Shown: in pieces, positions 1 to 64,000 of the stretch
How the letters are laid out: the number at the start of each line of letters is the position of its first letter
How positions within the stretch are numbered: the first letter of the stretch is position 1
Assembly: GCA_964428335.1 (NCBI GenBank)
Contig: CAYRXW010000005.1
Coordinates: 79,481 to 143,480 of the forward strand
Source of the DNA: an uncultured Methanosarcinales archaeon
GTDB lineage: Archaea; Nanobdellota; Nanobdellia; Woesearchaeales; GW2011-AR15
Length of the DNA stretch: 64,000 bases
Direction: 5' to 3'
Notes under the pieces: model-generated
The model's database searches: none
What the model saw: the letters and a program-made list of their open reading frames with translations, nothing else
What the model was told of the DNA's origin: nothing
Translations under genes and position numbers: made by a program

Positions 1-288
1 TTTCCATAAACAGAAGCATGTGTATTATGAATGATGTGACCATGACTGCTGCAATCGAATTAAATAATGGCGCTGGAAAGCTGAAAGGCTTTTCCAATGA
101 ATAAAAAATTCCGGTTAGCATGAACATGAATGACATGATTATCAGGAACATCGCATTATCATTTATGAAATTAAGAACTAGGTAATATAGTGGCATATTG
201 ATGAATATCTTATTTAGTATGAAAAGCAAAATAAGGAATACTGCTAATGAAAGGAACCATTTCAGTATAATCAGAAGGAGTTTTTTCA
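1..288 (-). CDS. partial CDS, hydrophobic membrane protein; the start codon (reverse complement of cat at 286-288) is inside the window and the C-terminus runs off the 5' window edge
   Basis: Reverse-complement translation from 288 gives MKKLLLIILKWFLSLAVFLILLF... with no stop codon before position 1. Not in the ORF track because it is truncated. Confidence 0.35.
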
Positions 289-334
289 TTGTATGAATAT
301 GTATGATTCCTCAGTTTAAGAATTTTTTGTGTTA

Positions 335-1123
335 TTATAGGCTTTCAATATATTTTATCTCTTCGCTGCTTAATTCAAAATCAAGTTCCAGATCCTCTTT
401 CATGTGCAATTCATCTGTAGTTCCTGTAAGTGGAAGTATATTCATGTGCCTTGCAAACCTAAAAATTATCTGTGCCTCTGTCTTCTTGTGTTTTTTTGCT
501 ATGTCTTTCACACTTTGTATGATATTTGGATTTGCTGTAAGTAAGGAAAATCCCTGATAGGTTATCTTATTTTTTATGCAGAACTCCCTAACTTCCTTAT
601 CCCAACCCATACTTGCGTAACATCTGTTCTGCACAAAGTTTGGTTTATATTTTGCTTTTTCATAAAATACTTTCAGCTGCTTTATGCTAACATTACTGAC
701 ACCTAAAGCAAGTATCTTCTTTTTCTCAAACAATGCTTCCATCGCCTTATACACCATCAGGTCATCATATGTGACTGCGTATGCTGTCTTTGGGCCATGG
801 AGAAGGTATGAATCAATATAATCTGTCTTTAAATGCAATAATGAGCTTTCAAATGACTGCAGTACTTGGGATGTGAAATCAGAATTCTTGTTATATGGAA
901 TCCTACTATCCTGGGAGCTTGCATAGGTGAATTTTGTCTGGATGAAAAGCTCGCTTCTTTTGATATTTGATTTCATTATTGCACTGCCTACACCTTCCTC
1001 GAAATAGTGCTTCCTCTGGTTGGCTGTATCTATTGATCTATATCCTAACTTGATGGCTTTAAGGACCAGAGATTCTGTATCCAGTTCTTTCCAGGCAGTG
1101 CCGTAGATTATCTGAGGTATCAT
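335..1123 (-). CDS. aldo/keto reductase family oxidoreductase
   Basis: N-terminal region GYRSIDTANQRKHYFEEGVG resembles the AKR signature GYRHIDTAxxYxnEexVG. Length 262 aa and overall layout are typical of AKRs. Confidence 0.6.
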   Translation of the reverse strand: MIPQIIYGTAWKELDTESLVLKAIKLGYRSIDTANQRKHYFEEGVGSAIMKSNIKRSELFIQTKFTYASSQDSRIPYNKNSDFTSQVLQSFESSLLHLKTDYIDSYLLHGPKTAYAVTYDDLMVYKAMEALFEKKKILALGVSNVSIKQLKVFYEKAKYKPNFVQNRCYASMGWDKEVREFCIKNKITYQGFSLLTANPNIIQSVKDIAKKHKKTEAQIIFRFARHMNILPLTGTTDELHMKEDLELDFELSSEEIKYIESL

Positions 1124-1171
1124 TGTTCCATTGAAATCATATCATTATTTTAAACATTAGGTTTTAATCAC

Positions 1172-1795
1172 TTATCTTTTCACCGATTCCTGCATCATGT
1201 AATGAATGGAAGTCAGTCTTGCTGCCATAGTTATCTGCTCCATATCAGGTATAGGAAATCTTATTCTCTCATATGCAGAGACCAGATTTTCAATGCTTTG
1301 CATGAGATAATTCTCCATATCCTTCTGCCTTGCTGCTGTGTCCATCATCGCCTTTGGCCATGACACCAATAAGGGTGTTATGTCTGACGCCTGGCATGAT
1401 ACAAATGGCATCGATAGTGTGACATATGTCAACCCGTCAATCGAAGCAGATGCTGCATATGGTGCCTGGAATGGTGAAAAGAAATCTTCATGCTGTGTGC
1501 TGCCGCTATATGCAAGGATGCTTATGATATGGCCTGGATCTTTTCCTATTTGCCTAATACCGTATATGATTGCTGAATTTTCTAATACTGCTTCGTATGC
1601 TGCTGATATATGGACTGCTTTTTTCTTGAGCCTCTTCAATCTTGATGGATTATAAGAAGACCTGGTATAATCAGAATGGTGCTGCAGGAAATCTAAGATA
1701 TAGATGCCAGGGATATCCCACCTGTTCCCTGATCTCTTTATGTCGCTGACACCGACATGCTCAAGGGCCTGAGGTATATCATTTATCATGAGCAT
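1172..1795 (-). CDS. hypothetical protein (207 aa), no family recognised
   Basis: Long ORF in the GC-richer first block. No diagnostic motif recognised. Confidence 0.4.
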   Translation of the reverse strand: MLMINDIPQALEHVGVSDIKRSGNRWDIPGIYILDFLQHHSDYTRSSYNPSRLKRLKKKAVHISAAYEAVLENSAIIYGIRQIGKDPGHIISILAYSGSTQHEDFFSPFQAPYAASASIDGLTYVTLSMPFVSCQASDITPLLVSWPKAMMDTAARQKDMENYLMQSIENLVSAYERIRFPIPDMEQITMAARLTSIHYMMQESVKR

Positions 1796-2130
1796 ATGGC
1801 TGGAAGCACATCTGAGTATTTATAAGGATGCATAGGTAGGTTGCCATTGATGGAAGAAAGTTATTGATTCAGGTTGGCTATTGTTTCCTGCCTCATTTCT
1901 AAACTGGTCGAATTCGACTAGTTTAAAATTTATTATTTCAATTTTGCGAACACTGTCTGCCAGATCCTTCTTATTCTTTTATCCTGAAAAACAACCAATG
2001 CTTTGTGTTTATCCATTTTTAAGCCTCTTTTATCAATGAATCTATTTAATCTTATATGTGTTATCTTGGTTAACGGTCAAGTTTAAATATCTCACAGAAG
2101 GATGTCCAGTGGACTTTTTGTCCAGTGATT

Positions 2131-2826
2131 TCACAATCTGCCTGTAACTGCCAGCATGCTCACTATCTCATCTTTCAGATAGTCGATCTCATATTTTTCA
2201 TATCTTCCGTCCGGTGTCAGATGGACCAATATCTGTCCTGCAATCTTTTGGCCGTATTCTATTTCCATGATATACCTGTATAAACTTAACTGCAGGGAAT
2301 ATTTTGAAAAATTGCAGTCCTGGAGATGTGAAATAGGCTCACTGCATCTCCTGTCCCTAAAGCCTGTCATATCAATGCTCCTATTTGTCTTCCAGTCTAT
2401 GAGAAATATCCCTTTATCTGTCTTTGAGAGCGCATCAATCTGCCCTCCGATACAATATATAGGACTACCGATGACCTTTTCAGCCTCGATGAAATCATGC
2501 TCCTCATCCCTCATGAAATCATTCACTGCATTGAAATATGTCCTTTCAGTTTTGGTTGAAGGTATTGGTGATTTAGTCTTTCTAATTAAGGATTCTGCAT
2601 AGCTGTGGACTAATTTACCGAATTCTCTGGATGCTATGCTTTTCTTCTCCCACATGTCCAGGACCTGTTTTACTGTGAGACCGTCTCTTAATGCTATATG
2701 GTTGCTCCACCTTTCTGTATCGAATTTCTCGAAGAATTCTGAGATGAATTGTGTCGAGGATTGAAGTTCTTTTCCTGATTCATCATGGATGTATTTATGG
2801 CCGTCTTGGATGAATGTGATTGACAT
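2131..2826 (-). CDS. PD-(D/E)XK family nuclease (231 aa)
   Basis: Core motif GGQIDALSKTDKGIFLIDWKT carries a D...D-x-K arrangement (hhhD ... hh(D/E)xK), typical of restriction-like, Cas4-like and phage exonuclease folds. Confidence 0.55.
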   Translation of the reverse strand: MSITFIQDGHKYIHDESGKELQSSTQFISEFFEKFDTERWSNHIALRDGLTVKQVLDMWEKKSIASREFGKLVHSYAESLIRKTKSPIPSTKTERTYFNAVNDFMRDEEHDFIEAEKVIGSPIYCIGGQIDALSKTDKGIFLIDWKTNRSIDMTGFRDRRCSEPISHLQDCNFSKYSLQLSLYRYIMEIEYGQKIAGQILVHLTPDGRYEKYEIDYLKDEIVSMLAVTGRL

Positions 2827-3002
2827 AGGAGGATGAAATAAAATGTGGGATTATATGTGTATTGGAGGATTAATTTTTTAGTAATCCTCAGTAGTAAAAC
2901 GATATCTTTTTATATCTCTTAATCCTACAAAGATTTAGCGGGTAAAACCTGTTGGTCAAGTGTACCTTGAGGTGCACGCCAAAACAGTATCAACAGGTGC
3001 TG

Positions 3003-3620
3003 CTACTTTCTATCCCACATATGAGCAATGTTAACTTTTTTTTCAATCAATTTGAAATAATGTTCCTTTTCATGTTCAAATTTTTGAAAAACTGCATATG
3101 AAACTACATCTGCAATCTGTAGACCTACCCAAGACTGAGACCAACTATGGTGAACTTCAATTTCTCTATTCCATTTTAATTCTTTAAATTTAATTTCAAG
3201 ATAATTGTTAAAATCATCAATCAAACTTTGTTTTCCTTTTGATCTGTCAATTCTGATAATTAATTTTTTAGAATCAATTGCAATATTAGAAAGGTGACCT
3301 GTCACAAAATTGTATAACTTATGTTTATCTTCTTTTAGATATTTGCTATATACTTTATTTTTTTCTAATATTACACTTTGCGCGTGCGCTGAAGTCTCTG
3401 CAAATTTTTTTAGTATGTGCTCAATGAGTTCTGGACTAGACTTATTTGATTTTATTTCCTGAACACCTTTAAGCAGTTTTTCAAACTTATATCTTCGCAT
3501 ATTTTTAATTAATCTATCAAATTCATGAGGTTTATCTATCCAAATTGCTGTACTTACAAAAAACTTTGAACCGTGCTCTCCAAGGTCTCCAGTTTCATCA
3601 ATAAAGACATACCTTTCCAT
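3003..3620 (-). CDS. DUF3800 family protein
   Basis: N-terminal YVFIDETGD and C-terminal GLQIADVVSYAV match the conserved DUF3800 termini (YxFxDESG ... QxADxxA). Length 205 aa. Confidence 0.7.
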   Translation of the reverse strand: MERYVFIDETGDLGEHGSKFFVSTAIWIDKPHEFDRLIKNMRRYKFEKLLKGVQEIKSNKSSPELIEHILKKFAETSAHAQSVILEKNKVYSKYLKEDKHKLYNFVTGHLSNIAIDSKKLIIRIDRSKGKQSLIDDFNNYLEIKFKELKWNREIEVHHSWSQSWVGLQIADVVSYAVFQKFEHEKEHYFKLIEKKVNIAHMWDRK

Positions 3621-3757
3621 CGTGAAAGAAATAGGTAAATTGTTTATATAGTTTGTTGGCTAGAAGCCTTACTAAAATATTGAATTTCACTATACTACTC
3701 CTTTTCTAGATTTTTTAGTAGTGAGTAGATGAGGAGAATTCTAGTTTAGAAAATCTT

Positions 3758-6700
3758 TTATTTTGAGATATCATAGAATCTTTCAAAGAATCTAGTGAAT
3801 TTTTCAATAATAGTTTCACGCTTTTTTGTGCGTTCTCCTGTTTTAGAAAAACGAGATACTGGTGGTAAAACTTTAGTTATTGCTGTTCCTGTTGTCGGAA
3901 TACTTCCATCTCTAAAGGCATTCTCTATAAAACTATATGCTTCATCACGATTAAGGTTTTCCTCGTCAATTATTCTCTCAAATTCTTCGATTTTCTTTTT
4001 TTCTACAAACTTCTGCCAATCTTCATCTATTATTGTTTTTTTATTAAGAGATTCTATAAATTGATGAATGAGATCTCTTTTATTTCGTAATTCTATACTT
4101 GAATCTATTGCTTTGTTAATATCAATTAAGATTTCCTTATCTTTTGTGTGTTCTTCATGATATTTTTTAATTAATTTTAAAATATAATCAATATTGATTT
4201 CTATTTGTTTGATAAGTTCCATTTCAAACACAATATCCTCATTAACATTTTCTTTTTCTGTGTCTTTGTTTTTTCTAAATTCATTATAGAGGTCTATGTA
4301 TAAACTATGATAATCTTGAACATCTCGTTCAGTTAATATCTCATTACCTTCAAATTCATCAAAAGTTGTAAGAATATTGCGAATTCTTAATATGCCACCA
4401 TAAAGCTTAATAAAATCCTTCTGATTTTTTTCTCCAAGTATTCTTTCTCCTATCGGAAAGTTATCCTGTAGTTCTTCGACTAAACTTTTATATCCTCTTA
4501 TTGTTTTTCCATCTTTTTTATATCCGTTGTAATATTCTTTGTAAGTTTTAAGTAAAACGATTCCGCTTGCTTCTTTATCTCCAAAAAGTGAAATAGATTC
4601 GTTGGTTGCTTTTTCTAAATTTCTAAAACAAACTATGTTACCAAAGGTTTTTATGCTGTTTAAAATACGGTTAGTTCTTGAATATGCTTGAAGTAGACCA
4701 TGCAGTTTTAAATTTTTATCTACCCAAAGTGTATTTAGTGTAGTGGCATCAAATCCAGTTAAAAACATATTTACAACTATTAAAATATCTATTTCCCGAT
4801 TTTTTACACGTTCGCTAACATCTTTATAATAATTTTGAAATTTGTCTGAGGAAGTGTCGTATGATGTACCAAACATATTATTGTAATCCTTAATAGCATT
4901 TTCTAGAAAATCTCTTGAATTTTCATCAAGTTTGCTAGTGTCTTCAGGATTTTCATCAGTAACTCCATCTTCTTCTTCATTTACACCAAAACTATAGATT
5001 AGGGCAATTTTTAATCTTTGTATTTCGGGCAATGATTTTTGTTGCTCTTCAAATTTAGAATAATACTTTTTTGCCATATCTATTGATTGAACAGCAAAAA
5101 TAGAGTTAAATCCAGATAAACGAATCTTTTCCTTTATTATAGCAACTTTTTTTCTATCTTTTGCAGTCACAAGCTCTTGAATGTTTTTTGTAACCTGATG
5201 AATATATGACTTATCATTTCTTTTGGTTTTTTGATTGAAGTGATCAATAATGTAATTTACAACATTATTTAATCTTTTAGGGGCAGACAAAATACCTTCT
5301 CTATCTATATCTTTAACTTTTTTATCTTCAATATTCTCTGCTTCCCTTAATGTAGAAATATAATCAACCTTGAAGGGTAATACATTTTTATCAGCAATCG
5401 CATCCACAATTGTATAAGTATGCAATTTATCGCCAAATGCTTGTTCTGTTGTTTTTAAGTCTACTCTTCCACCTGAGGATGAATTAACAGCAAAAATAGG
5501 TGTTCCTGTAAATCCAAAAAGGTGATATTTATTAAATGCTTTTGTGATAGAATTATGCATATCTCCAAATTGTGAACGATGACATTCATCAAAAATTAGA
5601 ACAATATGTCCCTCAAAGATTTTATGCCCCTTATTTTTTGCTATAAATCTATCAAGTTTTTGAATCGTAGTTATTATAATTCGAGCATTTGGATCTTCAA
5701 GCTGCCTTTTTAAAATTGAAGTGCTAGTATTGCTGTTTGCAGCACCTTTCTCAAATTTATCATATTCTTTCATTGTTTGATAGTCCAAATCTTTTCTATC
5801 AACAATAAATAAAACTTTATCAATAAACTGAAGCTTGCTTGTTAATTGTGCAGTTTTAAAACTAGTTAATGTTTTTCCTGAACCAGTAGTATGCCAAATA
5901 TAGCCTCCTGCTTTAATAGTTCCAAATTGTTTATAATTAGTGCTTACTTCAATTTTGTTTAATATTTTTTCAGTTGCAACAATTTGATAAGGTCGCATTA
6001 CTAAAAGCTGTTTATCTGTTGTAAATACACAGTATTTAGTAATTATGTTTAATAGAGAATGTTTTGCAAAGAAAGTCTTTGAAAAATCAATTAAATCTAT
6101 TATTGGGCGATTAGCATGATCTGCCCACCAACTAGTAAATTCAAAACTATTGCTTGATTTTTTACCCTTTTTTTGTATCCCTTTTGACTCTTTAATGTGT
6201 TCAAAACGAGTTGTATTACTATAATATTTTGTATGTGTTCCGTTAGAAATAACAAAAATTTGGATGTACTCATATAGACCGCATGATGCCCAAAAACTTT
6301 CTTTTTGATATCGATTTATTTGATTAAATGCTTCTTGAATTGCTACGCCCCTTCTTTTAAGCTCAATATGAACTAATGGCAATCCATTTACTAAAATTGT
6401 TACATCATAACGGTTTTTGTATTTTCCATCTTCAGTTTCATATTGGTTAATTACTTGCAGAGAATTGCTATGAATATTATCCTTTTTTATAAGATAAATA
6501 TTTTTACTTGTTCCATTATCACACTTTAAAATTTTGATATAATCTTCCTGTATTGTTGCAGTTTTTTCTGCTATGCTTTGATTTGGATTTGCTAACTCTT
6601 TTTTGAAGAAATAATTCCATTCTTTCTCACTAAATGTATAATTGTTTAATTTTTCTAATTGTTTTCTTAGATTTAATATTAATTCTTCTTCACTTTTTAG

Positions 6701-6868
6701 TTCAACATATTCATAGGCTTGTGTTTGCAATTGTTTTATGAAAGCTTTTTCTAAGTCTGCTTCACTTTGATAGCTTTCTGCTCGTTTTCCGTAAGGTGGA
6801 TTATATTCAGCTACAACGGTACTTTCAGTATTTTGTGCTACCAGATTGTAAGTCTTGTTATCCGGCAT
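3758..6868 (-). CDS. hsdR: Type I restriction enzyme R subunit HsdR (1036 aa)
   Basis: SF2 helicase motifs are present: HTTGSGKT (Walker A/motif I), LIFDECHRS (DEAH-like motif II) and FTGTP. Size and N-terminal nuclease region fit HsdR. It overlaps the upstream ATPase gene by 11 nt. Confidence 0.9.
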   Translation of the reverse strand: MPDNKTYNLVAQNTESTVVAEYNPPYGKRAESYQSEADLEKAFIKQLQTQAYEYVELKSEEELILNLRKQLEKLNNYTFSEKEWNYFFKKELANPNQSIAEKTATIQEDYIKILKCDNGTSKNIYLIKKDNIHSNSLQVINQYETEDGKYKNRYDVTILVNGLPLVHIELKRRGVAIQEAFNQINRYQKESFWASCGLYEYIQIFVISNGTHTKYYSNTTRFEHIKESKGIQKKGKKSSNSFEFTSWWADHANRPIIDLIDFSKTFFAKHSLLNIITKYCVFTTDKQLLVMRPYQIVATEKILNKIEVSTNYKQFGTIKAGGYIWHTTGSGKTLTSFKTAQLTSKLQFIDKVLFIVDRKDLDYQTMKEYDKFEKGAANSNTSTSILKRQLEDPNARIIITTIQKLDRFIAKNKGHKIFEGHIVLIFDECHRSQFGDMHNSITKAFNKYHLFGFTGTPIFAVNSSSGGRVDLKTTEQAFGDKLHTYTIVDAIADKNVLPFKVDYISTLREAENIEDKKVKDIDREGILSAPKRLNNVVNYIIDHFNQKTKRNDKSYIHQVTKNIQELVTAKDRKKVAIIKEKIRLSGFNSIFAVQSIDMAKKYYSKFEEQQKSLPEIQRLKIALIYSFGVNEEEDGVTDENPEDTSKLDENSRDFLENAIKDYNNMFGTSYDTSSDKFQNYYKDVSERVKNREIDILIVVNMFLTGFDATTLNTLWVDKNLKLHGLLQAYSRTNRILNSIKTFGNIVCFRNLEKATNESISLFGDKEASGIVLLKTYKEYYNGYKKDGKTIRGYKSLVEELQDNFPIGERILGEKNQKDFIKLYGGILRIRNILTTFDEFEGNEILTERDVQDYHSLYIDLYNEFRKNKDTEKENVNEDIVFEMELIKQIEINIDYILKLIKKYHEEHTKDKEILIDINKAIDSSIELRNKRDLIHQFIESLNKKTIIDEDWQKFVEKKKIEEFERIIDEENLNRDEAYSFIENAFRDGSIPTTGTAITKVLPPVSRFSKTGERTKKRETIIEKFTRFFERFYDISK

Positions 6869-7955
6869 TTTGTTCTACCTTCCATTTAAATTCTTTAATG
6901 AATTTATTGAATGCTTCTTGAAATAAAAATTTTTCATCATTAGATAATTCTTTGTATTCTAATTCAGATAACCTACTATGACTATTTAATTGTAAAAGTT
7001 TTACACATTCTGGTTTATTATCTCCTACTATGCATTCACTCCAATCATCATATCCTAAAAAATTAGCTGTCTTTTCTAATAAACTTCTAAAAAGATTAAA
7101 ATGATATTTTTTAATATTATTAGTATTAATAGCATTTTGAATCTCATCTTTTACCACAAAATGATAACCAAACGGAGAATCACCCTGATGTTCAAGTTTT
7201 AATTTTGTACCATCTTTTGATAAAATGTATCTATATTCTTTATTTTTCTTGAAAGAATTAAATAAAACATTATAAAATAAGGCATGATGAGTTGTTATAA
7301 GAAATTTCAATTTGTTGTTGTTAGATCCTTTTATTAGTTCAATTAAATCTAAAGCCATTGTAATGAGTCTATTGTCATCTATAGATGAAACAGGATCATC
7401 GATAATAACATATTCTAATTCATTAAATATCTTGGTTGATCTATTATCTACTTCACTAATATTCAATTCTTCAATAGCCGTTTTCAAAATAGTATAAAAA
7501 ACAGACCAAATAAGTACACTTTCTTCGCCTCTAGAAATTTTTATATTATCAGTACTACCCTTATCTTCTGTAGGTATATTAAATGTTAATTTTCCATTAA
7601 TTAAGTCAAAAGATGGTTCTATTTTGGTATTAAGAATTTTTTTAAAATTATCTATGATTTTTTTATCCATTCCCTCATCTTTAATTATTTTCGCTTCCCA
7701 AGAATTTGAATTAAACTCAAGAATGAATTCATCGTTATCCCATTTAAATAAATCTTCTAAAAGAGCATTAAAACATAATACCTTAATATTAGTTGATTCA
7801 TTTTCGTCATCTAATTTAATGAATTCATTAGATACTCTTGTTTTTCCTGTAGAATTGAAAGCATACATTATTGCAATTTGTTTCTTATTTGTGTGTGAAT
7901 CAAGGTTATTTTTTATTTCTACAGCAACTTCTTCAATTGAATCAAATTCAGCCAT
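6858..7955 (-). CDS. ABC-type (SMC/PrrC N-domain-like) ATPase embedded between hsdS and hsdR; possible restriction-linked anticodon-nuclease-like or Rlo-like protein
   Basis: Deviant Walker A AFNSTGKT. ABC-signature-like SRGEESVL. Walker B plus D-loop YVIIDDPVSSIDDNR. H-loop LITTHH. A ~140-aa C-terminal extension of unknown function follows. Overlaps hsdS by 8 nt and hsdR by 11 nt. Confidence 0.55.
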   Translation of the reverse strand: MAEFDSIEEVAVEIKNNLDSHTNKKQIAIMYAFNSTGKTRVSNEFIKLDDENESTNIKVLCFNALLEDLFKWDNDEFILEFNSNSWEAKIIKDEGMDKKIIDNFKKILNTKIEPSFDLINGKLTFNIPTEDKGSTDNIKISRGEESVLIWSVFYTILKTAIEELNISEVDNRSTKIFNELEYVIIDDPVSSIDDNRLITMALDLIELIKGSNNNKLKFLITTHHALFYNVLFNSFKKNKEYRYILSKDGTKLKLEHQGDSPFGYHFVVKDEIQNAINTNNIKKYHFNLFRSLLEKTANFLGYDDWSECIVGDNKPECVKLLQLNSHSRLSELEYKELSNDEKFLFQEAFNKFIKEFKWKVEQNAG

Positions 7956-9138
7956 TTGCTTTGACCTCTTTAAAAGTTAAGAGTTTTTCTCTATAATACT
8001 CATATTGTTTTCTTCTTGCTTCTAATTCTGCTGGAAGACCAATAGAGATATCATTAACAAGAGCATCGAATTTATCAAGGAGTTTAACTATTCGTTCTTG
8101 TTCTTTAAGTGAAGGAAGTGGGATTCTTGCTTTTTCTAATCCATTAGAATTAATTGATGATATCTTTCCAGAAGAAATAAAGCTTTTTATTTGAGAATGA
8201 AATTTTTTTGTTCTTAAAAAATATGAAATGTATTTTGGGTTTATTTTGTGTGAAAATATATAGCAAGCGTCATGAATAACAATATCTGCATCACCTAGCC
8301 AAGCAACACCTAAACCTATATCCTCAATTGTTTCACCAGCTGCAACAATAATAACGTCTCCTGGATGTGCAACTCTTAATTTTTTTGCTAACTCAGGTTT
8401 TAGAAATGATTTTGACTTTTCAGCCCAAATATTATAATGAGTATACATTTCACCATAATGTATACATGGAACTCCCTCAGTCACAATATCATCTTTAACA
8501 AATCTTCTACCCCTAAGAAAACTACCAATTTCTCCGAGTGACTTATTTTCAATATTTTCAACATTAAACATTTCTTCACGATAATATTCATACTGTTTCT
8601 TTCTTGCTTCCAGCTCCGCTTCCAGCTCCGCTTCCAGCTCCGCTTCCAGCTCCGTAAAATTATCAAATATTTTAATTATTTCTTCTTGGACTGGGAGAGG
8701 TGGGAGAGGAATTTGAAACTTTTCTATCATTGGTTTTCTAATTGATTTTACAGTTGCATTTACAGATTTTTTTAAGATATAAGGTAAGAAATTATCATAT
8801 AAAAAATAATAGGCGAACTTTGTTAGTATCTTTTTGTTAGTAAAATGAATACGATATGCTCTTTGATGCAAAGCGTATTTTCCATTCACATAATGAAAGA
8901 TTTCACCAACTCCACCTTCACCAGGAATTAATATAGCTTCTTCATCAAATTCATAAGTATTTATTAACTTAACAAACTTTGAACGAACAAACAAGGGATA
9001 CTTACCATTTTCAACTGCTTCATTCCCATTGCTACTCCCAGTACCAACTTCAGCAACTGCCCTCAATTCTTTAAACTCAACACCCTCTGGACAAAGTTCA
9101 TTAATTAATCTATCAAGCTTATTGGAATTCCTAACCAT
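7948..9138 (-). CDS. hsdS: Type I R-M specificity subunit HsdS (type IC-like)
   Basis: Two TRD-like halves separated by a central conserved region (ELEAELEAELEAELEARKKQYEYYREEM). That region is repeated at the C-terminus (LPAELEARRKQYEYYREKL). Typical HsdS layout. Confidence 0.85.
   Translation of the reverse strand: MVRNSNKLDRLINELCPEGVEFKELRAVAEVGTGSSNGNEAVENGKYPLFVRSKFVKLINTYEFDEEAILIPGEGGVGEIFHYVNGKYALHQRAYRIHFTNKKILTKFAYYFLYDNFLPYILKKSVNATVKSIRKPMIEKFQIPLPPLPVQEEIIKIFDNFTELEAELEAELEAELEARKKQYEYYREEMFNVENIENKSLGEIGSFLRGRRFVKDDIVTEGVPCIHYGEMYTHYNIWAEKSKSFLKPELAKKLRVAHPGDVIIVAAGETIEDIGLGVAWLGDADIVIHDACYIFSHKINPKYISYFLRTKKFHSQIKSFISSGKISSINSNGLEKARIPLPSLKEQERIVKLLDKFDALVNDISIGLPAELEARRKQYEYYREKLLTFKEVKANG
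8606..8653. repeat. perfect 4 x 12-bp tandem repeat (gcttccagctcc) encoding (ELEA)4 in the HsdS central conserved region
   Basis: Read directly at 8606-8653. It is in frame within hsdS on the minus strand. Confidence 0.95.
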
Positions 9139-9140
9139 CT

Positions 9141-10703
9141 TTATTTTCCGCTTTCAATTTCGCCAACAATTTTATCAATTGCAGTTCTAAGTTCATGCTG
9201 TTTTTTTACGATTTCAGAAATTTGTTTATTAAGTTGAATGATATCAACAACTTCGTTTGTATCTTCCTGTTCTACATAGCTTGAAACTGCAATATTATAA
9301 TCATTTTCTGCAATCGTTTTATTATCTACTAATTTAGCAAAATACGTAACATCTTTACGATTTTTGAATGCATCAATAATTTTATTTAGGTTTTCATCAC
9401 TCAACTTATTTTTATTTCCTCCGCGAACAAATTCAGCAGATGCATCGATAAATAAGGTATTATTATCTTTCTTGCTTTTTTTAAGCACGATTATACAGGT
9501 TGCAATTGTAGTTCCAAAAAATAGATCCGGTGGTAACTGAATAACCGCGTCAACATAATTATTATCAACCAAATATTTTCTGATTTTTTGCTCTGCTCCA
9601 CCCCTATAAAGTACACCAGGGAATTCAACTATTGCAGCAGTTCCACTTGTAGAAAGCCATGATAGCATATGCATTGTAAAAGCTAAATCTGCTTTGCTTT
9701 TAGGTGCCAAAACTCCTGCTGGAGAAAAACGAGGATCATTAATTAATATGGGATTAGAATCTCCTTCCCATTGTATTGAATAAGGGGGATTAGAGACAAT
9801 TGCATCAAATGGCTCATCATCCCAATGTTTAGGATGTGTAAGTGTATTGCCATGCGCGATGTTAAAATGATTGTAGTTAATATCATGCAAGAACATATTA
9901 ATACGACATAGGTTAAAAGTTGTTAAGTTAATTTCTTGCCCAAAAAAACCTTGACGAACATTTTCTTTTCCGAGAACTTTAGCAAATTTAAGTAACAAAG
10001 AACCAGAACCACAAGCAGGGTCATATACTTTATTTAGTTCTTTTTTGCCAATAATCGTAATTCTAGCCAAAAGTTCGCTAACTTCTTGAGGTGTAAAAAA
10101 TTCTCCTCCTGACTTTCCGGCACTGCTGGCATACATTGTCATTAAAAATTCATAAGCATCGCCAAAAGCATCAATAGTATTGTCTGAATAATTTCCAAGA
10201 CCAAGTTCACTTATTGATTCTAAAAGCTTAACAAGCTGTTTATTTCTATGCTCTACTGTGTTTCCTAGCTTATTTGAATTTACATCTAAGTCATCAAATA
10301 ATCCTTTTAAGTCTTCTTCGCTTTCTGTTCCCTTTGCAGAATTTTCAATATTCTTAAAAACCGCAGACAAGGTTTCATTCAAATTAGGATCATTACGTGC
10401 TTTTCTAGTGACATTCTTGAATAATTCACTTGATAGAATATAAAATCCTTTTTCCTTAACAGTGTCAGCTCTGCCAAGTTCAGCTTCTTCATCAGATAAG
10501 TTAGCATAATCAAAATCTTTCTTTCCAGAACGCCTTTCATCATCATTAATATAATTAGTAAGATTTTCGCTAATAAAGCGATAAAAAAGTATTCCTAAAA
10601 CATATTGTTTAAAATCCCACCCATCAACACTACCTCTTAGATTGTTTGCAATTTGCCAAATAGTTCGATGCAATTCTGATCGTTCTTGCTCTTTTGATGC
10701 CAT
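9141..10703 (-). CDS. hsdM: Type I R-M N6-adenine DNA methyltransferase subunit HsdM
   Basis: NPPYS catalytic motif (IVSNPPYSIQW), AdoMet-binding region DPACGSGS, 520 aa. The stop codon lies 2 nt from the hsdS start. Confidence 0.9.
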   Translation of the reverse strand: MASKEQERSELHRTIWQIANNLRGSVDGWDFKQYVLGILFYRFISENLTNYINDDERRSGKKDFDYANLSDEEAELGRADTVKEKGFYILSSELFKNVTRKARNDPNLNETLSAVFKNIENSAKGTESEEDLKGLFDDLDVNSNKLGNTVEHRNKQLVKLLESISELGLGNYSDNTIDAFGDAYEFLMTMYASSAGKSGGEFFTPQEVSELLARITIIGKKELNKVYDPACGSGSLLLKFAKVLGKENVRQGFFGQEINLTTFNLCRINMFLHDINYNHFNIAHGNTLTHPKHWDDEPFDAIVSNPPYSIQWEGDSNPILINDPRFSPAGVLAPKSKADLAFTMHMLSWLSTSGTAAIVEFPGVLYRGGAEQKIRKYLVDNNYVDAVIQLPPDLFFGTTIATCIIVLKKSKKDNNTLFIDASAEFVRGGNKNKLSDENLNKIIDAFKNRKDVTYFAKLVDNKTIAENDYNIAVSSYVEQEDTNEVVDIIQLNKQISEIVKKQHELRTAIDKIVGEIESGK

Positions 10704-10973
10704 ATTACTATTTAAAAATCATATTCATTAAATATGTTTTGCTCTTTTTTTTATAGTTTATTAATTAATCATTTCGTAAAAAAATAGAGAAAAATTCATC
10801 TTTTCTTCATTTTTTTAGAAAAAATGCTTTAAAAGCCAAAGAAAAACTTAGAGAACTTTTCAAAACCAACCAAAAAGATAAATAATAATAAATTCTTAAT
10901 CCACATCTCCCAACACCTATCCCTTTACAATCATTACTATACCCTTATAACCTCCATCCCATTCCCATATCAT
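10704..10973. promoter_or_regulatory. divergent AT-rich intergenic region between hsdM (minus strand) and the rhomboid gene (plus strand); likely holds both promoters
   Basis: 270 bp at roughly 20% GC, with TATA-like runs (tttata, ttttaaata). No transcription signal was verified. Confidence 0.3.
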
Positions 10974-11606
10974 ATGAACAAGAAATCCCAGTTCTTCCCT
11001 ATAGCTGATGATAATCCTGTCTCTAGATTTCCTTTCGTGAATTGGATATTGATTGTCGCTAACATCGCCATCTTCATCATCTCGCTGAGTGATTTTGAGA
11101 ATATAATAAGTGTTTTCGGTTTCACGCCTGCTGATTTCAGCATTATTACGTTATTCACAAGCATGTTCCTGCATGGTAGCATCGCTCACCTGCTTGGCAA
11201 TATGTGGTTCCTGTTCATCTTCGGAGATAATATCGAGGATAGGTTCGGCCATCTGAAATACATCCTTTTCTACATGCTTAGCGGGATTGCTGCATCATTC
11301 GCCCATTTCCTGCTTAATATCAATTCTTCAATACCTGCAATCGGAGCCAGCGGAGCCATAAGCGGAGTGCTTGGGGCATATCTGGTATTTTTCCCAAATG
11401 CAGGTGTATATGTATCAGGAAGTTACGGACATAGTGGCAAAGTATCAGCGAAACTCATGTTATTGATGTGGTTTGGCATCCAGCTGTTCAGCAGCGTCTT
11501 CTCTCTTTTTGGTGTAGAGAGCAGCATCGCTTTTTTTGCGCATGTAGGCGGGTTTATTTTTGGAGCTATTGGCGCATTGATATATAGGACAGCTGTAAAG
11601 AGATAG
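10974..11606 (+). CDS. rhomboid family intramembrane serine protease
   Basis: GASGAISGVLGAY (GxSG catalytic Ser), downstream AHVGGFIFGAIGA (catalytic His), multi-TM hydropathy. Confidence 0.8.
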   Translation: MNKKSQFFPIADDNPVSRFPFVNWILIVANIAIFIISLSDFENIISVFGFTPADFSIITLFTSMFLHGSIAHLLGNMWFLFIFGDNIEDRFGHLKYILFYMLSGIAASFAHFLLNINSSIPAIGASGAISGVLGAYLVFFPNAGVYVSGSYGHSGKVSAKLMLLMWFGIQLFSSVFSLFGVESSIAFFAHVGGFIFGAIGALIYRTAVKR

Positions 11607-11704
11607 ATTCTAGGGGTCTTAGGGGATGTGCCCCTAATCCATTATCTTAATTCTTCGTATTCAAAAACTAATTTTATATACCCTAACATACTCCCATATC
11701 CATC

Positions 11705-12217
11705 ATGAAAAAACTAATCCCATTCATCATTATATTCATCATCCTAACTTATCTTGGATTATATGCGTATTCCCTTTCAAGGATTGAAGTGAGTTCAGTT
11801 GATTTTACTGATATTAGGAGTGTTAATTCCACAGGGTTTTTTTTGGATGGGGAAATAAAGCTGTTTAATAATGGGACTGTGGGTGTTTTCATTGATAGGG
11901 TTGAATATGAGATAGTGCTTGATTTTAGCAATGAAAGCCTTTCCAAAGGTGTTATCAATGGTGAAAGCATAAGGAAAGGTGAATTTAATGACCTAAGCTT
12001 GAGTTCAGAGATATCATGGAACCCAGCAAAAGATGCGGCGCTTGGACTTATCATGAGAAAAGATATCAATGCCACTGTTTCTGGCTATGTCTATATCATT
12101 GATATGGGCTTTTTTGAACTAAAGGTTCCTTTTTCGGAGACTATTGATATAAAACCTTTACTTTGGGATTTCATACAGTCCAAGATAAAGAATGCGCTTG
12201 AGAACTTATTCGGATAA
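11705..12217 (+). CDS. hypothetical membrane-anchored protein (N-terminal TM; possible LEA_2/WHy-like fold)
   Basis: N-terminal hydrophobic helix followed by a ~150-aa soluble domain. Family assignment is speculative. Confidence 0.4.
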   Translation: MKKLIPFIIIFIILTYLGLYAYSLSRIEVSSVDFTDIRSVNSTGFFLDGEIKLFNNGTVGVFIDRVEYEIVLDFSNESLSKGVINGESIRKGEFNDLSLSSEISWNPAKDAALGLIMRKDINATVSGYVYIIDMGFFELKVPFSETIDIKPLLWDFIQSKIKNALENLFG

Positions 12218-12226
12218 AAAGAGGTT

Positions 12227-12667
12227 TTAATGAAGATATTCTACCTTTGCGCCTTTTGGCACAAGGTTTTCAAGGCCGCTTCTCCTAAGGATATAGGTGT
12301 CTTCTGCTTTCTTTACAGAAACAGGAACTGTGCTACTCATCATGACACTGCATCTGAACGCACCTTCGCCTTCATGCCTTTGGTATGCTTCCCGAAATTT
12401 TTGGAATGCGTGGCCATATGAAGTCACTGTATTCCCAAATTTAGACAGTTCATCATAGGATGTTATCATGACTGCAAGATTACCTTGGCTATCAAGAATG
12501 AAACCATCAATGAAATCAAAATCAGCCATAAGCCCCAAAAGGCCTTTCCTATATGCCTGTATGTCCATAAAGAGATGAAAAGAAAACTGGGTTAAAAAAG
12601 TATCTGAACATATCCTGCAGTGGACAAAAAATGCAGTGGACATTTGCTCGTAAGGTATATAATACAT
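12227..12667 (-). CDS. hypothetical protein (possibly roadblock/LC7-like)
   Basis: ORF of 146 aa. Only a weak resemblance (GFILDSQGNLAVMITS) to roadblock/LC7. Confidence 0.3.
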   Translation of the reverse strand: MYYIPYEQMSTAFFVHCRICSDTFLTQFSFHLFMDIQAYRKGLLGLMADFDFIDGFILDSQGNLAVMITSYDELSKFGNTVTSYGHAFQKFREAYQRHEGEGAFRCSVMMSSTVPVSVKKAEDTYILRRSGLENLVPKGAKVEYLH

Positions 12668-12748
12668 ATGATGATAAAAGAAGACGCCATCAGGCTGTTC
12701 TAGGACAGGAAAGTAAGGGTCAAATTTTTCAAAGTTGCTAATTATAAC

Positions 12749-12934
12749 TCACTTATAGAAAGGACACAGCCTGCATGCATCAGCTACTACATCAGGTATT
12801 ATGGTTTCTGGGCAATCTGGAAATGTTCCTCTGCAGTTTGGGTATTTCTTCTTGCCTTTTGAAAATGAATCCTGCTCTTTTGCCCATTCTGGCACATTTA
12901 CATGGACTTTCTTATGGCTTGGTGATTTTCCCAT
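12749..12934 (-). CDS. small Cys-rich hypothetical protein (61 aa)
   Basis: Cysteines are spaced CRGTFPDCPE...CRLCP, suggesting a metal-binding mini-protein. Confidence 0.3.
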   Translation of the reverse strand: MGKSPSHKKVHVNVPEWAKEQDSFSKGKKKYPNCRGTFPDCPETIIPDVVADACRLCPFYK

Positions 12935-13041
12935 TCTTAATTAGTTAGGACTTAGATGTTATTTATATCTGTTGTCAATAACAATTGTTAATTTTTTAAA
13001 AAACAGCAACGCTTAAAACCCAGTTAAAAATCTAGAGTAAT

Positions 13042-13326
13042 ATGGCAATAAAAATAAACGCATCACATATACTTGTAAAGACTGAAGAAGAAGCTAAAGC
13101 AATAAAAGCTGAATTAGACTCTGGAAAATCATTTGAAGACCTTGCTAAGCTTAAATCTATGTGCCCTTCAAAGAAGCAGGGAGGAAACCTTGGCTGGTTC
13201 ACTCATGGCATGATGGTCAAGGAATTTGAAAAAAGCGCTTTTTCAATGAAAAAAGGGCAGGTTTCACAGCCAGTAAAGACGCAGTTTGGATATCATATCA
13301 TAAAAGTCAATGAGACGTGGGGTTAA
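13042..13326 (+). CDS. parvulin-type peptidyl-prolyl cis-trans isomerase (PinA-like)
   Basis: ASHILV, GGNLGWF and GYHIIKV motifs. 94 aa. Confidence 0.85.
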   Translation: MAIKINASHILVKTEEEAKAIKAELDSGKSFEDLAKLKSMCPSKKQGGNLGWFTHGMMVKEFEKSAFSMKKGQVSQPVKTQFGYHIIKVNETWG

Positions 13327-13400
13327 ATCTTCCTGGAGCAGATTAAAAACAATAGATTCTTACTCAGTTTTATATATTAAGTCTTAACTCCTTTGTTATC

Positions 13401-14840
13401 ATGACCAATGAATCTTATGAAATCATATACCTAAATGCTGGAAAAGGAAAAAGAACCTGGCCTTTAGCACTTGTCTCTTCACTTAATTTCCTCTCTAAAT
13501 CCTTGCTAAGGATGATGGGTTTCTCACAGTTTGAATCCCAGGTATATGAGCATATGCCAGATATTCCACAAAACCTGCATATCATTGCAAAGGAAAAGGA
13601 AAACAGGAAAGACCTGCTTGAAAGGATACACCAGGAAGATGGACATATTTTTGGTTTTGAAAATGTATCATGGACGCATCCTCTGAAAGATCCAAGCAAT
13701 ACTGGAAGCGGGCTTGCGCTCTGCCAGGCTATACTTGACCAACCTGATCTGACAGGCATAGCTGTCGTGCTCCCTAATGATAATTATTTTCATCTGTCCA
13801 TAGATGACGCTGTAAGGAAACACAAGGAATCTGGAGCAGTCATTACAGTTCTTGAGACAATAGTTGATGGAAACGATGCAAAAAAATACGGTTTAATAAA
13901 AAAAGCAGGTGACCTTGTAGAAAAAATGGGTGAAAAAATTAAAACTTTCACCGGAATGTCAAAATTTCTTGGATATAAAGTAACTGGAACTTCTAAAGTC
14001 TCTGTAAATGGTGGAGCTTATATTATAAATGTCGATAAAATTAGGGAACTAATTAATGATGCTCAGGATAGATGGATCGCAAATATAATGGCAGAACAGG
14101 GTGAATTCGATATTGCCACACATCTTATACCTGGAATCCTTGAGAGGAAACTTACAATAGGCACATACGCTGTAGAAAAGTGGGCTGATCTTGGTGGGCT
14201 TGGCCTTATACTAAAGACAATGCATAGGGTCTTATCTGGAGAATTCCCATATTTTCAGGAAAGGCTCAGGAATGAGAACCACTATGTAGAGCTTCCTGGC
14301 AATGTATGGATACACAACAAGTCCTATAGGGAAAACCTGATGAACGGGAAAACTCTTGAGGAGCTCATGAATTCAACGGGACCTGATAAGGTAACTATTG
14401 GGCCAAATGTATATATCGGTTCAAATTGCTATATCTATCCAGGCGCTTCAATTCAGAATAGCAATATTGAGAAAGATACTATGGTAGGTAGCTGTGCAAA
14501 TATTTCAGGCAGTTATATCTCAATGGGTACGCAGATTGCAGATAATGCTGTGCTTCAAAACTCACTGACCTCAGATGGCACAAAAATAGGTCCATATGCT
14601 AACATAACAAAATCTGTTGTCGGTGCTGATATCAATGTCCCAACAGGTGTTACTTTAAATGAAGTAGTTGTATGGCCCCAGTACAAATTTAACGGAGAAA
14701 ACATATCTTATACAAAAGAAGTATTGTTAAATAAGCCAGTCATGAGAGCTAACCTAAAGACACTTGTAAATGGCGAAGATTGCTACTGGCCTACAAGGAA
14801 GCATCAGCGTGAACTGCTACACGAAGTATCATTACTCTAG
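13401..14840 (+). CDS. sugar-phosphate nucleotidyltransferase-like N-domain fused to a left-handed beta-helix (hexapeptide repeat) domain
   Basis: YLNAGKGKRTWPLAL resembles the NTP-transferase loop (AGGxGTRLxPLT). The C-terminus has hexapeptide repeats (IGPNVYIGSNCYIYPGASIQNSNI...). Confidence 0.5.
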   Translation: MTNESYEIIYLNAGKGKRTWPLALVSSLNFLSKSLLRMMGFSQFESQVYEHMPDIPQNLHIIAKEKENRKDLLERIHQEDGHIFGFENVSWTHPLKDPSNTGSGLALCQAILDQPDLTGIAVVLPNDNYFHLSIDDAVRKHKESGAVITVLETIVDGNDAKKYGLIKKAGDLVEKMGEKIKTFTGMSKFLGYKVTGTSKVSVNGGAYIINVDKIRELINDAQDRWIANIMAEQGEFDIATHLIPGILERKLTIGTYAVEKWADLGGLGLILKTMHRVLSGEFPYFQERLRNENHYVELPGNVWIHNKSYRENLMNGKTLEELMNSTGPDKVTIGPNVYIGSNCYIYPGASIQNSNIEKDTMVGSCANISGSYISMGTQIADNAVLQNSLTSDGTKIGPYANITKSVVGADINVPTGVTLNEVVVWPQYKFNGENISYTKEVLLNKPVMRANLKTLVNGEDCYWPTRKHQRELLHEVSLL

Positions 14841-14893
14841 AAATTTTTGCCTGGTTTTTCACAACCTTTAAATCCATAGCTCTATATTATATT

Positions 14894-15730
14894 GTGATGC
14901 CTAAAAAGAAATCCAAAAAAACATCTGTAAAAAAAGAAAATAAGAACCTTATCAAGGTACTATCTTTTCCTTTTGTATTACTGCAGTTTTTGGTGATGCT
15001 GCCATTCCGGATAATATCTTTCTTCTATAATTTAGCAATCAAGGTGAACAAGAAAACAAAGGAGATAAAGGTAAAGAAAGCAAGGGAAGCTATCGAAGCC
15101 AGGTATGAAGATTTTAAGATAATTGAGCAGTATTCAGGGGATATAAAAAAGTGGGAGAGGACACTTCCAAAGAGTTCAATTGGAATAATCATAGGTGCAA
15201 GAGGGAAAGGCAAGTCAGCTCTAGGAATAAAGATACTTGAGAACCTTAAAGCCATGAATAAGAAAAGCCTTTGCGCAATGGGGTTCAACCAGGAAGATAT
15301 GCCTGCATGGATAACTGTTGCAGGAGATATAAAGGACATCCCTTCAAATTCCTTTGTCCTTATTGATGAAGGAGGAATTTTATTTTCTTCAAGAAGATCA
15401 ATGACTGATGCAAACCAATTGCTTTCAGATTTGATACTGATTTCAAGGCATAAGAGCTTAAGCATATTATTCATAAGCCAGAATTCTGCAAACCTTGATA
15501 TAAACATACTTAGGCAGGCTGATTACCTGCTGCTAAAGCCTTCTTCTTTGCTCCAGATTGATTTTGAAAGGAAGAAAATAAAGGAATTATATGATGAAGT
15601 AAAAGAGCAGTTCGAGAAATTCCAGGAACATAAAGGGCTAACTTACATATATTCTGAAGATTTCAGAGGCTTTGTCAATAATCCCCTTCCAAGTTTTTGG
15701 ACAATGGATATCAGTAAGAGCTTTAAATGA
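14894..15730 (+). CDS. membrane-anchored P-loop NTPase (Zot-like or small packaging-ATPase-like)
   Basis: N-terminal TM helix. Walker A GARGKGKS. Walker B FVLIDEGG. Confidence 0.5.
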   Translation: MMPKKKSKKTSVKKENKNLIKVLSFPFVLLQFLVMLPFRIISFFYNLAIKVNKKTKEIKVKKAREAIEARYEDFKIIEQYSGDIKKWERTLPKSSIGIIIGARGKGKSALGIKILENLKAMNKKSLCAMGFNQEDMPAWITVAGDIKDIPSNSFVLIDEGGILFSSRRSMTDANQLLSDLILISRHKSLSILFISQNSANLDINILRQADYLLLKPSSLLQIDFERKKIKELYDEVKEQFEKFQEHKGLTYIYSEDFRGFVNNPLPSFWTMDISKSFK

Positions 15731-16387
15731 TTAATCCAGCATCCCTCTCTCCCTGAAGCTGAAGTATCCTTCACCAATTATCACATGATCCAATAGCTTT
15801 ATGTCAAGTAACTCCCCAGATTCTTTCATCCTTTGAGTTATTTCAATGTCTTCTGAACTTGGCTCAGTTGAATTTGAAGGATGGTTATGTATTAAAATGA
15901 ATGATTTTGCTGATTTTCTTATCGCTTCCTTAAGTATCTCTCTTGGATGGACCAATGATGCATCAAGTATGCCTAAAGAGATTAATTCTGGTTTTCCTAT
16001 TATCTGGTTTTTTGAATCTAGATAAATTCCAAAAAGATGCTCTTTCTTCTCTTCTTTTAAGTATTTCATGATATTATATATGTCGTTTGCGTTTCTTATC
16101 ATTACCTTTGAATCTTTTTTTGCTGCGTTTCTTCTTGAGAATTCATATAATGCAATTATCTGCATTGCTTTTGCATCCCCAATGCCTTTAATTTTTTTCA
16201 TCTCTTCCAAAGACAGGTCTGATAAATTCTCCTTAAGAAGCCTATTTGACATGTCAATTATATTCTCGTCCCTTGTGCCTTTCTGAAGTATTATTGCAAG
16301 AAGCTCTGCATCGCTTAGAGAAGAGACGCCAAATCTCAATAATCTCTCTCGAGGTTGGCTTTCTATCGGAAGATCTTTTATCTTCAT
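15731..16387 (-). CDS. RadC-like JAB/MPN domain protein
   Basis: JAMM motif HNHPSNSTEPSSED. N-terminal helix-hairpin-helix-like region. 218 aa. Confidence 0.85.
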   Translation of the reverse strand: MKIKDLPIESQPRERLLRFGVSSLSDAELLAIILQKGTRDENIIDMSNRLLKENLSDLSLEEMKKIKGIGDAKAMQIIALYEFSRRNAAKKDSKVMIRNANDIYNIMKYLKEEKKEHLFGIYLDSKNQIIGKPELISLGILDASLVHPREILKEAIRKSAKSFILIHNHPSNSTEPSSEDIEITQRMKESGELLDIKLLDHVIIGEGYFSFRERGMLD

Positions 16388-16425
16388 AAAATTTCATTTC
16401 ATCATGAAATATTAATAGTTTATCA

Positions 16426-18393
16426 TCAGAATTTCACTAATGCACTATAACCAAACATCTTTTCAATGTGCTGGAATTCTACTGTTTCATTTTGGACAAA
16501 TTTCATAATATTCCCAAGGAGATGTGGTACACTATTGATATTATACTTCCTGCGACCAGAAATGTTTTCAGCTATTTCAAGGTAAGTTACAATACCTTGG
16601 TTTTCCATAATATATTCTAAAGTTTTTTGCTCATCCTTGCTTAGCTTGCCTAAATAAATAAATTCATCATCACAAGAGAACACTGTTCCAAAAAAAGGAT
16701 TATAGTACCTATTATCTGTTATATGAACTAGTTTTCCCAGTGACCAACCAAACCCTTTGACCTCATAAAGCATATCCTCTCCCATTCTTTCGTTAAGCGT
16801 TCTAAGCCTCTTATCAAACGGACCATTTATGAATCCTAATTCTCCGTAATACAGAAACCTGCTATCCTGTTGCATAAACTTTTTTATAATCTTTTCGTCT
16901 TGCTTCTTAGAGTCATGGACTGCATACTCTGCTCCGTTTATTGTAACAGAACAAAACACATTTCCTGCCTGATAGAAATGACTATCTGAGATTCTGAGGA
17001 AATCATCTTCCACAAGTATGTGTTCAATAGGTTTAAAATTCAAGGAATAGCCTTTTCCTTGGTGATTCTTAAATAATGGTTGTCCTGGTGAGCGATCATT
17101 TACCAGCACATTAACCTCAGAAAGTGCTAAGGCAACTCTGTTTTTTTTCACTTTGCCTTTTACAAACTGATCAAAACTTGCAAATTCGGATGAATCAAGG
17201 ATAACTTTCATTGCTCGACTCTGTTTTAAGCTAAGCTTTCTCTCAAGATTTAGCTTCCCTGGAGCAAATTCGTAAAATAGCATATCATGCTCCATATCAA
17301 AATATTGGTCCTTGCAAAATCTATACAGTTTTTTTGGAAGATAATCTATGTAAAATCCATAACCCTCGATTCCCTTTATTGTGTCCTCGTGCGAACTATC
17401 TTTACGCAACCTATTATTAACTCTGTTTATGAATACCAACATGACATCGTGAGAATATGGAAATTTTTTAGCCAGCTCACTATAGGTTATCAATCTGCCT
17501 TTTCTTGCTAGGAAATACTTAAGAACTTCAGCAAGAGACTTTTTTAGGTCCTTTGCATATGTCGTTGAAGAGGCTTCTTTACCATAATATATAAAATTAG
17601 TTACTGTGTCAAACCAGTAGTCTCTGGTGACATGTACAGGGTTTATTGGTACATGCATCCAACTGATACCCATTGCTCCGGAATATCTACCAACATTTAC
17701 TAAAATTTGCGGAATTGAATTATTAAGCTCTATTAATTCCCTGGTATCGTGAATCATCTGAATGACATTTTTTCTATTTGTGTTAAACTCTTTTTCAATC
17801 TGTGTATACCTTACAAACTTCTTCTTTTTTGTCAGCGAAATAAGTTTAAGCTTTTGCTTTCCAACCTTTCCGATAGGCAAATCTACAATTTGCCCGATGC
17901 TATCATATAGATCCCCTGTTGATAGGTCAATCCATACACCCTCTCTTAGTTTAAGTGGATTTTGCGGTCCATAGCCTATCATGTACCCTATTCGTGATAT
18001 AAGACGAATATATCTTGATGAATTGCCTTCTTTTCCGAATATTTTCCATAAATCCCTAACGGATTTGAATAGATTCTGCCTGTTCTTCAGCATTGGATAT
18101 AAACCTTCGAATTCTTCATATCCCACTATTGATGTATAACTTGCTACAAGTGTATCTAACACGCGTTTTGCTGCTGGCATTTTATTCATATTGGATATGA
18201 ACTTTCGTTCTGTGAATTCTGGCTTACCTGTGAATAGGCTGAAATGTGCCTCTTTAGATTCGAAAACAAGCCCGGTTGAAGGCTCATAGTAATAGTCTCC
18301 TACCATAAATACCTCATCAGAATACTGAAGCCTTAAAATTTCATCCCTCAATACAGATATCCTTGTTTCAAGATCCACTTCATGAACATGCAT
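16426..18393 (-). CDS. large hypothetical protein (655 aa) with several winged-helix-like segments
   Basis: No catalytic motif recognised. Segments such as LITYSELAKKF...RVNNRL and IVTYLEIAENISG resemble wHTH modules. Confidence 0.35.
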   Translation of the reverse strand: MHVHEVDLETRISVLRDEILRLQYSDEVFMVGDYYYEPSTGLVFESKEAHFSLFTGKPEFTERKFISNMNKMPAAKRVLDTLVASYTSIVGYEEFEGLYPMLKNRQNLFKSVRDLWKIFGKEGNSSRYIRLISRIGYMIGYGPQNPLKLREGVWIDLSTGDLYDSIGQIVDLPIGKVGKQKLKLISLTKKKKFVRYTQIEKEFNTNRKNVIQMIHDTRELIELNNSIPQILVNVGRYSGAMGISWMHVPINPVHVTRDYWFDTVTNFIYYGKEASSTTYAKDLKKSLAEVLKYFLARKGRLITYSELAKKFPYSHDVMLVFINRVNNRLRKDSSHEDTIKGIEGYGFYIDYLPKKLYRFCKDQYFDMEHDMLFYEFAPGKLNLERKLSLKQSRAMKVILDSSEFASFDQFVKGKVKKNRVALALSEVNVLVNDRSPGQPLFKNHQGKGYSLNFKPIEHILVEDDFLRISDSHFYQAGNVFCSVTINGAEYAVHDSKKQDEKIIKKFMQQDSRFLYYGELGFINGPFDKRLRTLNERMGEDMLYEVKGFGWSLGKLVHITDNRYYNPFFGTVFSCDDEFIYLGKLSKDEQKTLEYIMENQGIVTYLEIAENISGRRKYNINSVPHLLGNIMKFVQNETVEFQHIEKMFGYSALVKF

Positions 18394-18458
18394 CTTCGAA
18401 GGGAGAATTAAGCTATATTTAAATCAACATTATGAAAACTTCTGAGTTTTCTTAGCTG

Positions 18459-19067
18459 TCATTTCCTAAAAACCATCAGTGAACCCAGGGACATAAAAAA
18501 AGGAAGCTTAAAAGGCATGCTCTCTGTCTTTATGCTCTTCAAGCCAATGGCTTTCCTCATCATCTCAGGATTAAAGGAATTTACATGATCTGGCACTTTT
18601 ACCGGCCTTCTTAACAGGAAAAACCTGCTTATTGTCCAATTTACCTCATTTGGAAATGTTATTATCAATAGTCCGTCTTTCTTTAATACCCTTTTAAGCT
18701 CCTTTAGCACATCTTTATAGAGGTAGATATGCTCAAGGACTTCAGAACATGTGATGCAGTCAAAGCTTTCATCAGGAAATTCAAGTTTTGTCAAGTCCAT
18801 CTTATAGAACTTCCCTTCAGGAAACCTTATCCTTGCTTTTTTTAAGGCTGCATCTGTTATGTCAATGCCAAAATACTCAGCTTTTCTTTTTGATAGAAAT
18901 TTCAACAGATGGCCTTCTCCGCAGCCTGCATCTAATACTTTCCTTCCTTTAACCTGTGCAAATATCTTATCCAGCCTATCTCTATGCACAAACCTTACAA
19001 GAGGGTTTTTTGAATTATATAGTGCTTCCATGTGATCTTCTGGCATATGGATATGTTCATTCACCAT
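18459..19067 (-). CDS. class I SAM-dependent methyltransferase
   Basis: Motif I VLDAGCGEGHL. Acidic residue after beta-2 (FGIDI). Confidence 0.75.
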   Translation of the reverse strand: MVNEHIHMPEDHMEALYNSKNPLVRFVHRDRLDKIFAQVKGRKVLDAGCGEGHLLKFLSKRKAEYFGIDITDAALKKARIRFPEGKFYKMDLTKLEFPDESFDCITCSEVLEHIYLYKDVLKELKRVLKKDGLLIITFPNEVNWTISRFFLLRRPVKVPDHVNSFNPEMMRKAIGLKSIKTESMPFKLPFFMSLGSLMVFRK

Positions 19068-19108
19068 GAATGATAATATTGGTTTTAGATTTATAAACTA
19101 AGTGGTTA

Positions 19109-19654
19109 TCATGGCTTCTTTTTCTTCATATAGATTAGAGAAAACCCAAGCACTAATATGCCTGCAGAGACAGCTATCCCTAACCAATTCCTTTCCAGAC
19201 TAGCATTGAAGCTTCGCCTCCTGGCATTATCCCATGCCTCTTTCTGTATCTGGACCGGTGTCTTTACCTCTCCGCTATCTTCTGAGACATAGATATGAAC
19301 AGAGGTGTATTGAAAGGTATGTCCTGATTGAGATGCATTGCCGAATATGATATATTCTCCTGGCCTTGTAGCTTTTGCTTTTACTTTAAGCCTTTCCTCA
19401 TTAACTAAACTAAAATGCTGGGCAGTTTCTCCTCCCAAAAGTTCAATATTTTCCGGAATGCTGATAGTTAAATTTACTGGAAATGGCTCATCCATATCAT
19501 AATTTGGTGAAACACTTAAAACAATATCAAATTCATCGCCTAATTTTGGCTCGCCTAAAATTTCCAATTCCATCTTTAAAATTGGAGAAGGTGATGTGGC
19601 TGCAATTAAAGATGAAAACAAAAAGAATAATAAAAATAAAACAATTTTTTTCAT
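19109..19654 (-). CDS. secreted/surface-anchored hypothetical protein (signal peptide plus C-terminal TM and basic tail)
   Basis: N-terminal MKKIVLFLLFFLFSSLIA and C-terminal GIAVSAGILVLGFSLIYMKKKKP. Confidence 0.45.
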   Translation of the reverse strand: MKKIVLFLLFFLFSSLIAATSPSPILKMELEILGEPKLGDEFDIVLSVSPNYDMDEPFPVNLTISIPENIELLGGETAQHFSLVNEERLKVKAKATRPGEYIIFGNASQSGHTFQYTSVHIYVSEDSGEVKTPVQIQKEAWDNARRRSFNASLERNWLGIAVSAGILVLGFSLIYMKKKKP

Positions 19655-19777
19655 ATTATAACTAAGACATAGCTATATTGATTAATCTTTCTATAACTTC
19701 AATTTGATAAACAAAGCTATTGCAACCTGGCTTTTCAAACAAAAAACCTTAAATACCCTAATCAATCTACAGATAGC

Positions 19778-20548
19778 ATGGATAATTTCCATGTCTATCT
19801 AAAAAAGCAGCTTCTGGAATATGTAGAGGCAGAAAGAAAGAAAGGTATACCTCTGGAAGAGATTGAAAAGGTGCTTCTTGACGCAGGACATAGGAAGAAC
19901 ATAATAGATGAAGTGTTTTTAGAGATAAAGAATGAGGCTGCAACACATAAGGAAGCGCCACATAAGAATGAGACAGAAAAAGACCTTTCCTTGATGCTAA
20001 AAGGCGCTTTTTCAAAGTTCATGGCCCAGGCTTCAGATAAGGAAGTTAAAGAAGCAAAGCAGGATTTTGAGAATACAAATACTGAAAAGGTTGTTGAGGA
20101 AGTGATTGAGGAGGCAGAATATATAGAGGAGAAGACAACACTTGAATCTGCGACATTCTTTGTCTATCTTGTTTTTTTAGCAATAATTGCGCTTTTTAGC
20201 GCAGCATCAACTGATGCGCAGATGCTTAGCGTCATAATTGGATTCATGCCTGTGATAATCAGCGTTTTTGTATCTTTCCTTGCACTAAAGCTTGCTGACA
20301 ACGTCCCTGTCTATGTGTTTATACCTCTTATAATATCAGGCATATTTTATGCTATTGCTAGATTTACAGCATTTCCGATGTTTAAAGGGCTTGACCCGGA
20401 AGGGCTTTCCATTGTGAATTTTCTGCTTGGATTCTTCTTCAACATACTGATAGTTTATGTAAGGTTCCTAAAGCCAAACCATATGAAGAGAAGGAAAATA
20501 AAAAAGACTGTAAGAAATTACGAAGGAATAAATGAGCTTAGGAATTAA
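19778..20548 (+). CDS. hypothetical membrane protein (charged N-domain, C-terminal TM helices)
   Basis: Hydropathy pattern only. Confidence 0.4.
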   Translation: MDNFHVYLKKQLLEYVEAERKKGIPLEEIEKVLLDAGHRKNIIDEVFLEIKNEAATHKEAPHKNETEKDLSLMLKGAFSKFMAQASDKEVKEAKQDFENTNTEKVVEEVIEEAEYIEEKTTLESATFFVYLVFLAIIALFSAASTDAQMLSVIIGFMPVIISVFVSFLALKLADNVPVYVFIPLIISGIFYAIARFTAFPMFKGLDPEGLSIVNFLLGFFFNILIVYVRFLKPNHMKRRKIKKTVRNYEGINELRN

Positions 20549-20549
20549 A

Positions 20550-20684
20550 ATGTACATAGTAACCTGCCCAAAGTGCAAGCAAGAGATGAAAACAAGTGCA
20601 GAAAAGAAAAAAAGATGCGTCTACTGCGGCTTCACTTTCTCGCTTTTCACAAAAAAAGGAAACAACATCAAAAAAAGAATCTAG
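20550..20684 (+). CDS. unlisted 44-aa zinc-ribbon mini-protein (MYIVTCPKCKQEMKTSAEKKKRCVYCGF...)
   Basis: CPxC...CxxC spacing. Starts 1 nt after the upstream stop and ends with TAG at 20682-20684. Below the ORF-track size cutoff. Confidence 0.4.
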   Translation: MYIVTCPKCKQEMKTSAEKKKRCVYCGFTFSLFTKKGNNIKKRI

Positions 20685-21525
20685 TGGGTTGTTTCTTCTA
20701 GGCTTATTTTCTTTTGTCACTGCTTTTGTAGGTATTTTTGTAAAACTAATTAATGGGATGGATGTCTACCAGATAATTTTTTTCAGGGCGAGCCTGGCGC
20801 TTGCATTCATATTTTTCATAATTAAGATAAAAGGAAAAACTAGCGAACTTAGGATTGAAAAGCCTCTTCTTACATTATTTATTGGTATATTTGAAGGCAT
20901 CTCTATACTTGCTTTTTTTCTTGCAATAAATTTAAGCAGTGTGACAAATGCAATTTTTTTGGCTTACAGCGCGCCTATATGGTCTGTTTTCTTTTCATAT
21001 CTTTTCCTAAAGGAAAGAATAGAGAGAAAGACTATAGTAAGCGTGGTTATTGCAATAGCAGGGATATTATTTATTGTGGACCCAAGGAAGCTTGAATTTA
21101 ATCTTCAGCTAGGGAATATTTTTGCACTGCTTTCTGGATTCTTTTATGCTGCAATGGCTATCCTTGCAAAACCCATGCTTGAAAAAAAATCAGGATATTA
21201 TGTGGCATTCTGGCAATACTTTGTGATATCAGTTGTCTTTGGAATCATATGCAGGTTCAATTTAACAGGTGCTTTAGATAATGTTCCTGCGCTCCTTGGA
21301 CTAGGGATTTTTGCAACAGGGTTTTCTGCTATACTTTTCATGGAAGGGATAAGGAAAGTGAAAGGCCAGGAGATTTTTGTAATTACTTCAATCGAGCCTG
21401 TTTTTGCTTCTGCCCTGGCATTTATAATACTGGGAGAAAAGATATCAGCATTTGGATATTTTGGAGCAGCATTGATACTGATTGGGATTTATAACATATC
21501 AAAAAAACAAATAAGTTTTGGTTAA
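20596..21525 (+). CDS. EamA/DMT-family transporter
   Basis: About 10 TM helices. The internal duplication is typical of EamA. The true start may be downstream (TTG 20689 or ATG 20758), because the 5' end overlaps the zinc-ribbon ORF in another frame. Confidence 0.6.
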   Translation: MQKRKKDASTAASLSRFSQKKETTSKKESSGLFLLGLFSFVTAFVGIFVKLINGMDVYQIIFFRASLALAFIFFIIKIKGKTSELRIEKPLLTLFIGIFEGISILAFFLAINLSSVTNAIFLAYSAPIWSVFFSYLFLKERIERKTIVSVVIAIAGILFIVDPRKLEFNLQLGNIFALLSGFFYAAMAILAKPMLEKKSGYYVAFWQYFVISVVFGIICRFNLTGALDNVPALLGLGIFATGFSAILFMEGIRKVKGQEIFVITSIEPVFASALAFIILGEKISAFGYFGAALILIGIYNISKKQISFG

Positions 21526-21556
21526 TCATTTAAATCAATAATATATCATACTTTGT

Positions 21557-22471
21557 ATGAAAGAGATAGTTTCAAGGATACTTGAAAAGATTGATGAAAA
21601 AAGCACTGCAGTTTTTCTAGATAGCCAGAAATACGAAATAAAAGATGAGAATTTTATTCAGATAAAAGATCCAACTAAAAATAAGAGCGTATCTTTTGTT
21701 GATGGAGGAAATCTTGAATTAATAAAGTGTCCTTCTTTCTCTGTTTTTTTTAACAGGATATATTATTCTACATATAAACTTAATAAAAGGGTAAAATCAA
21801 AAAGAACGGATTTCTTTACTTTTATCCATACGACAATTTTAGATAATAAGATTATCTATAATGCTGAATGCTTTGGGAATGATATGAAATTTTCTTTTGA
21901 TTCTGAAGACAGGACAATCTCCAGTTCAACAGCAAGGGCTGATATCTCAATTATTGGAAACGTAATAAGGAGATTTTCAGAATTAAAGCTTGCTTCTGAG
22001 ATTGAATCTGATTATATCATAATTGATGGTTCCTTGGAAAAAAAGTATACAAATGAAGAAAGGTTCCTTGAAATGCTGAAGAATAGGAATGTATTTGGGC
22101 TTTCAAAATCAAATGATATACTGACTGAAAAAGGAAGCTCTGCCGGAGCTGCTGTTTTTTTATCAAAGAAAGGCTGCTTTGCCTATAAGATATGCAGGAA
22201 CAATTATTTCTTAAAGCTGCATGACAAATCAAAATATGTTTTCAGGCTGGAATCATGTAATGATAATGAAATAAATGAAATTGCTTCGCTTCTCAAGGAA
22301 AATTCCAAAGATATTATTTTTCCAGGCTACCCTTATGGCCTTATCGAAGCAGATAAGTTTGCAAGGGTTAGCGAAAATGAGAGAAAGGCGCTGAAGATGC
22401 AGATGCTGATGATGCTTGGTGATAAAATAACACCATATATCAATAATTCAAATGCCCATGAACTATTTTGA
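21557..22471 (+). CDS. hypothetical protein (304 aa)
   Basis: ORF only. Two DGx motifs (FVDGGNL, IIIDGSL) noted, but no confident family. Confidence 0.35.
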   Translation: MKEIVSRILEKIDEKSTAVFLDSQKYEIKDENFIQIKDPTKNKSVSFVDGGNLELIKCPSFSVFFNRIYYSTYKLNKRVKSKRTDFFTFIHTTILDNKIIYNAECFGNDMKFSFDSEDRTISSSTARADISIIGNVIRRFSELKLASEIESDYIIIDGSLEKKYTNEERFLEMLKNRNVFGLSKSNDILTEKGSSAGAAVFLSKKGCFAYKICRNNYFLKLHDKSKYVFRLESCNDNEINEIASLLKENSKDIIFPGYPYGLIEADKFARVSENERKALKMQMLMMLGDKITPYINNSNAHELF

Positions 22472-23461
22472 TTTCTTGTTCCTAGCACTTCTTACAATAT
22501 AGTCAATCATCTGCGCATAAGACATGCCTGCCTGCCTGGCCATTTTTGCAAGTCCTGCGTCTTCTGATATGTCTGGATTTGGATTTACTTCAAGAACATA
22601 TGGCCTATTGTTCTTATCGACCCTAAAATCAACCCTATAGTAATCCTCGCACTGCAGATTATCGCCTGCCATCACTGCATATTTTACAAGCTGGTCATAT
22701 AGCTTATCTGAAATTTTTGAAAAAGATGAATTTGTCTTTTTGTATTCTGTGCTTTCCTCAACCCACTTTGCGTCATAGTTCACAATCTTTGGAAGTTCAG
22801 TTGGCATGCCATTAAATGATACTTCTGATATAGGAAGCACAAACCTTTTTCTTGTGCCTAAGACACCTACATAGAACTCACGTCCTTCGATATATGACTC
22901 AACAAGTGCAGGCTGCTTGTAATCCCTAAGTATTGCCCTTATCTTATTCCTTAAATCTGTCTTGTTCCTTACAACTGAATCATTCCTTATGCCTACTGAT
23001 GAATCCTCCCTCATAGGTTTTACAAATAAAGGAAATATAAGGTCCTTGCTCAGCTTTTCATCTGCTCTTGAAAACACCTGGAACTTTGGGGTTGGTATCT
23101 TATGATGCAACAGCACTTTTTTTGTTATTGCCTTATTTACGCATAAAGACAGGCAGAAAACACCTGAACCTGTATATTTTATTTTTAATAAGTCAAGCAT
23201 TGCAGGAACATGCGCCTCAAACCTAGAGTCTGAAAAAAAGCCGTCATCAACAAGATTGAATACCAAATCTATCTTATGCTTCTCGCTTTTGAACCTTTTG
23301 AATAGGTTAAGATTAGCGTGATATTCTAAAGGCCTATGGCCTGTTTCTGTTAAAGCACGCATGACAGAAAAAGCATGTCCGTTGTCATCCCTGCCCTGCC
23401 AGTCTTTTTTGTAAAGACCACGCATGTCAGTATCTGTTGTAAATAATACTGCGACTTTCAT
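22463..23461 (-). CDS. ATP-grasp ligase (D-Ala-D-Ala ligase/RimK-like)
   Basis: ESYIEGREF and LEVNPNP motifs. A paralog of the adjacent gene. Confidence 0.7.
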   Translation of the reverse strand: MKVAVLFTTDTDMRGLYKKDWQGRDDNGHAFSVMRALTETGHRPLEYHANLNLFKRFKSEKHKIDLVFNLVDDGFFSDSRFEAHVPAMLDLLKIKYTGSGVFCLSLCVNKAITKKVLLHHKIPTPKFQVFSRADEKLSKDLIFPLFVKPMREDSSVGIRNDSVVRNKTDLRNKIRAILRDYKQPALVESYIEGREFYVGVLGTRKRFVLPISEVSFNGMPTELPKIVNYDAKWVEESTEYKKTNSSFSKISDKLYDQLVKYAVMAGDNLQCEDYYRVDFRVDKNNRPYVLEVNPNPDISEDAGLAKMARQAGMSYAQMIDYIVRSARNKKSK

Positions 23462-24438
23462 TAATTAGTTATTTCTAGTTCAGTGCTATTTATATTCTTT
23501 TTCATAGCTGCAAAAATTATTTTTTTTATTGTCTCTTCATAGCTATAGCCTGCTGCTTTCGCTGACCTAAAGAAACCTGCGTCATCATTTATGCATGGGT
23601 TTGGGTTGACATCAATCACATAAGGGATGTTATTTTTTATCCTGAAATCTACCCTTGCATAACCTGAACAGGAAAATATCCTGAAAACTTTCAATGCTAT
23701 CTCTTTTACCTTTCCTTCTGTGACCTTGTCAATAACTATAGGGCAAACCCCGACTGTATGAATATATGCTGAAGACTGCAAATCCCATTTTGCATCATAC
23801 GTGAGTATTTTAGGCTCGTTTTTTGGAAGATCAAACCTTATTTCAGACAATGGAAGGACTTCTTCATCCAGTATTGCTGCGTTTATTTCCCTGCCTTCAA
23901 TGTACTCCTCAATCAATGATGCCTGGTTAAATTTCTTAGTTACCTCTTCTACCTTTATCCTTAATTCTTCAATATTTCTTACAAAGGAATCATTTGTTAT
24001 ACCAATGCTTCCGTGCTCTTTCACAGGCTTTACTATCAATGGAAAATTAAGGCTTACTGATTTTCCTATCTTGTCTGCAACAATATAGCCTGGTGTCAGA
24101 ACATTATTTGATTTTAATACTTCCTTTATTGCATCCTTATCTGATGTAAGCTCAATATTTGCTGCGCTTGAGCCTGTGAATACTATTCTGTTTTTTTCAA
24201 GGGATTTTACTATGTCATATTCATGATACTTGCTTCCATAGGTCTTTTCTGCAAGGTTTATTACGACATCATACTCTTTTAATTTTGGAAGGATAGAATA
24301 ATCAAACCTAAAGATTTCAACTTTTTCTTTCAGAATGCCTTTAATCTTATGCGCTATCTCAAGGGCTTCATCATCAGACAATGTGTCTTTTGTGTTTTTT
24401 GTTTTTTCCGGAAGGTTATGTATTATTGCAATTCTCAT
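23461..24438 (-). CDS. ATP-grasp ligase (second paralog)
   Basis: EEYIEGREI and IDVNPNP motifs. Confidence 0.7.
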   Translation of the reverse strand: MRIAIIHNLPEKTKNTKDTLSDDEALEIAHKIKGILKEKVEIFRFDYSILPKLKEYDVVINLAEKTYGSKYHEYDIVKSLEKNRIVFTGSSAANIELTSDKDAIKEVLKSNNVLTPGYIVADKIGKSVSLNFPLIVKPVKEHGSIGITNDSFVRNIEELRIKVEEVTKKFNQASLIEEYIEGREINAAILDEEVLPLSEIRFDLPKNEPKILTYDAKWDLQSSAYIHTVGVCPIVIDKVTEGKVKEIALKVFRIFSCSGYARVDFRIKNNIPYVIDVNPNPCINDDAGFFRSAKAAGYSYEETIKKIIFAAMKKNINSTELEITN

Positions 24439-24938
24439 TTTAGCCTTTTTTCATATAGTATCTTATCTTCCCCGACTTTATAGAAGTCTCTTATCCTTGC
24501 TATCTCCTTATAGTTTAATTTTTCATAGAACTTCTGCGTTGGAAGATAAGTCTTATCAGAACTTGTCTCAATATGTATCATCCTAGCCTTTGGCTTCAGC
24601 TTCTTTTCAACAGATTCCATGAGGAACTTCCCAATTCCTTTTCCCTGATATACAGGATCAACTGCAATATAATACACTTCGTATACCCCTTCTGTCAAAG
24701 ATGCTTCACCATAGCAGATATAGCCAATCACTTTATCTTTTTCCAAAACACAGTCTATAATGTATTCTCCATCATCATATTCCAGGCAATGCTCTATGAG
24801 CTCAACTGCTATTTCCTTGTCCTTCCCATTGAAATTTTTTATTCTTGAAACTATATCACAAACGGCTTTTTTGTATTCTTTTGAGAAAGCTTTAACAGAA
24901 AGGCTTGAAATCATGCTCACTTCCATATAAACATGCAT
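24435..24938 (-). CDS. GNAT family N-acetyltransferase
   Basis: YQGKGIGKFLM acetyl-CoA binding motif. 167 aa. Confidence 0.8.
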   Translation of the reverse strand: MHVYMEVSMISSLSVKAFSKEYKKAVCDIVSRIKNFNGKDKEIAVELIEHCLEYDDGEYIIDCVLEKDKVIGYICYGEASLTEGVYEVYYIAVDPVYQGKGIGKFLMESVEKKLKPKARMIHIETSSDKTYLPTQKFYEKLNYKEIARIRDFYKVGEDKILYEKRLK

Positions 24939-24947
24939 CTAATAGAT

Positions 24948-26342
24948 TTATTTTTTATATAAAAAGCTTTGCAATTCCTCTCCATATATTTTGTCAAGTT
25001 TTTTCCTTATATGCTTTGGAATTGTCAGACTTTCATGTATCCCATAGAATTCCTTTATCAACTCTTTTTTCCTTTTCTGCGCTTCTTTAAGATGCTTTTT
25101 TTTGAATATATCTATAAGATATCCTTTTGCTGAATTTTTATATGCAAGGAAAAATGCCAACAGTTGCTCATCCCTTCCAAGCCCTGCCATGTCATAAGGA
25201 GATGCGCAGTCTATCTTTTCAAAAAGCGCATAATACTCTATCTTGCTTTTCTTTAGCATGTTTTCACTAAAGCCTACTGTTTTTGGGTCAATATTATTTG
25301 CAAGAAGGAAGATATATATCCTTGCACACTTGGAACAGTGATGGCACCATCTTGTTTTTTTTGCGTGATTGTTTGCAGCAAGGCAAGAGGTCTGGTATTT
25401 TGCATAATGAGGATACCTGCTGTGCAGTATCTTTGTTATTGCTAAATCATGTATTGGCTCAAGAAAAGAAAGAGCGCTTACTTTTTTTGTAAGAAGCCTT
25501 AAGATTTTACTTATCTCAAATGTCCATTCTCCTGACTGGTCAAATACGGGATTTGTCAGAAAGCCCTGTGTATTATAATAAGTTGCAGAACAGCTTGCTT
25601 CGTTTCCATAAACAACATATTTTGCCTTGAAATGGCTGTTAAATGGCAGCATCAAAAGTGCATATTCGGTCAATTGGCTTCCCCATGGAAGCTCTGCCTC
25701 ATCTACCTTGAAATAATCGCAGTTCCTAAGTAAAGCGATATCGTTTTTTATCCTGTATATCTTTTTTTTTCTGAACTCTTTTTCAAAATCATCTATAAGC
25801 TTTGTCTTGTGCTTGTTTTGGTATGACCTTATTACTGTTTTTGTGTATTTATCATAATAGCTGTCATCTGGCTCCTCAATATAGATCAGTTCTGGATCAA
25901 GCCCTATCTCTTCTGCTAAGGCAAAACTAAGCATGCTGTCTTTGCCAAACGTAAAAAGTATACATGCCTTATTATTTGCTTTTGCAGTATATTCAGGAAC
26001 TTTGATATTATATGATTTGAATTCATATTTTGCATTCATCAGCCTTTTTATTATCGTAAAGCAGTCTTTTCCATATTCTTCTGCGCATGAAGGGACGTAA
26101 TATAATATAGGTTTTAGGAAGAAAGAACCCATAAGAGGGGAATTCATGTTATATTCCAGCTTGCCTGAATCTGTGATTGTAGGAAGAGTTGAAGTGGATA
26201 GAAATACAAGGTTTTCAACTATGTTTTTTTTTGTTTTTTTTGGAAAGCTTTCCCATATCTCTTTAGGGTAGCCTATTGAGAAACCTTTTTTATCAAGCCT
26301 TATCCGAAATCCTTTTTTTGATATTGAGTAATTTATTTTCAA
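24948..26342 (-). CDS. hypothetical protein with a degenerate PP-loop (FGKDS) and a C-terminal Cys cluster (CHHCSKC)
   Basis: LFTFGKDSMLSF resembles the SGGKDS PP-loop of N-type ATP pyrophosphatases. Zn-ribbon-like CxxC near the C-terminus. Confidence 0.35.
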   Translation of the reverse strand: MKINYSISKKGFRIRLDKKGFSIGYPKEIWESFPKKTKKNIVENLVFLSTSTLPTITDSGKLEYNMNSPLMGSFFLKPILYYVPSCAEEYGKDCFTIIKRLMNAKYEFKSYNIKVPEYTAKANNKACILFTFGKDSMLSFALAEEIGLDPELIYIEEPDDSYYDKYTKTVIRSYQNKHKTKLIDDFEKEFRKKKIYRIKNDIALLRNCDYFKVDEAELPWGSQLTEYALLMLPFNSHFKAKYVVYGNEASCSATYYNTQGFLTNPVFDQSGEWTFEISKILRLLTKKVSALSFLEPIHDLAITKILHSRYPHYAKYQTSCLAANNHAKKTRWCHHCSKCARIYIFLLANNIDPKTVGFSENMLKKSKIEYYALFEKIDCASPYDMAGLGRDEQLLAFFLAYKNSAKGYLIDIFKKKHLKEAQKRKKELIKEFYGIHESLTIPKHIRKKLDKIYGEELQSFLYKK

Positions 26343-26435
26343 ACTGAATTTTTTAAGTGCTTACATTATAAAAATTGTTCCTAAATATAATCATGTTGCG
26401 ATATATTTATATAGAATATAATCAAAGAAAAAATT

Positions 26436-27413
26436 ATGTTTGATGTTATCAGCGTTGGCAGTTCAACAATAGATACTTTTGCATCTGTCGAATCTGAGCT
26501 TATCAAGATAAAGACTGCACATCATGAAGAAGAATTGATTGCATACCCAAGCGGGTCTAAGATTCTTATAAGCGACCTGAAGTTTTTCATTGGAGGAGGA
26601 GGAACTAATACTGCTGTCGCTTTTTCAAGGCTTGGGCTAAAAGCAGGATATATCGGCAAGGTTGGCTCCGGAACAAATAGCGAGCTCATAATCAAAGCCA
26701 TAAAAAAAGACAAGGTTGCTTTCCTTGGCGTAAAATCAAAAAACCTTCACGCCGGATATTCAGTCATACTGGATAGCTTAGAAGGTGACAGGACTATACT
26801 TGCATACAAAGGAGCCAATAATGAATTAAGCTTCAGCGATATTGACCTAAAAAAGATAAAAGCAAAATGGTTCTATTTTTCAAGCATGGTAGGGAAGTCA
26901 TATGAAACACTTGAAAAACTTTCTGAATATGCACAAAAAAATGATATCAAAGTTGCATTTAATCCAAGCAATTATCTTTGCGAGAAAGGATATCCCTTCC
27001 TAAAAAAAGTGCTTTCCAATACTGAACTTCTTGTTCTTAACAAAGAAGAAGCTATGCTGCTTACAGGGAATTTTGACATGCAAGAGTTAATTTTTAGGCT
27101 GTGCCAGCTAGGACCAAAAATCTGCGTTATTACAGACGGAAAGAATGGGGCATATGTGAATGAGAAGAATAAGGTAATACATGTGAAGACATCTGGGATA
27201 AAGCCTAAGGAGACTACTGGTGCAGGAGATGCTTTTGCATCGACTTTCCTTGCTGGGCTGATCATGAAAAAGAACATTTCTGAATGCATGAAGATGGGAT
27301 GCGCCAATGCAGAATCTGTAATCTCTAATATAGGAGCAAAGACCGGCCTTCTGACATTTAAGGAGCTAACTAAAAAAATCAGGAAAAGCAGAATTGCTGT
27401 AGAATCAATCTAA
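26436..27413 (+). CDS. PfkB/ribokinase family carbohydrate kinase
   Basis: GGGGTNTAVA and TGAGDAFASTFLAG motifs. Confidence 0.85.
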   Translation: MFDVISVGSSTIDTFASVESELIKIKTAHHEEELIAYPSGSKILISDLKFFIGGGGTNTAVAFSRLGLKAGYIGKVGSGTNSELIIKAIKKDKVAFLGVKSKNLHAGYSVILDSLEGDRTILAYKGANNELSFSDIDLKKIKAKWFYFSSMVGKSYETLEKLSEYAQKNDIKVAFNPSNYLCEKGYPFLKKVLSNTELLVLNKEEAMLLTGNFDMQELIFRLCQLGPKICVITDGKNGAYVNEKNKVIHVKTSGIKPKETTGAGDAFASTFLAGLIMKKNISECMKMGCANAESVISNIGAKTGLLTFKELTKKIRKSRIAVESI

Positions 27414-27680
27414 CTATCTTCTTAAAGAATTTTTCAGAATCTAAACTCTTTTTTATTAAACAAAACAGTTTATATTAAGTAAACTAAATATTTATAAATA
27501 GAGTTTAAAACTTAACTAAGTATAAATGATGCAGTATAGCAGAAGCGGGCTTTACATCAATAGGAAAATCAATTCTAAACAAAGTGCTGCAAACAAGGAG
27601 AAATCATTTGACTGGATTAATGTGTTTTTATTTGTGCTATTGTTTGTAGTCGTGATATTATTTGTAGTGACTTAGAACAA

Positions 27681-28601
27681 TTATAGTTTTTTCAGGTATT
27701 CAATATATTCCTGTTTTTTTCCAAAACCTTTTGATTTTGCAATCCTTGCTATTGCCTTATCAAAACTGCTTCCATACTGGGCTGCTTTTTTTGGCCTGAA
27801 TGCATATTCTTCCTTTAATCCAAGATCAATCATCAGTTTCCTGAAGATGTATTTCTTGTGCTCATCTTTTAATTTTAATTCTCCGGATATGTTCATTCCT
27901 GCAACAATCAAGTCCTTATCAAGAAAAGGTGTTAAAAAGGTCATGCCCTCGTGGACTGCTATGCTATAGTCCCTCCCAAAATCGCGTTCATATGTACTTA
28001 TTAAGCCGTGCCAGCATTCTTCGTTTATGTCCTCTGCTTTTTCGTGCCTTTGATAACCAGCAAATATTTCCTCGCTTCCAAGGCCTCCAAACAAGGTATC
28101 TATCTTATCCTTCTTTGCAAGCTCGATTGCAGCAAGCTCTACTGCGCCAACTCCCAGATTTACCACATTTAAGTCTTTTTTTGGGACTATCTTTGCAATT
28201 TTTTCAAATATCTTTCCAACTTCTTCTAAAGAAAGTATCTTTTTTTTATGGTTAAAGCCGTATTCTTTTGCAATCCTTTCTGAATAGATTATATCCTCGC
28301 TTCCTTCCAACCCAACAGTATAACAGATGAAATCCTGCCTGTCTTTTTTTGATATGAATGAAATGCCTGTGGAATCAACACCACCTGAAAAGAATATCCC
28401 GAATTTTTTGCCTGGATACCTTTTTTCCATTGCCAAAAGAAACGGCTCTTTTATCTCTAAAACTGCTTTTTTCTCATCAGTTATGACTTTTGTTCCCAGA
28501 GCTTTCAAACGTGTTATATGGGAAGACCATTCATCTAAAGAGACTAACTTTCCATCTTTTGTAACAAACGATTGCTCTGTCATTTTATCCTTGGATTTCA
28601 T
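27681..28601 (-). CDS. PP-loop ATP pyrophosphatase, asparagine-synthetase-like domain protein
   Basis: FFSGGVDSTGISF (SGGxDS) at about residue 70, as in the AsnB C-domain. Overlaps the upstream HerA-like gene by 17 nt. Confidence 0.6.
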   Translation of the reverse strand: MKSKDKMTEQSFVTKDGKLVSLDEWSSHITRLKALGTKVITDEKKAVLEIKEPFLLAMEKRYPGKKFGIFFSGGVDSTGISFISKKDRQDFICYTVGLEGSEDIIYSERIAKEYGFNHKKKILSLEEVGKIFEKIAKIVPKKDLNVVNLGVGAVELAAIELAKKDKIDTLFGGLGSEEIFAGYQRHEKAEDINEECWHGLISTYERDFGRDYSIAVHEGMTFLTPFLDKDLIVAGMNISGELKLKDEHKKYIFRKLMIDLGLKEEYAFRPKKAAQYGSSFDKAIARIAKSKGFGKKQEYIEYLKKL

Positions 28602-30552
28602 ACTTCAATATAAAGCATTCCCTGAAGTCCTTTACTTTTGTGAATTTTGAAAGCATCTCTTTTAATTCATCGACATTCATCTTTGGATCTTTCTTTAAGG
28701 TATATGAAAGCTGCAGGAACTCTATTTTTGAGAACATTGAAAATTTTGAGAGCTGGGAGAATATGAACTTATCTGACAGCTTATACTTGTCTTTCTTTTC
28801 AATGTAGCCAAGCTTTTCTAAGCTTGTGATTTCTGAGTTTATTGCCAATGGAAGTCCTTTTTTTATTAAATCCTGTAGGACAAATTCCTTTAGCACAAAG
28901 GCAGCATGGAGTATGTTTATCTGCACCTGTGTCAGCTCATCCATCTTTGGAAGCTTCTTTACTGAATAAGATTCAATATCAGTTATTATGCTTCCTTCAA
29001 TTGATTCTACAAGAAGGTTAAATTCCCCGCTCTTGTCTTCGCATAAGAACATGAATCCTGGTAAGAGTGTTTCATCAATCCTTGAATCACCATGTATCAG
29101 CTTTAGGTCTTTTAGTGTTATCTTAGGCCTTATTATTGGGAGCATCTCCATATTTTCAAATTCATTCACTTCGCTCATAAATTCCTTATCTGGTATTATG
29201 TCCTGTGCGTGCCCTCCGTGCCTTGTCATCCTTGGCCTTATGTTTACAAACAATGGAATATCTGTAATGCCTGTAACAAGGGCTGTCCCAATCGAGAGAT
29301 TTTTTATCTCTTCCTCTGATTCTGCAGTTATGCCTTCAACGCTTGATGATATTGCCTTTAGGTCATTTGGATTTGTTACCTTCAATATTATCTGGGTTGT
29401 GCACTGGCTTAGTACTGATTTATCTACCCTTGCTGGCCTTTGGCTTATTACACATAGACCAAGGCCAAATTTCCTCCCTTCTGATGCTATTGTCCTAAGC
29501 ACTTTTGAGCATCTTGTCTCTCCAAAACTACGTTCAGGGCAATAATTATGCGCTTCCTCAAGTATTGTGAAAAAAGGTGGTATTTTTTCCTTTTTTCTTA
29601 ATTCAAATAGGTCTTTCATCAGCTTATATACTATTATCTCCTGCACATCCGGAGGTATGCCTTTTAGGTTAATCACTGTGCATTTTCCAGGATGAATGAA
29701 TTCATTATAGGGAACTGATGCATCTGAGAATATTTCCATGTTCTTCAGGTGCTCCAGATTGTTTATTATTGTCCATTTCGAATTATTTTCTTCTGCATCC
29801 AGGGCATATAGGACATCAGCAAAGCTGACTTTGTCCATGTTTTTTAATGCCGCATATAAAATCCCCATCTGAGTATTTGATAATTTTCCAGGTATTAATT
29901 GTGTTATCTCTGCAGCGCTAAGAGAGCTTTCTATCCTAAGCGGCCTTACTCCCTGTATTAATTTTGTATCTCCGTATTCCTGGAGATTTTTTATTCCCTT
30001 TGGGACCAAGGAATATTTCTTCAGCTGATCTGCCTCTTCTTCATTCGCATATTTCATTGAAGAGTATTCCCCATGCGGGTCTATAACTATTACAGGGACT
30101 TTCCTTTCAGTTATCTCCTCAATAAGAACACCTACAGCATATGATTTTCCTGCGCCTGATTTTGCAAGTACTGCTACGTGCTTTGTAAGCAATTTTTCCA
30201 AATCAAGCAGGATATCAATATCCTTCCCTTCTAGCTTTCCTATAAATGCGCTTTTTTTTGATTTCTCAAGCTTTATTATGTCCCTGATGAAGGAATCTTC
30301 AGCAATCAACACTTCTGTTCCCTGGTCAAATGGTATCCTTATCGGCTTTATCCTTTCTTTTTCATCCTTATAGCCTATTACTATGCATTTTGCAATATCT
30401 TTATCTGTCCTTTCTATCTCCAGAATCTGGCATAATACATAGCCATACACCTTATGCATGACCTGGACAAATTCAAATTTTCTTGCTTCCTTATCAAGAA
30501 GAAACTGGAAATTATTAGAGGTGATTTTCCCAAATATCTTTCCAAGTATCAT
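28585..30552 (-). CDS. HerA-like DUF87 ATPase (655 aa)
   Basis: Walker A LAKSGAGKSYAV, IVIDPHGEY, and HerA/FtsK-like core motifs. Confidence 0.65.
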   Translation of the reverse strand: MILGKIFGKITSNNFQFLLDKEARKFEFVQVMHKVYGYVLCQILEIERTDKDIAKCIVIGYKDEKERIKPIRIPFDQGTEVLIAEDSFIRDIIKLEKSKKSAFIGKLEGKDIDILLDLEKLLTKHVAVLAKSGAGKSYAVGVLIEEITERKVPVIVIDPHGEYSSMKYANEEEADQLKKYSLVPKGIKNLQEYGDTKLIQGVRPLRIESSLSAAEITQLIPGKLSNTQMGILYAALKNMDKVSFADVLYALDAEENNSKWTIINNLEHLKNMEIFSDASVPYNEFIHPGKCTVINLKGIPPDVQEIIVYKLMKDLFELRKKEKIPPFFTILEEAHNYCPERSFGETRCSKVLRTIASEGRKFGLGLCVISQRPARVDKSVLSQCTTQIILKVTNPNDLKAISSSVEGITAESEEEIKNLSIGTALVTGITDIPLFVNIRPRMTRHGGHAQDIIPDKEFMSEVNEFENMEMLPIIRPKITLKDLKLIHGDSRIDETLLPGFMFLCEDKSGEFNLLVESIEGSIITDIESYSVKKLPKMDELTQVQINILHAAFVLKEFVLQDLIKKGLPLAINSEITSLEKLGYIEKKDKYKLSDKFIFSQLSKFSMFSKIEFLQLSYTLKKDPKMNVDELKEMLSKFTKVKDFRECFILKYEIQG

Positions 30553-30575
30553 AAGGCAGTAAAAAAGAACTTCGT

Positions 30576-31790
30576 TTAAAATTGTTTTGCTATCAGTTTA
30601 TCATATATAGATATTACGTCAGAAATTGTTTTTTTTTCTAAGAATTTCTTCTCCAGTATCTTTACCATCTTTTCCTTATCTATATTTAGCTTTCCCTCTG
30701 TGACGTTTTTAAGCGTGTTTGTTAATCCTTCAATGTCTCCTGGCTCAAACAAGAATCCTGTAACCCTGTCTTCTATTATATCTGTGATCCCTCCTATTTC
30801 TGACGCAATCACTGTCTTTTTCAGCAAGCATGATTCCATTGCAACTCTTCCGAATGCCTCACCGACAAATGAAGGGAAAAGCACTATATCATGCTCCATG
30901 ATTATTTTTTTTATCTCACTATGGGAAACTCTTGCATTTATCTTTACTTTTTTCCCTGCATTTTCCCTAAGAAACCCTTCTAGATTGCCCTCACCATAAA
31001 AGCTTGCCTCAAGATTAAGGGAAGTTATGGCTCTAAGTGCCAAATCTGCTCCTTTTGCTTTTGTGTAATCTCCCAGATACAATACTTTATTTTTCCTGGC
31101 CTTGATTCTGCTATCCTCTTTGGTTTTTTCCTCGAGATTATAGATTATCCTTATCTTGTTTTTTGGAATCCCATTTTCAAGCAGCTTTTTTTCCATGTAT
31201 GTGCTTATCGGCATGTAATAGTCAAACTTTTTCATGCATGATCTGTATGAATTATACCTAAATCTTAAAGGCACTAAAAAAAACGGCATCATGAACCCGC
31301 TCTGCTTTGTCTTTCCTATTATCTGTGAATTTAATGCACAGTCACAATAAGTCAATAAAGTGCATCTTTTATCGCAGGATACCTTGTCCTTATAGACCAA
31401 TGTGCCTTTAGGGCAGAAAGGAACAGGGCCATTGACATGCATAACAAACGGTTTAGCAATGCATTTTACTGCTGATATGCTTGATGTGTTCATGCAGTGG
31501 ATTATGTCAAAGTTTTCTTTTTTTTCCAGTTCAATTACTTTTTTCCTGAGGTTTTTTGAAAAAGAAATGCGTTTTATGTTCCCTGATACAGTTTTAGGGC
31601 TTCCTGTTTTTAGCAGCCTATGGATCTTTATCCCATCCATAAGCTCAAAGTAAGGTGTATTTCCTGTGGATGTAAGGACATGCATATCAATATTTTTTTT
31701 AACCAGTGATTTTGCAAGCAGGTGTGCGCTAATCTCCCCTCCTCCTATCCCTTCAGGAGGAAAATATTCTGATATCATGAGTACTTTCAT
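30576..31790 (-). CDS. glycosyltransferase family 4
   Basis: GT-B retaining-type EX7E region (GEAFGRVAMESC). N-terminal Glyco_trans_4-like. Confidence 0.75.
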   Translation of the reverse strand: MKVLMISEYFPPEGIGGGEISAHLLAKSLVKKNIDMHVLTSTGNTPYFELMDGIKIHRLLKTGSPKTVSGNIKRISFSKNLRKKVIELEKKENFDIIHCMNTSSISAVKCIAKPFVMHVNGPVPFCPKGTLVYKDKVSCDKRCTLLTYCDCALNSQIIGKTKQSGFMMPFFLVPLRFRYNSYRSCMKKFDYYMPISTYMEKKLLENGIPKNKIRIIYNLEEKTKEDSRIKARKNKVLYLGDYTKAKGADLALRAITSLNLEASFYGEGNLEGFLRENAGKKVKINARVSHSEIKKIIMEHDIVLFPSFVGEAFGRVAMESCLLKKTVIASEIGGITDIIEDRVTGFLFEPGDIEGLTNTLKNVTEGKLNIDKEKMVKILEKKFLEKKTISDVISIYDKLIAKQF

Positions 31791-32021
31791 ATCAATAAAG
31801 AGATGTCTGCTTATTTATTAAAATAGTGCAATCTGAATCATGCAACTAGAATAAAGCATATACAAATGGGCTTACTGCTGAACTTTGCTCAAATATTATC
31901 AATATCTAACCAGGATGAACATTATGAATAGTAATTTCATTTAAGGAATTACTAATTGTCATAGAAATTATAATTAATGTTAAACATGCGTACCTATAAT
32001 ATTAAGAATTTAGGCATGCTG

Positions 32022-33206
32022 CTATCGCTCTTTTTGTTTTCTAAGTGTTGATGAAATCTGCTTTGCAAGCGCAATATTTAATGGGGTCTTCGGATGCCCA
32101 TCCTTAAAATAAAACGTAGAATTATAAGGAAGATCATAAGTCATGACCTCTATTTTAGCCTTTTTTAACAGATCTATAAGATATCTATTGTTCCATTGGT
32201 TTATATCCTCGCTCGGATGGATAAGAACATAAAATGTACCATCAAACTGGCTTTCATAGATATCCCTGGATTTTTCTATTAGCTTATATGTCAAGTATAC
32301 GTGAGATTTTGATATTGGTGGCAAGCTGAGATAGTAATACTTCAATAAGTATGATTTCCCAAGCATCCGGTAAATAAAAGAAATAAATCTCCTTCCTGTC
32401 TCAAATGATTCTTCTCTTTTTACCGCACTTCCTGATAAATAATAATAAGGCATATCGTTTCCCCACTCATTAAATGTCCTCATGTCGCCAATGACTCTTT
32501 TTATATGGTCACTTATATAGACATAAATGGCAGCGACCGGTTGCATCTTGATCTCATTGCTGAATCCTTCTCTTTCAAGATTTGCGAGCATTCCCTGCGT
32601 GCCATAACCCTGGAATGCATAATTATATACATTAAGTTCTGCATCTCCAGATAAAAAATAGGCAAGAGTCTCATTGTCTTCAAGACCGTCTCCGAAAGCA
32701 TAAGAATCCCCAAATAAGATAATAGAAGGTTTACTGCCAAGATCGGGGCTAATCCTACGCCCAAAAGCATCTGTTGAAATAGTGCTGTTGTACTCATTTG
32801 TCCTGTAAATTGTGGAAGAGTTTGGCCTTGCAAAGTATCCGAGTTCCCAGCTATGAACATAGAAATCTGTCCTTGGAAACTCAGTTTCCGGCATAAACCT
32901 GGCAGAGACCCTTGCATTATTATCCCCTAGCAGGATCAAGCAATAAAAAATAGACTCAATTATTGTTATGGTCAAAACAAACGAACAAAGCATCAGGAAT
33001 ATACCTGTCATTGTTCTATTAAAAAAATTTAATTTTGAAAATAAAAAAGCAACTAAGCCTAGAATTATCATGGCAATAGCTAGATAGATGAGAGACCCTG
33101 CAGTTACAGGCATTATGTTATTAAATACCAGAACTGATAAAGATAAAAATATACCTACAGATATAATGGCGACTGCCAATACGTTAATTATCTTTCTAGT
33201 ATTCAT
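32022..33206 (-). CDS. membrane-anchored SGNH/GDSL-like hydrolase (possible glycan O-acetylation or esterase function)
   Basis: Three N-terminal TM helices, then IILFGDSYAFGDGL (GDS block I). Confidence 0.45.
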   Translation of the reverse strand: MNTRKIINVLAVAIISVGIFLSLSVLVFNNIMPVTAGSLIYLAIAMIILGLVAFLFSKLNFFNRTMTGIFLMLCSFVLTITIIESIFYCLILLGDNNARVSARFMPETEFPRTDFYVHSWELGYFARPNSSTIYRTNEYNSTISTDAFGRRISPDLGSKPSIILFGDSYAFGDGLEDNETLAYFLSGDAELNVYNYAFQGYGTQGMLANLEREGFSNEIKMQPVAAIYVYISDHIKRVIGDMRTFNEWGNDMPYYYLSGSAVKREESFETGRRFISFIYRMLGKSYLLKYYYLSLPPISKSHVYLTYKLIEKSRDIYESQFDGTFYVLIHPSEDINQWNNRYLIDLLKKAKIEVMTYDLPYNSTFYFKDGHPKTPLNIALAKQISSTLRKQKER

Positions 33207-33295
33207 GTCCGCATCCTCCCTCTTTTGAGAAAGGTGGAAAATATTCTGATATCATGAGTACTTTCATAAACATAAGGAAAATCAGGTGCTATTTA

Positions 33296-33463
33296 TTAAA
33301 ATAATGCATATACAAAAGGAGATACTGCAGAACTTTGGGCAAATATTATCAAAATACCCACTAAAAGAAGCATGATTATTATAGGGGCCATCCACCATAT
33401 CTTATTCTCCCACATGTAAGCGAGAAACTCGTGAAACAGGGATTTGTTTTTTGATTTTGGCAT
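33296..33463 (-). CDS. small membrane protein downstream of the carbamoyltransferase (DUF5989-like)
   Basis: MPKSKNKSLFHEFLAYMWENKIWWMAPIIIMLLLVGILIIF; single TM helix. Confidence 0.4.
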   Translation of the reverse strand: MPKSKNKSLFHEFLAYMWENKIWWMAPIIIMLLLVGILIIFAQSSAVSPFVYALF

Positions 33464-33509
33464 TTTTTCATTTAAAATGTAAAAGTGTTTAATAAATTTA
33501 ATTATTTTT

Positions 33510-35264
33510 TTAATCCTCTGCACTTGCTTCGCTGTCCCACATATCATCTGGATTATCTTCTCTTTTTACCAGATACGGGCCGATGACAAGATAATCAATG
33601 CCTGTGCCCATCATGCATTTGTATGCATCCTGCGGCGTGCAGACTATAGGCTCTCCCCTGATATTAAAAGAAGTATTTATCAAAATAGGTATGCCTGTCT
33701 TTTCTCCGAATTTTTTTATCAGGTCATAGTACAATGGATTCTGCTCCCTTCTTACTGTCTGCAGCCTTCCAGAGCCATCTACATGTGTCACAGCAGGTAT
33801 CTTCTCATGCCATTCTTTTTTTATAGGATATACCATGAGCATATAGTCTGTTGCTTCAGGAACTGGTGTATCGCATTCAAAATAGGTTAATGCATCATCC
33901 TCGCATACAACCGGCGCAAACGGCCTGAATTTTTCCCTGTGCTTCACTTTCAGGTTTAAGATATCCTGCATCTCCTTGTTTGAGGCATTTGATAGTATGC
34001 TCCTGTTTCCTAGTGCTCTTGGGCCCCATTCCATCCTTCCCTGGAACCATCCTATGACATTATCCTTGGCCAGAAGCAAAGCTACCTTATTTACAAGCTC
34101 CTCATCTGTAGAAAATGTGCTGTAAACTATTTTATTCTTATCCAAGAATTCCATTACCTCTTCATTTGCATACCCTGGGCCAAGGTATGCGTCTTTCATT
34201 ATATAATTTCTTTTGTTCCCTAAAATAGTGTTATATATGTAAGAGCATGCCCCGATGCTTGTACCACCGTCAGATGCATTTGGCTGGATCCATATCCTTT
34301 TAAAGCCTGTATTCCTGAGTATCTTTCCATTATAGACACTATTTAATGCAACCCCTCCAGCCAGAACAATGTTTTCCTGGCCTGTCTCTTTTTTTACATG
34401 CAAAAGTATCTTCGTCATTATCTCTTCTGTAATCAGCTGGAGAGCTGCTGCAATGTCCTTATGCCTCTTTTCTACTTTTGATTCTTTTTTCCTCTGTTCC
34501 CCTAAAAGCACAGAAAGCTTTCCTGAAGGCATCCTGTCTGCATAGTGGAACTTGAAATAAGACATGTCCAGCTTGAAGCTTCCGTCGTCTTTTACATCTA
34601 TTATCTTTTTCAGGAGATGGTAATACCTATTCGTATTCTTGTCCATGTTACCATAAGGAGATAGACCCATGACCTTGTATTCAGAATTATTCACGCTAAA
34701 GCCTAGGAATGCTGTTATTGTGCTGTAAAGTAGGCCCAATGAATGCGGGAATTTTATCTCCTTAAGTAAAGTGATGTCATTATTTTCTCCATGCCCATAT
34801 GCCAAAGTTGTCCATTCACCTACTCCATCAACTGTGAGTATGGCTGATTTTTCAAAAGGGCTCACTAAAAAAGATGAAGCTGCATGAGCCATATGATGAG
34901 GTATGAAAAGTATATCCTTGTCATAGCCTATTTTTCTTAGCATAGAAACAACACGCAACTTCTCATTTAGCCATGAAGGGGTTGAACTTAAGAAAACCTT
35001 CAGGCTTAACGGAAAAGAATGAAGGTGCTGTGACATAAGCCTTTCAAATTTCAATATAGGCTTTTCATAAAACCCTATGTAATCTATTTCAGTTATCTTG
35101 AGGTTATTTGAATTCAGGCAAAAATCTATTGCGTTTTTTGGAAATGAATTATCATGCTTTTTCCTTGTGAATCTCTCTTCTTCAGCTGCGCTTACTATTT
35201 TGCCATCTATCAAAAGCGCGGCACTTGAATCATGATAATAGCAACTTATTCCAAGTATTTTCAT
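33510..35264 (-). CDS. carbamoyltransferase (NodU/CmcH family)
   Basis: N-terminal MKILGISCYYHDSSAALLIDGKIVSAAEEERFTRKKHD is the hallmark of this family. 584 aa. Confidence 0.85.
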   Translation of the reverse strand: MKILGISCYYHDSSAALLIDGKIVSAAEEERFTRKKHDNSFPKNAIDFCLNSNNLKITEIDYIGFYEKPILKFERLMSQHLHSFPLSLKVFLSSTPSWLNEKLRVVSMLRKIGYDKDILFIPHHMAHAASSFLVSPFEKSAILTVDGVGEWTTLAYGHGENNDITLLKEIKFPHSLGLLYSTITAFLGFSVNNSEYKVMGLSPYGNMDKNTNRYYHLLKKIIDVKDDGSFKLDMSYFKFHYADRMPSGKLSVLLGEQRKKESKVEKRHKDIAAALQLITEEIMTKILLHVKKETGQENIVLAGGVALNSVYNGKILRNTGFKRIWIQPNASDGGTSIGACSYIYNTILGNKRNYIMKDAYLGPGYANEEVMEFLDKNKIVYSTFSTDEELVNKVALLLAKDNVIGWFQGRMEWGPRALGNRSILSNASNKEMQDILNLKVKHREKFRPFAPVVCEDDALTYFECDTPVPEATDYMLMVYPIKKEWHEKIPAVTHVDGSGRLQTVRREQNPLYYDLIKKFGEKTGIPILINTSFNIRGEPIVCTPQDAYKCMMGTGIDYLVIGPYLVKREDNPDDMWDSEASAED

Positions 35265-35289
35265 TTTTGTTATTCTGTCTCTTTCATTT

Positions 35290-35514
35290 TTAATACTGCT
35301 TCAAGTACTCATCATATTCTTTTTTCCATAGGTTCAAGTCTTCAAAATAACTTTCATCATACTTCTTCATACTAATGAATTTTTTACCTGATAACTTCAT
35401 TATTAGAGAGGTCAGACCTACTGCTATTATGTAAACAAGAAATAAAAGAATTGAATTTACTAGGATTGAGATGTTCTCTCCCTGCTCCTTAAATCCTCTG
35501 AAGAACTGGTTCAT
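35290..35514 (-). CDS. small hypothetical membrane protein
   Basis: Internal Met start (MNQFF...) followed by a TM helix. It competes with an overlapping 72-aa ORF. Confidence 0.25.
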   Translation of the reverse strand: MNQFFRGFKEQGENISILVNSILLFLVYIIAVGLTSLIMKLSGKKFISMKKYDESYFEDLNLWKKEYDEYLKQY

Positions 35515-35676
35515 CCAAGCCACCTTCTTAGAAGCATACCGCTTGATGACACAAGAAAGGTTATCAGGATTACAATATAAACTGGCTTTTCCCTGCCTGT
35601 AATCATCAATATAAAAAATAATACTGAAGTAAATACCATGTAAGAGGTAAGATATCCTAAGCAAAAAAGGACCTTA

Positions 35677-36612
35677 TCAATTAAGGCTTTTCTTGAAATA
35701 TGCAATTGTTTTTTTGAGCCCATCTTCAAATTTCACTCTTGGTTCCCAGTTCAAAAATTCGCGCGCTTTTGAGATATCTGGTCTTCTTTTTGTAGGGTCG
35801 TCTTTTGGGAGAGGCATGAATGCTATTTTTGATTTTGACCTTGTCTGCCTTATTATCAGCTTAGCTGTATCTAGAACCGTGCGCTCTATCGGGTTTCCAA
35901 GGTTTTTTGGACCTATCTCTTTTGAATTCATCATCCTTATTAGGCCATCTACCATGTCATCAACATAGCAGAAAGATCTTGTCTGGCTTCCATCACCATA
36001 TATGGTTATAGGTTTATTTTGCAATGCCTGTGTTATGAAATTAGGTATTACACGTCCGTCATCTAGCCTCATCCTTGGCCCATATGTGTTAAATATCCTT
36101 ACAATCTTAATATTGGCATTATATTCTCTATGGTATGCCATTAAAAGAGCTTCTCCAAACCTTTTTGATTCATCGTAGCAGCTTCTTATTCCAACCGGAT
36201 TTACATTTCCCCAGTAGCTTTCTTTCTGCGGATGTTCCTTTGGCTCCCCATATGCTTCACTTGTAGAAGTAAAAAGCATCCTTGCATTCTTTGCCAACGC
36301 CAGTCTAATCATCTGGTCAGTACCAACTGAATTTGAAAGAGCTGTTTCAACTGGGTATTCCTGGTAATCTATCGGACTTGCCCTGGATGCCAGATGATAT
36401 ATCTGGTCCAGTTTTCCTTCGATAAGCTGCAGTGGCTCTATTATGTTATGCTTGATGAACCTAAATCTCCTGCTTTTCATCATAAAAGAGATGTTTTCCA
36501 GCTTTCCTGAGCCTAGATTATCTACGCAGGTTACATGGTTTCCTTCTTTTAGTAGCCTTTCACATAGATGGCTACCTATGAACCCTGCTCCACCGGTGAC
36601 TAATATCCTCAT
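35677..36612 (-). CDS. NAD-dependent epimerase/dehydratase, probable UDP-glucuronate decarboxylase (UXS-like)
   Basis: VTGGAGFIGSHL Rossmann motif. 311 aa, with a UXS-like layout. Confidence 0.7.
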   Translation of the reverse strand: MRILVTGGAGFIGSHLCERLLKEGNHVTCVDNLGSGKLENISFMMKSRRFRFIKHNIIEPLQLIEGKLDQIYHLASRASPIDYQEYPVETALSNSVGTDQMIRLALAKNARMLFTSTSEAYGEPKEHPQKESYWGNVNPVGIRSCYDESKRFGEALLMAYHREYNANIKIVRIFNTYGPRMRLDDGRVIPNFITQALQNKPITIYGDGSQTRSFCYVDDMVDGLIRMMNSKEIGPKNLGNPIERTVLDTAKLIIRQTRSKSKIAFMPLPKDDPTKRRPDISKAREFLNWEPRVKFEDGLKKTIAYFKKSLN

Positions 36613-36699
36613 AAATAAGCTTGAAAAGAAATTCTTTTATAAATATAGCTGAAGTATAGTTTCATCACCTTTAAATATATATAAAAATCCTTTTTTTGG

Positions 36700-37176
36700 A
36701 TGGCTAAATTGATTTCTATTAAAGAACTGCCAGGCCTAGTTGAAAAACTAAGAGAAAATAAGAAGAAAATCTCTACAACAAATGGCGCTTTTGACCTATT
36801 CCATTCAGGACATTTAAGAAGCCTTGTGTTTGCCAAATCTTTTGCGGATATACTGATTGTCGGGCTGAACAGCGATAAATCTATTAAGGAATATAAAAGC
36901 AAGGACAGGCCGATAATACCGCAGAACCAGAGGGCAGAAATACTCTGCGCAATATCTTATGTTGACTATGTTGTGATTTTTGAGGATAAAACGCCATTGA
37001 AGTTCCTTGAAATTGTAAAACCGGATTTTCATATAAAAGGGATGGAATATAAAGGAAATATGATTGAAGAAGAACTTATTAAAAAAAATAAGGGCATAAT
37101 TAAATTCATAAAAAGGGATGGTGTATCAACAACAAATATCATTAATAAGATACTAGGTGAAAAGAATGAAAAATAA
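36700..37176 (+). CDS. D-glycero-beta-D-manno-heptose 1-phosphate adenylyltransferase (HldE domain II-like, stand-alone)
   Basis: [12 protein letters not shown] (HxGH cytidylyltransferase-fold motif). 158 aa. Overlaps the next gene by 20 nt. Confidence 0.7.
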
Positions 37177-38689
37177 GATTGATGATTTCTCAAAGAAAAC
37201 TGTTTTGGTCATTGGGGATTTGATGATTGATAGGTATGTCTATGGTGTTTCCACAAGAATAAGCCCAGAGGCACCTGTACCTATTGTAAAAATTACAAAT
37301 GAAGAGAATATACTTGGTGGAGCTGCAAATGCTGCAAATAATGTTGCATCACTTGGTGGAAAAGCAATGCTTTATGGAGTACTAGGAGATGATTCAGATT
37401 CAGTTGTTTTTGAAAAACTATGCAGGGAAAAGAATATAACCGGATTTTTCCTAAAAGATAGTGCCAGACCAACCACTGTAAAAAAAAGAGTTATTTCAGG
37501 AAATAATTACCAGCTTTTAAGGATGGATTTTGAAAAGACAAATACTATACCTGATGATTTTCAGAAGAAAATATTAAATGAATTCAAGAAGAATTTAAGG
37601 AATATTGACTGCGTTATTTTAAGTGATTATGACAAAGGTGTTTTAACACCCTGGCTTTCAAACCATATCATAATGCTTGCAAAGAGTAAAAACATACCTG
37701 TGATTGTGGATTGTAAGCCAAATAAGGTGAATTCTTTCAAGAACTGCTTTTTGATAACCCCTAATTTGAAGGAAGCAATTGAGATGACTGGTATAAGCCA
37801 GGATATTGTTGAGATGGGAAAGAAGCTTGTCAAGATGCTGAATTCCAATGTCTTCATAACAAGAGGCTCAGAAGGCATTTCTGTGTTTGACAGGAAAGGG
37901 AACCATAGCCACATCCCACCAGTAAAAATTACAAAGCTTTTTGATGTCACTGGAGCTGGGGATACTGTCATTGCAGCAAGCTCATTATGCATCGTATCAG
38001 GTATGGATCTGATTGAGAGCGCAAAGACTGCTAATTATGCTGCCGGACTTGTTGTGCAAAAACCTGGCACTTCTACTATCACAATAAAAGAGCTAAAAGG
38101 CGCACTGGCTGAAGAAATAAGCCATTACCTGAAGGAAAGCATTGAAGTCAAACAGAAAGTGATTGAAGGACAGATAGATAAGATTGAGAAGGCTGCGCAT
38201 GCATTTATCCATGCATACAAGAAAGGGAATAAGGTCATTGCATTTGGAAACGGGGGAAGCGCTTCAGACGCCCAGCATCTGGTCGGAGAATTGGTAGGAA
38301 GATTCAAATTAGAAAGAAAGGGACTGCCTGCAATTGCACTCACAACAGATTCAAGTGTTGTTACGGCTATAGCAAATGACTATGGTTATGATGAGGTTTT
38401 CAGAAGGCAGGTTGAAGCAAATGCCAATAAAGGCGATGTTATTGTTGCGATTTCTACAAGCGGGAATTCGCAAAATGTAATTAATGCAATAACTGAAGCC
38501 AAGAAAATAGGTTGCACTGTAATTGGGCTTATTGGAAAAAACGGAGGAAAAATGGCAGCTTTATGCGATATTCCAATAGTAATTCCTAGCGATAACACTC
38601 CAAGGATACAGGAAGCGCATATCTCAATAATCCACATACTCTGCGAGCTTCTAGATAAGGACCTTGGGAAAAACCAGGATAAAAAATAA
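37157..38689 (+). CDS. fusion: D-glycero-beta-D-manno-heptose 7-phosphate kinase (HldE domain I/HldA-like) + sedoheptulose-7-phosphate isomerase (GmhA, SIS domain)
   Basis: N-half aligns with E. coli HldE domain I ([15 protein letters not shown]...SPEAPVP...DVTGAGDTV). C-half aligns with GmhA ([34 protein letters not shown]). Confidence 0.85.
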
Positions 38690-38721
38690 ATTTATTTTTT
38701 ATAAATAAATCTGAATAAGTA

Positions 38722-39396
38722 TTATACAAGGGATGGATCTTTGCAACATCTAAAACCATCATCCACCACTGTTGTATTGCTAGGATGAAAATGAATTGAA
38801 TAACAATCATTTGAATAAACTAAAAAATCCCAAGTTCCATCAAAATATTGAATATTGTGTGTATTAATATTTAATGCTCCTCCTCTTAATATTTTCTGGC
38901 CATTGACCTCACCATCTACCCATTCAGCCACATTGCCGCTCATATCATAAACTCCACTTTCAGTTTTGCAATTTGGCGAATTTCCTGACTTATCTGATGC
39001 TTCTAATGTGAAATTAGCATAATAAGTATTGCATTTATCTTGGTCAAATATATTACCATATGGAAAACGATTATATGACCTCCCCTGACACGCTTTTTGC
39101 CATTCAATTTGCTTACAAAGCCTTTTACCTTCATTAATACATAATGATTTTGCTTGTGTCCAATCTACCTTAACCATTGGTTCACTACCTTCAATGTTTG
39201 GAAATTCAAATTTGTCTATACAATAATTATTCACATATTCTAAAACAGAATCATTCTCAAATAGTTGACCTGACAAATTCATTTCAAAATAACTACCCTT
39301 AATCAAAACCATATTTTCCGGGCAATTCTGCCTAGGTAACACCAAAATAGCCATACTAAAAAGTAGTAATACTGAAATCACTATTATTGGTCGCAT
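38722..39396 (-). CDS. formylglycine-generating enzyme (SUMF1/FGE-sulfatase) domain protein with signal peptide
   Basis: YDMSGNVAEWV, RGGAL and GFRCC motifs. Confidence 0.75.
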   Translation of the reverse strand: MRPIIVISVLLLFSMAILVLPRQNCPENMVLIKGSYFEMNLSGQLFENDSVLEYVNNYCIDKFEFPNIEGSEPMVKVDWTQAKSLCINEGKRLCKQIEWQKACQGRSYNRFPYGNIFDQDKCNTYYANFTLEASDKSGNSPNCKTESGVYDMSGNVAEWVDGEVNGQKILRGGALNINTHNIQYFDGTWDFLVYSNDCYSIHFHPSNTTVVDDGFRCCKDPSLV

Positions 39397-39572
39397 AATT
39401 TAATTCATTCTTACCACTATAAATATATTCTGATTTTATAATCGACGTGAAATCACCTTTGCGCACCAAACCGTTTAATATGATAAAAGAATGCTCAATA
39501 GTGCTAAATTTAGCATTAAATCATAATAATTCAGGCAAAAAATATAAACAAATTTCATTATTTCATTCCAAT

Positions 39573-41138
39573 ATGAACAAAGCTGTGTTTCTTGACAGAG
39601 ACGGTGTCATCAATGTTGATAAAAATTATGTCCATAAAATAACTGATTTTGAATTCATTGAAAATTCTGTTAAAGCTCTAAAGTCTTTTAAGGACATGGG
39701 CTATAAATTAATCATAATAACAAACCAGTCAGGAATAGGGAGAGGGCTTTATTCAATAAAAGACTATAAGATCCTAAAAAGACAGATAGATTTAAGCTTA
39801 CAGGTTGCAGGAATAAAGATTGATGCTGAATATTTCTGCCCACATTCTCCAGATGATAATTGCAGATGCAGAAAGCCAAGCAGTTTTCTGATAGAGAAGG
39901 CTGCAAAAAGGTTTAATATCAACCTTAAAGAATCATATTTTGTAGGGGACAAGACTTCTGATATAAAGGCAGGAAAAACTGCAGGGCTAAAAACAGTGCT
40001 TGTTAGGACAGGAAAAGGAGGCAAGGATAAAAAATACTATGTCTTGCCAGATATAACCACAGATAATCTTTATGATTTTTCAGAAAAATTAAGACATGAA
40101 TGGAATCCTAAAATCATTTATATTGGAAATTTCAGCTGGGAGAACCATCTTAGGGGAAGAAACCTTTTCAAAGGGCTGAAAGAGAATGATATAGAGGTAA
40201 AATTAATAAATGGAAAAAGATATTTCTCGATGCTTCTTGCACTCTTAAGAAAAGATTTTGATGTTGTTTTGACAACAGGAAAACCTCCGACACTGCTTGC
40301 AATACTTACCAGGTTTTGGCATAGGAAGAAGATATTTTTTGATGTCTACATAAGCGATTATGAGAATCTTGTCATGAACAGGAAGCTCGTAAAAGACGGC
40401 ACATGGAAAGCAAAGATGCTTTATTTCATAGATAAATATACCTGTGAAAAAACAGACTGTGTATTTTTGGATACTGATAAGCATGCTCAATGGTATTATA
40501 CTTTCTTTGGGCTTGACAAGAACAAATTTTCAAGCGTCCTTATAGGAAGTGATGATGAGAGGTTCCATGGGATAAAAGTAAAAAAGGGAAAGAAGTTCAA
40601 TGTGCTGTTCTTTGGAAGCTTTGTTCGCGGACATGGGATTGATGTCATCCTCAGGTCTGCAAAGCTTCTGGAAAAAGAAAATATTGAATTTGTCTTTGCT
40701 GGCAAGGGGATTGTTTTTGATGAGATGGTTCAACTTTCTAAGAAGCTTGAATGCAAAAATGTGGAGTTTTTAGGTTGGATAGAGCAAAAAGAATTACCGA
40801 AATTAATTGCAAAATGCGATGTGTGTCTTGGCGTGTTCGACCCTAATGAGATAAAGATAAGGAGAAGCATTCCTACCAAGCTTTTTGAATGCGCCCCTAT
40901 GAAAAAAATACTTATTACTGGAGATACGCCTGGGATGGAAGGCATCATGGAACATAAGGTAAACGGGATGCTCCCTAAACTAGGAGATGAGAAAGATCTT
41001 GCGAGTTGCATACTTGAAATCTATAAAGACAAAAAACTCAAAGCTGCAATGGAGAAGAACACTTATAAGTTATATGAAGAGAAGTTCAAGACAAAGATGA
41101 TCGGAAAGCAGTTATTGGATCTGATAAGAAAAGAATAA
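39573..41138 (+). CDS. fusion: D,D-heptose 1,7-bisphosphate phosphatase (GmhB, HAD) + GT4-like glycosyltransferase domain
   Basis: N-terminal AVFLDRDGVINVD...ITNQSGIGRG...CRCRKP...GDKTSD closely tracks GmhB. The C-terminal ~370 aa are GT-B-like. ATG at 39573 is taken as the start (the ORF track begins at 39447). Confidence 0.75.
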   Translation: MNKAVFLDRDGVINVDKNYVHKITDFEFIENSVKALKSFKDMGYKLIIITNQSGIGRGLYSIKDYKILKRQIDLSLQVAGIKIDAEYFCPHSPDDNCRCRKPSSFLIEKAAKRFNINLKESYFVGDKTSDIKAGKTAGLKTVLVRTGKGGKDKKYYVLPDITTDNLYDFSEKLRHEWNPKIIYIGNFSWENHLRGRNLFKGLKENDIEVKLINGKRYFSMLLALLRKDFDVVLTTGKPPTLLAILTRFWHRKKIFFDVYISDYENLVMNRKLVKDGTWKAKMLYFIDKYTCEKTDCVFLDTDKHAQWYYTFFGLDKNKFSSVLIGSDDERFHGIKVKKGKKFNVLFFGSFVRGHGIDVILRSAKLLEKENIEFVFAGKGIVFDEMVQLSKKLECKNVEFLGWIEQKELPKLIAKCDVCLGVFDPNEIKIRRSIPTKLFECAPMKKILITGDTPGMEGIMEHKVNGMLPKLGDEKDLASCILEIYKDKKLKAAMEKNTYKLYEEKFKTKMIGKQLLDLIRKE

Positions 41139-41143
41139 AAAAT

Positions 41144-41815
41144 TTATTCCTTGTATTTGAATTCAACCTTCTTGAAGTATAATTTTCCTTTCTCATCTTC
41201 CAGGAATGCGTTAGGATAAGGGTCTTCAAGGCCGCGCATAAAGTTATACAGTTTTTCTGTGTCCCATTTTCCAAACATTTCTTTTGACATCTTTGAATCT
41301 TTAGGCTGCCTTCTTGGAACCTGTTCTTTTTGCTCAGGCCATTTTTTCCATTCCAGGTCTGGATATTCAAACAGGAACTTGTTATATAGGTGGATGCATG
41401 TTGCCTTCAGCTGCAGGAATATCTCATCTATGTTTCCTGATATGTCAAGATCAACTTCTGTTGAATATTCCCTCAGGCTCAGTTCAGGGTATCCTACCCT
41501 TACCATCCTGTGCTTTGTGAATTTCAATCCATCAATTATCTGGTTCTGCAAAGGACTACCGGGAGAATACCTGTCAAGCTCTGCGCAGTGGGCTGTGAAT
41601 GTAGGTATTTTTTCTACAACTTCCTTTACTGGCTCAAATGACCAGCCGCAGAATAAGATCATGTCATACTTGTCTTTTTTCAGCTCTTCCTGCATCTCTT
41701 CTGTTGACTTGCATAATACTGCTTTTTTCACTTTCGGATGCTTTGCAACATATGGATATACTTCTATTGCCCAGTCCCTGTATGCCAAGAATAATAGTTT
41801 AAACATTGCTTTCAC
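41144..41815 (-). CDS. formyltransferase-family protein (sugar N-formyltransferase candidate)
   Basis: RYSPGSPLQNQIIDG resembles the formyl_trans_N motif (SLLPxYRGxxPxxWAI). A paralog of the next gene. Confidence 0.55.
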   Translation of the reverse strand: MKAMFKLLFLAYRDWAIEVYPYVAKHPKVKKAVLCKSTEEMQEELKKDKYDMILFCGWSFEPVKEVVEKIPTFTAHCAELDRYSPGSPLQNQIIDGLKFTKHRMVRVGYPELSLREYSTEVDLDISGNIDEIFLQLKATCIHLYNKFLFEYPDLEWKKWPEQKEQVPRRQPKDSKMSKEMFGKWDTEKLYNFMRGLEDPYPNAFLEDEKGKLYFKKVEFKYKE

Positions 41816-42443
41816 CTTTTACGAATTTTACTTCCTTAAAATATAACTTATTGCCTTTCTCGTCTTCAATATATGCATTAGGATAAGGGTCGCCAAGAGC
41901 GCGTATGATATTATATGATTTTTGCAGATCTTTCCTGAATATTTCCGGATCAAGCTTACTTTCGTTTTCTTTTCTTCGTTTTAATGTCTTTCCAACACCT
42001 TGAGGCTCTATTTTTATGCTAGGATAAACTTTTGCTAAATAAGTTCCAAGTTCTATTGTGCATCTTGTAAGCTCTTTGAATATTTCCTGCATGTTGCCTT
42101 CAAGCGAAATAGGTGTTTTTTTTACAATACCACCTTTATCAATGCCTGGAGCGATTTCAAATAATGAGCATTTTGTGCTTGTTATCCCGTCTATTATCTG
42201 GTTCTGCAAGGGTGAACCGCCACGGTAATCAGGAAGGTCTGAAGGGTGTATGCCAAAGAATTTTACTTTTTTTAACAGTTCATCTGGGATTAACCAACTC
42301 CAGCCTGCTAGAAGTATGAACTCATATTTTTTCAAATCTATTTTTAATAGCTCTTCCTGGGATTTGCAGATTTCAAACCCATGCTGCTTTAAGTCATTAT
42401 ATGCATTCAATGCCCAGTCCCTATAGCCGCAAAATAGCCTCAT
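41799..42443 (-). CDS. formyltransferase-family protein (paralog)
   Basis: IHPSDLPDYRGGSPLQNQIIDG. Confidence 0.6.
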   Translation of the reverse strand: MRLFCGYRDWALNAYNDLKQHGFEICKSQEELLKIDLKKYEFILLAGWSWLIPDELLKKVKFFGIHPSDLPDYRGGSPLQNQIIDGITSTKCSLFEIAPGIDKGGIVKKTPISLEGNMQEIFKELTRCTIELGTYLAKVYPSIKIEPQGVGKTLKRRKENESKLDPEIFRKDLQKSYNIIRALGDPYPNAYIEDEKGNKLYFKEVKFVKGESNV

Positions 42444-43621
42444 TTTTCATAGAATTCTTTTATTGTTTTTACGATATATTCTGCGTCTTCTTTTTTTACC
42501 CACCAGCAGCTTGGAATAGAGACATATTTTGATGTGAAATAATCAAGCCCTGGCCTAGGGATATCATCCTTGAACTCCTTAAAACAGCTGTAGACATCGT
42601 TCCTTGTGTGGACTATTGAATTATCAATGCCTTTCTTTTTTAGGTATTCAACAAATTCTTCCCTTCTGTCTGCAAGCAGTGTGTAAAGCCAATATGATGA
42701 CCTGGCACCCTGTTCCTGCCTTAGGACTTTTATCCCTTTTATTTTTGATAATTCTTTATTGTAGAACTCTCCGTTTCTCCTGCATATCTTGATGATTTTT
42801 TCTGTGCTCTTCAGATGCTCAAGCCCTATTGTTGCATCTATGTCATTCATATTGAATTTGTATCCCCATTCCTTGATGTCATAATACCATCTTAATTCCT
42901 CTTTTATCGCTGTTCTATCAAGGCCAAACCATCTTAATGCTCTTCCTCTCTTATGGTCTTCCTCGCTTTTACAGACAAGAGCTCCGCCGTCACCTGTAGT
43001 CAAGTGTTTTATTGCCTGGAATGAATACATCACAAAATCAGAATGGTTTCCTACTTTCTTCCCTTTATATTCTGAGCCAAATGCATGAGCTGCGTCTTCT
43101 ATGACTTTCAAATTATGATTTTTTGCAATCTCATTAATCCTATCTATGTTTCCAGGGTTTCCTGCCCAGTGCACGTATAAAATAGCTTTTGTCTTTTTTG
43201 TTATCAACCTTTCAATTGAATCTGGGTCTATGTTTCCTGTGTCTGCCAAAACATCTGACCACCTTATCCTTCCGCCCCTTGACATCACTGGCATGTTTGT
43301 TGCTACACAAGTCAATGGTGAAGATATCACTTCATCGCCTTCATTCACGCCAGCAAGCCTTAATGCAAGCTCTAATGCGTGAGTTCCTGCATCGATAGTA
43401 AGTATGTTTTTCACTCCTAAGAATTCTTTTAGCTTTTCTTCGAATGCTGCTACTTTAGGGCCCTGTGCAATGTATCCGGACATCAAGGTATCTCTTAATG
43501 GCTTCATGACTGATTTTGGCATGAATACCTTGAACAATGGGATTTTTCTTGCGCCTATTTCTACGTTTACTGAGTTTACAGGCTGGTTCACGAATTCAGA
43601 GGTCATCTTTTCCTGTGTCAT
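42440..43621 (-). CDS. DegT/DnrJ/EryC1/StrS family sugar aminotransferase (PLP-dependent)
   Basis: Fold type I aminotransferase layout; lysine-region and glycan-cluster context. 393 aa. Confidence 0.75.
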   Translation of the reverse strand: MTQEKMTSEFVNQPVNSVNVEIGARKIPLFKVFMPKSVMKPLRDTLMSGYIAQGPKVAAFEEKLKEFLGVKNILTIDAGTHALELALRLAGVNEGDEVISSPLTCVATNMPVMSRGGRIRWSDVLADTGNIDPDSIERLITKKTKAILYVHWAGNPGNIDRINEIAKNHNLKVIEDAAHAFGSEYKGKKVGNHSDFVMYSFQAIKHLTTGDGGALVCKSEEDHKRGRALRWFGLDRTAIKEELRWYYDIKEWGYKFNMNDIDATIGLEHLKSTEKIIKICRRNGEFYNKELSKIKGIKVLRQEQGARSSYWLYTLLADRREEFVEYLKKKGIDNSIVHTRNDVYSCFKEFKDDIPRPGLDYFTSKYVSIPSCWWVKKEDAEYIVKTIKEFYEK

Positions 43622-44658
43622 GAATAAAGCCTCGCATAGTATTCCTCTCCTGCTGCAATATCTGCTTTCTTCAGGAGTTCTTTTATCTCTTCAATGCCTG
43701 TTATTTCTGATTTTGAAGAATATTCTATCACTTTTGATATTTTTGGCTGCTCTGCCCTTAAATAATCCTTTGACTGGCTTAAATTTCTTGTCTTGTCTTT
43801 TTCTATGATGAAATATTCACCTTTATCTATGCATCTTCTTCCTTCTTCTTCTGAAATAAGGATTTCATGTATTTTTTCTCCGGGGTAAATTCCTATTACC
43901 TCATATGTGAAGTTTTTATCATTTCCGTGCTTTTCAATATATAGAAGCCTTGCCAAATCAACTATTTTTATTGAGGGGGCTTTTTTTACAAAGATTTCCC
44001 CTCCTTCCATATGTTCTGTTGCAAAAAATACCAAATCTATTGCATCATCTAAAGTAAGCAAGAATCTTGTCATATCCTCATGTGTAACTGTTAATTTCTT
44101 GTTGTTTTTAATCAGGTTCCTGAAGAAAGGTATCACTGAACCTCGGGAATTCATTACATTCCCATATCTTACGCATGCAAACAGAGTATTCTGGTTTTTT
44201 GGGGAATAGTTTGCTGAAATCATTAATTTTTCCTGCAAGGCTTTTGTCATTCCCATGACATTTACTGGCTGAACTGCCTTATCTGTTCCTACAGCAACAA
44301 CTTTTTTCACATTGTTTTTTATTGCTGCATCAATAAGATTTTTTGCTCCTAAAATATTTGTTTTTATTGCTTCTTCAGGGCATTCCTCGCAGCTAGGGAC
44401 TTGTTTTAATGCTGCTGCATGATAGACTATATCAACGCCATGCATTGCCTCATCAAGCCTATGCTTGTCCCTAACATCTCCTACAAAAAACCTGAGGTTA
44501 GAAAAATCAGAATATGCAAGCTTCATGTCATACTGCTTTTTTTCATCCCTTGAATATATTCTTATTTCCTTTGGATTGTGCTCCTTTAGCCTTTTTAGAA
44601 TCCTATTTCCAAATGATCCTGTTCCGCCTGTTATAAGGATAGTCTTTCCATTAAGCAT
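43618..44658 (-). CDS. UDP-GlcNAc 4,6-dehydratase (PseB/FlaA1/CapD-like, Polysacc_synt_2)
   Basis: ILITGGTGSFGN Rossmann motif. 346 aa. Confidence 0.7.
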   Translation of the reverse strand: MLNGKTILITGGTGSFGNRILKRLKEHNPKEIRIYSRDEKKQYDMKLAYSDFSNLRFFVGDVRDKHRLDEAMHGVDIVYHAAALKQVPSCEECPEEAIKTNILGAKNLIDAAIKNNVKKVVAVGTDKAVQPVNVMGMTKALQEKLMISANYSPKNQNTLFACVRYGNVMNSRGSVIPFFRNLIKNNKKLTVTHEDMTRFLLTLDDAIDLVFFATEHMEGGEIFVKKAPSIKIVDLARLLYIEKHGNDKNFTYEVIGIYPGEKIHEILISEEEGRRCIDKGEYFIIEKDKTRNLSQSKDYLRAEQPKISKVIEYSSKSEITGIEEIKELLKKADIAAGEEYYARLYS

Positions 44659-44722
44659 AATAAATGGGTTTGAATAGAAAAGCGTATATAAAGATTATGA
44701 TAGTGAAATCAAGAGTACAGAG

Positions 44723-45169
44723 TTATTCATCTGCTATTATGACTTCATCCATAGGAACATCCCATGGTTTTGGGGATAAATTAGTTATCTGGGATTTGAA
44801 GCATAGGCCTATTTTTTTTTCTTTTACATTTTTTAAGAACCTGTCAAAATAACCAAAGCCATGGCCTTTCCTATTTCCTGATAAATCAAAATTTACTCCT
44901 GGGATTATGAAAATTTCAATTTTTTCCTTTGGAAATTTTTCATTTTTTATTGGCTCAAGTATTTCGAATTTTCCTTTTTTTAAGTCACTAAAAGAGCTAA
45001 GTTTTATAGGGATTATTTCGTTTTTAGCTATTTTTGGAACAATAACTGTTTTTTCTTTTAGAAGTGTTTTTATGATTTCATGCGTATTTGGCTCATTTGG
45101 TTTTGAGACATAGATGAATATAACACTATGATTTTTACATTCATTTAGTATTTTTTTTATGTAATCCAT
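44723..45169 (-). CDS. 5-formyltetrahydrofolate cyclo-ligase (MTHFS)
   Basis: IPGVNFDLSGNRKGHGFGYFDRFL matches the family motif PGVAFDxxGxRLGxGxGYYDRxL. Confidence 0.75.
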   Translation of the reverse strand: MDYIKKILNECKNHSVIFIYVSKPNEPNTHEIIKTLLKEKTVIVPKIAKNEIIPIKLSSFSDLKKGKFEILEPIKNEKFPKEKIEIFIIPGVNFDLSGNRKGHGFGYFDRFLKNVKEKKIGLCFKSQITNLSPKPWDVPMDEVIIADE

Positions 45170-45225
45170 TTAGTTTAGTTATATTTCAGAATGTTTATAT
45201 ATGTTTTTCATCTGCTTTTATAATT

Positions 45226-46035
45226 ATGATACTTGATGGTAAAAAAGTAAGTGAAGAAATAGGCAAAAGAATCAGAATAAAAGGAAATATCAAACTTTCT
45301 GTAATACTTGTTGGAAATAACGAATCATCAAGGATTTATGTAAATATGAAAAAGAAAAAATGTGAAGAATTTGGGATTTCCTGTGAGATACATGAATTTT
45401 CAGATAGTTCTGCTGAAAAAGATATAATAAGTAAAATTGAGAGCCTTAATAAGGATAAAACAGTAAATGGCATTTTAGTTCAGCTACCTTTGCCTATGCA
45501 TTTTGATACTAGAAAAATACTGGATAGAGTAAATGAGAATAAGGACGTTGATGGTCTTAGCTCAATAAATATGACAAAGATAATTTTAGGGGAAAAAGGA
45601 ATTGAACCTTGCACACCTAAAGGGATTTTTTCACTTCTTGAATATTATGACATTGATTTAAATGGAAAGGATGTCTGTGTCATTGGGTTTAGTAATACTG
45701 TAGGAAAGCCACTTGCAACCATGTGCATAAATAAGGGAGCTACTGTAACTGTTTGCCATATCAAAACAAAAGATTTGAAAAATCACACTTTAAAAGCAGA
45801 TATAATCATGACTGCTACAGGTGTTCCGAAATTAATTAAGGAAGATATGGTTAAACATGGAGCAGTTTTAGTTGATATTGGAATTTCAAAAGTTAATGGG
45901 AAAGTTATTGGCGATGCTGATTTTGATAATTTAAAAAATAAATGCTCTTTTATTACGCCTGTCCCTGGGGGAGTTGGGCCAATGACGATTATTTCTTTGA
46001 TTGAGAACTTGGCTAATCTAGAAAAAGCTGGTTAG
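45226..46035 (+). CDS. folD: bifunctional methylene-THF dehydrogenase/methenyl-THF cyclohydrolase FolD
   Basis: N-terminal MILDGKKVSEEI, 269 aa, FolD-like domain order. Confidence 0.8.
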   Translation: MILDGKKVSEEIGKRIRIKGNIKLSVILVGNNESSRIYVNMKKKKCEEFGISCEIHEFSDSSAEKDIISKIESLNKDKTVNGILVQLPLPMHFDTRKILDRVNENKDVDGLSSINMTKIILGEKGIEPCTPKGIFSLLEYYDIDLNGKDVCVIGFSNTVGKPLATMCINKGATVTVCHIKTKDLKNHTLKADIIMTATGVPKLIKEDMVKHGAVLVDIGISKVNGKVIGDADFDNLKNKCSFITPVPGGVGPMTIISLIENLANLEKAG

Positions 46036-46149
46036 TTCTTTCATCCTGTGATATACAGTATGTTCTTTTATTACTCTTTTATAGCCTGCAAGTGAAATTT
46101 TATTCCTTTCAGCTTCGTTTTCCAAATAATATTTGCTTTTTTCAATTAA

Positions 46150-46986
46150 TTATTCATTATCCTTGTATGTTGCTATCTCGTTTTTCCGGAATAGGTTAGG
46201 TATTTCCTTATAATAATCTGTAAGCATGAAAGATTTTGTTGAGGGGATATCAAATGTCCTTATGTTTACAGATTCCCTTGAATGGGTGAAATGGACATTT
46301 AAGTTTATTTTAGTTTCATTAAATATTTTACATATCTTTTTTGTATGGTTTATGTTCTTTGTTCCATTTAATGTCTCTTTTTTTACATTTTCATTTAAGA
46401 TTTCTGATTTCTCCCAGCCATATCCCCAAATTTTTAGGTTTTCTGCTTTTAAATTTGCCAAGACATCTTCCCTGTTTTTGTGATATGTTCCAATGAATGA
46501 TAAATCCTGTTGATATACCCTTTTAGTTTGAATTATTTGCTCTCTATATAGCTCTGTGTTTGTTGCACATGGAAGGTAATGCGCATTTTTATACCCGATT
46601 TCCTTTATTTTTTTTACATAGAATGGATCAAAAACAAAGAAATCATCGTACTCTTCAATGTTTTCAAGTTTTGTATTACCATAGATGCCTAGAGGGTCAT
46701 CCATGATGTAATTTGCTGTTTTTATGCCCGCATCAGAGATTTTTTCTATAATCCCTTTTTCCAGTTTTTCCCCTTTTAGGACCAAAACAAGGTCTGGATT
46801 CTCTTTTATGGCCTTATTTAGCATCAATTTGTTCATTATTTTGTTTGAAATGCTTAGTTTATGTAGATAGGAAAAACGGTAATTAAAGACGGAGACATCG
46901 TGTTTTAGCTTTTCCAAAGCTGATTTTACACCGTATTCGAAGGAAGGGGTTTTGGCTGATGATGGAGAGAGGAGGAGGATGTTCAT
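46150..46986 (-). CDS. CgeB-like (DUF3880/Glyco_trans_1_2) putative glycosyltransferase
   Basis: General resemblance only. Confidence 0.35.
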   Translation of the reverse strand: MNILLLSPSSAKTPSFEYGVKSALEKLKHDVSVFNYRFSYLHKLSISNKIMNKLMLNKAIKENPDLVLVLKGEKLEKGIIEKISDAGIKTANYIMDDPLGIYGNTKLENIEEYDDFFVFDPFYVKKIKEIGYKNAHYLPCATNTELYREQIIQTKRVYQQDLSFIGTYHKNREDVLANLKAENLKIWGYGWEKSEILNENVKKETLNGTKNINHTKKICKIFNETKINLNVHFTHSRESVNIRTFDIPSTKSFMLTDYYKEIPNLFRKNEIATYKDNE

Positions 46987-47083
46987 GATATATTTAAAAA
47001 AATCAGTTAGTTTATTGATTTTTCTACTTTTTTCTATTTTACTTAATAAAGTTTAAAATATAATCTTGTTTTTTATTGATATT

Positions 47084-47992
47084 ATGAAGGTTTTAGTTAC
47101 TGGTGGAGCCGGTTTTATTGGAAGCAATATTGCAGTTGAACTTGAAAAAGAAGGTTTTGATGTTGTAATTTTAGATAACCTTTACTCTGGAAACTTAGAA
47201 AATTTAAAGGGATTTAAAGGAAAATTTATCGAACTTGATGTCTGTGATAAAAAAATGCTAAGCTTAAATACTAAATTTGACATATTGTTTCATGAAGCTT
47301 CAATTACTGACCCTAGGCATAATGATGATAAGGAAACTTATTCAAAAAATGTAGAAGGATTTAAAAATATATTAAAGCTTGCAAAAAAAGACAATGCAAA
47401 GCTTATCTATGCTTCTACTGCTAACCTCTATGGAAACGGTAAATTACCAATGGAGGAAGACCAGGAAAAAGAAATTATTTCAGTATATGGAAAATCAAAA
47501 CTTGAGATGGATAAAATTGCAGAAAACTTGTTTGATAAAATGCATATTATTGGTCTTAGGTATTTCAATGTATTTGGACCTAGAGAGAAATTTAAAGGCA
47601 GGCCAGCATCCATGATATATCATCTATGGAAACAGATTAAGGAAGGGAAAAACCCAAGACTTTTCAAATATGGTGAACAAGTTAGAGATCACATTTATGT
47701 AAAAGATGTAGTATCTGCAAATCTTCTTGCAATTAATGGAAAATCTGGAATTTATAATGTAGGAACAGGAATTGGTACAAGCTTTAATGAAGTTGTAACA
47801 ACAATTAATGAATTATTAGGTATGACAAATTCAACTGAATACTTTGATAATCCATATGACCTAAAAACATATCAAGCCAATACACTGGCAGACACAAAAA
47901 GAGCTGAGAAATTTTTGAAATTCAAGGCAAAGTATAAATTTAAAGAGGGTGTTATTGATTATTTAGAGTACCTTAATGAGGAAGAAAATTGA
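47084..47992 (+). CDS. ADP-L-glycero-D-manno-heptose 6-epimerase (HldD/RfaD-like) NAD-dependent epimerase
   Basis: MKVLVTGGAGFIGSNI...ILDNL matches the HldD N-terminus. Start chosen at the internal ATG (the ORF track begins at 47066). Confidence 0.65.
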   Translation: MKVLVTGGAGFIGSNIAVELEKEGFDVVILDNLYSGNLENLKGFKGKFIELDVCDKKMLSLNTKFDILFHEASITDPRHNDDKETYSKNVEGFKNILKLAKKDNAKLIYASTANLYGNGKLPMEEDQEKEIISVYGKSKLEMDKIAENLFDKMHIIGLRYFNVFGPREKFKGRPASMIYHLWKQIKEGKNPRLFKYGEQVRDHIYVKDVVSANLLAINGKSGIYNVGTGIGTSFNEVVTTINELLGMTNSTEYFDNPYDLKTYQANTLADTKRAEKFLKFKAKYKFKEGVIDYLEYLNEEEN

Positions 47993-49047
47993 AAGTTTTA
48001 ATCCTTAACCTTATACCAAATACAATAGGAGACACATTATTCCTCACTCCGCTTATTAATGTCTTAAAATCAAATGGACATGATGTGCATATAACTGTCT
48101 CTCCTTTGAATAAAATGCTCCTTGAGAACAACAAAGATATTTCTAAACTATATGTCATTCATGAACTTGAAGAACTTTCAAAAGAAATAGGAAAACTAAG
48201 AAAAGGTTTTGCATATTTCACTATGATTATTAAAATTGTTAATAGTTGCATTAAAGAAAAATATGATGCATGCCTTGTTGCTCAACCAAATTTTTTTGTA
48301 AGTCAAGCAATTCCTTTTCTTATAGGTGCAAAAAGAAAAATCGGATATCTATACAAAGGAGCAAAGCTATCATTCCTACTAACTGATAAAGTATACTTTG
48401 AAGAGGATGAAATTAAAAAGAGCAGAAGACATTATGTTGATTCTGTTCTTGATCTTGCTAGACCTCTTGGAATTAAACCAAAGAAAAAAGACAGAGTTGT
48501 AACACTCTCAGTTGATCATGAAACTGAAAAAAATATTTTATCTAAGTTCAATTATCTAACGAGGAAATATGTGTGCTTCCAGCCAGGTGCAAAATGGTTA
48601 AGAAAGCAGTGGCCAAAAGAACATTTTAAAAGACTTGGGGAAAAATTGATTGAGAAAAATTTTAAGATTATAATTTTAGGATCTAAAAACGAACATATGC
48701 TTGGTGAACACATTAAAAATAATAATGTAAATATTATAAATCTTTGCGGAAAGATAAATCTTTTAGAGGTTATTTGTATTATGAAGAATTCAAAAATTAA
48801 TATCTGTAATGATTCTGGGCTTGCACACATATCTTCTGCTATCAGCACTAAAACTGCTGTGATTTATGGAATTGCCCACCCTAGACACAGTGAACCACTT
48901 GGATCTGGAAAAGTAATTAAAATAATGAATATAAAAAAAATACCTCTTAGGATTTTGAGAGAAGATGAGACTGAAATAGGTATAAATTTAATGAAAAATA
49001 TTTCTGTTGAGAAAGTTTTCAATAAGATAAAATATGAAATGTTATAA
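47989..49047 (+). CDS. glycosyltransferase family 9 (heptosyltransferase)
   Basis: N-terminal MKVLILNLIPNTIGDTLFLTPLINVLK matches the GT9 hallmark. 352 aa. Confidence 0.7.
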   Translation: MKVLILNLIPNTIGDTLFLTPLINVLKSNGHDVHITVSPLNKMLLENNKDISKLYVIHELEELSKEIGKLRKGFAYFTMIIKIVNSCIKEKYDACLVAQPNFFVSQAIPFLIGAKRKIGYLYKGAKLSFLLTDKVYFEEDEIKKSRRHYVDSVLDLARPLGIKPKKKDRVVTLSVDHETEKNILSKFNYLTRKYVCFQPGAKWLRKQWPKEHFKRLGEKLIEKNFKIIILGSKNEHMLGEHIKNNNVNIINLCGKINLLEVICIMKNSKINICNDSGLAHISSAISTKTAVIYGIAHPRHSEPLGSGKVIKIMNIKKIPLRILREDETEIGINLMKNISVEKVFNKIKYEML

Positions 49048-49113
49048 TACTTAATTTATAAATAAAAAGATCATATAGTCACACAAATCGCTTTAATTAG
49101 TCTGCCTTCAAAA

Positions 49114-50850
49114 TCAATGAAGTGTTGTAGCCTGTGGAATCAGCTCTGATGCATCTGCTACCTGATAAACTACATATTCATATAGATGATGTCTTGCTGC
49201 CTCACTTAGTGTATCCATGGTAAATCCTTTTTTATCTGACTTATCTATGAACCGTTGCGCAAATTCTACTGAATTAGGTACAACTAGAAAATAAGGTGCA
49301 AGCTGCCTAATTATAGAACTTTTTTCTTGACTGAGCTGAAAATTTTTTATAAATTCTTCTTCTGCTTCTCTAGAGATACTGGTCCATGTCCTAATCATAT
49401 CTCCTAACTTTTCAAAAGAGTAGTTCCCTTGAGTTATATAATTTTGAGCAAATTCATGTCCTTCATCCAAATATGCAAAAATATTGAAATGCCTGCGAAG
49501 CTCTGCATTCTGTTTTCTGTAGGTTTCAAGTTCTTCATCAGTAAGCCATATTCCTGCATCACTTGATTTTTTTATTAAGCTTGGCCCGACATGCTTTTTT
49601 AGAAATCTAAGAACACTTTTTTCAAAAAATGTGTCTTTAATATCCCAATTTTCCCCTTGTGGGTTCTCATAGAACCCTAAATCAACAGAGTATTTTCCAA
49701 GTCTTGTACGTGCATATGGAACAAAGGTAGATGCCCATGCTAAATGCGGACCTCCTGTCTTTTCCCTAAGACTAACGTTTAATTCGAGAATTTCTAAGTC
49801 TGCTGAAAGATTCATCCTTGTTGGTACTGAAGTAGCGCCATAAGGAAGTCCTGTTATCTGCTCTGTACGTATCTTAAATCCACAGTCTACACAATTTTTC
49901 ATCCCTTCAAATATCATCTCCTGTGGCATTTGCCTATCTAATACTTCCTTTCTAATATGTTCATCTGCTGCCTCTATTGCCATCGTTAAGCCACAACAGC
50001 CAGAATCCTTGCAAAGCCTCAGCCTTTTTTTCCCGACTTCTTCAACTGTCATTTCCCATCTCATCTGGGCGTGCCAGCGTATCCCTACTTCCTTTGGCCA
50101 TCTTTTTGCAAATTCTTCAAGCCACTCTATCTTCATACCAAAAACATCATCCTGAAAATAAATCATTTTTGTTGGATATTTTTCTTTCAATTCTTTTCCT
50201 TCCTTAATAACTGCATCTACTGTTCTTGTATTCCATGGAAAAAGCCTCCCTGCGAGCCTTTTATTGCCTATCTCTTCAACTATTTCATTTGATAAACCAG
50301 GAATAACACTTTTTATGTCTGAACTGTTATAACAATATGTGCATCTAAATGGACATCCTGTCATAGTTATTATACTTTTAATTGTACTCCTTCCGTGCTT
50401 TGGATAATCTTCGTAAAATTTAATTCTGTCCGGATGTGGAAAGACATAGTTGCTTTTTTTTGGAGTCTGAACACCTAGTTTTGCTGTACCACTAAGAATT
50501 TCATATAGCGCTGCAAATCCCTCGCTCATAACAACGTAATCGGCTTTTTGAGAAGCTTCAAAAGGAAAGTAACTTGGATGTGGCCCTCCTAGAATTGTTT
50601 TTATATTTGAAAATTCCTTCTTCAATTTTGAAAAGTAATCATATAATGTAATATGATTCCCTGTGTATACATTAAAAGCAATAAAATCTGGTTTTTCTTT
50701 TATAACTTTATAATGGAACTCTGTGAAATCCTGATCTTTAACTAGGCAATAACTGCGCTCAAATCCCATATCCCTTGCTAGGCCTCCTAGATGCAAAAGA
50801 CCAAGCGGTTCAATAACTGAGTAAGCTGCACCAAAAAGTATTTTTCCCAT
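49114..50850 (-). CDS. B12-binding domain radical SAM enzyme
   Basis: CPFRCTYC (CxxxCxxC) plus an N-terminal cobalamin-binding-like region. 578 aa. Confidence 0.8.
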   Translation of the reverse strand: MGKILFGAAYSVIEPLGLLHLGGLARDMGFERSYCLVKDQDFTEFHYKVIKEKPDFIAFNVYTGNHITLYDYFSKLKKEFSNIKTILGGPHPSYFPFEASQKADYVVMSEGFAALYEILSGTAKLGVQTPKKSNYVFPHPDRIKFYEDYPKHGRSTIKSIITMTGCPFRCTYCYNSSDIKSVIPGLSNEIVEEIGNKRLAGRLFPWNTRTVDAVIKEGKELKEKYPTKMIYFQDDVFGMKIEWLEEFAKRWPKEVGIRWHAQMRWEMTVEEVGKKRLRLCKDSGCCGLTMAIEAADEHIRKEVLDRQMPQEMIFEGMKNCVDCGFKIRTEQITGLPYGATSVPTRMNLSADLEILELNVSLREKTGGPHLAWASTFVPYARTRLGKYSVDLGFYENPQGENWDIKDTFFEKSVLRFLKKHVGPSLIKKSSDAGIWLTDEELETYRKQNAELRRHFNIFAYLDEGHEFAQNYITQGNYSFEKLGDMIRTWTSISREAEEEFIKNFQLSQEKSSIIRQLAPYFLVVPNSVEFAQRFIDKSDKKGFTMDTLSEAARHHLYEYVVYQVADASELIPQATTLH

Positions 50851-50937
50851 CTGATTTCAAATTTGCTTGAAAGTTAATAAACTTAGCGCTTAAGCATTCA
50901 GTAAGATTTAAAATGAATCATGCTTTGCATAATAATA

Positions 50938-52155
50938 ATGAAAGTTCTATATATCTCTAGAAGATTCTATCCTGAAGTTATTGGAGGTGGGCAAGTCTCT
51001 GGGCTTTTCATAGCAAAATCTCTTAAGGCGCAGGGATGTGAGGTTTATGTATGCACATTCACAGAAGGAAAATATAGAGAGCTAGATATAGATGGAGTAA
51101 AGATATTTCAAATTCCTATCAAAAAACTTAATTTTTCTCCAAGGCTTTCAAACATGGACTTTATGTATTTTGAAATGGCTATTCATGCTTCTAAAATAAT
51201 TGATAAAGTTAGGCCGGATGTGATTCATCTCCTTAATTTTGAATCAATTCCTGGTGCTGCGATATATTATAAGTTAAAATATAAAATACCGATTTATGCT
51301 ACTGTCAATGGACCTGGTTTTGGCTGCTTTGTACAATCTGCAATCGATTATAAAGAAGATATTTGCATTAAATGCAGGGTTTTTAAGAGATATTTTTGTT
51401 CAAAAAAGTATTGGGGACTAAAAGGGAACCTTTATTATATCTATAGCTTGTGGTACATGGGTCTTTTGAGGTTATCATATAACTATGTTGACAAGTTCTT
51501 TGCGGTGAGCCATGCTATGGTGCCTGTGCTCACAAATATTGGCGTAAAGGAAAAAAATATCTCAATCATATATAATCCTATTGAGCCTATGAAAATCCGC
51601 AGCACCGGGCTTAAAAAGAAGCTAGGGATAGAAAACAAAAAGATCATTCTGTTTATAGGAAGGCTTACTAAAGCAAAAGGCGTTGAGAATGTAATAAAAT
51701 CCATGGTAGGCATAGATAATGCTATTTACCTTGTTGTTGGAAAAAAGACAAATGATTATAATGAGTTCCAACGCCTTGTAGATAATCTAGGATTAAATGA
51801 TAAAGTCCTATTCACAGATTACGTCGACCATAAAGAGATAGTGGAATATTATTCTATAGCTGATGTTTGTGTCCTTGTCGAAAGATTCTATGAGCCTTTA
51901 TCAAGATTCCTTCTTGAAGCTACCGTCTATGGTGTTCCTATAATCACAAATGACGTTGGCTCGAATAAGGAAGTTGCTTATTTCAATAAAAAAATAAACC
52001 ATATTGTAAAATATGGCAACATAGAAGAACTTAGGACAACTATCTTGAAAGTGCTTAAGTCAAATAAAAAAGGAGTTGCACCAAATTTCCTTTCGCCTGA
52101 AATTATTGGGAAAAAAATATACGCAGAGTATAATTCATCTAAATTTATTTACTAG
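50938..52155 (+). CDS. glycosyltransferase family 4
   Basis: MKVLYISRRFYPEVIGGGQV N-terminal domain. C-terminal EX7E-like region. Confidence 0.75.
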   Translation: MKVLYISRRFYPEVIGGGQVSGLFIAKSLKAQGCEVYVCTFTEGKYRELDIDGVKIFQIPIKKLNFSPRLSNMDFMYFEMAIHASKIIDKVRPDVIHLLNFESIPGAAIYYKLKYKIPIYATVNGPGFGCFVQSAIDYKEDICIKCRVFKRYFCSKKYWGLKGNLYYIYSLWYMGLLRLSYNYVDKFFAVSHAMVPVLTNIGVKEKNISIIYNPIEPMKIRSTGLKKKLGIENKKIILFIGRLTKAKGVENVIKSMVGIDNAIYLVVGKKTNDYNEFQRLVDNLGLNDKVLFTDYVDHKEIVEYYSIADVCVLVERFYEPLSRFLLEATVYGVPIITNDVGSNKEVAYFNKKINHIVKYGNIEELRTTILKVLKSNKKGVAPNFLSPEIIGKKIYAEYNSSKFIY

Positions 52156-53595
52156 GCCTTGAATCTCATCAATGGTAATAAGGTTTAGAATAAATACAAA
52201 GCAGGTGAATAGTACTAATCCTAAGAAAAACGCAAAAATATTATTCAAATAAATTTTTGTTATTGCTGATAACGACAATATAACTAATCCTAGCCCTATG
52301 GCTTTTACAACATTTATTAACCCATCCTGCAAAAGTTCTTGCATAAATAGCTGGTAAGAAGTCATTAGTGTAGAAAATACTGAGCTTATAAGATATGCTG
52401 CTGCTGCTCCAATTAAGCCGTATAACTTTATCAAAATTAAACTGGCAACAAAATTTACTGTCATAAATCCTATTGAAGCAACCAAAGCCTCGTTCTTCTT
52501 TTTATGTCCAAGCAGGATGCTGGAATTAAGCTCATAAACGCTGATGAAGAAATATGAAAAGACAAATAAGCTTAAGCTTCTGCTTGCCAATGCATACTTG
52601 CTGGTAAATAGGAATTCTATTAAGTACCCAGAAAAATGTATGAAGAAAAGGCCTACAGGAACAAACGCAATTATCAGATATTTATATATGGTAGGAATAA
52701 GGTTCTTTGATTTTTTATCATCTCTTGCATTTATTTCAGAAGAAATAGGCAGGAGAACAATAGAGATAGGTTTGAACAAAAATTTTATGATATTTGCTGT
52801 TGGCATTGCAATGTTTAAGTAAGCAACATTCTCTAAATTTGAAACCCAAATCATGATAATGCTTGATAATGAATGTGAAAGGTTCTTAAAAGAGGAAGAA
52901 AGGAACTGGAAAAGGCTGAAAGAAAACAGCTCTTTTATCTGCTCTTTATCAATACTGAACCTATGCTTAAATATTCCCGGAACCAAATCAAGGAAGAACC
53001 ATATTTCTGAAACTGTCGTAAGGAAAAAGGCTGTGAAATAGGCTAATGCTATATTTGTTACGGTAACCCCAAAGAAAGTTGTAGCATAGCAGCTTAACAT
53101 TAGTATGAGCGAGGCTGTAAACTGGAATATGGAAAACAAGTATATTTTCTTGAACCCAAGGTATGTTGCATTGAACATTGAATCAAAGATTGAGAATGAG
53201 TAGCTCAAAAGCAATATGGTAAATAATGTAAATGATCTTTTATCGCTGATGAGACTTGCTAACAGCTGCTTTGCAAAAATAAGGCATACTAATATTATAA
53301 GAGCATATAAGACAATCTGGAAAAAGAAAAGAAATTTTATTGCATTGTTTATCTTACCTTTTTCATTTTTCACATTATATTCCGGCAGGTATCTAACAAC
53401 TGTCGAAGCAAGTCCAAAATCCTTGAATGGAATTATTGTTGATATTATGCTAAATACCCCAAAAAACAATCCATAGTCATAAACTGTCAGAGATTTTGCC
53501 AGAAAGACCCTAAGAAGATAGCCTGAAAGTGCAGTAAGGACTGAGGATATAAAAAGTATAAGTGTCTCCCTAAAGATGAATTTCTTATAACTCAT
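52135..53595 (-). CDS. oligosaccharide flippase (Wzx/MOP superfamily) membrane protein
   Basis: About 12-14 TM helices. 486 aa. Glycan-cluster context. Confidence 0.65.
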   Translation of the reverse strand: MSYKKFIFRETLILFISSVLTALSGYLLRVFLAKSLTVYDYGLFFGVFSIISTIIPFKDFGLASTVVRYLPEYNVKNEKGKINNAIKFLFFFQIVLYALIILVCLIFAKQLLASLISDKRSFTLFTILLLSYSFSIFDSMFNATYLGFKKIYLFSIFQFTASLILMLSCYATTFFGVTVTNIALAYFTAFFLTTVSEIWFFLDLVPGIFKHRFSIDKEQIKELFSFSLFQFLSSSFKNLSHSLSSIIMIWVSNLENVAYLNIAMPTANIIKFLFKPISIVLLPISSEINARDDKKSKNLIPTIYKYLIIAFVPVGLFFIHFSGYLIEFLFTSKYALASRSLSLFVFSYFFISVYELNSSILLGHKKKNEALVASIGFMTVNFVASLILIKLYGLIGAAAAYLISSVFSTLMTSYQLFMQELLQDGLINVVKAIGLGLVILSLSAITKIYLNNIFAFFLGLVLFTCFVFILNLITIDEIQGLVNKFR

Positions 53596-53647
53596 TAGTT
53601 AGTTGAATAGTAACATATATAAAAATCAATCAGTTTAAAAAATTGAA

Positions 53648-54250
53648 ATGAACAGAGATGACTTTATAATAAAAAGAGTTAAATTTCTCCTTGAAAAGGA
53701 AAAAAAAGGAACACTTTTAGATATTGGACCTGGGAAAGGAAGGCTTACTGATGAATTAAATAACCTAGGATTTAAGATAGAATTATGTGATTATGATATA
53801 AATATTATTAAAAAGCTGTCAAGATATAAAGGAAAAACATGTGACTTGAATAAGGAAAAACTCCCTTATTCTGATAATTCTTTTGATTTTATAAACTGCA
53901 CAGAAGTATTAGAACATATTGAAAATCCTTGGCATGTTGTTAGGGAGATTGGAAGAGTCTTAAAAAAAAAGGGGATAGTTATATTTTCAACACCGCATGT
54001 AGATTCAATAATTCAAAAAGCAAAGTACTTGTTTACGGATAACTTATTTAGCTTCCCAAAGTCCCCTATTTTAGGAGGGCATATAACACCGGTACATGAT
54101 TTTGTTTTGGAAAATATTCTTAGAAGAAATGGTTTTGAAGTAACTACTAAAACATATAACCTTGGCTGGATACCACTTATAAGACTTAAACTGAAACCTT
54201 CAAAAACTTTTGGAGATACTTTAATTATCAAAGCAAGGAAAATAAATTAA
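53648..54250 (+). CDS. class I SAM-dependent methyltransferase
   Basis: LLDIGPGKGRL motif I. Confidence 0.7.
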   Translation: MNRDDFIIKRVKFLLEKEKKGTLLDIGPGKGRLTDELNNLGFKIELCDYDINIIKKLSRYKGKTCDLNKEKLPYSDNSFDFINCTEVLEHIENPWHVVREIGRVLKKKGIVIFSTPHVDSIIQKAKYLFTDNLFSFPKSPILGGHITPVHDFVLENILRRNGFEVTTKTYNLGWIPLIRLKLKPSKTFGDTLIIKARKIN

Positions 54251-55044
54251 CTGAATGAAAAAAACCTGTCTAATTTTTTTTCCTTTAGCCAAGTATTATA
54301 TCTTTCATAATCTTTAACTGAATCGAATTCCAGCCATCCCTTTTCTATTTTTATTGGCATTACATCATATCCTTCATTTATTATAGATTGTAACATGCAG
54401 GTCATATATGCTTTTTTAAATGATTTTGACCTTAGCCAGGGTGTTTCCTTATCAAAATAAAGCTGTTTATTTTTTTTGTAAACTTTTTTTAGTATCTCAC
54501 ACCCTTTTCCTGAAAACTTTAGAATTCCGACATATCTATATTTGGCTTTTTCGATATTGCAGCCTGTTTCACCCAGTTCAATAATTTTCCCATTCTTTAT
54601 AACCATGCTTTCAGTGTCTTCATTTAAGTTATCATGTCTTTCCTTCCAATATTCTAGATAGCCTGAATCCACAGTAACACCTATCTCATATTTTGATTCA
54701 ATGACTTTTTTTATAAGTCCTAATTCATAAATGATGTCTGAATATAGAATAAGTGTATCACTATCCAATTCCTTTTCTGCTGCAAATAAGGTATCAACCA
54801 TATTTGTTACATCATAATCTTCATTAACGTAATATTTTACATTTGGAACTGCTATTTTTTCCGGCTTATATCCTTTGATAATTACAATATCAGAAATACC
54901 TGTTTTTTTTAATGTCTCGACCTGCCATTCAATTAAAGGTTTCCCATTAAAATTAAGCATGCATTTTGGAATTTCTTTTGTATAATTTCCTAACCTTGTT
55001 CCAAGGCCTGCTGCTAGAATTATTGCTTTCATTCTCAATTCCAT
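54247..55044 (-). CDS. sugar-phosphate/LicC-type nucleotidyltransferase (candidate CTP:phosphoglutamine cytidylyltransferase, Cj1416-like)
   Basis: MKAIILAAGLGTRLG NTP-transferase motif. 265 aa. Confidence 0.6.
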   Translation of the reverse strand: MELRMKAIILAAGLGTRLGNYTKEIPKCMLNFNGKPLIEWQVETLKKTGISDIVIIKGYKPEKIAVPNVKYYVNEDYDVTNMVDTLFAAEKELDSDTLILYSDIIYELGLIKKVIESKYEIGVTVDSGYLEYWKERHDNLNEDTESMVIKNGKIIELGETGCNIEKAKYRYVGILKFSGKGCEILKKVYKKNKQLYFDKETPWLRSKSFKKAYMTCMLQSIINEGYDVMPIKIEKGWLEFDSVKDYERYNTWLKEKKLDRFFSFS

Positions 55045-55682
55045 TTCCTAAATAAAAAATCTGAAACTAATTTATTATTAATATTATCATCTGGACTTTT
55101 TCTTTCAGGATGCCATTCTATGCCTGCAATTGGCAGAACCTTGTGCCTTATGCCTTCAATTATCTTTCCGGATTTAGCAAATGAGACTAACTCCTTTGAA
55201 AGTGATTTCTCTGTTATGCATCTTAAATGGTACGAATTAACTTTTGTTTTCCCATAGCCTTCAATTATAACATCATGGTTTTTTCCTGGCTGATGTGAAT
55301 CAGAGATTTTTTTTGTATCTTCAAGTTTTCCATTGAAATATACATTAATAAACTGCATTCCCCTGCATATACCAAAAACCGGGATTTTATTTTTAATTGC
55401 GAAATCAAGAAGCCTTGATTCGGTTGCGTCCCTTTCCTTACTTGATGAGTCACTTTTATCTTTGCTTCCATAAATTCCCGGAGTTATGTCGTTTCCTCCA
55501 GTAAGTATTATTCTCTCAACATTTAATTTTAAAAAATAATTAGTTAAATTATTTGGATTATTAGGAATAGGTATCAATGCAAAGCCAAAACTGCTAAAAT
55601 ATTCAATATAGGTTTTTTCCAGACTATCTATATCTACACCATATTTGTTTTTATCCCTTCTTTGTGAAATTAGTGCTATCAT
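55035..55682 (-). CDS. class I glutamine amidotransferase-like (peptidase C26) hydrolase (candidate gamma-glutamyl-CDP-amidate hydrolase, Cj1417-like)
   Basis: Catalytic Cys in PVFGICRGMQ. His/Glu in GIEWHPE. Confidence 0.65.
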   Translation of the reverse strand: MIALISQRRDKNKYGVDIDSLEKTYIEYFSSFGFALIPIPNNPNNLTNYFLKLNVERIILTGGNDITPGIYGSKDKSDSSSKERDATESRLLDFAIKNKIPVFGICRGMQFINVYFNGKLEDTKKISDSHQPGKNHDVIIEGYGKTKVNSYHLRCITEKSLSKELVSFAKSGKIIEGIRHKVLPIAGIEWHPERKSPDDNINNKLVSDFLFRKWN

Positions 55683-58636
55683 TTTATTATTCTTCCATAT
55701 TCACAGTCCAAGGTTATAAAATCATTTTCATTCAAATGGTCAAAAAAGTAGCCTGCTCCAATAGCTGCAGGTATTCCAAATTCTGCACTCCTAATCGACA
55801 TATGCGAAGCAACACCACCATATTTTGTAACTAACCCTTTTATTTTTCTTGTGAATATCCAGTCATATCCTGGGTCTCCGCTCTCAATTAACACAATTTT
55901 ATCATCAATTTCAGGAATGACTTCCTTATCATTTAATTTTATTACTAATCCCTGAACCTTCTTATTAGTTATGTAATTTGGCCTTGGCTTATAAGGTGTA
56001 ATAATCTCAAAATCCTGCTCCCTTGTTATTATCGGAGGAAGAACTAAAAGAGAACTTTCAAGCCGTTTTTGGGAATTTTTTTCAATTCTTTCTTTCCAAA
56101 TCTGTAAAAGCTCTTCTTTTTGCTTTTCAATGAAAATATCCTTAAGTTCAAGGAGAGAAAGCTCTTTTCTTGTAAATCCCATATTTTCCCCCACATTTGC
56201 TATTATTTCCAAAGCATCGCTAAGGTTCTTTGTAAACTCAAACTTTGAAAACTCTCTTGCTTCAATAGCTTTTCTTGAGAACTCAAACAAATCATAGGCG
56301 CTAAATTCCAATCCCTCTTGTAATAATGCGTCTGTTATTTTTTTAGCTGTTTTTTCACTTAGCCTAAAACTATATTTTTTATCTGATACTGACGAGAAAT
56401 TCATTGATTTTAATAGGTCTGGGTTAGAGTCATACCTAAGGCTTGTAATATCATAGGTTCCTGGCCTCAAATGGCAATATTTTTTTATGAACTCGTCTTT
56501 TGATACTTCTCCGCTGCAGAATTTCTTGAAATCAACATTTATTTCTGTTGCTACTGTACTTATGGAATTCATGAAATCATGATATTCCTGCTTTGTAAGT
56601 ATATTTTTTATAACCATGCTTTTTAGCATTATTTTTCCTATGAATGCCAGCCTTGCTAACCTTGAAAACTGCACAGTTCCAAGCTTTCGCGCGTCATCCA
56701 AGAGGAATTTTGCTTTTTTTAAGTGCTGGGAAAATGATGTTTCCAGGGGCAGGTTTTCTACTATTCTTTTTCTATTTTTATCAAGTGTTTCCAGGTCATT
56801 AAGATCATTTTTTATTGTTTTTTTTGAATTTGTTATAAGATTATTAGTTAATTCAATCAATGAAGTCTTAATTGCTTGAATTTCTAAGCTGCTGAATCCC
56901 TCATTTATTAATTCGTCTTTTCTGTTATCAAAATTCATATCATAACATGTAAAAAGTATTTCAAATTCAACTTTGTCCTGCATATCGTGATTTTTATCAA
57001 GTTTTTTTAAGTAAAATGAAACTAATTTGTCTCTTAATTTTCTTGGCACTTTTGCAGGAATAAATGAGTTAAATGTGTTTCTAACATCCACATAAGGCTT
57101 GCTTCCAAACAAAATAACCAATTTTGCCGGACTTACATTATTATATCCCTGGCTTGTTCTTGCCTCATGCCATGCGCTGCCTGTTATAAGGTAATCGTAC
57201 AATGAATAATCCAATATATTTGGCTTGTCACCTATTATCTCTGCAGGATTCCAGTCTGGCATATCTGCAAAGATATTTGCTTTGCCAGATAAATGCTCTT
57301 TTTCTATGCTAAGCTTTTTATGCTCCTGTTTTATGCTTTTTACAAGATTAAAGAATGTCTTGTCGTTTGTATCTGATTTTAGGCTTAATGTAAGAGGCCT
57401 TACCTGAAAGATTATGACTTCATTATTGGAATTTATCCCAAATTCTATGTCCAAACCTATACCTGGAACTATTTTTTCTATTTCATATACTGATTCCATT
57501 AGATTTCTTAGTTTCTCGTTTGGATTTGCTGTTCTTAGAATATAGGTTGTCTTTGTTTCTATTCCATGTGTTACCGTATCTGTTGCTCCTGTTTTATCAT
57601 CATAGTTAATTACATAATATGGCGCATTTCTAAGCGTTCTTGTAAATACTACCCCGCTCATCACAATATTTTTACTATAGTTTTGCACAAGAACCTGATT
57701 TGATGAACTAATCGAATTTTTTTTCTTATATGAACTAAATACTCTATTTACTGCACTTGTTATATTTTCTTTATTTGGCTTAATATTTAAAACACTTTCA
57801 AAATGCCCTGCTTTTGAATCCTCAATTGAATCTTCTGAAATTGCTGAACTTCTGACTACCAATTCCTGAGTTTGAAATTTTTTTTGGATATCTTCAATAA
57901 CCTTATCTTTATTATTTGCCCAGTCTATTGATGTCAATATAAATATATCTTCAATTTTTGATTTGGTTAGAATCGGCTTTAATGCCATAAGGGTGTTTGC
58001 TTTTGTTGATATTATTTTCCTATTTAAAACTCTTAATACTTTCCCTCTATTTTTTATTATATCTGAAAAATCTATTATATCCTTAAAATTGTTCCTGTTT
58101 TCAATTAATTTATCAATAATTTTAAAGCCAGAAAGCCTGCTATAATAAGGGTGCCTAATTACTTTTCCGCCTATTTCACTTAAATATTTTTCAGCCGGTA
58201 TTTCTTTCCAGTCAGATCCATAAATCAAGTGAATTTCTGCATCTTTATACTCCGCATGAATTTTCTTTAAATTTGATGTCGGATCTATATTTGTCTGGAT
58301 TAATACCCTATCAACCGGCCTTAGCTCAGAAATTACTGCTTTTCTTTCTTTTAGATTTGCTATAGGCCTAACTCTTATTTCTTCAGCTGCTTCATCTGTT
58401 AAAACTCCGCAGACAAGGTAATCTGAAATTGATTTTGCAAAATTTATGGCATGAAGATGACCATAATGAAATAAATCCCCAACAATTGGAAGATATGCTA
58501 TTCTTTTAAGGCTTGTTTTTTTTATTTCTACTATATCCCCCTCTTTAATTTCAGAAGAAGAAGGGATTGTAACGCAAAGTTGATTATTGCTCTTATTTTT
58601 CCAAACTATTTTTTTCATAAATTCAACTAGTAACAC
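55679..58636 (-). CDS. fusion protein: N-terminal HxGH cytidylyltransferase-like domain + PEP-utilising-enzyme (PPDK/PEP synthase-like) kinase with a C-terminal phosphohistidine domain (candidate L-glutamine kinase, Cj1418-like)
   Basis: N-terminal IVGDLFHYGHLHAI (HxGH). C-terminal YGGVASHMSIRSAEFGIPAAIG matches the phosphohistidine swivel-domain motif. 985 aa. Confidence 0.6.
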   Translation of the reverse strand: MLLVEFMKKIVWKNKSNNQLCVTIPSSSEIKEGDIVEIKKTSLKRIAYLPIVGDLFHYGHLHAINFAKSISDYLVCGVLTDEAAEEIRVRPIANLKERKAVISELRPVDRVLIQTNIDPTSNLKKIHAEYKDAEIHLIYGSDWKEIPAEKYLSEIGGKVIRHPYYSRLSGFKIIDKLIENRNNFKDIIDFSDIIKNRGKVLRVLNRKIISTKANTLMALKPILTKSKIEDIFILTSIDWANNKDKVIEDIQKKFQTQELVVRSSAISEDSIEDSKAGHFESVLNIKPNKENITSAVNRVFSSYKKKNSISSSNQVLVQNYSKNIVMSGVVFTRTLRNAPYYVINYDDKTGATDTVTHGIETKTTYILRTANPNEKLRNLMESVYEIEKIVPGIGLDIEFGINSNNEVIIFQVRPLTLSLKSDTNDKTFFNLVKSIKQEHKKLSIEKEHLSGKANIFADMPDWNPAEIIGDKPNILDYSLYDYLITGSAWHEARTSQGYNNVSPAKLVILFGSKPYVDVRNTFNSFIPAKVPRKLRDKLVSFYLKKLDKNHDMQDKVEFEILFTCYDMNFDNRKDELINEGFSSLEIQAIKTSLIELTNNLITNSKKTIKNDLNDLETLDKNRKRIVENLPLETSFSQHLKKAKFLLDDARKLGTVQFSRLARLAFIGKIMLKSMVIKNILTKQEYHDFMNSISTVATEINVDFKKFCSGEVSKDEFIKKYCHLRPGTYDITSLRYDSNPDLLKSMNFSSVSDKKYSFRLSEKTAKKITDALLQEGLEFSAYDLFEFSRKAIEAREFSKFEFTKNLSDALEIIANVGENMGFTRKELSLLELKDIFIEKQKEELLQIWKERIEKNSQKRLESSLLVLPPIITREQDFEIITPYKPRPNYITNKKVQGLVIKLNDKEVIPEIDDKIVLIESGDPGYDWIFTRKIKGLVTKYGGVASHMSIRSAEFGIPAAIGAGYFFDHLNENDFITLDCEYGRIIK

Positions 58637-58706
58637 TAGTAGTTTATAAAAGTTATGAAATTTAAAACTTTTTAAAGAGGAGAAAATTTAATTAGAATGC
58701 TTTTCC

Positions 58707-59363
58707 TTGCAAACATATTTAAACATTCCTTGGTTTTTAATCATTATGGAATATCCATATGTTTCTCCTAATTACCTTAAAAACCCACCTACCTACCAGT
58801 TCTCAAAATTTGGCGGAAATGATTTCCTTAAAGAATACAAAAAAAGCAGGAAATACGCTATAGACAAGTTAAGCAAGCTAGTAAAAAAACCATATTTGGA
58901 TTTTGATGATTATCTAAGCAAACTAAACGGCATTAAGTTTGATTATTCAATAACCCTTAGGAATAGCAGTGAGTCAACAAAAGAAATTATGCAAGCTATT
59001 TTATTAATGCAAAGATATGGAAATGATAGGAAAAAAGCTTATGAGTTATTGAGCAAATTTATAAAAAAATTTGAGGTTTTCAAAAAGATATATACAAGAT
59101 ATAATCTAAACGACATGAAAAAAGATAGTGAAGACTTTTCAAATATTTCAAACTATGTGCTTCTTTCCCTTAATCTTATTTTATATTATAAAAAAGAGAA
59201 TAACCTAAAATTCTTAAATGCCTGCTTAAAACTTAATGATCTTTCAATTTCTTCTTTTGATAATTTAATTGAAGAAGATGAAAAAAAAGAGATGCTTCTT
59301 TCTATCAATGAAGAAGTGAAAATTATCCAGCATCTTTTTACAAAAAATGGTGTTTTAATATGA
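58707..59363 (+). CDS. hypothetical protein
   Basis: ORF only. Overlaps the next gene by 4 nt. Confidence 0.35.
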   Translation: MQTYLNIPWFLIIMEYPYVSPNYLKNPPTYQFSKFGGNDFLKEYKKSRKYAIDKLSKLVKKPYLDFDDYLSKLNGIKFDYSITLRNSSESTKEIMQAILLMQRYGNDRKKAYELLSKFIKKFEVFKKIYTRYNLNDMKKDSEDFSNISNYVLLSLNLILYYKKENNLKFLNACLKLNDLSISSFDNLIEEDEKKEMLLSINEEVKIIQHLFTKNGVLI

Positions 59364-60058
59364 TATTGGATGATATTGGGATAATCCTTCTTGAGAACCC
59401 CAGGTCAAGAGCATATATCCAGGCACTTTTTAATAGCAATATCTTGCCTTCTTTTGCAATCATATTAAACAAAACAAAAATGACCAATTGTGATTTAAAA
59501 TATAATAAGGAAAAATATTTTGATATAAATCTTGAATGTGAAAAAACAATTAAGAAAGCAAAAATACCTTTTCTAATCCTTGATTCTGACAGTTGCAATG
59601 ATGATATTGTATTAGAATCTTTAAAGAAAAGAAAAGAAAAAAATTTTATATATTCTGGTGGAGGGATATTAGGAAAAGATATACTTGGAATAAAGAAAAA
59701 ATTCATACATGTCCACCCAGGAATCGTTCCTTTTTATAAAGGAAGCACTTGCTTTTATTACAGCATTATCAATGAGGGATATATAGGGGCAACCTCGTTT
59801 TTCATGGAAGAGAATCTTGATACAGGAGATATTATTTTTCAAAAAAAATTTAATTTGCAGGATGACGAAATTGATCCAGATTACATTCTTGAGCCTTACT
59901 TAAGATCACTCGTTTTGGTTGAATCATTAAGCAACTATGCAAAAAATAAAAAGTTTAAAACAAAGAAACAAGACAAGGACTCTGGAGAAACATATTTTAT
60001 TATACATCCTGTCCTTAAGCATCTTGCATTATTAAAGATAAAAGGAGAGAAAAAATGA
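59360..60058 (+). CDS. formyltransferase-family protein (formyl_trans_N-like)
   Basis: FIHVHPGIVPFYKGSTCFYYSIINEG...FFMEENLDTGDII matches the H-x-S-LP-RG ... DTGdIi pattern of formyltransferases. Confidence 0.55.
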   Translation: MILDDIGIILLENPRSRAYIQALFNSNILPSFAIILNKTKMTNCDLKYNKEKYFDINLECEKTIKKAKIPFLILDSDSCNDDIVLESLKKRKEKNFIYSGGGILGKDILGIKKKFIHVHPGIVPFYKGSTCFYYSIINEGYIGATSFFMEENLDTGDIIFQKKFNLQDDEIDPDYILEPYLRSLVLVESLSNYAKNKKFKTKKQDKDSGETYFIIHPVLKHLALLKIKGEKK

Positions 60059-60813
60059 CTGACACATCTTATCTAGAATTTGGATCCGAGGCAAAAGACT
60101 CGAAAAAAATATATGATAAAAGACACGGGCAGGAAGCCTATGAATTCTTTATGGCTGCAAGATACTTAAAGGATATTATCGGATACAGAACAAACGATTT
60201 AACAAAGATTCATCATAAGGAAGACTTGTCCGATAACCAAAAAAAATATGCTGCCTTAAAAACATGTTTTAGGGAAGGAAATGAGCTTAAGTATTATGAG
60301 ATTGGTTCTTCTTTAATGGGTGTTATAGATTCCCTGAACTATCTAAATAGAATACATAAAGAACTGAAAGTAAAAGACATTTTGTTTATTGGTATTGATA
60401 ACTCTGACATGATGAATAAATCTGCCAAATATTTGCATGAGCATTATAAATTAGCTCTTTTTTCAGATATTGCCTTACTTGAGTGCGATTTATTTTTTGC
60501 AAAAGGTGTTTCTCTTTTATATGCTATTGATAATGAAGACTTATTTTGCAGTGTTTTAAACAGGGCAAAAATTGCAATTTTTGATTATACTTTTTCAAAT
60601 GATAAAAAAATAATTGAAAGAATAGGCACAGGAAAAGAAGTTTGTTTTTTAAGCCTAAAAGAATGCAAAAAAAAGCTAAATAAAGAGTTAATCTTAAATC
60701 CATCAACTAGAATTTCAGAAAGAAAAAATGATAGAGAAACCTTTGAATGTATCTATGGCGAAAAAGAGGCAATTAAAGAATATTTAAAAAACCTGAAAAG
60801 ATACCTAAGATAA
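60055..60813 (+). CDS. hypothetical protein (possible methyltransferase-like)
   Basis: ORF only. Translationally coupled to the upstream gene. Confidence 0.3.
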   Translation: MTDTSYLEFGSEAKDSKKIYDKRHGQEAYEFFMAARYLKDIIGYRTNDLTKIHHKEDLSDNQKKYAALKTCFREGNELKYYEIGSSLMGVIDSLNYLNRIHKELKVKDILFIGIDNSDMMNKSAKYLHEHYKLALFSDIALLECDLFFAKGVSLLYAIDNEDLFCSVLNRAKIAIFDYTFSNDKKIIERIGTGKEVCFLSLKECKKKLNKELILNPSTRISERKNDRETFECIYGEKEAIKEYLKNLKRYLR

Positions 60814-61743
60814 TTCTTTTTTCCACTCTTTTAACATATTTTCATAATTATATCTTTTATTAAAATTTTCATATTGCATATCTAAATCAGTTAAATATGG
60901 CTTAGGGTCCTTTCTAAATGAATTGTAGTATTCTAAGAAGGTTTCCAGTTTAAGATTTGGTATCAGAAGTCTTGAATCTTTTAATTCATGCCTTGCTGAA
61001 GCCAAATTAACATTAAAAACAGGCACTTTATTGGTTATAGCTTCGATTAGAGTTGATGAATGATATTCACCTTCTAGAGTTTGGCAAATAAATAATAAAT
61101 CTAATTTTGGAAGAACATCTGCAAAATAACCTGGTTCATCAATTTCTTTCCCATTAATTATTTTTGTAATTTTCCCTAATGGAATAAAATGTATTGTTGC
61201 ACCTTTAAACTTATTATGGTTTTTCTTTATTGTTTCATATATTTTTTTATCTTTTATAAGCGTGAAGCCTAAATTAAATCCTTTATGTGGCTTTTTTTCC
61301 AGTTTTCTTGAGCCTTCTGGAATTACTTTTATTTTATTTTTTAAAAACCCCAATCTAGATACAATAACCTCTTTGTTTTTTACTGAAGGAACAATCACTT
61401 TATTAGCTAAAACCATTGATAAGACTTCATCAATTACATTTAATGAAAAAAAATTATATCCGATAAACCTGCACCCTGATAAGTCATAAATTGTTTTTTT
61501 CTTATTTAATCTCCCATAAAGTATTGCACCTAGATTTCCAAGACCAACACTTAAAACTATATCTGGATTTATTTTTTTAAGCTGTTTATATGATGAAAAA
61601 TAGAATTTTTGGATTTGAAATGGTTCTTTTTCATCTTTAAAAGTAATTATCTCTGATATTAAATTCTCATGCTTTAGATTTTTTACTAATGTTACCCTTC
61701 CGCCGGGCTTTGGAAAATTCCTTGATATTGCAACAACTTTCAT
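60805..61743 (-). CDS. putative small GT-B-like glycosyltransferase
   Basis: Weak GT1/GT4-like resemblance only. Confidence 0.3.
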   Translation of the reverse strand: MKVVAISRNFPKPGGRVTLVKNLKHENLISEIITFKDEKEPFQIQKFYFSSYKQLKKINPDIVLSVGLGNLGAILYGRLNKKKTIYDLSGCRFIGYNFFSLNVIDEVLSMVLANKVIVPSVKNKEVIVSRLGFLKNKIKVIPEGSRKLEKKPHKGFNLGFTLIKDKKIYETIKKNHNKFKGATIHFIPLGKITKIINGKEIDEPGYFADVLPKLDLLFICQTLEGEYHSSTLIEAITNKVPVFNVNLASARHELKDSRLLIPNLKLETFLEYYNSFRKDPKPYLTDLDMQYENFNKRYNYENMLKEWKKELS

Positions 61744-61776
61744 TTTAAAAAAATAATGCTTTTTTTATTTAGATTA

Positions 61777-63021
61777 TTATCTCCCAATTCCCTTATAAAC
61801 TACTCCTTTTAATCTATCCTTACTTAAGCAATTCCTTCCATCAATTATTATTTTAACATTTTTTAGGTCCATTCCTTCAAGCTCCAAGAACTGCTTATGC
61901 GCTGTTGCGAGCACTAAATAAGCTGAATCTGAAACTATTTCCTTTAATGAATTATAATCTGATTTTACATGCGGATCATATACCTTGACTATTGCCCCTT
62001 TTTCCTTTAATAGGTGGATTATCTCAAAAGACGGGCTTTCCCTCACATCATCTATATTTCCCTTATATGCGAGACCTAAGACACCTACCTTTGCCCCTTT
62101 TAGGCTCTTTTTCTGTTTTTTTAGCTCATCTTCAAGCAAAGATACTGTATAATCAGGCATGCTTTCATTTATCTTCCTTGCCAGCCTTAGGAATTCATGG
62201 TCAAAATCATAATCTTTTGCCTTGTTTATCAGGTAATATGGGTCGACAGCAATACAGTGCCCACCTACTCCGCAGCCAGGGAAATGCGGCAAGAATGAAA
62301 ACGGCTTTGTTGAAGCGCCTTTTATTACTTCCATTATATCTATTCCTGCCTTGTCAAAGCTTTTGGCCATCTCATTCATGAATGCAATATTTATGTCCCT
62401 GAATGTGTTTTCCATTATCTTTGTCGCTTCTGCTTCTTTTGATGATTTTACAACTGTGACTTTTGAATCCAAGATGGATTCATAAAATTCTTTTGTCTTT
62501 ATTGCAGATTTTTCATCAATCCCGCCAACTACCCTTGGGATATTTTCTACATTCCATTTTTTATTTCCTGGATCAATTCTTTCAGGGCAATGTGAAAGAT
62601 AAAATTCTCCTTTTTTTAGTCCTGCTTTTTCAAGGATTGGAAGTATCACTTCCTCAGTTGTACCTGGGTAAACTGTTGATTCCAGAACTATTAAAGCTCC
62701 TTTTTTCATGTTTTCTGATATTGATTTTGAAGAATTTTCAACAAAAGAAAGATCTGTCTGGTGCCCATCTTTTACTGGTGTTGGGACGCAGATTATTACG
62801 ACGTCTGATTTTTTTATTTCTTTGTAATCTGATGTTGCCTTTATCATACCTTTTTTCAAGTTTATTTTTATGTAATCATCGTCCATCGGGCTGATTCCCA
62901 GATTAATTTTTTCTATTCTTTCCTTACTTATGTCTATCCCTATTACTTTATGACCTTTTTTAGCTGCTAGAATTGCCAAAGGAAGGCCTACATATCCAAG
63001 ACCGATTACTGAAACTTCCAT
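61777..63021 (-). CDS. UDP-glucose/UDP-ManNAc/GDP-mannose dehydrogenase family (nucleotide-sugar dehydrogenase)
   Basis: VIGLGYVGLPLA NAD-binding motif. Catalytic-Cys region GCGVGGHCIAVDP. Confidence 0.85.
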   Translation of the reverse strand: MEVSVIGLGYVGLPLAILAAKKGHKVIGIDISKERIEKINLGISPMDDDYIKINLKKGMIKATSDYKEIKKSDVVIICVPTPVKDGHQTDLSFVENSSKSISENMKKGALIVLESTVYPGTTEEVILPILEKAGLKKGEFYLSHCPERIDPGNKKWNVENIPRVVGGIDEKSAIKTKEFYESILDSKVTVVKSSKEAEATKIMENTFRDINIAFMNEMAKSFDKAGIDIMEVIKGASTKPFSFLPHFPGCGVGGHCIAVDPYYLINKAKDYDFDHEFLRLARKINESMPDYTVSLLEDELKKQKKSLKGAKVGVLGLAYKGNIDDVRESPSFEIIHLLKEKGAIVKVYDPHVKSDYNSLKEIVSDSAYLVLATAHKQFLELEGMDLKNVKIIIDGRNCLSKDRLKGVVYKGIGR

Positions 63022-63098
63022 ATAAGAACTTGGGAAGAATGGTTATTTAAAAAGGTTTAGAAGGATTGCTCGTTTATAGATAATAAAAAAATAAAAAA

Positions 63099-63938
63099 TT
63101 ACAGATAAACCCAGGCCTTCATGTAAAGCAGGATTGCTTCTGTATAATCTCCTTTACTAAATTTCCTATTCGCTAACTTGTATAGATCTTCAGCAAACTT
63201 ATATTTCAGTTTTCCTGCCCTTCTTAATTCGCTGTAATCTGTCTGCTCAAATTTCTCTTCAAGTATCATTTTATCTGCTTTTGCAAGAAGATAGGATATC
63301 TCATCATTCAATTTCCTTGATGCTGCAGCCTCATCAACGAAAACCATTATGGATCTTATTTCAAAGTCATTAATCCAGTACCTTTCGTCAAGGCTTGCTT
63401 CAACCTTTCTTCTTGCATATTCCATGTGATACTTTTTTGGCTTGTCCTCTATCAAGGAAAGCGCTTTTTCCTTGTAGTATCTTGGACTGTCACATGCGTC
63501 CCCTAGTCCGTCATTGTTTGTGTCAGCTTGATTTGAATTTGCAATAGAGATGCAGTTGTCATCAAAATTATTTACTGTGTCATTATCTGTATCTGGTAAT
63601 GTGTAATTTCCGTACACCAGATATTCATCAGGAATAAGTTCTGATTCATATTCTCCGTCTCCTTCATAATCAAGATACAATATGAAATCTGAGCCAATTG
63701 TTGCATCCATCCTGCCTTTGCTGTTTTCTCCTATTGAAATGTTCCTGAACTTCAGCATTATGCCTGAATCTGTCTCATTATCATATACGTACATATGAAG
63801 CGTAAACTGGCCTTCTCCTGTCGCCTCTAATAGCAGAGTATGGTTGCCTTTCCCAAGTACTGTCAGAGCTTCTGGCTCATTTTCTGGACCTGTATAAAAG
63901 TCATATTCCACTTCAGTTCCATCTTTCAAAACAGTCAT
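63099..63938 (-). CDS. hypothetical protein with thrombospondin-type-3-like Ca-binding Asp repeats; possibly N-terminally truncated by the window edge
   Basis: DTDNDTVNNFDDNC and DTNNDGLGDACD repeats. The reading frame remains open toward position 64000. Confidence 0.4.
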   Translation of the reverse strand: MTVLKDGTEVEYDFYTGPENEPEALTVLGKGNHTLLLEATGEGQFTLHMYVYDNETDSGIMLKFRNISIGENSKGRMDATIGSDFILYLDYEGDGEYESELIPDEYLVYGNYTLPDTDNDTVNNFDDNCISIANSNQADTNNDGLGDACDSPRYYKEKALSLIEDKPKKYHMEYARRKVEASLDERYWINDFEIRSIMVFVDEAAASRKLNDEISYLLAKADKMILEEKFEQTDYSELRRAGKLKYKFAEDLYKLANRKFSKGDYTEAILLYMKAWVYL

Positions 63939-64000
63939 GTCAACTGGGCTATAGATGAAAAATGAAAGGAAGGGTATGTTTGGCCCGTATGCGTGTGTAT

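What the first reader, a model, noticed from the sequence alone, without database searches (positions are those of the whole stretch)
3758..10703. Type I R-M operon with a coupled ABC-type ATPase between hsdS and hsdR (prr-locus-like order)
The four genes are hsdM, hsdS, a 365-aa ATPase and hsdR. They overlap or abut by 2, 8 and 11 nt, so they form a single translationally coupled operon. The order matches the E. coli prr locus (prrA/hsdM, prrB/hsdS, prrC, prrD/hsdR), where the latent anticodon nuclease PrrC is kept silent by the R-M complex. The ATPase has ABC-ATPase motifs (deviant Walker A AFNSTGKT, signature-like SRGEES, Walker B plus D-loop IIDDPVSSIDD, H-loop TTHH), as does the PrrC N-domain. 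Its ~140-aa C-terminal region has no recognisable PrrC nuclease residues, so it may be a different restriction-linked effector.
Basis: partly seen in the sequence, partly recalled or inferred. Interest (0 to 1): 0.65.

Follow-up and report, generated by a model that had tools for sequence, protein, structure and literature searches.

The report
Ordinary PrrC guard in restriction operon
The 365-aa "ATPase" between hsdS and hsdR is a regular member of the known PrrC anticodon-nuclease family with its nuclease residues present, so this is an ordinary prr-type restriction locus whose only unusual features are a probable DPANN-archaeal host and a lysine in place of one active-site arginine.

Summary
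Four minus-strand genes (hsdM 9141-10703, hsdS 7948-9138, a 365-aa ORF 6858-7955, hsdR 3758-6868) are separated by a 2-nt gap, an 8-nt overlap and an 11-nt overlap.

The order is prr-like and the R-M system is type IC. The claim that the C-terminus lacks PrrC nuclease residues is wrong.
- The protein matches the PADLOC PrrC profile end to end (E=1.7e-104).
- It aligns over its full length with Eco-like PrrC.
- It keeps the catalytic triad R320/E324/H356 (here R290/E294/H326), plus H295, H315 and D287.
- 68 of 80 related genomic loci show the same hsdM-hsdS-prrC-hsdR order.

It most likely works as a latent tRNA anticodon nuclease. The R-M complex keeps it silent, and a viral anti-restriction factor that disables the complex releases it.

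Three smaller points stand out.
- The host looks like a DPANN archaeon, and the 6.95-kb cassette is shared at 83-86% nucleotide identity with archaeon GW2011_AR18.
- The HEPN-motif arginine (Eco R349) is a lysine here. That change inactivates EcoPrrC, yet it recurs in about 24% of the protein's closest relatives.
- hsdS carries four ELEA repeats, against three in the nearest relative.

Verdict: a new member of a known kind, of low to moderate interest.

The parts
9141..10703 (-). hsdM, type I DNA methyltransferase subunit (520 aa)
   Evidence: TIGR00497 hsdM E=8e-233. N6_Mtase E=2.8e-116 plus HsdM_N. 88% aa identity to the L001 counterpart.
7948..9138 (-). hsdS, specificity subunit (396 aa) with two target-recognition domains
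   Evidence: Methylase_S matched twice, E=7e-43. PADLOC Specificity_I E=2.8e-117. Starts 2 nt after the hsdM stop codon.
8605..8652 (-). Perfect 12-bp tandem repeat, about 4 copies, encoding (ELEA)4 in the central conserved region of HsdS
   Evidence: TRF: 8606-8654, period 12, 4.1 copies, 100% matches. Translation gives residues 163-178. The nearest relative L001 has 3 copies, and related prr loci carry 2-4 copies of ELEA/ELTA-type repeats.
6858..7955 (-). prrC homologue (365 aa): N-terminal ABC/Rad50-like NTPase plus C-terminal anticodon-nuclease (HEPN-like) domain
   Evidence: PADLOC PrrC E=1.7e-104, residues 6-363. More than 6800 homologues, some named 'anticodon nuclease', most carrying PF13166. 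Full-length alignment with Eco-like PrrC. AF2 model pLDDT 82, with Rad50/SMC-head fold hits.
7836..7862 (-). Walker A / P-loop AFNSTGKTR (K38, T39, R40 = Eco K46, T47, R48)
   Evidence: K, T and R are (near-)invariant in 238 homologues.
7731..7775 (-). 'PrrC box' CFNALLEDLFKWDND (E67, W72, D73, N74 = Eco E88, W93, D94, N95)
   Evidence: The motif is defined in PMC3025547.
7368..7412 (-). Walker B + D-loop YVIIDDPVSSIDDNR (D186, D187, S190, S191, D193)
7287..7307 (-). H-loop KFLITTH (K217, T222, H223 = Eco K245, T250, H251)
6861..7208 (-). C-terminal nuclease domain (residues 250-365), helical, HEPN-like
   Evidence: Aligns with the Eco-like PrrC C-domain. AF2 model of the domain: pLDDT 79.6, four main helices. 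Top PDB Foldseek hit is a HEPN domain protein, 4nqf, TM 0.56-0.58 but E about 1. dN/dS of 0.275 against L001.
7074..7088 (-). RSLLE: R290 and E294 = Eco R320 and E324 of the catalytic triad. S291 replaces Eco N321.
   Evidence: R and E are invariant in 238 of 238 homologues.
6978..7001 (-). KLLQLNSH: H326 = Eco H356 (triad). K319 replaces the HEPN-motif arginine Eco R349. Q322 replaces Eco N352.
   Evidence: H is invariant. K at this position occurs in 28 of the 118 closest listed relatives and also in L001.
7164..7190 (-). LARP-like segment HQGDSPFGY (D259 = Eco D287), two residues shorter than Eco KYGDSNKSFSY
   Evidence: The LARP motif is defined in PMC3025547.
3758..6868 (-). hsdR, type IC restriction/translocase subunit (1036 aa)
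   Evidence: HSDR_N, SWI2_SNF2/ResIII, T1R_D3-like and EcoR124_C (E=2e-68). Best solved relative is EcoR124 HsdR (2w00), E=8e-249. Its start overlaps the prrC stop by 11 nt.
3757..10707 (-). Extent of the transferable cassette: the only stretch of the window's first 14 kb with DNA similarity to L001 (archaeon GW2011_AR18)
   Evidence: blastn: 83-86% nt identity over 3757-5113, 5217-8135 and 8559-10707, with nothing beyond the operon ends. Flanking genes are not shared. GC is 0.295 in the operon and 0.346 in the rest of the window.

Best explanation
This is a canonical prr-type locus: a type IC restriction-modification operon (hsdM-hsdS-hsdR) with a prrC gene inserted between hsdS and hsdR.

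Shown here:
- The 365-aa protein belongs to the PrrC anticodon-nuclease family.
- It has a complete set of ABC-type NTPase motifs: P-loop, PrrC box, C-loop, Walker B/D-loop and H-loop.
- Its C-terminal helical HEPN-like domain carries the Arg-Glu-His triad assigned to catalysis in EcoPrrC.

Inferred by homology to EcoPrrC/EcoprrI:
- PrrC is made together with HsdMSR from one transcript and is held latent by binding to the R-M complex.
- When a virus disables the type I enzyme with an anti-restriction factor, PrrC is released.
- Its NTPase domains dimerise head to tail and use NTP (GTP hydrolysis and dTTP binding in E. coli).
- Translation stops and the infection aborts.

The cassette is mobile. 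It was most likely acquired horizontally, and it sits in what appears to be a DPANN archaeal genome.
For: Family membership:
- PADLOC PrrC profile, E=1.7e-104, covering residues 6-363.
- 6824 homologues. The closest named one is 'anticodon nuclease' (65% identity), and most carry PF13166.
- End-to-end alignment, 145 identical positions of 405 columns, with P0126. P0126 reproduces all EcoPrrC motif and residue numbers quoted by Meineke et al. 2010.
- 25 of the 33 residues essential in EcoPrrC are identical, including K46, T47, R48, E88, W93, D94, N95, K168, D215, D216, S219, S220, D222, T250, H251, H295, H315, R320, E324 and H356.

Genomic context:
- The same hsdM>hsdS>prrC>hsdR order occurs in 68 of 80 related loci.
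- HsdR is type IC.

Structure and selection:
- The AF2 model (pLDDT 82) has a Rad50/SMC/ABC-like head and a helical C-domain whose top PDB match is a HEPN protein.
- Purifying selection acts on both domains against the 80%-identical L001 orthologue: dN/dS is 0.19 for the N-domain and 0.275 for the C-domain.

Mechanism of the family: PMC1484252, PMC3025547, PMC3710099 and PMC12707154.
Against: - Eight residues essential in EcoPrrC differ: K171R, H225R, E262S, D276G, H297V, N321S, R349K and N352Q.
- In the yeast toxicity assay R349K was inactive in EcoPrrC; for N321 only A, Q and D substitutions were tested, all inactive, so the Ser found here is untested. K171R and N352Q were tolerated.
- The arginine of the HEPN Rx4-6H motif is therefore formally missing.
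- The LARP segment linked to tRNA-Lys recognition is only about 5/11 identical and is two residues shorter, so the target tRNA is not established.
- Direct Pfam and NCBIfam scans of this protein gave no hit.
- The Foldseek HEPN match is not statistically significant (E about 1).
- No biochemical property (latency, activation, cleavage) can be tested here.
- Nothing is known of anti-restriction factors in viruses of DPANN archaea.
Confidence: 0.82

Rival explanations
1. One reading: an ABC ATPase whose C-terminal domain is not the PrrC nuclease but a different, unknown restriction-linked effector.
For: Direct Pfam and NCBIfam scans of the protein return nothing. No solved structure is related by sequence. 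Identity to Eco-like PrrC is only about 36-40%.
Against: - The C-domain aligns with the PrrC C-domain without rearrangement.
- It carries R290/E294/H326, H265, H285, D259 and K269 at the positions of Eco R320/E324/H356, H295, H315, D287 and K299.
- The PADLOC PrrC profile match runs to residue 363.
- The invariant columns of the family lie in this domain.
Confidence: 0.03
2. A PrrC homologue whose nuclease is attenuated or dead. It would be kept as a structural or regulatory partner of the R-M complex, or be on its way to decay, because the HEPN-motif arginine is lysine and several residues essential in EcoPrrC are replaced.
For: - K319 sits at the Eco R349 position. R349K, R349A and R349Q abolish EcoPrrC toxicity in yeast.
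- S291 sits at the Eco N321 position. N321A, N321Q and N321D are inactive.
- D276G, H297V, E262S and H225R are also present.
- Neisseria and Xanthomonas PrrC were non-toxic in yeast, so not every natural PrrC behaves like EcoPrrC in that assay.
Against: - The ORF is intact and tightly coupled to its neighbours.
- dN/dS of the C-domain against L001 is 0.275.
- K at this position recurs in 28 of the 118 closest listed relatives, with the rest of the site (S-H, R-x3-E) invariant. That pattern indicates a tolerated natural variant.
- H297, E262 and D276 vary across the family, including in the toxic S. mutans PrrC.
Confidence: 0.1
3. An active PrrC-family anticodon nuclease with a substrate other than tRNA-Lys, or adapted to archaeal tRNA modification. 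The mechanism is the same but the target differs.
For: - The LARP-like segment HQGDSPFGY is two residues shorter than Eco KYGDSNKSFSY and about 5/11 identical.
- The host is probably archaeal, where wobble-base modifications differ (general knowledge).
Against: - D259 (Eco D287) is conserved here and in 111 of the 118 closest listed relatives.
- EcoPrrC tolerates differently modified and eukaryal tRNA-Lys.
- No data here bear directly on the substrate.
Confidence: 0.2

Closest known systems
EcoPrrC / EcoprrI (E. coli prr locus: prrA/hsdM, prrB/hsdS, prrC, prrD/hsdR)
   Same: - Same gene order and strand, with prrC between hsdS and hsdR of a type IC system.
- Same two-domain architecture.
- All NTPase motifs are present: P-loop, PrrC box, C-loop, Walker B/D-loop and H-loop.
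- The catalytic triad R/E/H, H295, H315 and D287 are conserved.
   Different: - About 36% identity, and 365 aa against 396 aa (shorter N-terminus and shorter internal loops).
- Walker A reads AFNSTGKT, not AFNGTGKT.
- Substitutions K171R, H225R, E262S, D276G, H297V, N321S, R349K and N352Q.
- The LARP segment is two residues shorter.
- The host is probably a DPANN archaeon, not an enterobacterium.
RloC (wobble-nucleotide-excising anticodon nuclease)
   Same: ABC-type NTPase fused to a C-terminal HEPN-like anticodon-nuclease domain with the same Arg-Glu-His triad. Both fall under Pfam PF13166.
   Different: RloC is much longer, has a Rad50-like coiled-coil and zinc-hook insert, and is rarely linked to R-M (abstracts of PMC2610378 and PMC3458546). 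The window protein is 365 aa, its model has a compact head with no coiled coil, and it is embedded in an R-M operon.
EcoR124I/II (archetype of type IC R-M)
   Same: HsdR is homologous over its full length (E=8e-249 to PDB 2w00) and has the EcoR124_C domain. HsdS has a tetrapeptide tandem repeat in its central conserved region. From general knowledge, TAEL x2 or x3 in EcoR124I/II sets the spacer length of the recognition site.
   Different: EcoR124 has no prrC insert. The repeat here is ELEA x4.
Other R-M 'guardian' abortive-infection systems (PARIS AriAB; HEPN proteins embedded in R-M operons such as ApeA)
   Same: Same logic: they sense inhibition of restriction and respond by destroying tRNA or RNA.
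   Different: PARIS is a separate ABC ATPase plus a TOPRIM nuclease and is not embedded in hsdMSR. The window protein matches the PrrC profile specifically.

Membership tests
PrrC anticodon nuclease | Full-length match to a PrrC family profile | tested here: met
   PADLOC PDLC02360 PrrC: E=1.7e-104, protein residues 6-363, profile positions 20-351 of 372.
PrrC anticodon nuclease | ABC-type NTPase motifs with the essential residues K46, T47, R48 (P-loop), K168 and K/R171 (C-loop), D215, D216, S219, S220, D222 (Walker B/D-loop) and K245, T250, H251 (H-loop) | tested here: met
   All are present as K38, T39, R40, K139, R142, D186, D187, S190, S191, D193, K217, T222 and H223. K171R is functional in EcoPrrC.
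PrrC anticodon nuclease | 'PrrC box' YYNAFxEDLFYWDND with essential E88, W93, D94, N95 | tested here: met
   CFNALLEDLFKWDND, residues 61-75, with E67, W72, D73 and N74. Motif from PMC3025547.
PrrC anticodon nuclease | C-domain catalytic triad Arg320-Glu324-His356 | tested here: met
   R290, E294 and H326. Invariant in 238 of 238 aligned homologues.
PrrC anticodon nuclease | Other essential and conserved nuclease-domain residues: H295, H315, R349, N321, N352 | tested here: inconclusive
   H265 and H285 are present. R349 is K319, N321 is S291 and N352 is Q322. In EcoPrrC, R349K was inactive and N352Q active; N321S was not tested (N321A/Q/D were inactive). K and S at these positions occur in 28 and 35 of the 118 closest listed relatives; Q at the N352 position occurs in only one other.
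PrrC anticodon nuclease | LARP motif 284-KYGDSNKSFSY-294 (present only in a subset of PrrCs), including D287 | tested here: inconclusive
   HQGDSPFGY: D259 is conserved, about 5/11 positions are identical, and there is a two-residue deletion.
PrrC anticodon nuclease | Gene embedded in a type IC hsdMSR locus, between hsdS and hsdR | tested here: met
   (coordinates and overlaps). (type IC HsdR). (68 of 80 related loci have the same order).
PrrC anticodon nuclease | Pfam PF13166 (AAA_13) hit | tested here: not met
   No Pfam hit for this protein at E<=0.1, while 32 of 34 aligned relatives hit PF13166, best E=4e-17. This reflects the model's weak sensitivity, not an architectural difference.
PrrC anticodon nuclease | Latent in complex with the R-M enzyme; activated by an anti-restriction factor; needs GTP and dTTP; cleaves tRNA-Lys 5' of the wobble base | not testable with these tools
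   These are biochemical properties of EcoPrrC (PMC1484252, PMC12707154). No tRNA gene lies in the window.
RloC | Long Rad50-like coiled-coil with zinc hook inserted in the ABC NTPase; usually not R-M linked | tested here: not met
   365 aa. The AF2 model has a compact head without a coiled coil. The alignment with PrrC has no large insert. The gene lies inside an R-M operon.
HEPN superfamily (nuclease domain) | Helical-bundle fold | tested here: inconclusive
HEPN superfamily (nuclease domain) | Rx4-6H motif | tested here: not met
   The motif reads K319-x6-H326, against R349-x6-H356 in EcoPrrC. Motif definition from PMC3710099.
Type IC restriction-modification | HsdR of the EcoR124 family with EcoR124_C domain; HsdS with a central tetrapeptide repeat | tested here: met
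   PF12008, E=2e-68. PDB 2w00 EcoR124 HsdR, E=8e-249. (ELEA)4 encoded at 8605-8652.

The most novel reading that the evidence does not exclude
This would be a working PrrC guardian of restriction in a DPANN archaeon, a domain for which the 2013 HEPN survey listed the PrrC/RloC family as 'Bacteria' only. It would have been acquired from bacteria as a 6.95-kb cassette. It would use a natural Lys-for-Arg variant of the HEPN Rx6H site that is lethal to activity in EcoPrrC. That would imply that viruses of DPANN archaea deploy anti-restriction factors against type I enzymes, and that the PrrC active site tolerates, or compensates for, loss of the motif arginine.
Probability: 0.35. Interest if true: 0.45.

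Novelty: new member of a known kind. Interest (0 to 1): 0.25.

Why it matters
For annotation, this locus should be labelled a PrrC / type IC R-M defence cassette. It is not a new effector.

If followed up, it offers three things:
- A natural test of whether the HEPN-motif arginine of PrrC is truly indispensable. About a quarter of this protein's closest relatives carry lysine there.
- An example of a bacterial-type "restriction guardian" moving into ultra-small archaea, whose viruses and counter-defences are almost unknown.
- A matched pair of cassettes (window and GW2011_AR18) that differ in one HsdS recognition domain and in repeat number. The pair shows how type IC specificity diversifies.

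None of this changes current understanding of how prr loci work.

Tried and rejected
- Pfam and NCBIfam scans of the 365-aa protein gave no family hit. Only PADLOC's PrrC model and the homologue search identified it.
- The PDB sequence search found no solved PrrC or RloC relative. The only hits were weak and look like chance matches, e.g. 'Dandelion-hepn' at E=0.021 aligned to the NTPase region.
- The look-up of encoding contigs had no record of the exact protein. Cluster look-ups returned no names or accessions for the window's proteins.
- I used an EcoPrrC sequence recalled from memory only as a search probe. The best database match was 93% identical, so the recalled sequence is inexact and is not used as evidence. 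For numbering I used the database protein P0126, which reproduces every motif position quoted in PMC3025547.
- The sigma-70 promoter and terminator scan gave no more than chance (51 found against 45 expected) and does not apply to a probable archaeon.
- No tRNA genes and no Rfam families occur in the window, so the host's tRNA-Lys could not be examined.
- A PADLOC scan of ten flanking genes found no second defence system next to the operon. It returned only weak Cas4-like and mad8-like hits plus a HerA-like ATPase 18 kb away.
- I considered and rejected RloC (no coiled-coil insert), a housekeeping ABC ATPase (specific PrrC profile and context) and an OLD/AAA_15/AAA_21 Abi ATPase (only 4 of 34 relatives touch AAA_21 weakly).


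Full report
**Observation.** The minus strand carries four consecutive ORFs: 9141-10703 (520 aa), 7948-9138 (396 aa), 6858-7955 (365 aa) and 3758-6868 (1036 aa). I read the junctions directly.
- The hsdM stop is followed by 2 nt and then the hsdS ATG.
- hsdS and the 365-aa ORF overlap by 8 nt (ATGGCTGA).
- The 365-aa ORF and hsdR overlap by 11 nt (ATGCCGGATAA).

Profile searches identify the flanking genes without ambiguity:
- hsdM: TIGR00497, E=8e-233.
- hsdS: Methylase_S matched twice.
- hsdR: HSDR_N, SWI2_SNF2/ResIII, T1R_D3-like and EcoR124_C.

The best solved relative of HsdR is EcoR124 HsdR (E=8e-249). The system is therefore type IC, the same family as EcoprrI.

**What the 365-aa protein is.** Pfam and NCBIfam gave no hit. 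The PADLOC PrrC profile matches residues 6-363 at E=1.7e-104. The large protein collection holds more than 6800 homologues. Most carry PF13166, and the closest named one is 'anticodon nuclease' from a Flavobacteriaceae MAG at 65% identity.

- A sequence recalled from memory served only as a search probe. It turned out to be inexact, with a best match of 93%.
- From the results I took P0126, a 396-aa Yersinia protein.
- P0126 reproduces every motif position and all 33 essential residues reported for EcoPrrC by Meineke et al. 2010 (PMC3025547).

I aligned the window protein with P0126 and 237 other homologues. It aligns end to end, with 145 identical positions. It keeps these features:
- P-loop: K38/T39/R40.
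- PrrC box: E67/W72/D73/N74.
- C-loop: K139/R142.
- Walker B/D-loop: D186/D187/S190/S191/D193.
- H-loop: K217/T222/H223.
- In the C-domain: H265, K269, H285, R290, E294 and H326. These correspond to Eco H295, K299, H315 and the proposed catalytic triad R320/E324/H356.
- D259, which corresponds to the anticodon-recognition residue D287.

R, E and H of the triad are invariant in all 238 sequences. The statement that the C-terminal region 'has no recognisable PrrC nuclease residues' is therefore wrong. This is PrrC, not an alternative effector.

**Structure.**
- An AlphaFold2 model built from 34 sequences (pLDDT 82.4) shows an ABC head. Its best PDB matches are Rad50, SMC and ABC-transporter NTPase domains. 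This agrees with the published classification of the PrrC/RloC NTPase as SbcC/Rad50-like (PMC3710099).
- There is no coiled-coil insert, which excludes RloC.
- The C-domain modelled alone (pLDDT 79.6) is helical, with four main helices. Its top PDB matches are HEPN proteins (4nqf, TM 0.56-0.58), but the E-value is non-significant at about 1. This is consistent with a HEPN fold but is not proof.
- No PrrC structure exists in the PDB by sequence.

**Context in other genomes.** Among the best 80, 68 have the co-directional order hsdM>hsdS>prrC>hsdR, and most of the others are truncated by contig ends. The arrangement is the standard, conserved prr architecture described in the literature (PMC3632139, PMC3710099, PMC12707154).

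**Mechanism.** The mechanism is inferred by homology and not shown here. PrrC is co-expressed with HsdMSR and kept latent by the R-M complex. A viral anti-restriction factor that inhibits the type I enzyme unmasks it. The NTPase domains dimerise and use NTP, and the nuclease cuts a tRNA anticodon loop (tRNA-Lys in E. coli), aborting the infection. Purifying selection on both domains supports a working protein: against the closest orthologue, dN/dS is 0.19 for the N-domain and 0.275 for the C-domain.

**Deviations.** Eight EcoPrrC-essential positions differ: K171R, H225R, E262S, D276G, H297V, N321S, R349K and N352Q.
- The most notable is K319 in place of R349. R349 is the arginine of the HEPN Rx4-6H motif, and R349K abolishes EcoPrrC toxicity in yeast.
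- The lysine also occurs in the L001 orthologue and in 28 of the 118 closest listed relatives. The flanking S-H and the R-x3-E helix stay invariant in them.
- I read it as a tolerated natural variant, not as decay. An attenuated enzyme remains a minor rival.
- The LARP-like segment is two residues shorter and about 5/11 identical, so substrate identity is open.

**Host and mobility.**
- The closest genomic locus is in 'archaeon GW2011_AR18' (Archaea). Protein identities to its operon are: hsdM 88%, hsdS 54%, prrC 80%, hsdR 86%.
- DNA similarity of 83-86% starts and stops exactly at the operon ends (window 3757-10707). It breaks only across hsdS 8136-8558, the second target-recognition domain.
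- The flanking genes are unrelated.
- Operon GC is 0.295, against 0.346 for the rest of the window.
- A HerA-like gene 18 kb away has only Woesearchaeota, Nanoarchaeota or DPANN-labelled named homologues, at 50-84% identity over full length.
- The window is therefore most probably from a DPANN archaeon, and the cassette is a horizontally moving unit. The next-closest PrrC relatives are bacterial.
- The 2013 HEPN survey listed the PrrC/RloC family as 'Bacteria', so an archaeal copy is a modest extension of the known range.

**Verdict.** This is a new member of a known kind, and standard defence-system annotation (PADLOC) would already call it PrrC. Interest is low to moderate. It rests only on the probable archaeal host and on the Lys variant of the HEPN motif.

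Noticed in passing
window 8605-8652 (hsdS, minus strand): A perfect 12-bp tandem repeat of about 4 copies encodes (ELEA)4 in the central conserved region of HsdS. The nearest relative (L001) has 3 copies, and related prr loci carry 2-4 copies of ELEA/ELTA/ELTT-type repeats. By analogy with TAEL x2 or x3 in EcoR124I/II (general knowledge), copy number should set the spacer length of the recognition site and can change by slippage.
   Followed up: partly
window 8136-8558 versus L001: This is the only part of the cassette with no DNA similarity to the GW2011_AR18 cassette. It is the second target-recognition domain of hsdS, while TRD1 is conserved. It looks like a domain swap that gives a new specificity.
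   Followed up: partly
window 6978-7001 (PrrC K319-H326): The arginine of the HEPN Rx6H motif (Eco R349) is lysine here, in L001 and in 28 of the 118 closest listed relatives, although R349K inactivates EcoPrrC in yeast. Q322 at the Eco N352 position is rare: only one other of those 118 has it.
   Followed up: partly
window 3003-3620 (minus strand): A DUF3800 gene (205 aa, E=6.5e-13) lies 137 bp downstream of hsdR on the same strand, with low GC (0.29). It is absent from the L001 cassette and has no PADLOC hit. It may be a separate small island gene.
   Followed up: partly
window 2131-2826 (minus strand): A PD-(D/E)XK nuclease-superfamily protein (231 aa) with weak Cas4-like PADLOC hits (E=3.5e-5). 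No CRISPR-associated context was seen nearby.
   Followed up: no
window 28585-30552 and 21557-22471: A HerA-like ATPase (655 aa) whose named homologues are all Woesearchaeota, Nanoarchaeota or DPANN archaea, and a separate NurA-domain protein. This is the main evidence that the window is archaeal.
   Followed up: partly
window 22463-24938 (minus strand): Two adjacent D-Ala-D-Ala-ligase-like ATP-grasp genes followed by a GNAT acetyltransferase gene, in a probable DPANN archaeon. This is unexpected for an organism without murein, and the function is unknown.
   Followed up: no
window about 30500-63900: A long run of glycosyltransferase, carbamoyltransferase, sugar kinase/SIS, HAD-glycosyltransferase fusion, radical-SAM/B12 and polysaccharide-flippase genes. 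It is probably a surface-glycan biosynthesis cluster.
   Followed up: no
window 14894-16387: A Zot-like P-loop protein (weak hit, E=1.5e-4) lies next to a RadC/JAB-domain gene (E=4e-41). Both are often associated with mobile elements.
   Followed up: no
L010, L025, L040, L045 and P0034: PrrC relatives at 40-55% identity occur in CPR bacteria (Peribacteria, Saccharibacteria, Parcubacteria) as well as in DPANN archaea. The cassette seems to circulate among ultra-small organisms.
   Followed up: no

Follow-up and report, generated by a model that had tools for sequence, protein, structure and literature searches.

Fused enzymes of a predicted ADP-heptose pathway in a surface-glycan gene cluster of a DPANN-type archaeon

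Introduction

In bacteria, the ADP-L-glycero-beta-D-manno-heptose pathway comprises GmhA, HldE (or the pair HldA and HldC), GmhB, HldD and the GT9 transferases WaaC/WaaF. A second route, the GDP-D-glycero-alpha-D-manno-heptose pathway of S-layer and capsule glycans, employs GmhA, HddA, GmhB and HddC. Recent reports describe functional heptose enzymes also from archaea, for example from M. maripaludis S2 (Tang et al., Science 2024; PMC11461863, PMC11573728). The two commentaries distinguish mono-domain, di-domain (kinase/NTase) and tri-domain (isomerase/kinase/NTase) nucleotidyltransferases (PMC11461863, PMC11573728), and the single-domain enzyme thus counts among the three types recognised there (PMC11573728); a kinase-isomerase protein without an NTase and a GmhB-glycosyltransferase protein are not among the types set out there. 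An arginine at position 5 of the motif (F/L)XXGRSTT, termed STTR5, is considered the hallmark of CTP/UTP-promiscuous heptose nucleotidyltransferases (PMC11573728), and lack of this residue does not rule out NTP promiscuity (PMC11461863).

Here we analyse a stretch of 64,000 nucleotides (the window), in which a sequence-only reading had proposed a complete ADP-heptose pathway with rearranged domains. Our data indicate that all four enzyme activities of ADP-heptose synthesis would be encoded by three genes of a DPANN-type archaeon, two of which are fusions.

Results

Heptose genes of the window

Profile searches recovered every open reading frame and domain assignment of the sequence-only reading, with small corrections to coordinates, and the archaeal origin it had suggested for the stretch is supported. 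The features are as follows.

36670 to 36687, plus strand: TATA-like box TTTAAATATATATAAAAA, read from the sequence, which precedes the ATG of hldE-II by about 25 nt
36700 to 37176, plus strand: hldE-II, HldE domain II/HldC-type heptose-1-phosphate nucleotidyltransferase, 158 aa, single domain (TIGR02199, E=1.3e-44)
37166 to 38689, plus strand: kinase::gmhA fusion, 507 aa from ATG 37166 or 510 aa from GTG 37157 (TIGR02198, E=2e-102; TIGR00441, E=8e-63)
38665 to 39569, no strand: inserted segment, absent from 87%-identical relatives (blastn against L013/L014)
38722 to 39396, minus strand: FGE-sulfatase-like protein of 224 aa that has a hydrophobic segment at its N-terminus (PF03781, 54.3 bits, E=2e-14)
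39573 to 41138, plus strand: gmhB::GT fusion, 521 aa (NF006506, E=7e-60; PF00534, E=4.5e-19)
39573 to 40106, plus strand: GmhB heptose-1,7-bisphosphate 7-phosphatase domain, aa 1-178 (NF006506, TIGR00213)
40113 to 41135, plus strand: GT4-like GT-B domain, aa 181-521, after a short linker (PF00534)
41144 to 44658, minus strand: neighbouring amino-sugar block with two formyltransferase-like proteins, a PseC-like aminotransferase and a PseB-like 4,6-dehydratase
47084 to 47992, plus strand: HldD-like ADP-glycero-manno-heptose 6-epimerase, 302 aa (TIGR02197, E=5e-80)
47989 to 49047, plus strand: GT9 heptosyltransferase, 352 aa (PF01075, E=4e-35)

The profile E-values are far outside chance. The top profile match of every domain is a heptose-specific model, at or near its curated cut-off (the nucleotidyltransferase, kinase and epimerase score below it), and the top PDB match is in each case the corresponding heptose enzyme, i.e. 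HldC, HldA, GmhA, GmhB, AGME or RfaF. The order hldE-II, kinase::isomerase, gmhB is kept in the related loci L001, L002, L004 and L013-L016, in which the genes overlap or nearly abut.

A stand-alone nucleotidyltransferase

For the 158-aa protein, which had been read as a stand-alone adenylyltransferase, TIGR02199 is by far the best family (151.5 bits against a cut-off of 181.5, profile positions 2-143 of 144; next family 52.3), its orthologues in L001, L002 and L004 score 160-172, and the best PDB match is HldC (5x9q, 80.6 bits). We base the family assignment on this best profile match and on the conserved position of the gene upstream of the kinase-isomerase fusion. The HxGH nucleotide-binding motif and the C-terminal xSTT motif (KRDGVSTT) are present. 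The STTR5 arginine is replaced by valine, and it is also missing from the L001, L002 and L004 orthologues; ADP-type nucleotide specificity is predicted. The box TTTAAATATATATAAAAA is inferred to be an archaeal promoter, which would give rise to a leaderless or short-leader hldE-II transcript.

The kinase-isomerase fusion

In the 510-aa reading frame, TIGR02198 (rfaE_dom_I) matches aa 8-317 and the GmhA model TIGR00441 aa 350-499; the layout consists of a PfkB heptose-7-phosphate kinase (about aa 5-315), a single long linking helix (aa 307-353) and GmhA (about aa 318-504). Translation most likely starts at ATG 37166, as it is preceded at 6 nt by a GGTGA, and the gene calls of close relatives show an 11-nt overlap; the overlap with hldE-II, previously given as 20 nt, is accordingly corrected to 11 nt.

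The N- and C-terminal halves had been matched to the HldE kinase domain and to GmhA, respectively, assignments that profiles and PDB matches bear out. The kinase half scores 342.5 bits with TIGR02198 (cut-off 345, positions 2-314 of 315) against 75.5 for ribokinase, and HldA (4e84, E=1.7e-49) is its top PDB match. The GmhA half reaches 211.2 bits with TIGR00441 (cut-off 209.45) and 224.5 with NF010546, below the cut-off of 276 of that model, against 155 for DiaA, and it matches the GmhA structures 1tk9/2x3y best. A generic ribokinase joined to a generic SIS protein is not what these scores describe. In an alignment of 40 fusion proteins, the PfkB motifs, an N-terminal GG and a C-terminal GAGD (G51, G52, D260/G263/G265/D266), are invariant, as are GNGGS and the residues H371, E375, Q482 and H490 of the isomerase half, where AQHLVGE aligns to AQHIAGE of 2x3y and a second segment to KIQEGHLVLGH. 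These four residues match the active-site residues and Zn ligands of the B. pseudomallei enzyme. The AF2 model of the fusion has a mean pLDDT of 91.3.

The kinase-to-isomerase fusion was found in at least 74 clusters, and in all but one of 74 fusions (73) GAGD and GNGGS are exactly 98 residues apart, which points to a single origin. All named examples stem from archaeal MAGs (Woesearchaeota, Nanoarchaeota, Aenigmarchaeota). These fusion proteins form a family that recurs among archaea (DPANN).

The GmhB-glycosyltransferase fusion

GmhB had also been described as fused to a GT-B glycosyltransferase of about 370 aa; the fusion is borne out by NF006506 and PF00534, and the length of the transferase part is revised to about 340 aa. 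The gene probably starts at ATG 39573, with a TATA-like box about 25 nt upstream, and the 42 additional N-terminal residues of the 563-aa reading frame from 39447 would remain untranslated; orthologues begin with M-N-K-A-[IV]-F-L-D-R-D-G, and the exact 521-aa protein is present in NCBI.

The GmhB domain exceeds both cut-offs (NF006506, 201.6 against 178 bits; TIGR00213, 169.0 against 149.6) and resembles E. coli GmhB (2gmw, E=1e-33; Foldseek TM 0.87). Its HAD nucleophile motif (DxDG[TV]) and C-x-H...C-x-C Zn loop are intact: DRDGVIN corresponds to DRDGTIN in the E. coli enzyme, and CPHSPDDNCRC to CPHHP...CDC, with a loop that is 7 residues shorter. Of the two anomer models, beta gives the higher score (201.6 against 152.7 for alpha), but these NCBIfam models do not discriminate the anomer, because beta also wins for GmhB in alpha-type HddA/HddC operons.

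The transferase domain (PF00534, 69.1 bits) has a GT-B fold with PglA, HepE, BshA and MshA as top Foldseek matches; sucrose-phosphate synthases are also among the Foldseek matches. The AF2 model of the whole fusion has a pLDDT of 94.9 and a pTM of 0.85. Campylobacter PglA is the best match by sequence (E=3e-10) as well as by Foldseek (E=9e-18, TM 0.66). Unlike PglA, Anabaena HepE and BshA, which share PF00534 with it, the domain is fused to a phosphatase, its N-terminal half has no Pfam GT4 match, and of the EX7E motif only the second glutamate (LFE) is kept, with Arg/Ser in place of the first (RRSIPTKLFE against kEGFPrtvlE in PglA).

Fused orthologues are P0122, P0123 and L013; independent samples contain the 520-522-aa architecture, with identities of 100, 82 and 69%, and the junction is also present in L013/L014. 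The two genes are separate and overlapping in L002 and separate in L004, and both subclades of the transferase contain fused and split forms. Adjacent or fused, gmhB and this transferase gene occur together in the window, L001, L002, L013, L017 and P0126. The fusion is rare, and relatives hold both genes side by side as separate genes. The two fusions had been called unusual, which calls for some qualification: the kinase-isomerase protein recurs in archaea, the single-domain nucleotidyltransferase is a recognised type, and in bacteria GmhB is often found fused to other domains.

An insertion between the two fusion genes

Homology to L013/L014 ends at 38664 and restarts at 39570 (blastn), and the spacer of these relatives measures 32 nt. 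The FGE-like gene is absent between the kinase::gmhA and gmhB genes in L001 and L013-L014; flanking repeats were not found at the insertion. The genes are contiguous in 87%-identical relatives, which shows that the FGE-like gene was recently inserted into an operon of three genes that had been uninterrupted. The FGE-like protein is a passenger of this insertion and has no role in the pathway.

Epimerase, GT9 and glycan-cluster context

The neighbouring pair of an HldD-like epimerase and a GT9 heptosyltransferase, noted earlier at 47084-49047, is supported by profile and PDB matches alike. The epimerase, preceded by a TATA-like box about 25 nt upstream, scores 269.1 bits with TIGR02197 (cut-off 274.6) against 140 for GalE; its top four PDB matches are all AGME (H. 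pylori 3sxp, 181 bits), against 118 for UDP-glucose 4-epimerase 4zrm. The GT9 gene starts with a TTG that shares bases with the stop codon of the epimerase gene (TTGA), and a GAGG precedes this start by 4-10 nt. The GT9 protein exceeds the cut-offs of PF01075 (121.8 against 22 bits) and TIGR02195 (137.5 against 134.6), with RfaF (1psw, E=4e-16) as top PDB match.

The surrounding surface-glycan cluster spans at least 25 kb. Besides GT9, at least four other glycosyltransferases (several GT4s), a Wzx-like flippase and genes for amino-sugar enzymes, formyl- and carbamoyltransferases are found here, and in L001 and L017 the genes that follow the fusion downstream are syntenic with the amino-sugar block. 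GT9, the GT4s, the flippase and the amino-sugar genes support the surface-glycan setting proposed earlier. NRPS/PKS or aminocyclitol genes were not found in this neighbourhood.

Discussion

Taken as a whole, the locus is probably best explained as an ADP-heptose route with fused enzymes inside a surface-glycan cluster. Judged by homology, the pathway would proceed in five steps: First, the GmhA domain at the C-terminus of the 507-aa fusion would isomerise sedoheptulose-7-phosphate. Second, the PfkB kinase domain at the N-terminus of this fusion would phosphorylate O-1. Third, the GmhB domain of the 521-aa fusion would remove the O-7 phosphate. Fourth, the 158-aa stand-alone nucleotidyltransferase would adenylylate the product. 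Fifth, the HldD-like enzyme would epimerise C-6, and the translationally coupled GT9 would place the heptose onto a glycan intermediate.

These are the same five families in the same inferred order as in the bacterial ADP-heptose pathway, with 53% identity of the GmhA domain to C. jejuni GmhA and 45% of the GmhB domain to E. coli GmhB. In contrast to that pathway, the kinase is joined to the isomerase instead of the adenylyltransferase, and the phosphatase to a GT4-like transferase. As the archaeal host lacks lipid A, the acceptor of GT9 would have to differ from the bacterial one. The GDP-heptose pathway occurs in L018-L021, in the same position beside the same glycosyltransferase, but in the window a PfkB kinase and a cytidylyltransferase-fold NTase (the beta-anomer route) would take the place of the GHMP kinase and HddC-type NTase. 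The 158-aa protein fits the mono-domain nucleotidyltransferase class of Tang et al. (PMC11461863, PMC11573728); it lacks the STTR5 arginine.

Could the transferase fused to GmhB itself be a non-GT9 heptosyltransferase, with the fusion tethering synthesis to its consumer for substrate channelling at the membrane? The repeated adjacency or fusion of both genes would agree with this, as would the unrelated GT1-type domain that is fused to GmhB in HddC-HddA-GmhA (GDP-heptose) operons (L009-L012), and the replaced first glutamate of EX7E hints at an atypical donor. We nevertheless regard this as unlikely. The closest stand-alone orthologues (51-56% identical) adjoin either a beta-ADP-type block (GT9, kinase::isomerase and GmhB::HldE-II) or an alpha-GDP-type block (GT4, HddC, HddA, GmhA and GmhB), and no heptose genes were found within 6-10 kb of the orthologues L024, L027, L028, L030 and M. 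maripaludis L007, which argues against a donor-specific heptosyltransferase. As in the window, it was the ADP-type block alone with which GT9 was seen: tblastn located it alongside such genes in L004 and on the P0125 contig, but not beside the GDP-type block of L018, and the gene calls around L020/L021 list none. Moreover, the GmhB product is not the substrate of the fused transferase, as adenylylation comes between. Gene context suggests that GT9 transfers the heptose, and that the GmhB-fused enzyme is probably not the heptosyltransferase. The fused GT4-like domain would most likely catalyse a neighbouring step of the same glycan, and the benefit of the fusion could then lie in co-expression or co-localisation.

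A use of the heptose nucleotide outside the envelope, for instance in a secreted signalling molecule or in a septacidin- or hygromycin-type secondary metabolite, seems very improbable: Streptomyces natural products do draw on heptose nucleotides (PMC11461863) and the role of heptose in archaea has been described as unknown (PMC11573728), but the neighbourhood is one of classical glycan assembly and lacks NRPS/PKS and aminocyclitol genes. That the genes are really separate, and the fused frames are pseudogenes or the product of misassembly or frameshifts in a metagenome bin, is effectively refuted, despite the metagenome-type contig and the separate genes in L002 and L004, by recurrence of the GmhB fusion in independent samples, the constant frame and spacing of 74 kinase-isomerase fusions and the confident multi-domain models of both proteins.

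The ADP-heptose locus probably evolved from an ancestral operon hldE-II, kinase::gmhA, gmhB::GT, here split by a 0.9-kb insertion carrying the FGE-like gene. The kinase-isomerase fusion would have arisen once and been inherited across archaeal (DPANN) lineages, and the GmhB-glycosyltransferase fusion would have formed recently, when two neighbouring genes that overlapped became one. The latter resembles sucrose-phosphate synthase/phosphatase and trehalose-6-phosphate synthase/phosphatase, in which a GT-B transferase is joined to a HAD phosphatase in the opposite domain order. Unlike in these fusions, the HAD domain is here orthologous to GmhB, a pathway enzyme found as a stand-alone protein in relatives.

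With heptose enzymes already reported from archaea, the locus is a variant of a known pathway type, and represents a lineage-specific repackaging rather than a new pathway. The recurrent, independent fusions of GmhB to glycosyltransferases could signal a mechanistic coupling that goes beyond co-expression.

Gene identities and operon structure

Every ORF of the heptose pathway that the sequence-only reading had described was found among the ORF calls of the window, and Pfam and NCBIfam profile scans of the window ORFs assigned them as follows:

36700-37176, + strand: heptose nucleotidyltransferase, 158 aa (rfaE_dom_II TIGR02199, 151.5 bits, E=1e-44; runner-up family 52 bits)
37157-38689, + strand: kinase-GmhA fusion, 510-aa ORF (rfaE_dom_I TIGR02198, 342.5 bits, aa 8-317)
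aa 350-499 of the 510-aa ORF, + strand: GmhA part (TIGR00441, 211.2 bits; NF010546, 224.5 bits)
38722-39396, - strand: FGE-sulfatase-like, 224 aa (PF03781, 54 bits)
39447-41138, + strand: GmhB-glycosyltransferase (GT) fusion, 563-aa ORF (NF006506, 201.6 bits; TIGR00213, 169 bits; Glycos_transf_1 PF00534, 69 bits)
47066-47992, + strand: heptose epimerase, 308-aa ORF (TIGR02197, 269.1 bits; GalE 140)
47989-49047, + strand: GT9, 352 aa (PF01075, 121.8 bits; TIGR02195, 137.5 bits)

The alternative of a generic ribokinase joined to a generic SIS protein fails at the domain level, with 75.5 bits for ribokinase and 155 bits for DiaA against 342.5 and 211.2-224.5 bits for the heptose kinase and GmhA profiles. 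In sequence searches against solved structures (PDB), the kinase domain best matched HldA of B. cenocepacia (4e84), the isomerase domain GmhA of C. jejuni (1tk9) and of B. pseudomallei (2x3y), the phosphatase domain GmhB of E. coli (2gmw), the 158-aa protein HldC of B. pseudomallei (5x9q), the epimerase AGME of H. pylori (3sxp) and of E. coli (1eq2), and the GT9 protein RfaF of E. coli (1psw). Identity is 53% between the GmhA domain and its C. jejuni counterpart, and 45% between the GmhB domain and GmhB of E. coli. The kinase motifs GG and GAGD and the GmhA motifs GNGGS, H371, E375, Q482 and H490 are intact and invariant across 40 fusion homologues; the latter four residues align with what we take to be the Zn ligands of the B. 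pseudomallei enzyme. DRDGVIN and the C-x-H...C-x-C zinc loop of GmhB are likewise intact, as are [12 protein letters not shown] and GVSTT of the nucleotidyltransferase. Both fusions yield confident AlphaFold models (GmhB-GT: pLDDT 94.9, pTM 0.85; kinase-GmhA: pLDDT 91.3, pTM 0.68), and a single long helix (aa 307-353) is predicted to join the kinase and isomerase domains. The window holds another PfkB kinase (26436-27413), but this one resembles ribokinase (128.9 vs 45 bits) and is no heptose kinase.

The gene structure differs in detail from the earlier description. The 158-aa gene does overlap the kinase-GmhA gene, but by less than the 20 nt first reported: the overlap called in relatives is 11 nt, and the most likely start is ATG 37166, with GGTGA 6 nt upstream. 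Similarly, GmhB and the glycosyltransferase are indeed fused, but the gene encodes 521 aa from ATG 39573 rather than the full 563-aa ORF; an identical protein is present in NCBI, from a contig of 170,826 bp, and the orthologues share the same initial Met. The GT9 gene begins with a TTG that overlaps the epimerase stop (TTGA) and is preceded by GAGG. A TATA-like box precedes each of 36700, 39573 and 47084 by about 25 nt, as would fit archaeal leaderless transcripts.

In two relatives with 87% nucleotide identity (L013 and L014), the GmhB-GT gene follows 32 nt after the kinase-GmhA gene. The window segment 38665-39569, which bears the opposite-strand FGE-like gene, is missing in both, and the related locus L001 also lacks this gene. 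Together, these arrangements make the three-gene operon the ancestral state and the FGE-like gene a passenger inserted into it. No convincing repeats or mobile-element ends flank the insertion. It has TATA-like elements of its own on both sides, and its product carries an N-terminal hydrophobic segment.

Proposed ADP-heptose pathway

The ADP-heptose pathway is textbook bacterial biochemistry, and its steps can be placed on the proteins of this locus by homology. The GmhA domain would convert sedoheptulose-7-P to D-glycero-D-manno-heptose-7-P, which the PfkB kinase domain would phosphorylate to beta-heptose-1,7-bisphosphate. From this, the GmhB domain would release beta-heptose-1-P, which the 158-aa transferase would join with ATP to ADP-D,D-heptose. 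The HldD-like enzyme would then form ADP-L,D-heptose, and the GT9 protein would move the heptose onto a glycan intermediate.

PfkB-type kinases are enzymes of the beta route (HldE/HldA, as opposed to HddA). The NCBIfam alpha and beta GmhB models were discarded for anomer calls, because the beta model outscores the alpha model for the GmhB of HddA/HddC operons as well. ATP is predicted as the nucleotide because, in the (F/L)XXGRSTT motif of the 158-aa transferase, Val replaces the Arg of position 5 (PMC11573728), although enzymes that lack this Arg may still be promiscuous (PMC11461863).

A rare but stable kinase-isomerase fusion family

Among the best 120 matches to the kinase-isomerase fusion in a collection of 5.8 billion proteins, 74 have the same kinase-to-isomerase order; 71 of these 74 are full-length (488-526 aa), and identities range from 39 to 93%. 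In 73 of the 74, GAGD and GNGGS stand exactly 98 residues apart, and this constancy indicates a single ancestral fusion with a rigid linker. The reverse order was seen in two of the best 120 matches (P0071 and P0074). In 1.84 billion representatives clustered at 50% identity, which gave 6,793 matches with E<1e-30, about six kinase-to-isomerase and two reverse-order proteins were among the top 150 listed. The counts in both collections point to an architecture that is globally rare, yet forms a stable archaeal (DPANN) family. The description of this fusion as unusual thus holds on the global scale, but not among its own relatives, where it is recurrent. In routine NCBI annotation, family members already go by the name of heptose-7-phosphate kinase or phosphoheptose isomerase.

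The best fusion homologues that bear names come from MAGs of Woesearchaeota, Nanoarchaeota, Aenigmarchaeota or 'archaeon', and one relative with 71% identity is labelled as a Methanosarcinales MAG. These homologue names make a DPANN archaeon near Woesearchaeota the most likely source of the window. Almost no homologues bear taxon names, and the signs that bear on a bacterial origin of the domains are indirect: the 45-53% identity to bacterial enzymes and, for the kinase, Cetobacterium as the nearest named non-archaeal source. GmhA-kinase fusions in reverse order (P0071, P0074 and P0249; 514-516 aa) coexist with the kinase-GmhA family. The nearest kinase relatives outside the family (P0081-P0111, about 430-470 aa, one of them named Nanoarchaeota) combine PfkB with a cupin/mannose-6-P-isomerase-like domain (PF07883, PF01050), which may substitute for GmhA as the isomerase.

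Recurrent fusion of GmhB to glycosyltransferases

Close fused orthologues of the GmhB-GT protein are few: three were found (100, 82 and 69% identity), in addition to P0126 at 40%. In the related locus L002, a 184-aa GmhB and a 352-aa orthologue of the GT are encoded by separate genes with a 4-nt overlap. Along its full length, the L002 GT has 40% identity to the window GT; its identity to the GT domain of the fused P0126 is 60%. Both GT subclades thus contain fused and split forms, so fusion or fission must have happened at least twice. A separate 565-aa GmhB-GT1 protein (P0141 and P0242; loci L009-L012) ends HddC-HddA-GmhA operons of the GDP-alpha-heptose route; its GT part is no more than marginally similar to the window GT (22% identity in the C-terminal half, E=0.003), and this fusion is an independent one. 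With HldE-II, GmhA and Mur ligase as further partners in bacteria, GmhB is a promiscuous fusion partner.

The GmhB-GT protein might also be read as a synthase-phosphatase pair like those of sucrose-phosphate and trehalose-phosphate synthesis: the GT would build a glycoside that keeps the heptose 7-phosphate, and the GmhB-like domain would dephosphorylate it later. This would explain at least two independent GmhB/GT-B fusions, in ADP- and GDP-heptose contexts, and, if true, would represent an alternative reaction order for heptose incorporation. We consider such delayed dephosphorylation highly improbable, and retain dephosphorylation of the bisphosphate by GmhB as the proposed step.

GT9 as the candidate heptosyltransferase

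By sequence and fold, the fused GT is a GT4-like GT-B enzyme with PglA as its best match (E=3e-10; Foldseek E=9e-18), followed by HepE, BshA and MshA; the first Glu of its EX7E motif is replaced. The stand-alone orthologues nearest to it (51-56% identity) belong to a conserved module of heptose genes, polysaccharide deacetylase, methyltransferase and GT, in this order, and the GT is retained beside heptose blocks of both types. The ADP-type block consists of GT9, kinase-GmhA and GmhB-HldE-II (P0125 contig, JGI 3300072015), the GDP-type block of GT4, HddC, HddA, GmhA and GmhB (L018-L022). GT9 accompanies the ADP-type block, likewise in locus L004 and in the window, while the extra GT4 accompanies the GDP-type block. 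It is unlikely that one GT would keep 51-56% identity across a switch of donor from ADP-beta-heptose to GDP-alpha-heptose. We therefore regard GT9 as the likely heptosyltransferase, and a neighbouring step as the likely task of the fused GT. In every context, the fused GT or its orthologues adjoin an amino-sugar block, which in the window comprises PseB-like, PseC-like and two formyltransferase-like genes.

A constant link between the fused GT and heptose genes holds only partly over 12 further metagenome loci. L022 is the only further heptose-linked locus, and is not an independent case because the genes around it match those of L018 at 100% identity. In L023 and L025, GT9 alone of the heptose-related genes is near the GT orthologue. 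No heptose genes were found within 10 kb of the orthologue in L024, L027, L028/L029 and L030, which have usable flanks, or within 8 kb of the M. maripaludis orthologue (L007); L026, L031, L032 and L033 were left out as too short or too distant.

The ADP- and GDP-type cassettes swap at the same position in otherwise syntenic glycan clusters (L018-L022 vs the P0125 contig), which looks like in-place pathway displacement.

Neighbouring genes

The window has a G+C content of 27-38%. It gave no matches in tRNA and Rfam scans, and an NCBIfam scan of the ten ORFs at 11-22.5 kb found no phylogenetic marker. Several further gene groups are present. Two formyltransferase-like, PseC-like, PseB-like, 5-formyl-THF cyclo-ligase and FolD genes cluster at 41144-46035, which suggests a local formyl-THF supply for an N-formylated amino sugar; a third formyltransferase-like gene lies at 59360-60058. 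A NodU-like carbamoyltransferase and a UDP-xylose-synthase-like SDR (33510-35264) recur as a pair beside heptose or GT genes of relatives (L004/L006), in L004 together with an ornithine/aspartate carbamoyltransferase, and suggest a carbamoylated glycan. Convergent with the GT9 gene is that of a 578-aa B12-binding radical SAM protein (49114-50850), which could be a sugar C-methyltransferase.

Four genes at 53648-58636 form a candidate O-methyl-phosphoramidate-type module like that of Campylobacter capsules. A 985-aa protein (55679-58636, - strand) combines an N-terminal cytidylyltransferase-like domain with NF004508/PRK05849 (839 bits, cut-off 501), presumably the Cj1418 L-glutamine kinase family. 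A GATase matches gamma-glutamyl-CDP-amidate hydrolase best (91.9 bits, under cut-off), and an NTP_transf_3 protein and a SAM methyltransferase are also encoded. Archaeal Borg elements are reported to carry similar genes (bioRxiv 10.1101/2024.11.05.622173).

Peptide-forming enzymes also adjoin the archaeal glycan cluster: a tandem pair of ATP-grasp genes resembling D-Ala-D-Ala ligase (22463-24438), a protein with weak similarity to MurL (24948-26342) and an asparagine-synthase-like gene (27681-28601). The window also encodes a type I restriction-modification R subunit (1036 aa) with adjacent genes (3758-10703), a HerA-like ATPase (28585-30552) and a weak NurA-like protein (21557-22471).

Significance

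Heptose nucleotides, which go into the LPS core and are detected by the innate immune receptor ALPK1, were long held to be a bacterial hallmark. As presented in two commentaries, Tang et al. (Science 2024) extended the heptose enzymes to archaea, viruses and eukaryotes, and classed the nucleotidyltransferases as mono-, di- or tri-domain (PMC11461863, PMC11573728). The 158-aa enzyme fits the mono-domain class, whereas a kinase-isomerase fusion without transferase and a GmhB-GT4 fusion are absent from the architectures that these commentaries name. Our literature searches on heptose in DPANN, Woesearchaeota or Nanoarchaeota gave no relevant paper. The locus thus holds a known pathway with its domains repackaged.

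Pathway fusions as such will not surprise specialists; the recurrent GmhB-GT fusions and the exchange of ADP- and GDP-type cassettes merit a closer look. As 'Rosetta stone' links, the fusions support joint action of the four heptose activities, and isomerase and kinase in one chain may offer a compact enzyme for enzymatic ADP-heptose synthesis. The proposal that heptose enters a surface glycan is supported, with the corrections made here, by a heptose pathway that lies within a glycan cluster beside GT9, in this locus and in about 70 related archaeal MAG loci. Why archaea make heptose 'remains elusive', as one commentary puts it (PMC11573728). Our data suggest a testable answer: heptose may serve to decorate envelope glycans in small, mostly uncultured archaea.

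Follow-up and report, generated by a model that had tools for sequence, protein, structure and literature searches.

In Campylobacter, the enzymes Cj1415-Cj1418 turn glutamine, ATP and CTP into CDP-phosphoramidate 3'-phosphate (PMC11800397), with Cj1418 acting as the glutamine kinase (PMC10971088, PMC6429109). In Archaea, a gene cluster on a Borg, an extrachromosomal archaeal element of Methanoperedens, has been predicted to make O-methyl phosphoramidate, or MeOPN (bioRxiv 10.1101/2024.11.05.622173). We analyzed a 64-kb stretch of DNA (hereafter the window), for which a sequence-only reading had proposed phosphoramidate decoration of a surface glycan in an organism where it has not been reported. 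This last point needs qualifying since the Borg cluster had already been predicted and the family of the kinase described below is found in the genomes of at least 565 species; the glutamine-kinase pathway type is therefore widespread. Our analysis suggests that a minus-strand operon in the window probably converts glutamine into a nucleotide-linked phosphoramidate, which would modify a surface glycan; the host is probably a DPANN archaeon.

The operon consists of three ORFs encoding a PEP-utilising-type kinase, a C26 amidohydrolase and a LicC-type nucleotidyltransferase (Table 1). The kinase and hydrolase ORFs overlap by 4 nt (55679-55682), the hydrolase and nucleotidyltransferase ORFs by 10 nt (55035-55044), and the motifs GGVASHMSIRSAEFGIP, GICRGMQ and WHPE are all found in the operon ORFs. 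Coordinates, overlaps and motifs were thus all reproduced, and Pfam agreed with the domain types previously assigned to the three products and to a neighboring methyltransferase, identifying PPDK_N and PEP-utilizers, and in addition CTP_transf_like, in the 985-aa protein (979 aa in the public gene call, with an ATG start at 58618), Peptidase_C26 (100.7 bits) and GATase in the 215-aa protein, and NTP_transf_3 and NTP_transferase in the 265-aa protein. The setting is also as described, a glycan cluster spanning the surrounding 30 kb and including a flippase, which adjoins the module in the related loci L006 and L007 as well. Pfam further identified a B12/radical-SAM enzyme near the operon. The region separating the operon from two divergent genes, which were absent from the sequence-only reading, is presumably a two-way promoter region.

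Table 1. Features of the operon and its surroundings, with positions in the window.
Feature	Position	Strand	Length or residues	Evidence or remarks
Wzx-type (MOP) flippase	52135..53595	-		Pfam Polysacc_synt; context gene
Class-I SAM methyltransferase	53648..54250	+	200 aa	Methyltransf_23 (86.5 bits), also Methyltransf_11
LicC-type nucleotidyltransferase, candidate CTP:phosphoglutamine cytidylyltransferase	54247..55044	-	265 aa
Class-I glutamine-amidotransferase-fold C26 hydrolase, candidate gamma-glutamyl-CDP-amidate hydrolase	55035..55682	-	215 aa
Two-part protein, cytidylyltransferase-like and L-glutamine-kinase-like dikinase	55679..58636	-	985 aa from GTG	ORF, Pfam and NF004508
Glutamine-kinase-like part	55688..58021	-	aa 206-983	ATP-grasp region, central domain, C-terminal swivelling phosphohistidine domain
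His945 codon	55802..55804	-		Predicted phospho-carrier histidine in GGVASHMSIR; invariant in alignment A1
Cytidylyltransferase-like domain, TagD / RfaE-II / Fom1-CyTase type	58097..58519	-	aa ~40-180	PF01467, 43 bits
AT-rich divergent intergenic region, operon versus partner genes	58619..58745			Read directly from sequence
All-helical protein, conserved module partner	58707..59363	+	218 aa	Likely start 58746
Formyltransferase-fold protein, conserved module partner	59360..60058	+	232 aa	Formyl_trans_N

The kinase part of the large protein matches the NCBIfam family NF004508 with 839 bits (cut-off 501) over profile positions 8-785 of 789, and this is the sole family whose curated cut-off it passes. 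With PEP synthase models it reaches no more than 68 bits (cut-offs of at least 598), with rifampin phosphotransferase 36 bits (cut-off 999) and with pyruvate phosphate dikinase 16 bits (cut-off 456). While the operon kinase has the ATP-grasp and swivelling-histidine architecture in common with these three enzymes, its central domain differs, and the concern of the sequence-only reading that the protein might be closer to PEP synthase or rifampin phosphotransferase is not borne out. NF004508 is connected to Cj1418 through IMG naming and gene context. Homologues at 51-57% identity bear the IMG name "glutamine kinase," and bacterial kinases from complete Cj-like clusters show the same pattern of NCBIfam scores as the archaeal kinase part. 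Homologues with the architecture of the 985-aa protein carry Woesearchaeota or Nanoarchaeota labels, some of them also having this IMG name, and homologues on bacterial plasmids are 33-36% identical to the kinase part over its full length. Some 140 invariant positions are common to the kinase part and four bacterial members, and the counterpart of His945 in the Smac51 protein is H793 (alignment A1).

As for the two smaller products, the top NCBIfam family of the hydrolase is NF045546, gamma-glutamyl-CDP-amidate hydrolase, with 91.9 bits (equivalog cut-off 250) as against 42.7 for the next family, and its Cys106, His191 and Glu193 are conserved in 79 module-linked homologues. The best match of the 265-aa nucleotidyltransferase among solved structures is LicC (1jyk). 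It has 38 of the 39 positions that show at least 90% conservation in 82 module-linked homologues, and of 80 genome loci, 74 have a LicC-type gene alongside the kinase. The cytidylyltransferase of Campylobacter has its conserved counterpart in this stand-alone enzyme.

In both Bacteria and Archaea, the three genes are conserved as a module. All three are present in 80 of 87 related loci, a pattern best explained by gamma-glutamyl logic. The same gene order is found in 75, and the order is kept across phyla. Of the 80 genome loci mentioned above, 55 have an APS-kinase-like gene, and some clusters run kinase, hydrolase, nucleotidyltransferase, methyltransferase and APS-kinase-like gene, that is, the Cj1415-Cj1420 enzyme set. 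Components are also fused to each other, as APS-kinase-like/cytidylyltransferase/glutamine-kinase-like, APS-kinase-like/glutamine-kinase-like and LicC-like/glutamine-kinase-like proteins. The proposal that the operon encodes a Cj1418/Cj1417/Cj1416-type trio is thus supported by family scores, conserved gene context and component fusions.

The N-terminal part of the large protein contains a CTP_transf_like (HxGH) domain, overlooked in the first reading, which scores 49.8 bits with TIGR02199 (rfaE_dom_II), under the cut-off of that model. Its top solved-structure match is the cytidylyltransferase domain of Fom1 (PDB 5x3d), followed by ECT and TagD. The HxGH nucleotidyltransferase fold is common to this domain, the Fom1 domain, TagD and ethanolamine-phosphate cytidylyltransferase, with ~130 residues aligning. 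However, where TagD-type enzymes have a C-terminal RTxGISTT motif, the fused domain displays PYYxRLSxFKI, conserved over 110 homologues in which HYGH is invariant. As a second nucleotidyltransferase, it most likely either takes over the labile product of the kinase to which it is attached or supplies a further CDP-linked donor. As for the divergent partners, the model of the 232-aa protein (pLDDT 93) has the formyltransferase domain of ArnA, Fmt and sugar N-formyltransferases as top structural matches, and its H117, H119 and D154 are invariant. Its homologues occur in 38 of the 80 genome loci, some of them fused to an APS-kinase-like domain, and in L006 and L007 both the helical and the formyltransferase-fold partners lie within the operon.

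Homology suggests every chemical step of the proposed pathway. L-glutamine kinase activity would reside in the last 780 residues of the large protein, where His945 of the swivelling domain would be charged by ATP and would hand the phosphoryl group to the amide nitrogen of glutamine. A cytidylyltransferase would add CMP from CTP to phospho-glutamine, yielding CDP-glutamine, from which the C26 hydrolase would cut off glutamate via its Cys106/His191/Glu193 triad to give cytidine diphosphoramidate. The helical and formyltransferase-fold proteins probably tailor or pass on the P-N group. The downstream steps differ from those in Campylobacter, there being no 3'-kinase in the 64 kb and a pairing with the two divergent proteins, so that the group finally placed on the glycan is probably of the phosphoramidate type without necessarily being MeOPN. 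Speaking against the proposed pathway are the presence of two nucleotidyltransferases where one would suffice, the hydrolase score below the equivalog cut-off, and the lack in the window of an APS-kinase-like gene, a recognisable phosphoramidate transferase and a methyltransferase of the module-linked family.

Could the locus instead belong to a full Campylobacter-type pathway, in which a Cj1415-type 3'-kinase and transferases are encoded elsewhere in the genome, the small methyltransferase performs O-methylation, and the fused cytidylyltransferase and formyltransferase-fold neighbor serve other sugars? The window is only part of a ~171-kb contig, and other DPANN loci do have the kinase, either fused (P0107, P0118) or separate with a Cj-type methyltransferase (L064). 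The methyltransferase gene abuts the operon, and homologues lie less than ~5 kb from the module in L001 and L006. However, the gene runs convergently on the opposite strand and shares 4 nt with the end of the nucleotidyltransferase gene, which places it outside the operon transcript; its product is unrelated to the methyltransferases of Cj-like clusters, and its link to the pathway is one of position only. The adjacency noted by the sequence-only reading stands, and the "methyl" part of its proposal is not supported. Moreover, phmmer --max with two APS-kinase-like domains detected no such gene in the 64-kb window (best E=0.015), extending to all of it what had been said of the operon. Across loci, the APS-kinase-like gene is strongly under-represented when the glutamine kinase has an N-terminal nucleotidyltransferase extension (6/26 versus 51/61 otherwise, Fisher p = 1e-7), and the module-linked methyltransferase family never co-occurs with the formyltransferase-fold partner that the window contains (both in 0 loci, the former only in 22, the latter only in 34). 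We consider the full pathway unlikely.

Quite unlikely is a different substrate, the dikinase acting on something other than glutamine, the two nucleotidyltransferases making CDP-alcohol or CMP-phosphonate donors for teichoic-acid-like or phosphonate decoration, and the C26 protein being a generic gamma-glutamyl hydrolase or amidotransferase. Consistent with this are the nearest solved relative of the fused domain, the Fom1 domain, whose substrate is a phosphonate, and the CDP-alcohol-forming enzymes that come next. Close relatives of the fused domain are also found in GT2-LicD fusions and on a different dikinase, CDP-alcohol phosphatidyltransferases adjoin the module in L001 and L004, the structure matched by the stand-alone enzyme is a phosphocholine cytidylyltransferase, and the B12/radical-SAM enzyme is nearby. 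Against it, the kinase part is full length and above the cut-off in one specific family, which travels with the other two genes in 80 of the 87 loci, the nearest family of the C26 protein is CDP-amidate hydrolase, and annotation of ~30-64 kb of the window, together with ten more ORFs, showed neither PEP mutase nor genes for choline- or glycerol-phosphate supply. A last reading is that housekeeping genes for a glutamine amidotransferase, a sugar-1-phosphate nucleotidyltransferase and an enzyme like PEP synthase or rifampin phosphotransferase lie side by side by chance, as might be imagined from the generic Pfam domains PPDK_N, PEP-utilizers, GATase and NTP_transferase common to such enzymes. 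It is highly improbable: family scores and conserved synteny in effect already refute it, and the genes moreover overlap and are located in a glycan cluster.

The archaeal operon, for which we favor phosphoramidate synthesis from glutamine, is a variant: its kinase is fused to an additional cytidylyltransferase domain, an activating kinase is lacking, and two partner genes are added. With the MeOPN precursor pathway of Campylobacter jejuni (L-glutamine kinase Cj1418, CTP:phosphoglutamine cytidylyltransferase Cj1416, gamma-glutamyl-CDP-amidate hydrolase Cj1417 and CDP-amidate 3'-kinase Cj1415) it has in common three enzyme types in one operon within a surface-glycan cluster, including the C-terminal phosphohistidine domain of the kinase, the Cys-His-Glu triad of the hydrolase and the LicC fold of the nucleotidyltransferase, a likeness to Cj1416-Cj1418 judged by family models and gene context. 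In contrast to C. jejuni, the host is archaeal, the kinase carries the TagD-like domain, the hydrolase is under the curated equivalog score (92 versus 250 bits), the Cj1415-type kinase is absent from the 64 kb, as is a module-type methyltransferase, and the helical and formyltransferase-fold partners are added. These partners, together with the trio, are also found in uncharacterised bacterial clusters of Pseudomonas, Alteromonas, Aeromonas, Methylotenera, Cohnella and Nomurabacteria, made up of APS-kinase-like, helical, formyltransferase-fold, glutamine-kinase-like, C26 and LicC-type genes. These bacterial clusters usually have the APS-kinase-like gene and no TagD-like fusion, the reverse of the archaeal operon, and in many of them the kinase instead bears a LicC-like extension at its N terminus. 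The Borg cluster (bioRxiv 10.1101/2024.11.05.622173) is likewise archaeal and lies in a glycan-rich region, and both loci encode glutamine-kinase-like and C26-like proteins and two nucleotidyltransferase functions, the second of which is LicC-like and fused to PEP mutase in the Borg, and TagD-like and fused to the kinase in our operon.

The operon is laid out as the sequence-only reading described it. All four ORFs lie exactly where it had placed them, neighboring minus-strand genes share 4 and 10 nt, respectively, and the motifs that it quoted (GGVASHMSIRSAEFGIP, GICRGMQ, and WHPE) are all found in the encoded proteins. The domain types that it assigned are borne out by Pfam, which also supports a Wzx-type flippase as the neighbor of the operon inside a large glycan cluster extending from ~30 to 64 kb.

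Positions of features in the window and in related loci (L-numbers)
Feature	Location	Positions	Strand	Remarks
Large protein gene	Window	55679–58636	−	985 aa from GTG; PPDK_N and PEP-utilizers; public call of the identical protein, 979 aa, fits ATG 58618
C26 hydrolase gene	Window	55035–55682	−	215 aa; Peptidase_C26/GATase
LicC-type nucleotidyltransferase gene	Window	54247–55044	−	265 aa; NTP_transf_3/NTP_transferase
Small methyltransferase gene	Window	53648–54250	+	200 aa; Methyltransf_23
Wzx-type flippase	Window	52135–53595		Pfam match
Helical partner	Window	58707–59363		218 aa; likely start 58746
Formyltransferase-fold partner	Window	59360–60058		232 aa
B12-binding radical-SAM enzyme	Window	49114–50850	−	Two genes from the operon
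Heptose-nucleotide genes	Window	36700–41138 and 47989–49047		Some fused
Second formyltransferase and associated genes	Window	41799–46035
Type I restriction-modification system	Window	3758–10703	−	HsdR (1036 aa), unknown 365-aa ORF, HsdS, HsdM
ORF with Asp-rich repeats	Window	63099–63938	−	279 aa; no Pfam family
HerA-like helicase	Window	28585–30552	−	Upstream of glycan cluster
D-Ala-D-Ala-ligase-like ATP-grasp enzyme	Window	22463–23461	−	Upstream of glycan cluster
Sulfate-activation genes	L006	13798–15512		Adjoin module
Sulfate-activation genes	L007	16055–18119		Adjoin module
Sulfate-activation genes	L008	5443–7848		Adjoin module
Sulfate-activation genes	L014	7211–9882		Adjoin module
Sulfate-activation genes	L066	1082–3268		Adjoin module
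Sulfate-activation genes	L088	1780–4065		Adjoin module
P-loop protein	L004	12487–13836		449 aa
P-loop protein	L085	13800–15161		449 aa

The kinase part of the large protein (aa 206–983) is, on sequence, a predicted Cj1418-type dikinase. It passes the curated test for this family, NF004508, scoring 839 bits where the cut-off is 501, with a match covering profile positions 8–785 of 789; the model is itself titled "hypothetical protein," and its glutamine-kinase reading comes from the IMG naming of homologues and from gene context. IMG calls several homologues of 51–57% identity "glutamine kinase," and the bacterial kinases of complete clusters score 839–932 bits on the same model. The C-terminal swiveling domain is present, with the PEP-utilizers domain placed by Pfam at aa 912–981, and His945 in GGVASHMSIR, the predicted phospho-carrier, does not vary when four bacterial members are aligned with the protein. 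The protein falls under every rival curated cut-off: PEP synthase models give at most 67.7 bits (cut-offs of at least 598), the rifampin phosphotransferase model 35.8 (cut-off 999), and the PPDK model 15.9 (cut-off 456). Scores so far below the cut-offs effectively rule out all three identities and, together with the NF004508 result (839 bits versus at most 68 for PEP synthase and 36 for rifampin phosphotransferase), remove the objection, raised in the sequence-only reading itself, that the protein might be closer to one of the latter two enzymes.

The hydrolase finds its best NCBIfam family in NF045546 (gamma-glutamyl-CDP-amidate hydrolase) at 91.9 bits, with the next family at 42.7, and remains under the equivalog cut-off of 250; the bacterial hydrolases of complete clusters likewise reach only 75–107 bits. 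The Cys106/His191/Glu193 triad of the class-I amidotransferase type is conserved, and the gene, which overlaps that of the kinase by 4 nt, occurs with a kinase gene in 74 of 80 genome loci (the best 80 of at least 565 matches). The LicC-type nucleotidyltransferase also occurs with the kinase in 74 of these 80 loci. Its closest solved structure is LicC, and of the 39 positions conserved at 90% or more in a set of 82 nucleotidyltransferases whose genes adjoin such kinases, it retains 38; the NCBIfam matches listed for it include no curated model for CTP:phosphoglutamine cytidylyltransferase.

Overlooked in the sequence-only reading was an HxGH cytidylyltransferase-like domain occupying aa ~40–180 of the large protein. 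With 43.3 bits on PF01467 (gathering score 21), it belongs to this superfamily. Its top NCBIfam match, RfaE domain II, stays under the cut-off of that family, and the closest solved structures, to each of which it can be aligned, are the Fom1 cytidylyltransferase domain (5x3d), ethanolamine-phosphate cytidylyltransferase, and TagD. Since HYGH is invariant in 110 homologues and the RTxGISTT-type C-terminal motif is not kept, its place being taken by a conserved, family-specific PYYxRLSxFKI, conservation suggests that the domain is catalytically active and has a specificity of its own. Among the sequences compared, fusion of a TagD-like domain to a glutamine-kinase-like part is confined to archaea. 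The closest relatives of the domain (~50–53% identity; public proteins P0256, P0258, P0260, and P0263, of 1128–1208 aa) are also found N-terminal on a different, permuted dikinase, in which the PEP-utilizers domain precedes a C-terminal PPDK_N, and further relatives occur in GT2-LicD-cytidylyltransferase fusions. These contexts fit a general role of the domain in which it converts what an attached or neighboring enzyme produces into CDP-linked phospho-donors.

The module formed by kinase, hydrolase, and nucleotidyltransferase is widespread. A tblastn search of plasmids returned 17 records, with Campylobacter absent from them. Full-length kinase homologues of 33–36% identity came from Vibrio, Azospirillum, Roseovarius, Cupriavidus, Agrobacterium, and others, each followed by a C26 hydrolase and a LicC-type enzyme. 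The full Cj1415–Cj1420 enzyme set is found on a plasmid of Deltaproteobacteria bacterium Smac51, where the kinase, hydrolase, and nucleotidyltransferase genes are accompanied by a methyltransferase gene and a small APS-kinase-like one, and its proteins show the same NCBIfam pattern as those of the window (839 bits on NF004508, 75 bits on NF045546). When one genome per species was scanned, relatives were found in at least 565 genomes, including Desulfovibrionaceae, Pseudomonas, Alteromonas, Aeromonas, Acidobacteriota, Solirubrobacterales, Cyanobacteria, Bacteroidota, CPR bacteria, and Woesearchaeota; Campylobacter is absent from the best 80 of these matches, and a scan of viral contigs gave no relatives. 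The named close homologues of the large protein (50–56% identity) all come from Woesearchaeota or Nanoarchaeota metagenome-assembled genomes, which makes a DPANN archaeon the likely source of the window. When all 87 non-redundant loci are considered, the trio is complete in 80 and has the order kinase-hydrolase-nucleotidyltransferase in 75. Unbiased clustering of neighborhood ORFs, blurred by fusions and by shadow ORFs in GC-rich genomes, was used qualitatively only.

Fusion proteins tie the parts of the module together. An APS-kinase-like domain is fused to a cytidylyltransferase and a glutamine-kinase-like part in P0107 and P0118 and to the glutamine-kinase-like part directly in L089 and L090, and a LicC-like domain is fused to the glutamine-kinase-like part in L087 and many other loci. 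In several archaeal and bacterial loci, sulfate activation is encoded next to the module, by ATP sulfurylase and a HIT protein or by CysD/CysN, and soluble sulfatase-family (alkaline-phosphatase superfamily) proteins adjoin it in L001, L006, L007, L054, and L093. TagF-like (Glyphos_transf) neighbors of bacterial modules were considered as MeOPN transferases, an idea dropped because in Campylobacter jejuni NCTC12662 the MeOPN transferase gene and the one annotated as glycerophosphotransferase are not the same (PMC8949473).

Two further members of the module are encoded by the pair of genes that run divergently from the operon. Homologues of the helical protein are present in 27 of the 80 genome loci and those of the formyltransferase-fold protein in 38. 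In L006 and L007, which are DPANN loci, the operon itself includes both, downstream of the nucleotidyltransferase gene, and Pseudomonas, Alteromonas, Aeromonas, Cohnella, and one Nomurabacteria genome share the order APS-kinase-like, helical, formyltransferase-fold, kinase, hydrolase, nucleotidyltransferase. The two partners are fused together in five loci, and P0126, P0130, and P0132, each within a complete operon, combine the formyltransferase-fold protein with an APS-kinase-like domain. The confident AlphaFold model of the formyltransferase-fold partner (pLDDT 93) most resembles the formyltransferase domain of ArnA, Fmt, and sugar N-formyltransferases; at the catalytic positions, His and Asp never vary, and the customary Asn is an invariant His. 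The fold search with the helical partner (model pLDDT 65) gave generic helical-repeat matches only, which support no functional inference. ArnA-type formyltransferases act on nucleotide-linked amines. Because of these substrates, and because the partner is elsewhere fused to a nucleotide-acting kinase, it is by analogy an attractive possibility that it tailors a nucleotide-linked P-NH2 group.

The sequence-only reading saw no Cj1415-type gene in the operon, and this holds for the whole 64-kb window, where a search in all frames gave no significant match; 55 of the 80 genome loci do carry an APS-kinase-like gene. The window also lacks any match to sulfatase-family proteins, ATP sulfurylase/CysDN, CDP-alcohol phosphatidyltransferase, and TagF-like proteins, all of which were sought. 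The small methyltransferase was rightly placed next to the operon; its role as a counterpart of the Campylobacter methyltransferases is not supported. It is unrelated to the module-linked methyltransferase family, which in complete clusters lies between the nucleotidyltransferase and the APS-kinase-like gene (the Smac51-type enzyme has no match in the window even at E = 0.1), and since its gene is convergent, on the opposite strand, it is outside the operon transcript.

Two co-occurrence patterns, which are indications and not proofs, bear on these absences. Module-linked methyltransferase and formyltransferase-fold partner are never found together in the 87 loci (first only in 22, second only in 34, neither in 31), a mutual absence with a Fisher p of 2e-6 that ignores kinship and includes some incomplete contigs; the window falls on the formyltransferase-fold side. 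The APS-kinase-like gene lies near only 6 of 26 kinases with an N-terminal nucleotidyltransferase-type extension versus 51 of 61 without one (p = 1e-7, again ignoring kinship and with some contigs incomplete). Archaeal loci have a TagD-like extension and many bacteria a LicC-like one, two unrelated folds thus holding the same position. In some archaeal loci with no APS-kinase-like gene, the nucleotidyltransferase is followed by a P-loop protein with a dTMP-kinase-like C-terminal part, which might be an alternative kinase.

The surrounding glycan cluster encodes several GT4 enzymes, a UDP-glucose dehydrogenase, a carbamoyltransferase, and a B12/radical-SAM enzyme. The latter is weakly similar to PhpK-type P-methyltransferases, and similar enzymes adjoin the module in L006. 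The heptose-nucleotide genes include unusual fusions (PfkB kinase with SIS isomerase, HAD phosphatase with GT1); with them are a GT9 heptosyltransferase and a paralogue of the kinase-fused domain, namely a stand-alone RfaE-II-like cytidylyl/adenylyltransferase. What looks like a branch for N-formyl amino sugars consists of a second formyltransferase, a DegT aminotransferase, and a PseB-like dehydratase together with folate-cofactor genes of its own (5-formyl-THF cyclo-ligase and FolD), which could also supply the formyltransferase-fold partner. The window also holds a complete type I restriction-modification system, a HerA-like helicase, an ATP-grasp enzyme, and an ORF whose Asp-rich repeats resemble thrombospondin type 3 calcium-binding repeats; tRNA and Rfam searches of the window gave no matches.

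Domain identities, catalytic residues, operon structure, and gene context come from sequence comparison, and the chemical steps from homology to the Campylobacter pathway. By this homology, the kinase part would phosphorylate the amide nitrogen of glutamine via His945, one of the two encoded cytidylyltransferases would form CDP-glutamine, and the C26 enzyme would free glutamate, leaving cytidine diphosphoramidate. A bolder proposal, which we consider improbable, is a kinase-independent phosphoramidate branch in which the fused second nucleotidyltransferase (TagD-like in DPANN, LicC-like in many bacteria) would replace the Cj1415 3'-kinase logic, and the folate-type formyltransferase with its helical partner would tailor the nucleotide-linked P-NH2 group, in place of O-methylation, giving a chemically undescribed P-N glycan decoration widespread in bacteria and archaea. 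N-formyl phosphoramidate would be one possible product. If true, this formyltransferase-linked branch would make a new P-N decoration, and the variant enzymes are open to direct in vitro testing.

Phosphorus-nitrogen bonds in glycans have been chemically shown only in Campylobacter, according to a 2019 review (PMC6429109), and glutamine kinase is the first enzyme known to phosphorylate an amide nitrogen (PMC10971088). With the core module present in at least 565 species genomes across numerous bacterial phyla as well as CPR bacteria and DPANN archaea, the implication is that phosphoramidate-type surface decorations are far commoner than the chemical literature suggests. The module appears to exist in at least two mutually exclusive versions for tailoring (methyltransferase or formyltransferase-fold partner) and in two versions for activation, with either a separate kinase or a fused second nucleotidyltransferase, which seldom coincide. 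DPANN archaea live attached to host cells, and MeOPN is a phage receptor in Campylobacter; an unusual P-N group, charged or neutral, on a DPANN envelope glycan could affect host recognition and virus adsorption.

The claim that such a pathway is new to this kind of organism stands only in part, as a MeOPN-type cluster was predicted earlier in archaeal Borg elements and IMG already labels DPANN homologues; in the literature open to search, the Borg preprint is the only place where "glutamine kinase" is mentioned outside Campylobacter. In Campylobacter, Cj1415–Cj1418 convert glutamine, ATP, and CTP to CDP-phosphoramidate 3'-phosphate (PMC11800397; PMC6429109; PMC10971088). Unlike that system, the window has neither a Cj1415-type kinase nor a module-type methyltransferase, and its hydrolase scores below the equivalog level. 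In its core, the operon would nonetheless work like the Campylobacter MeOPN precursor pathway, a likeness to which family models, IMG names, and gene context all point.
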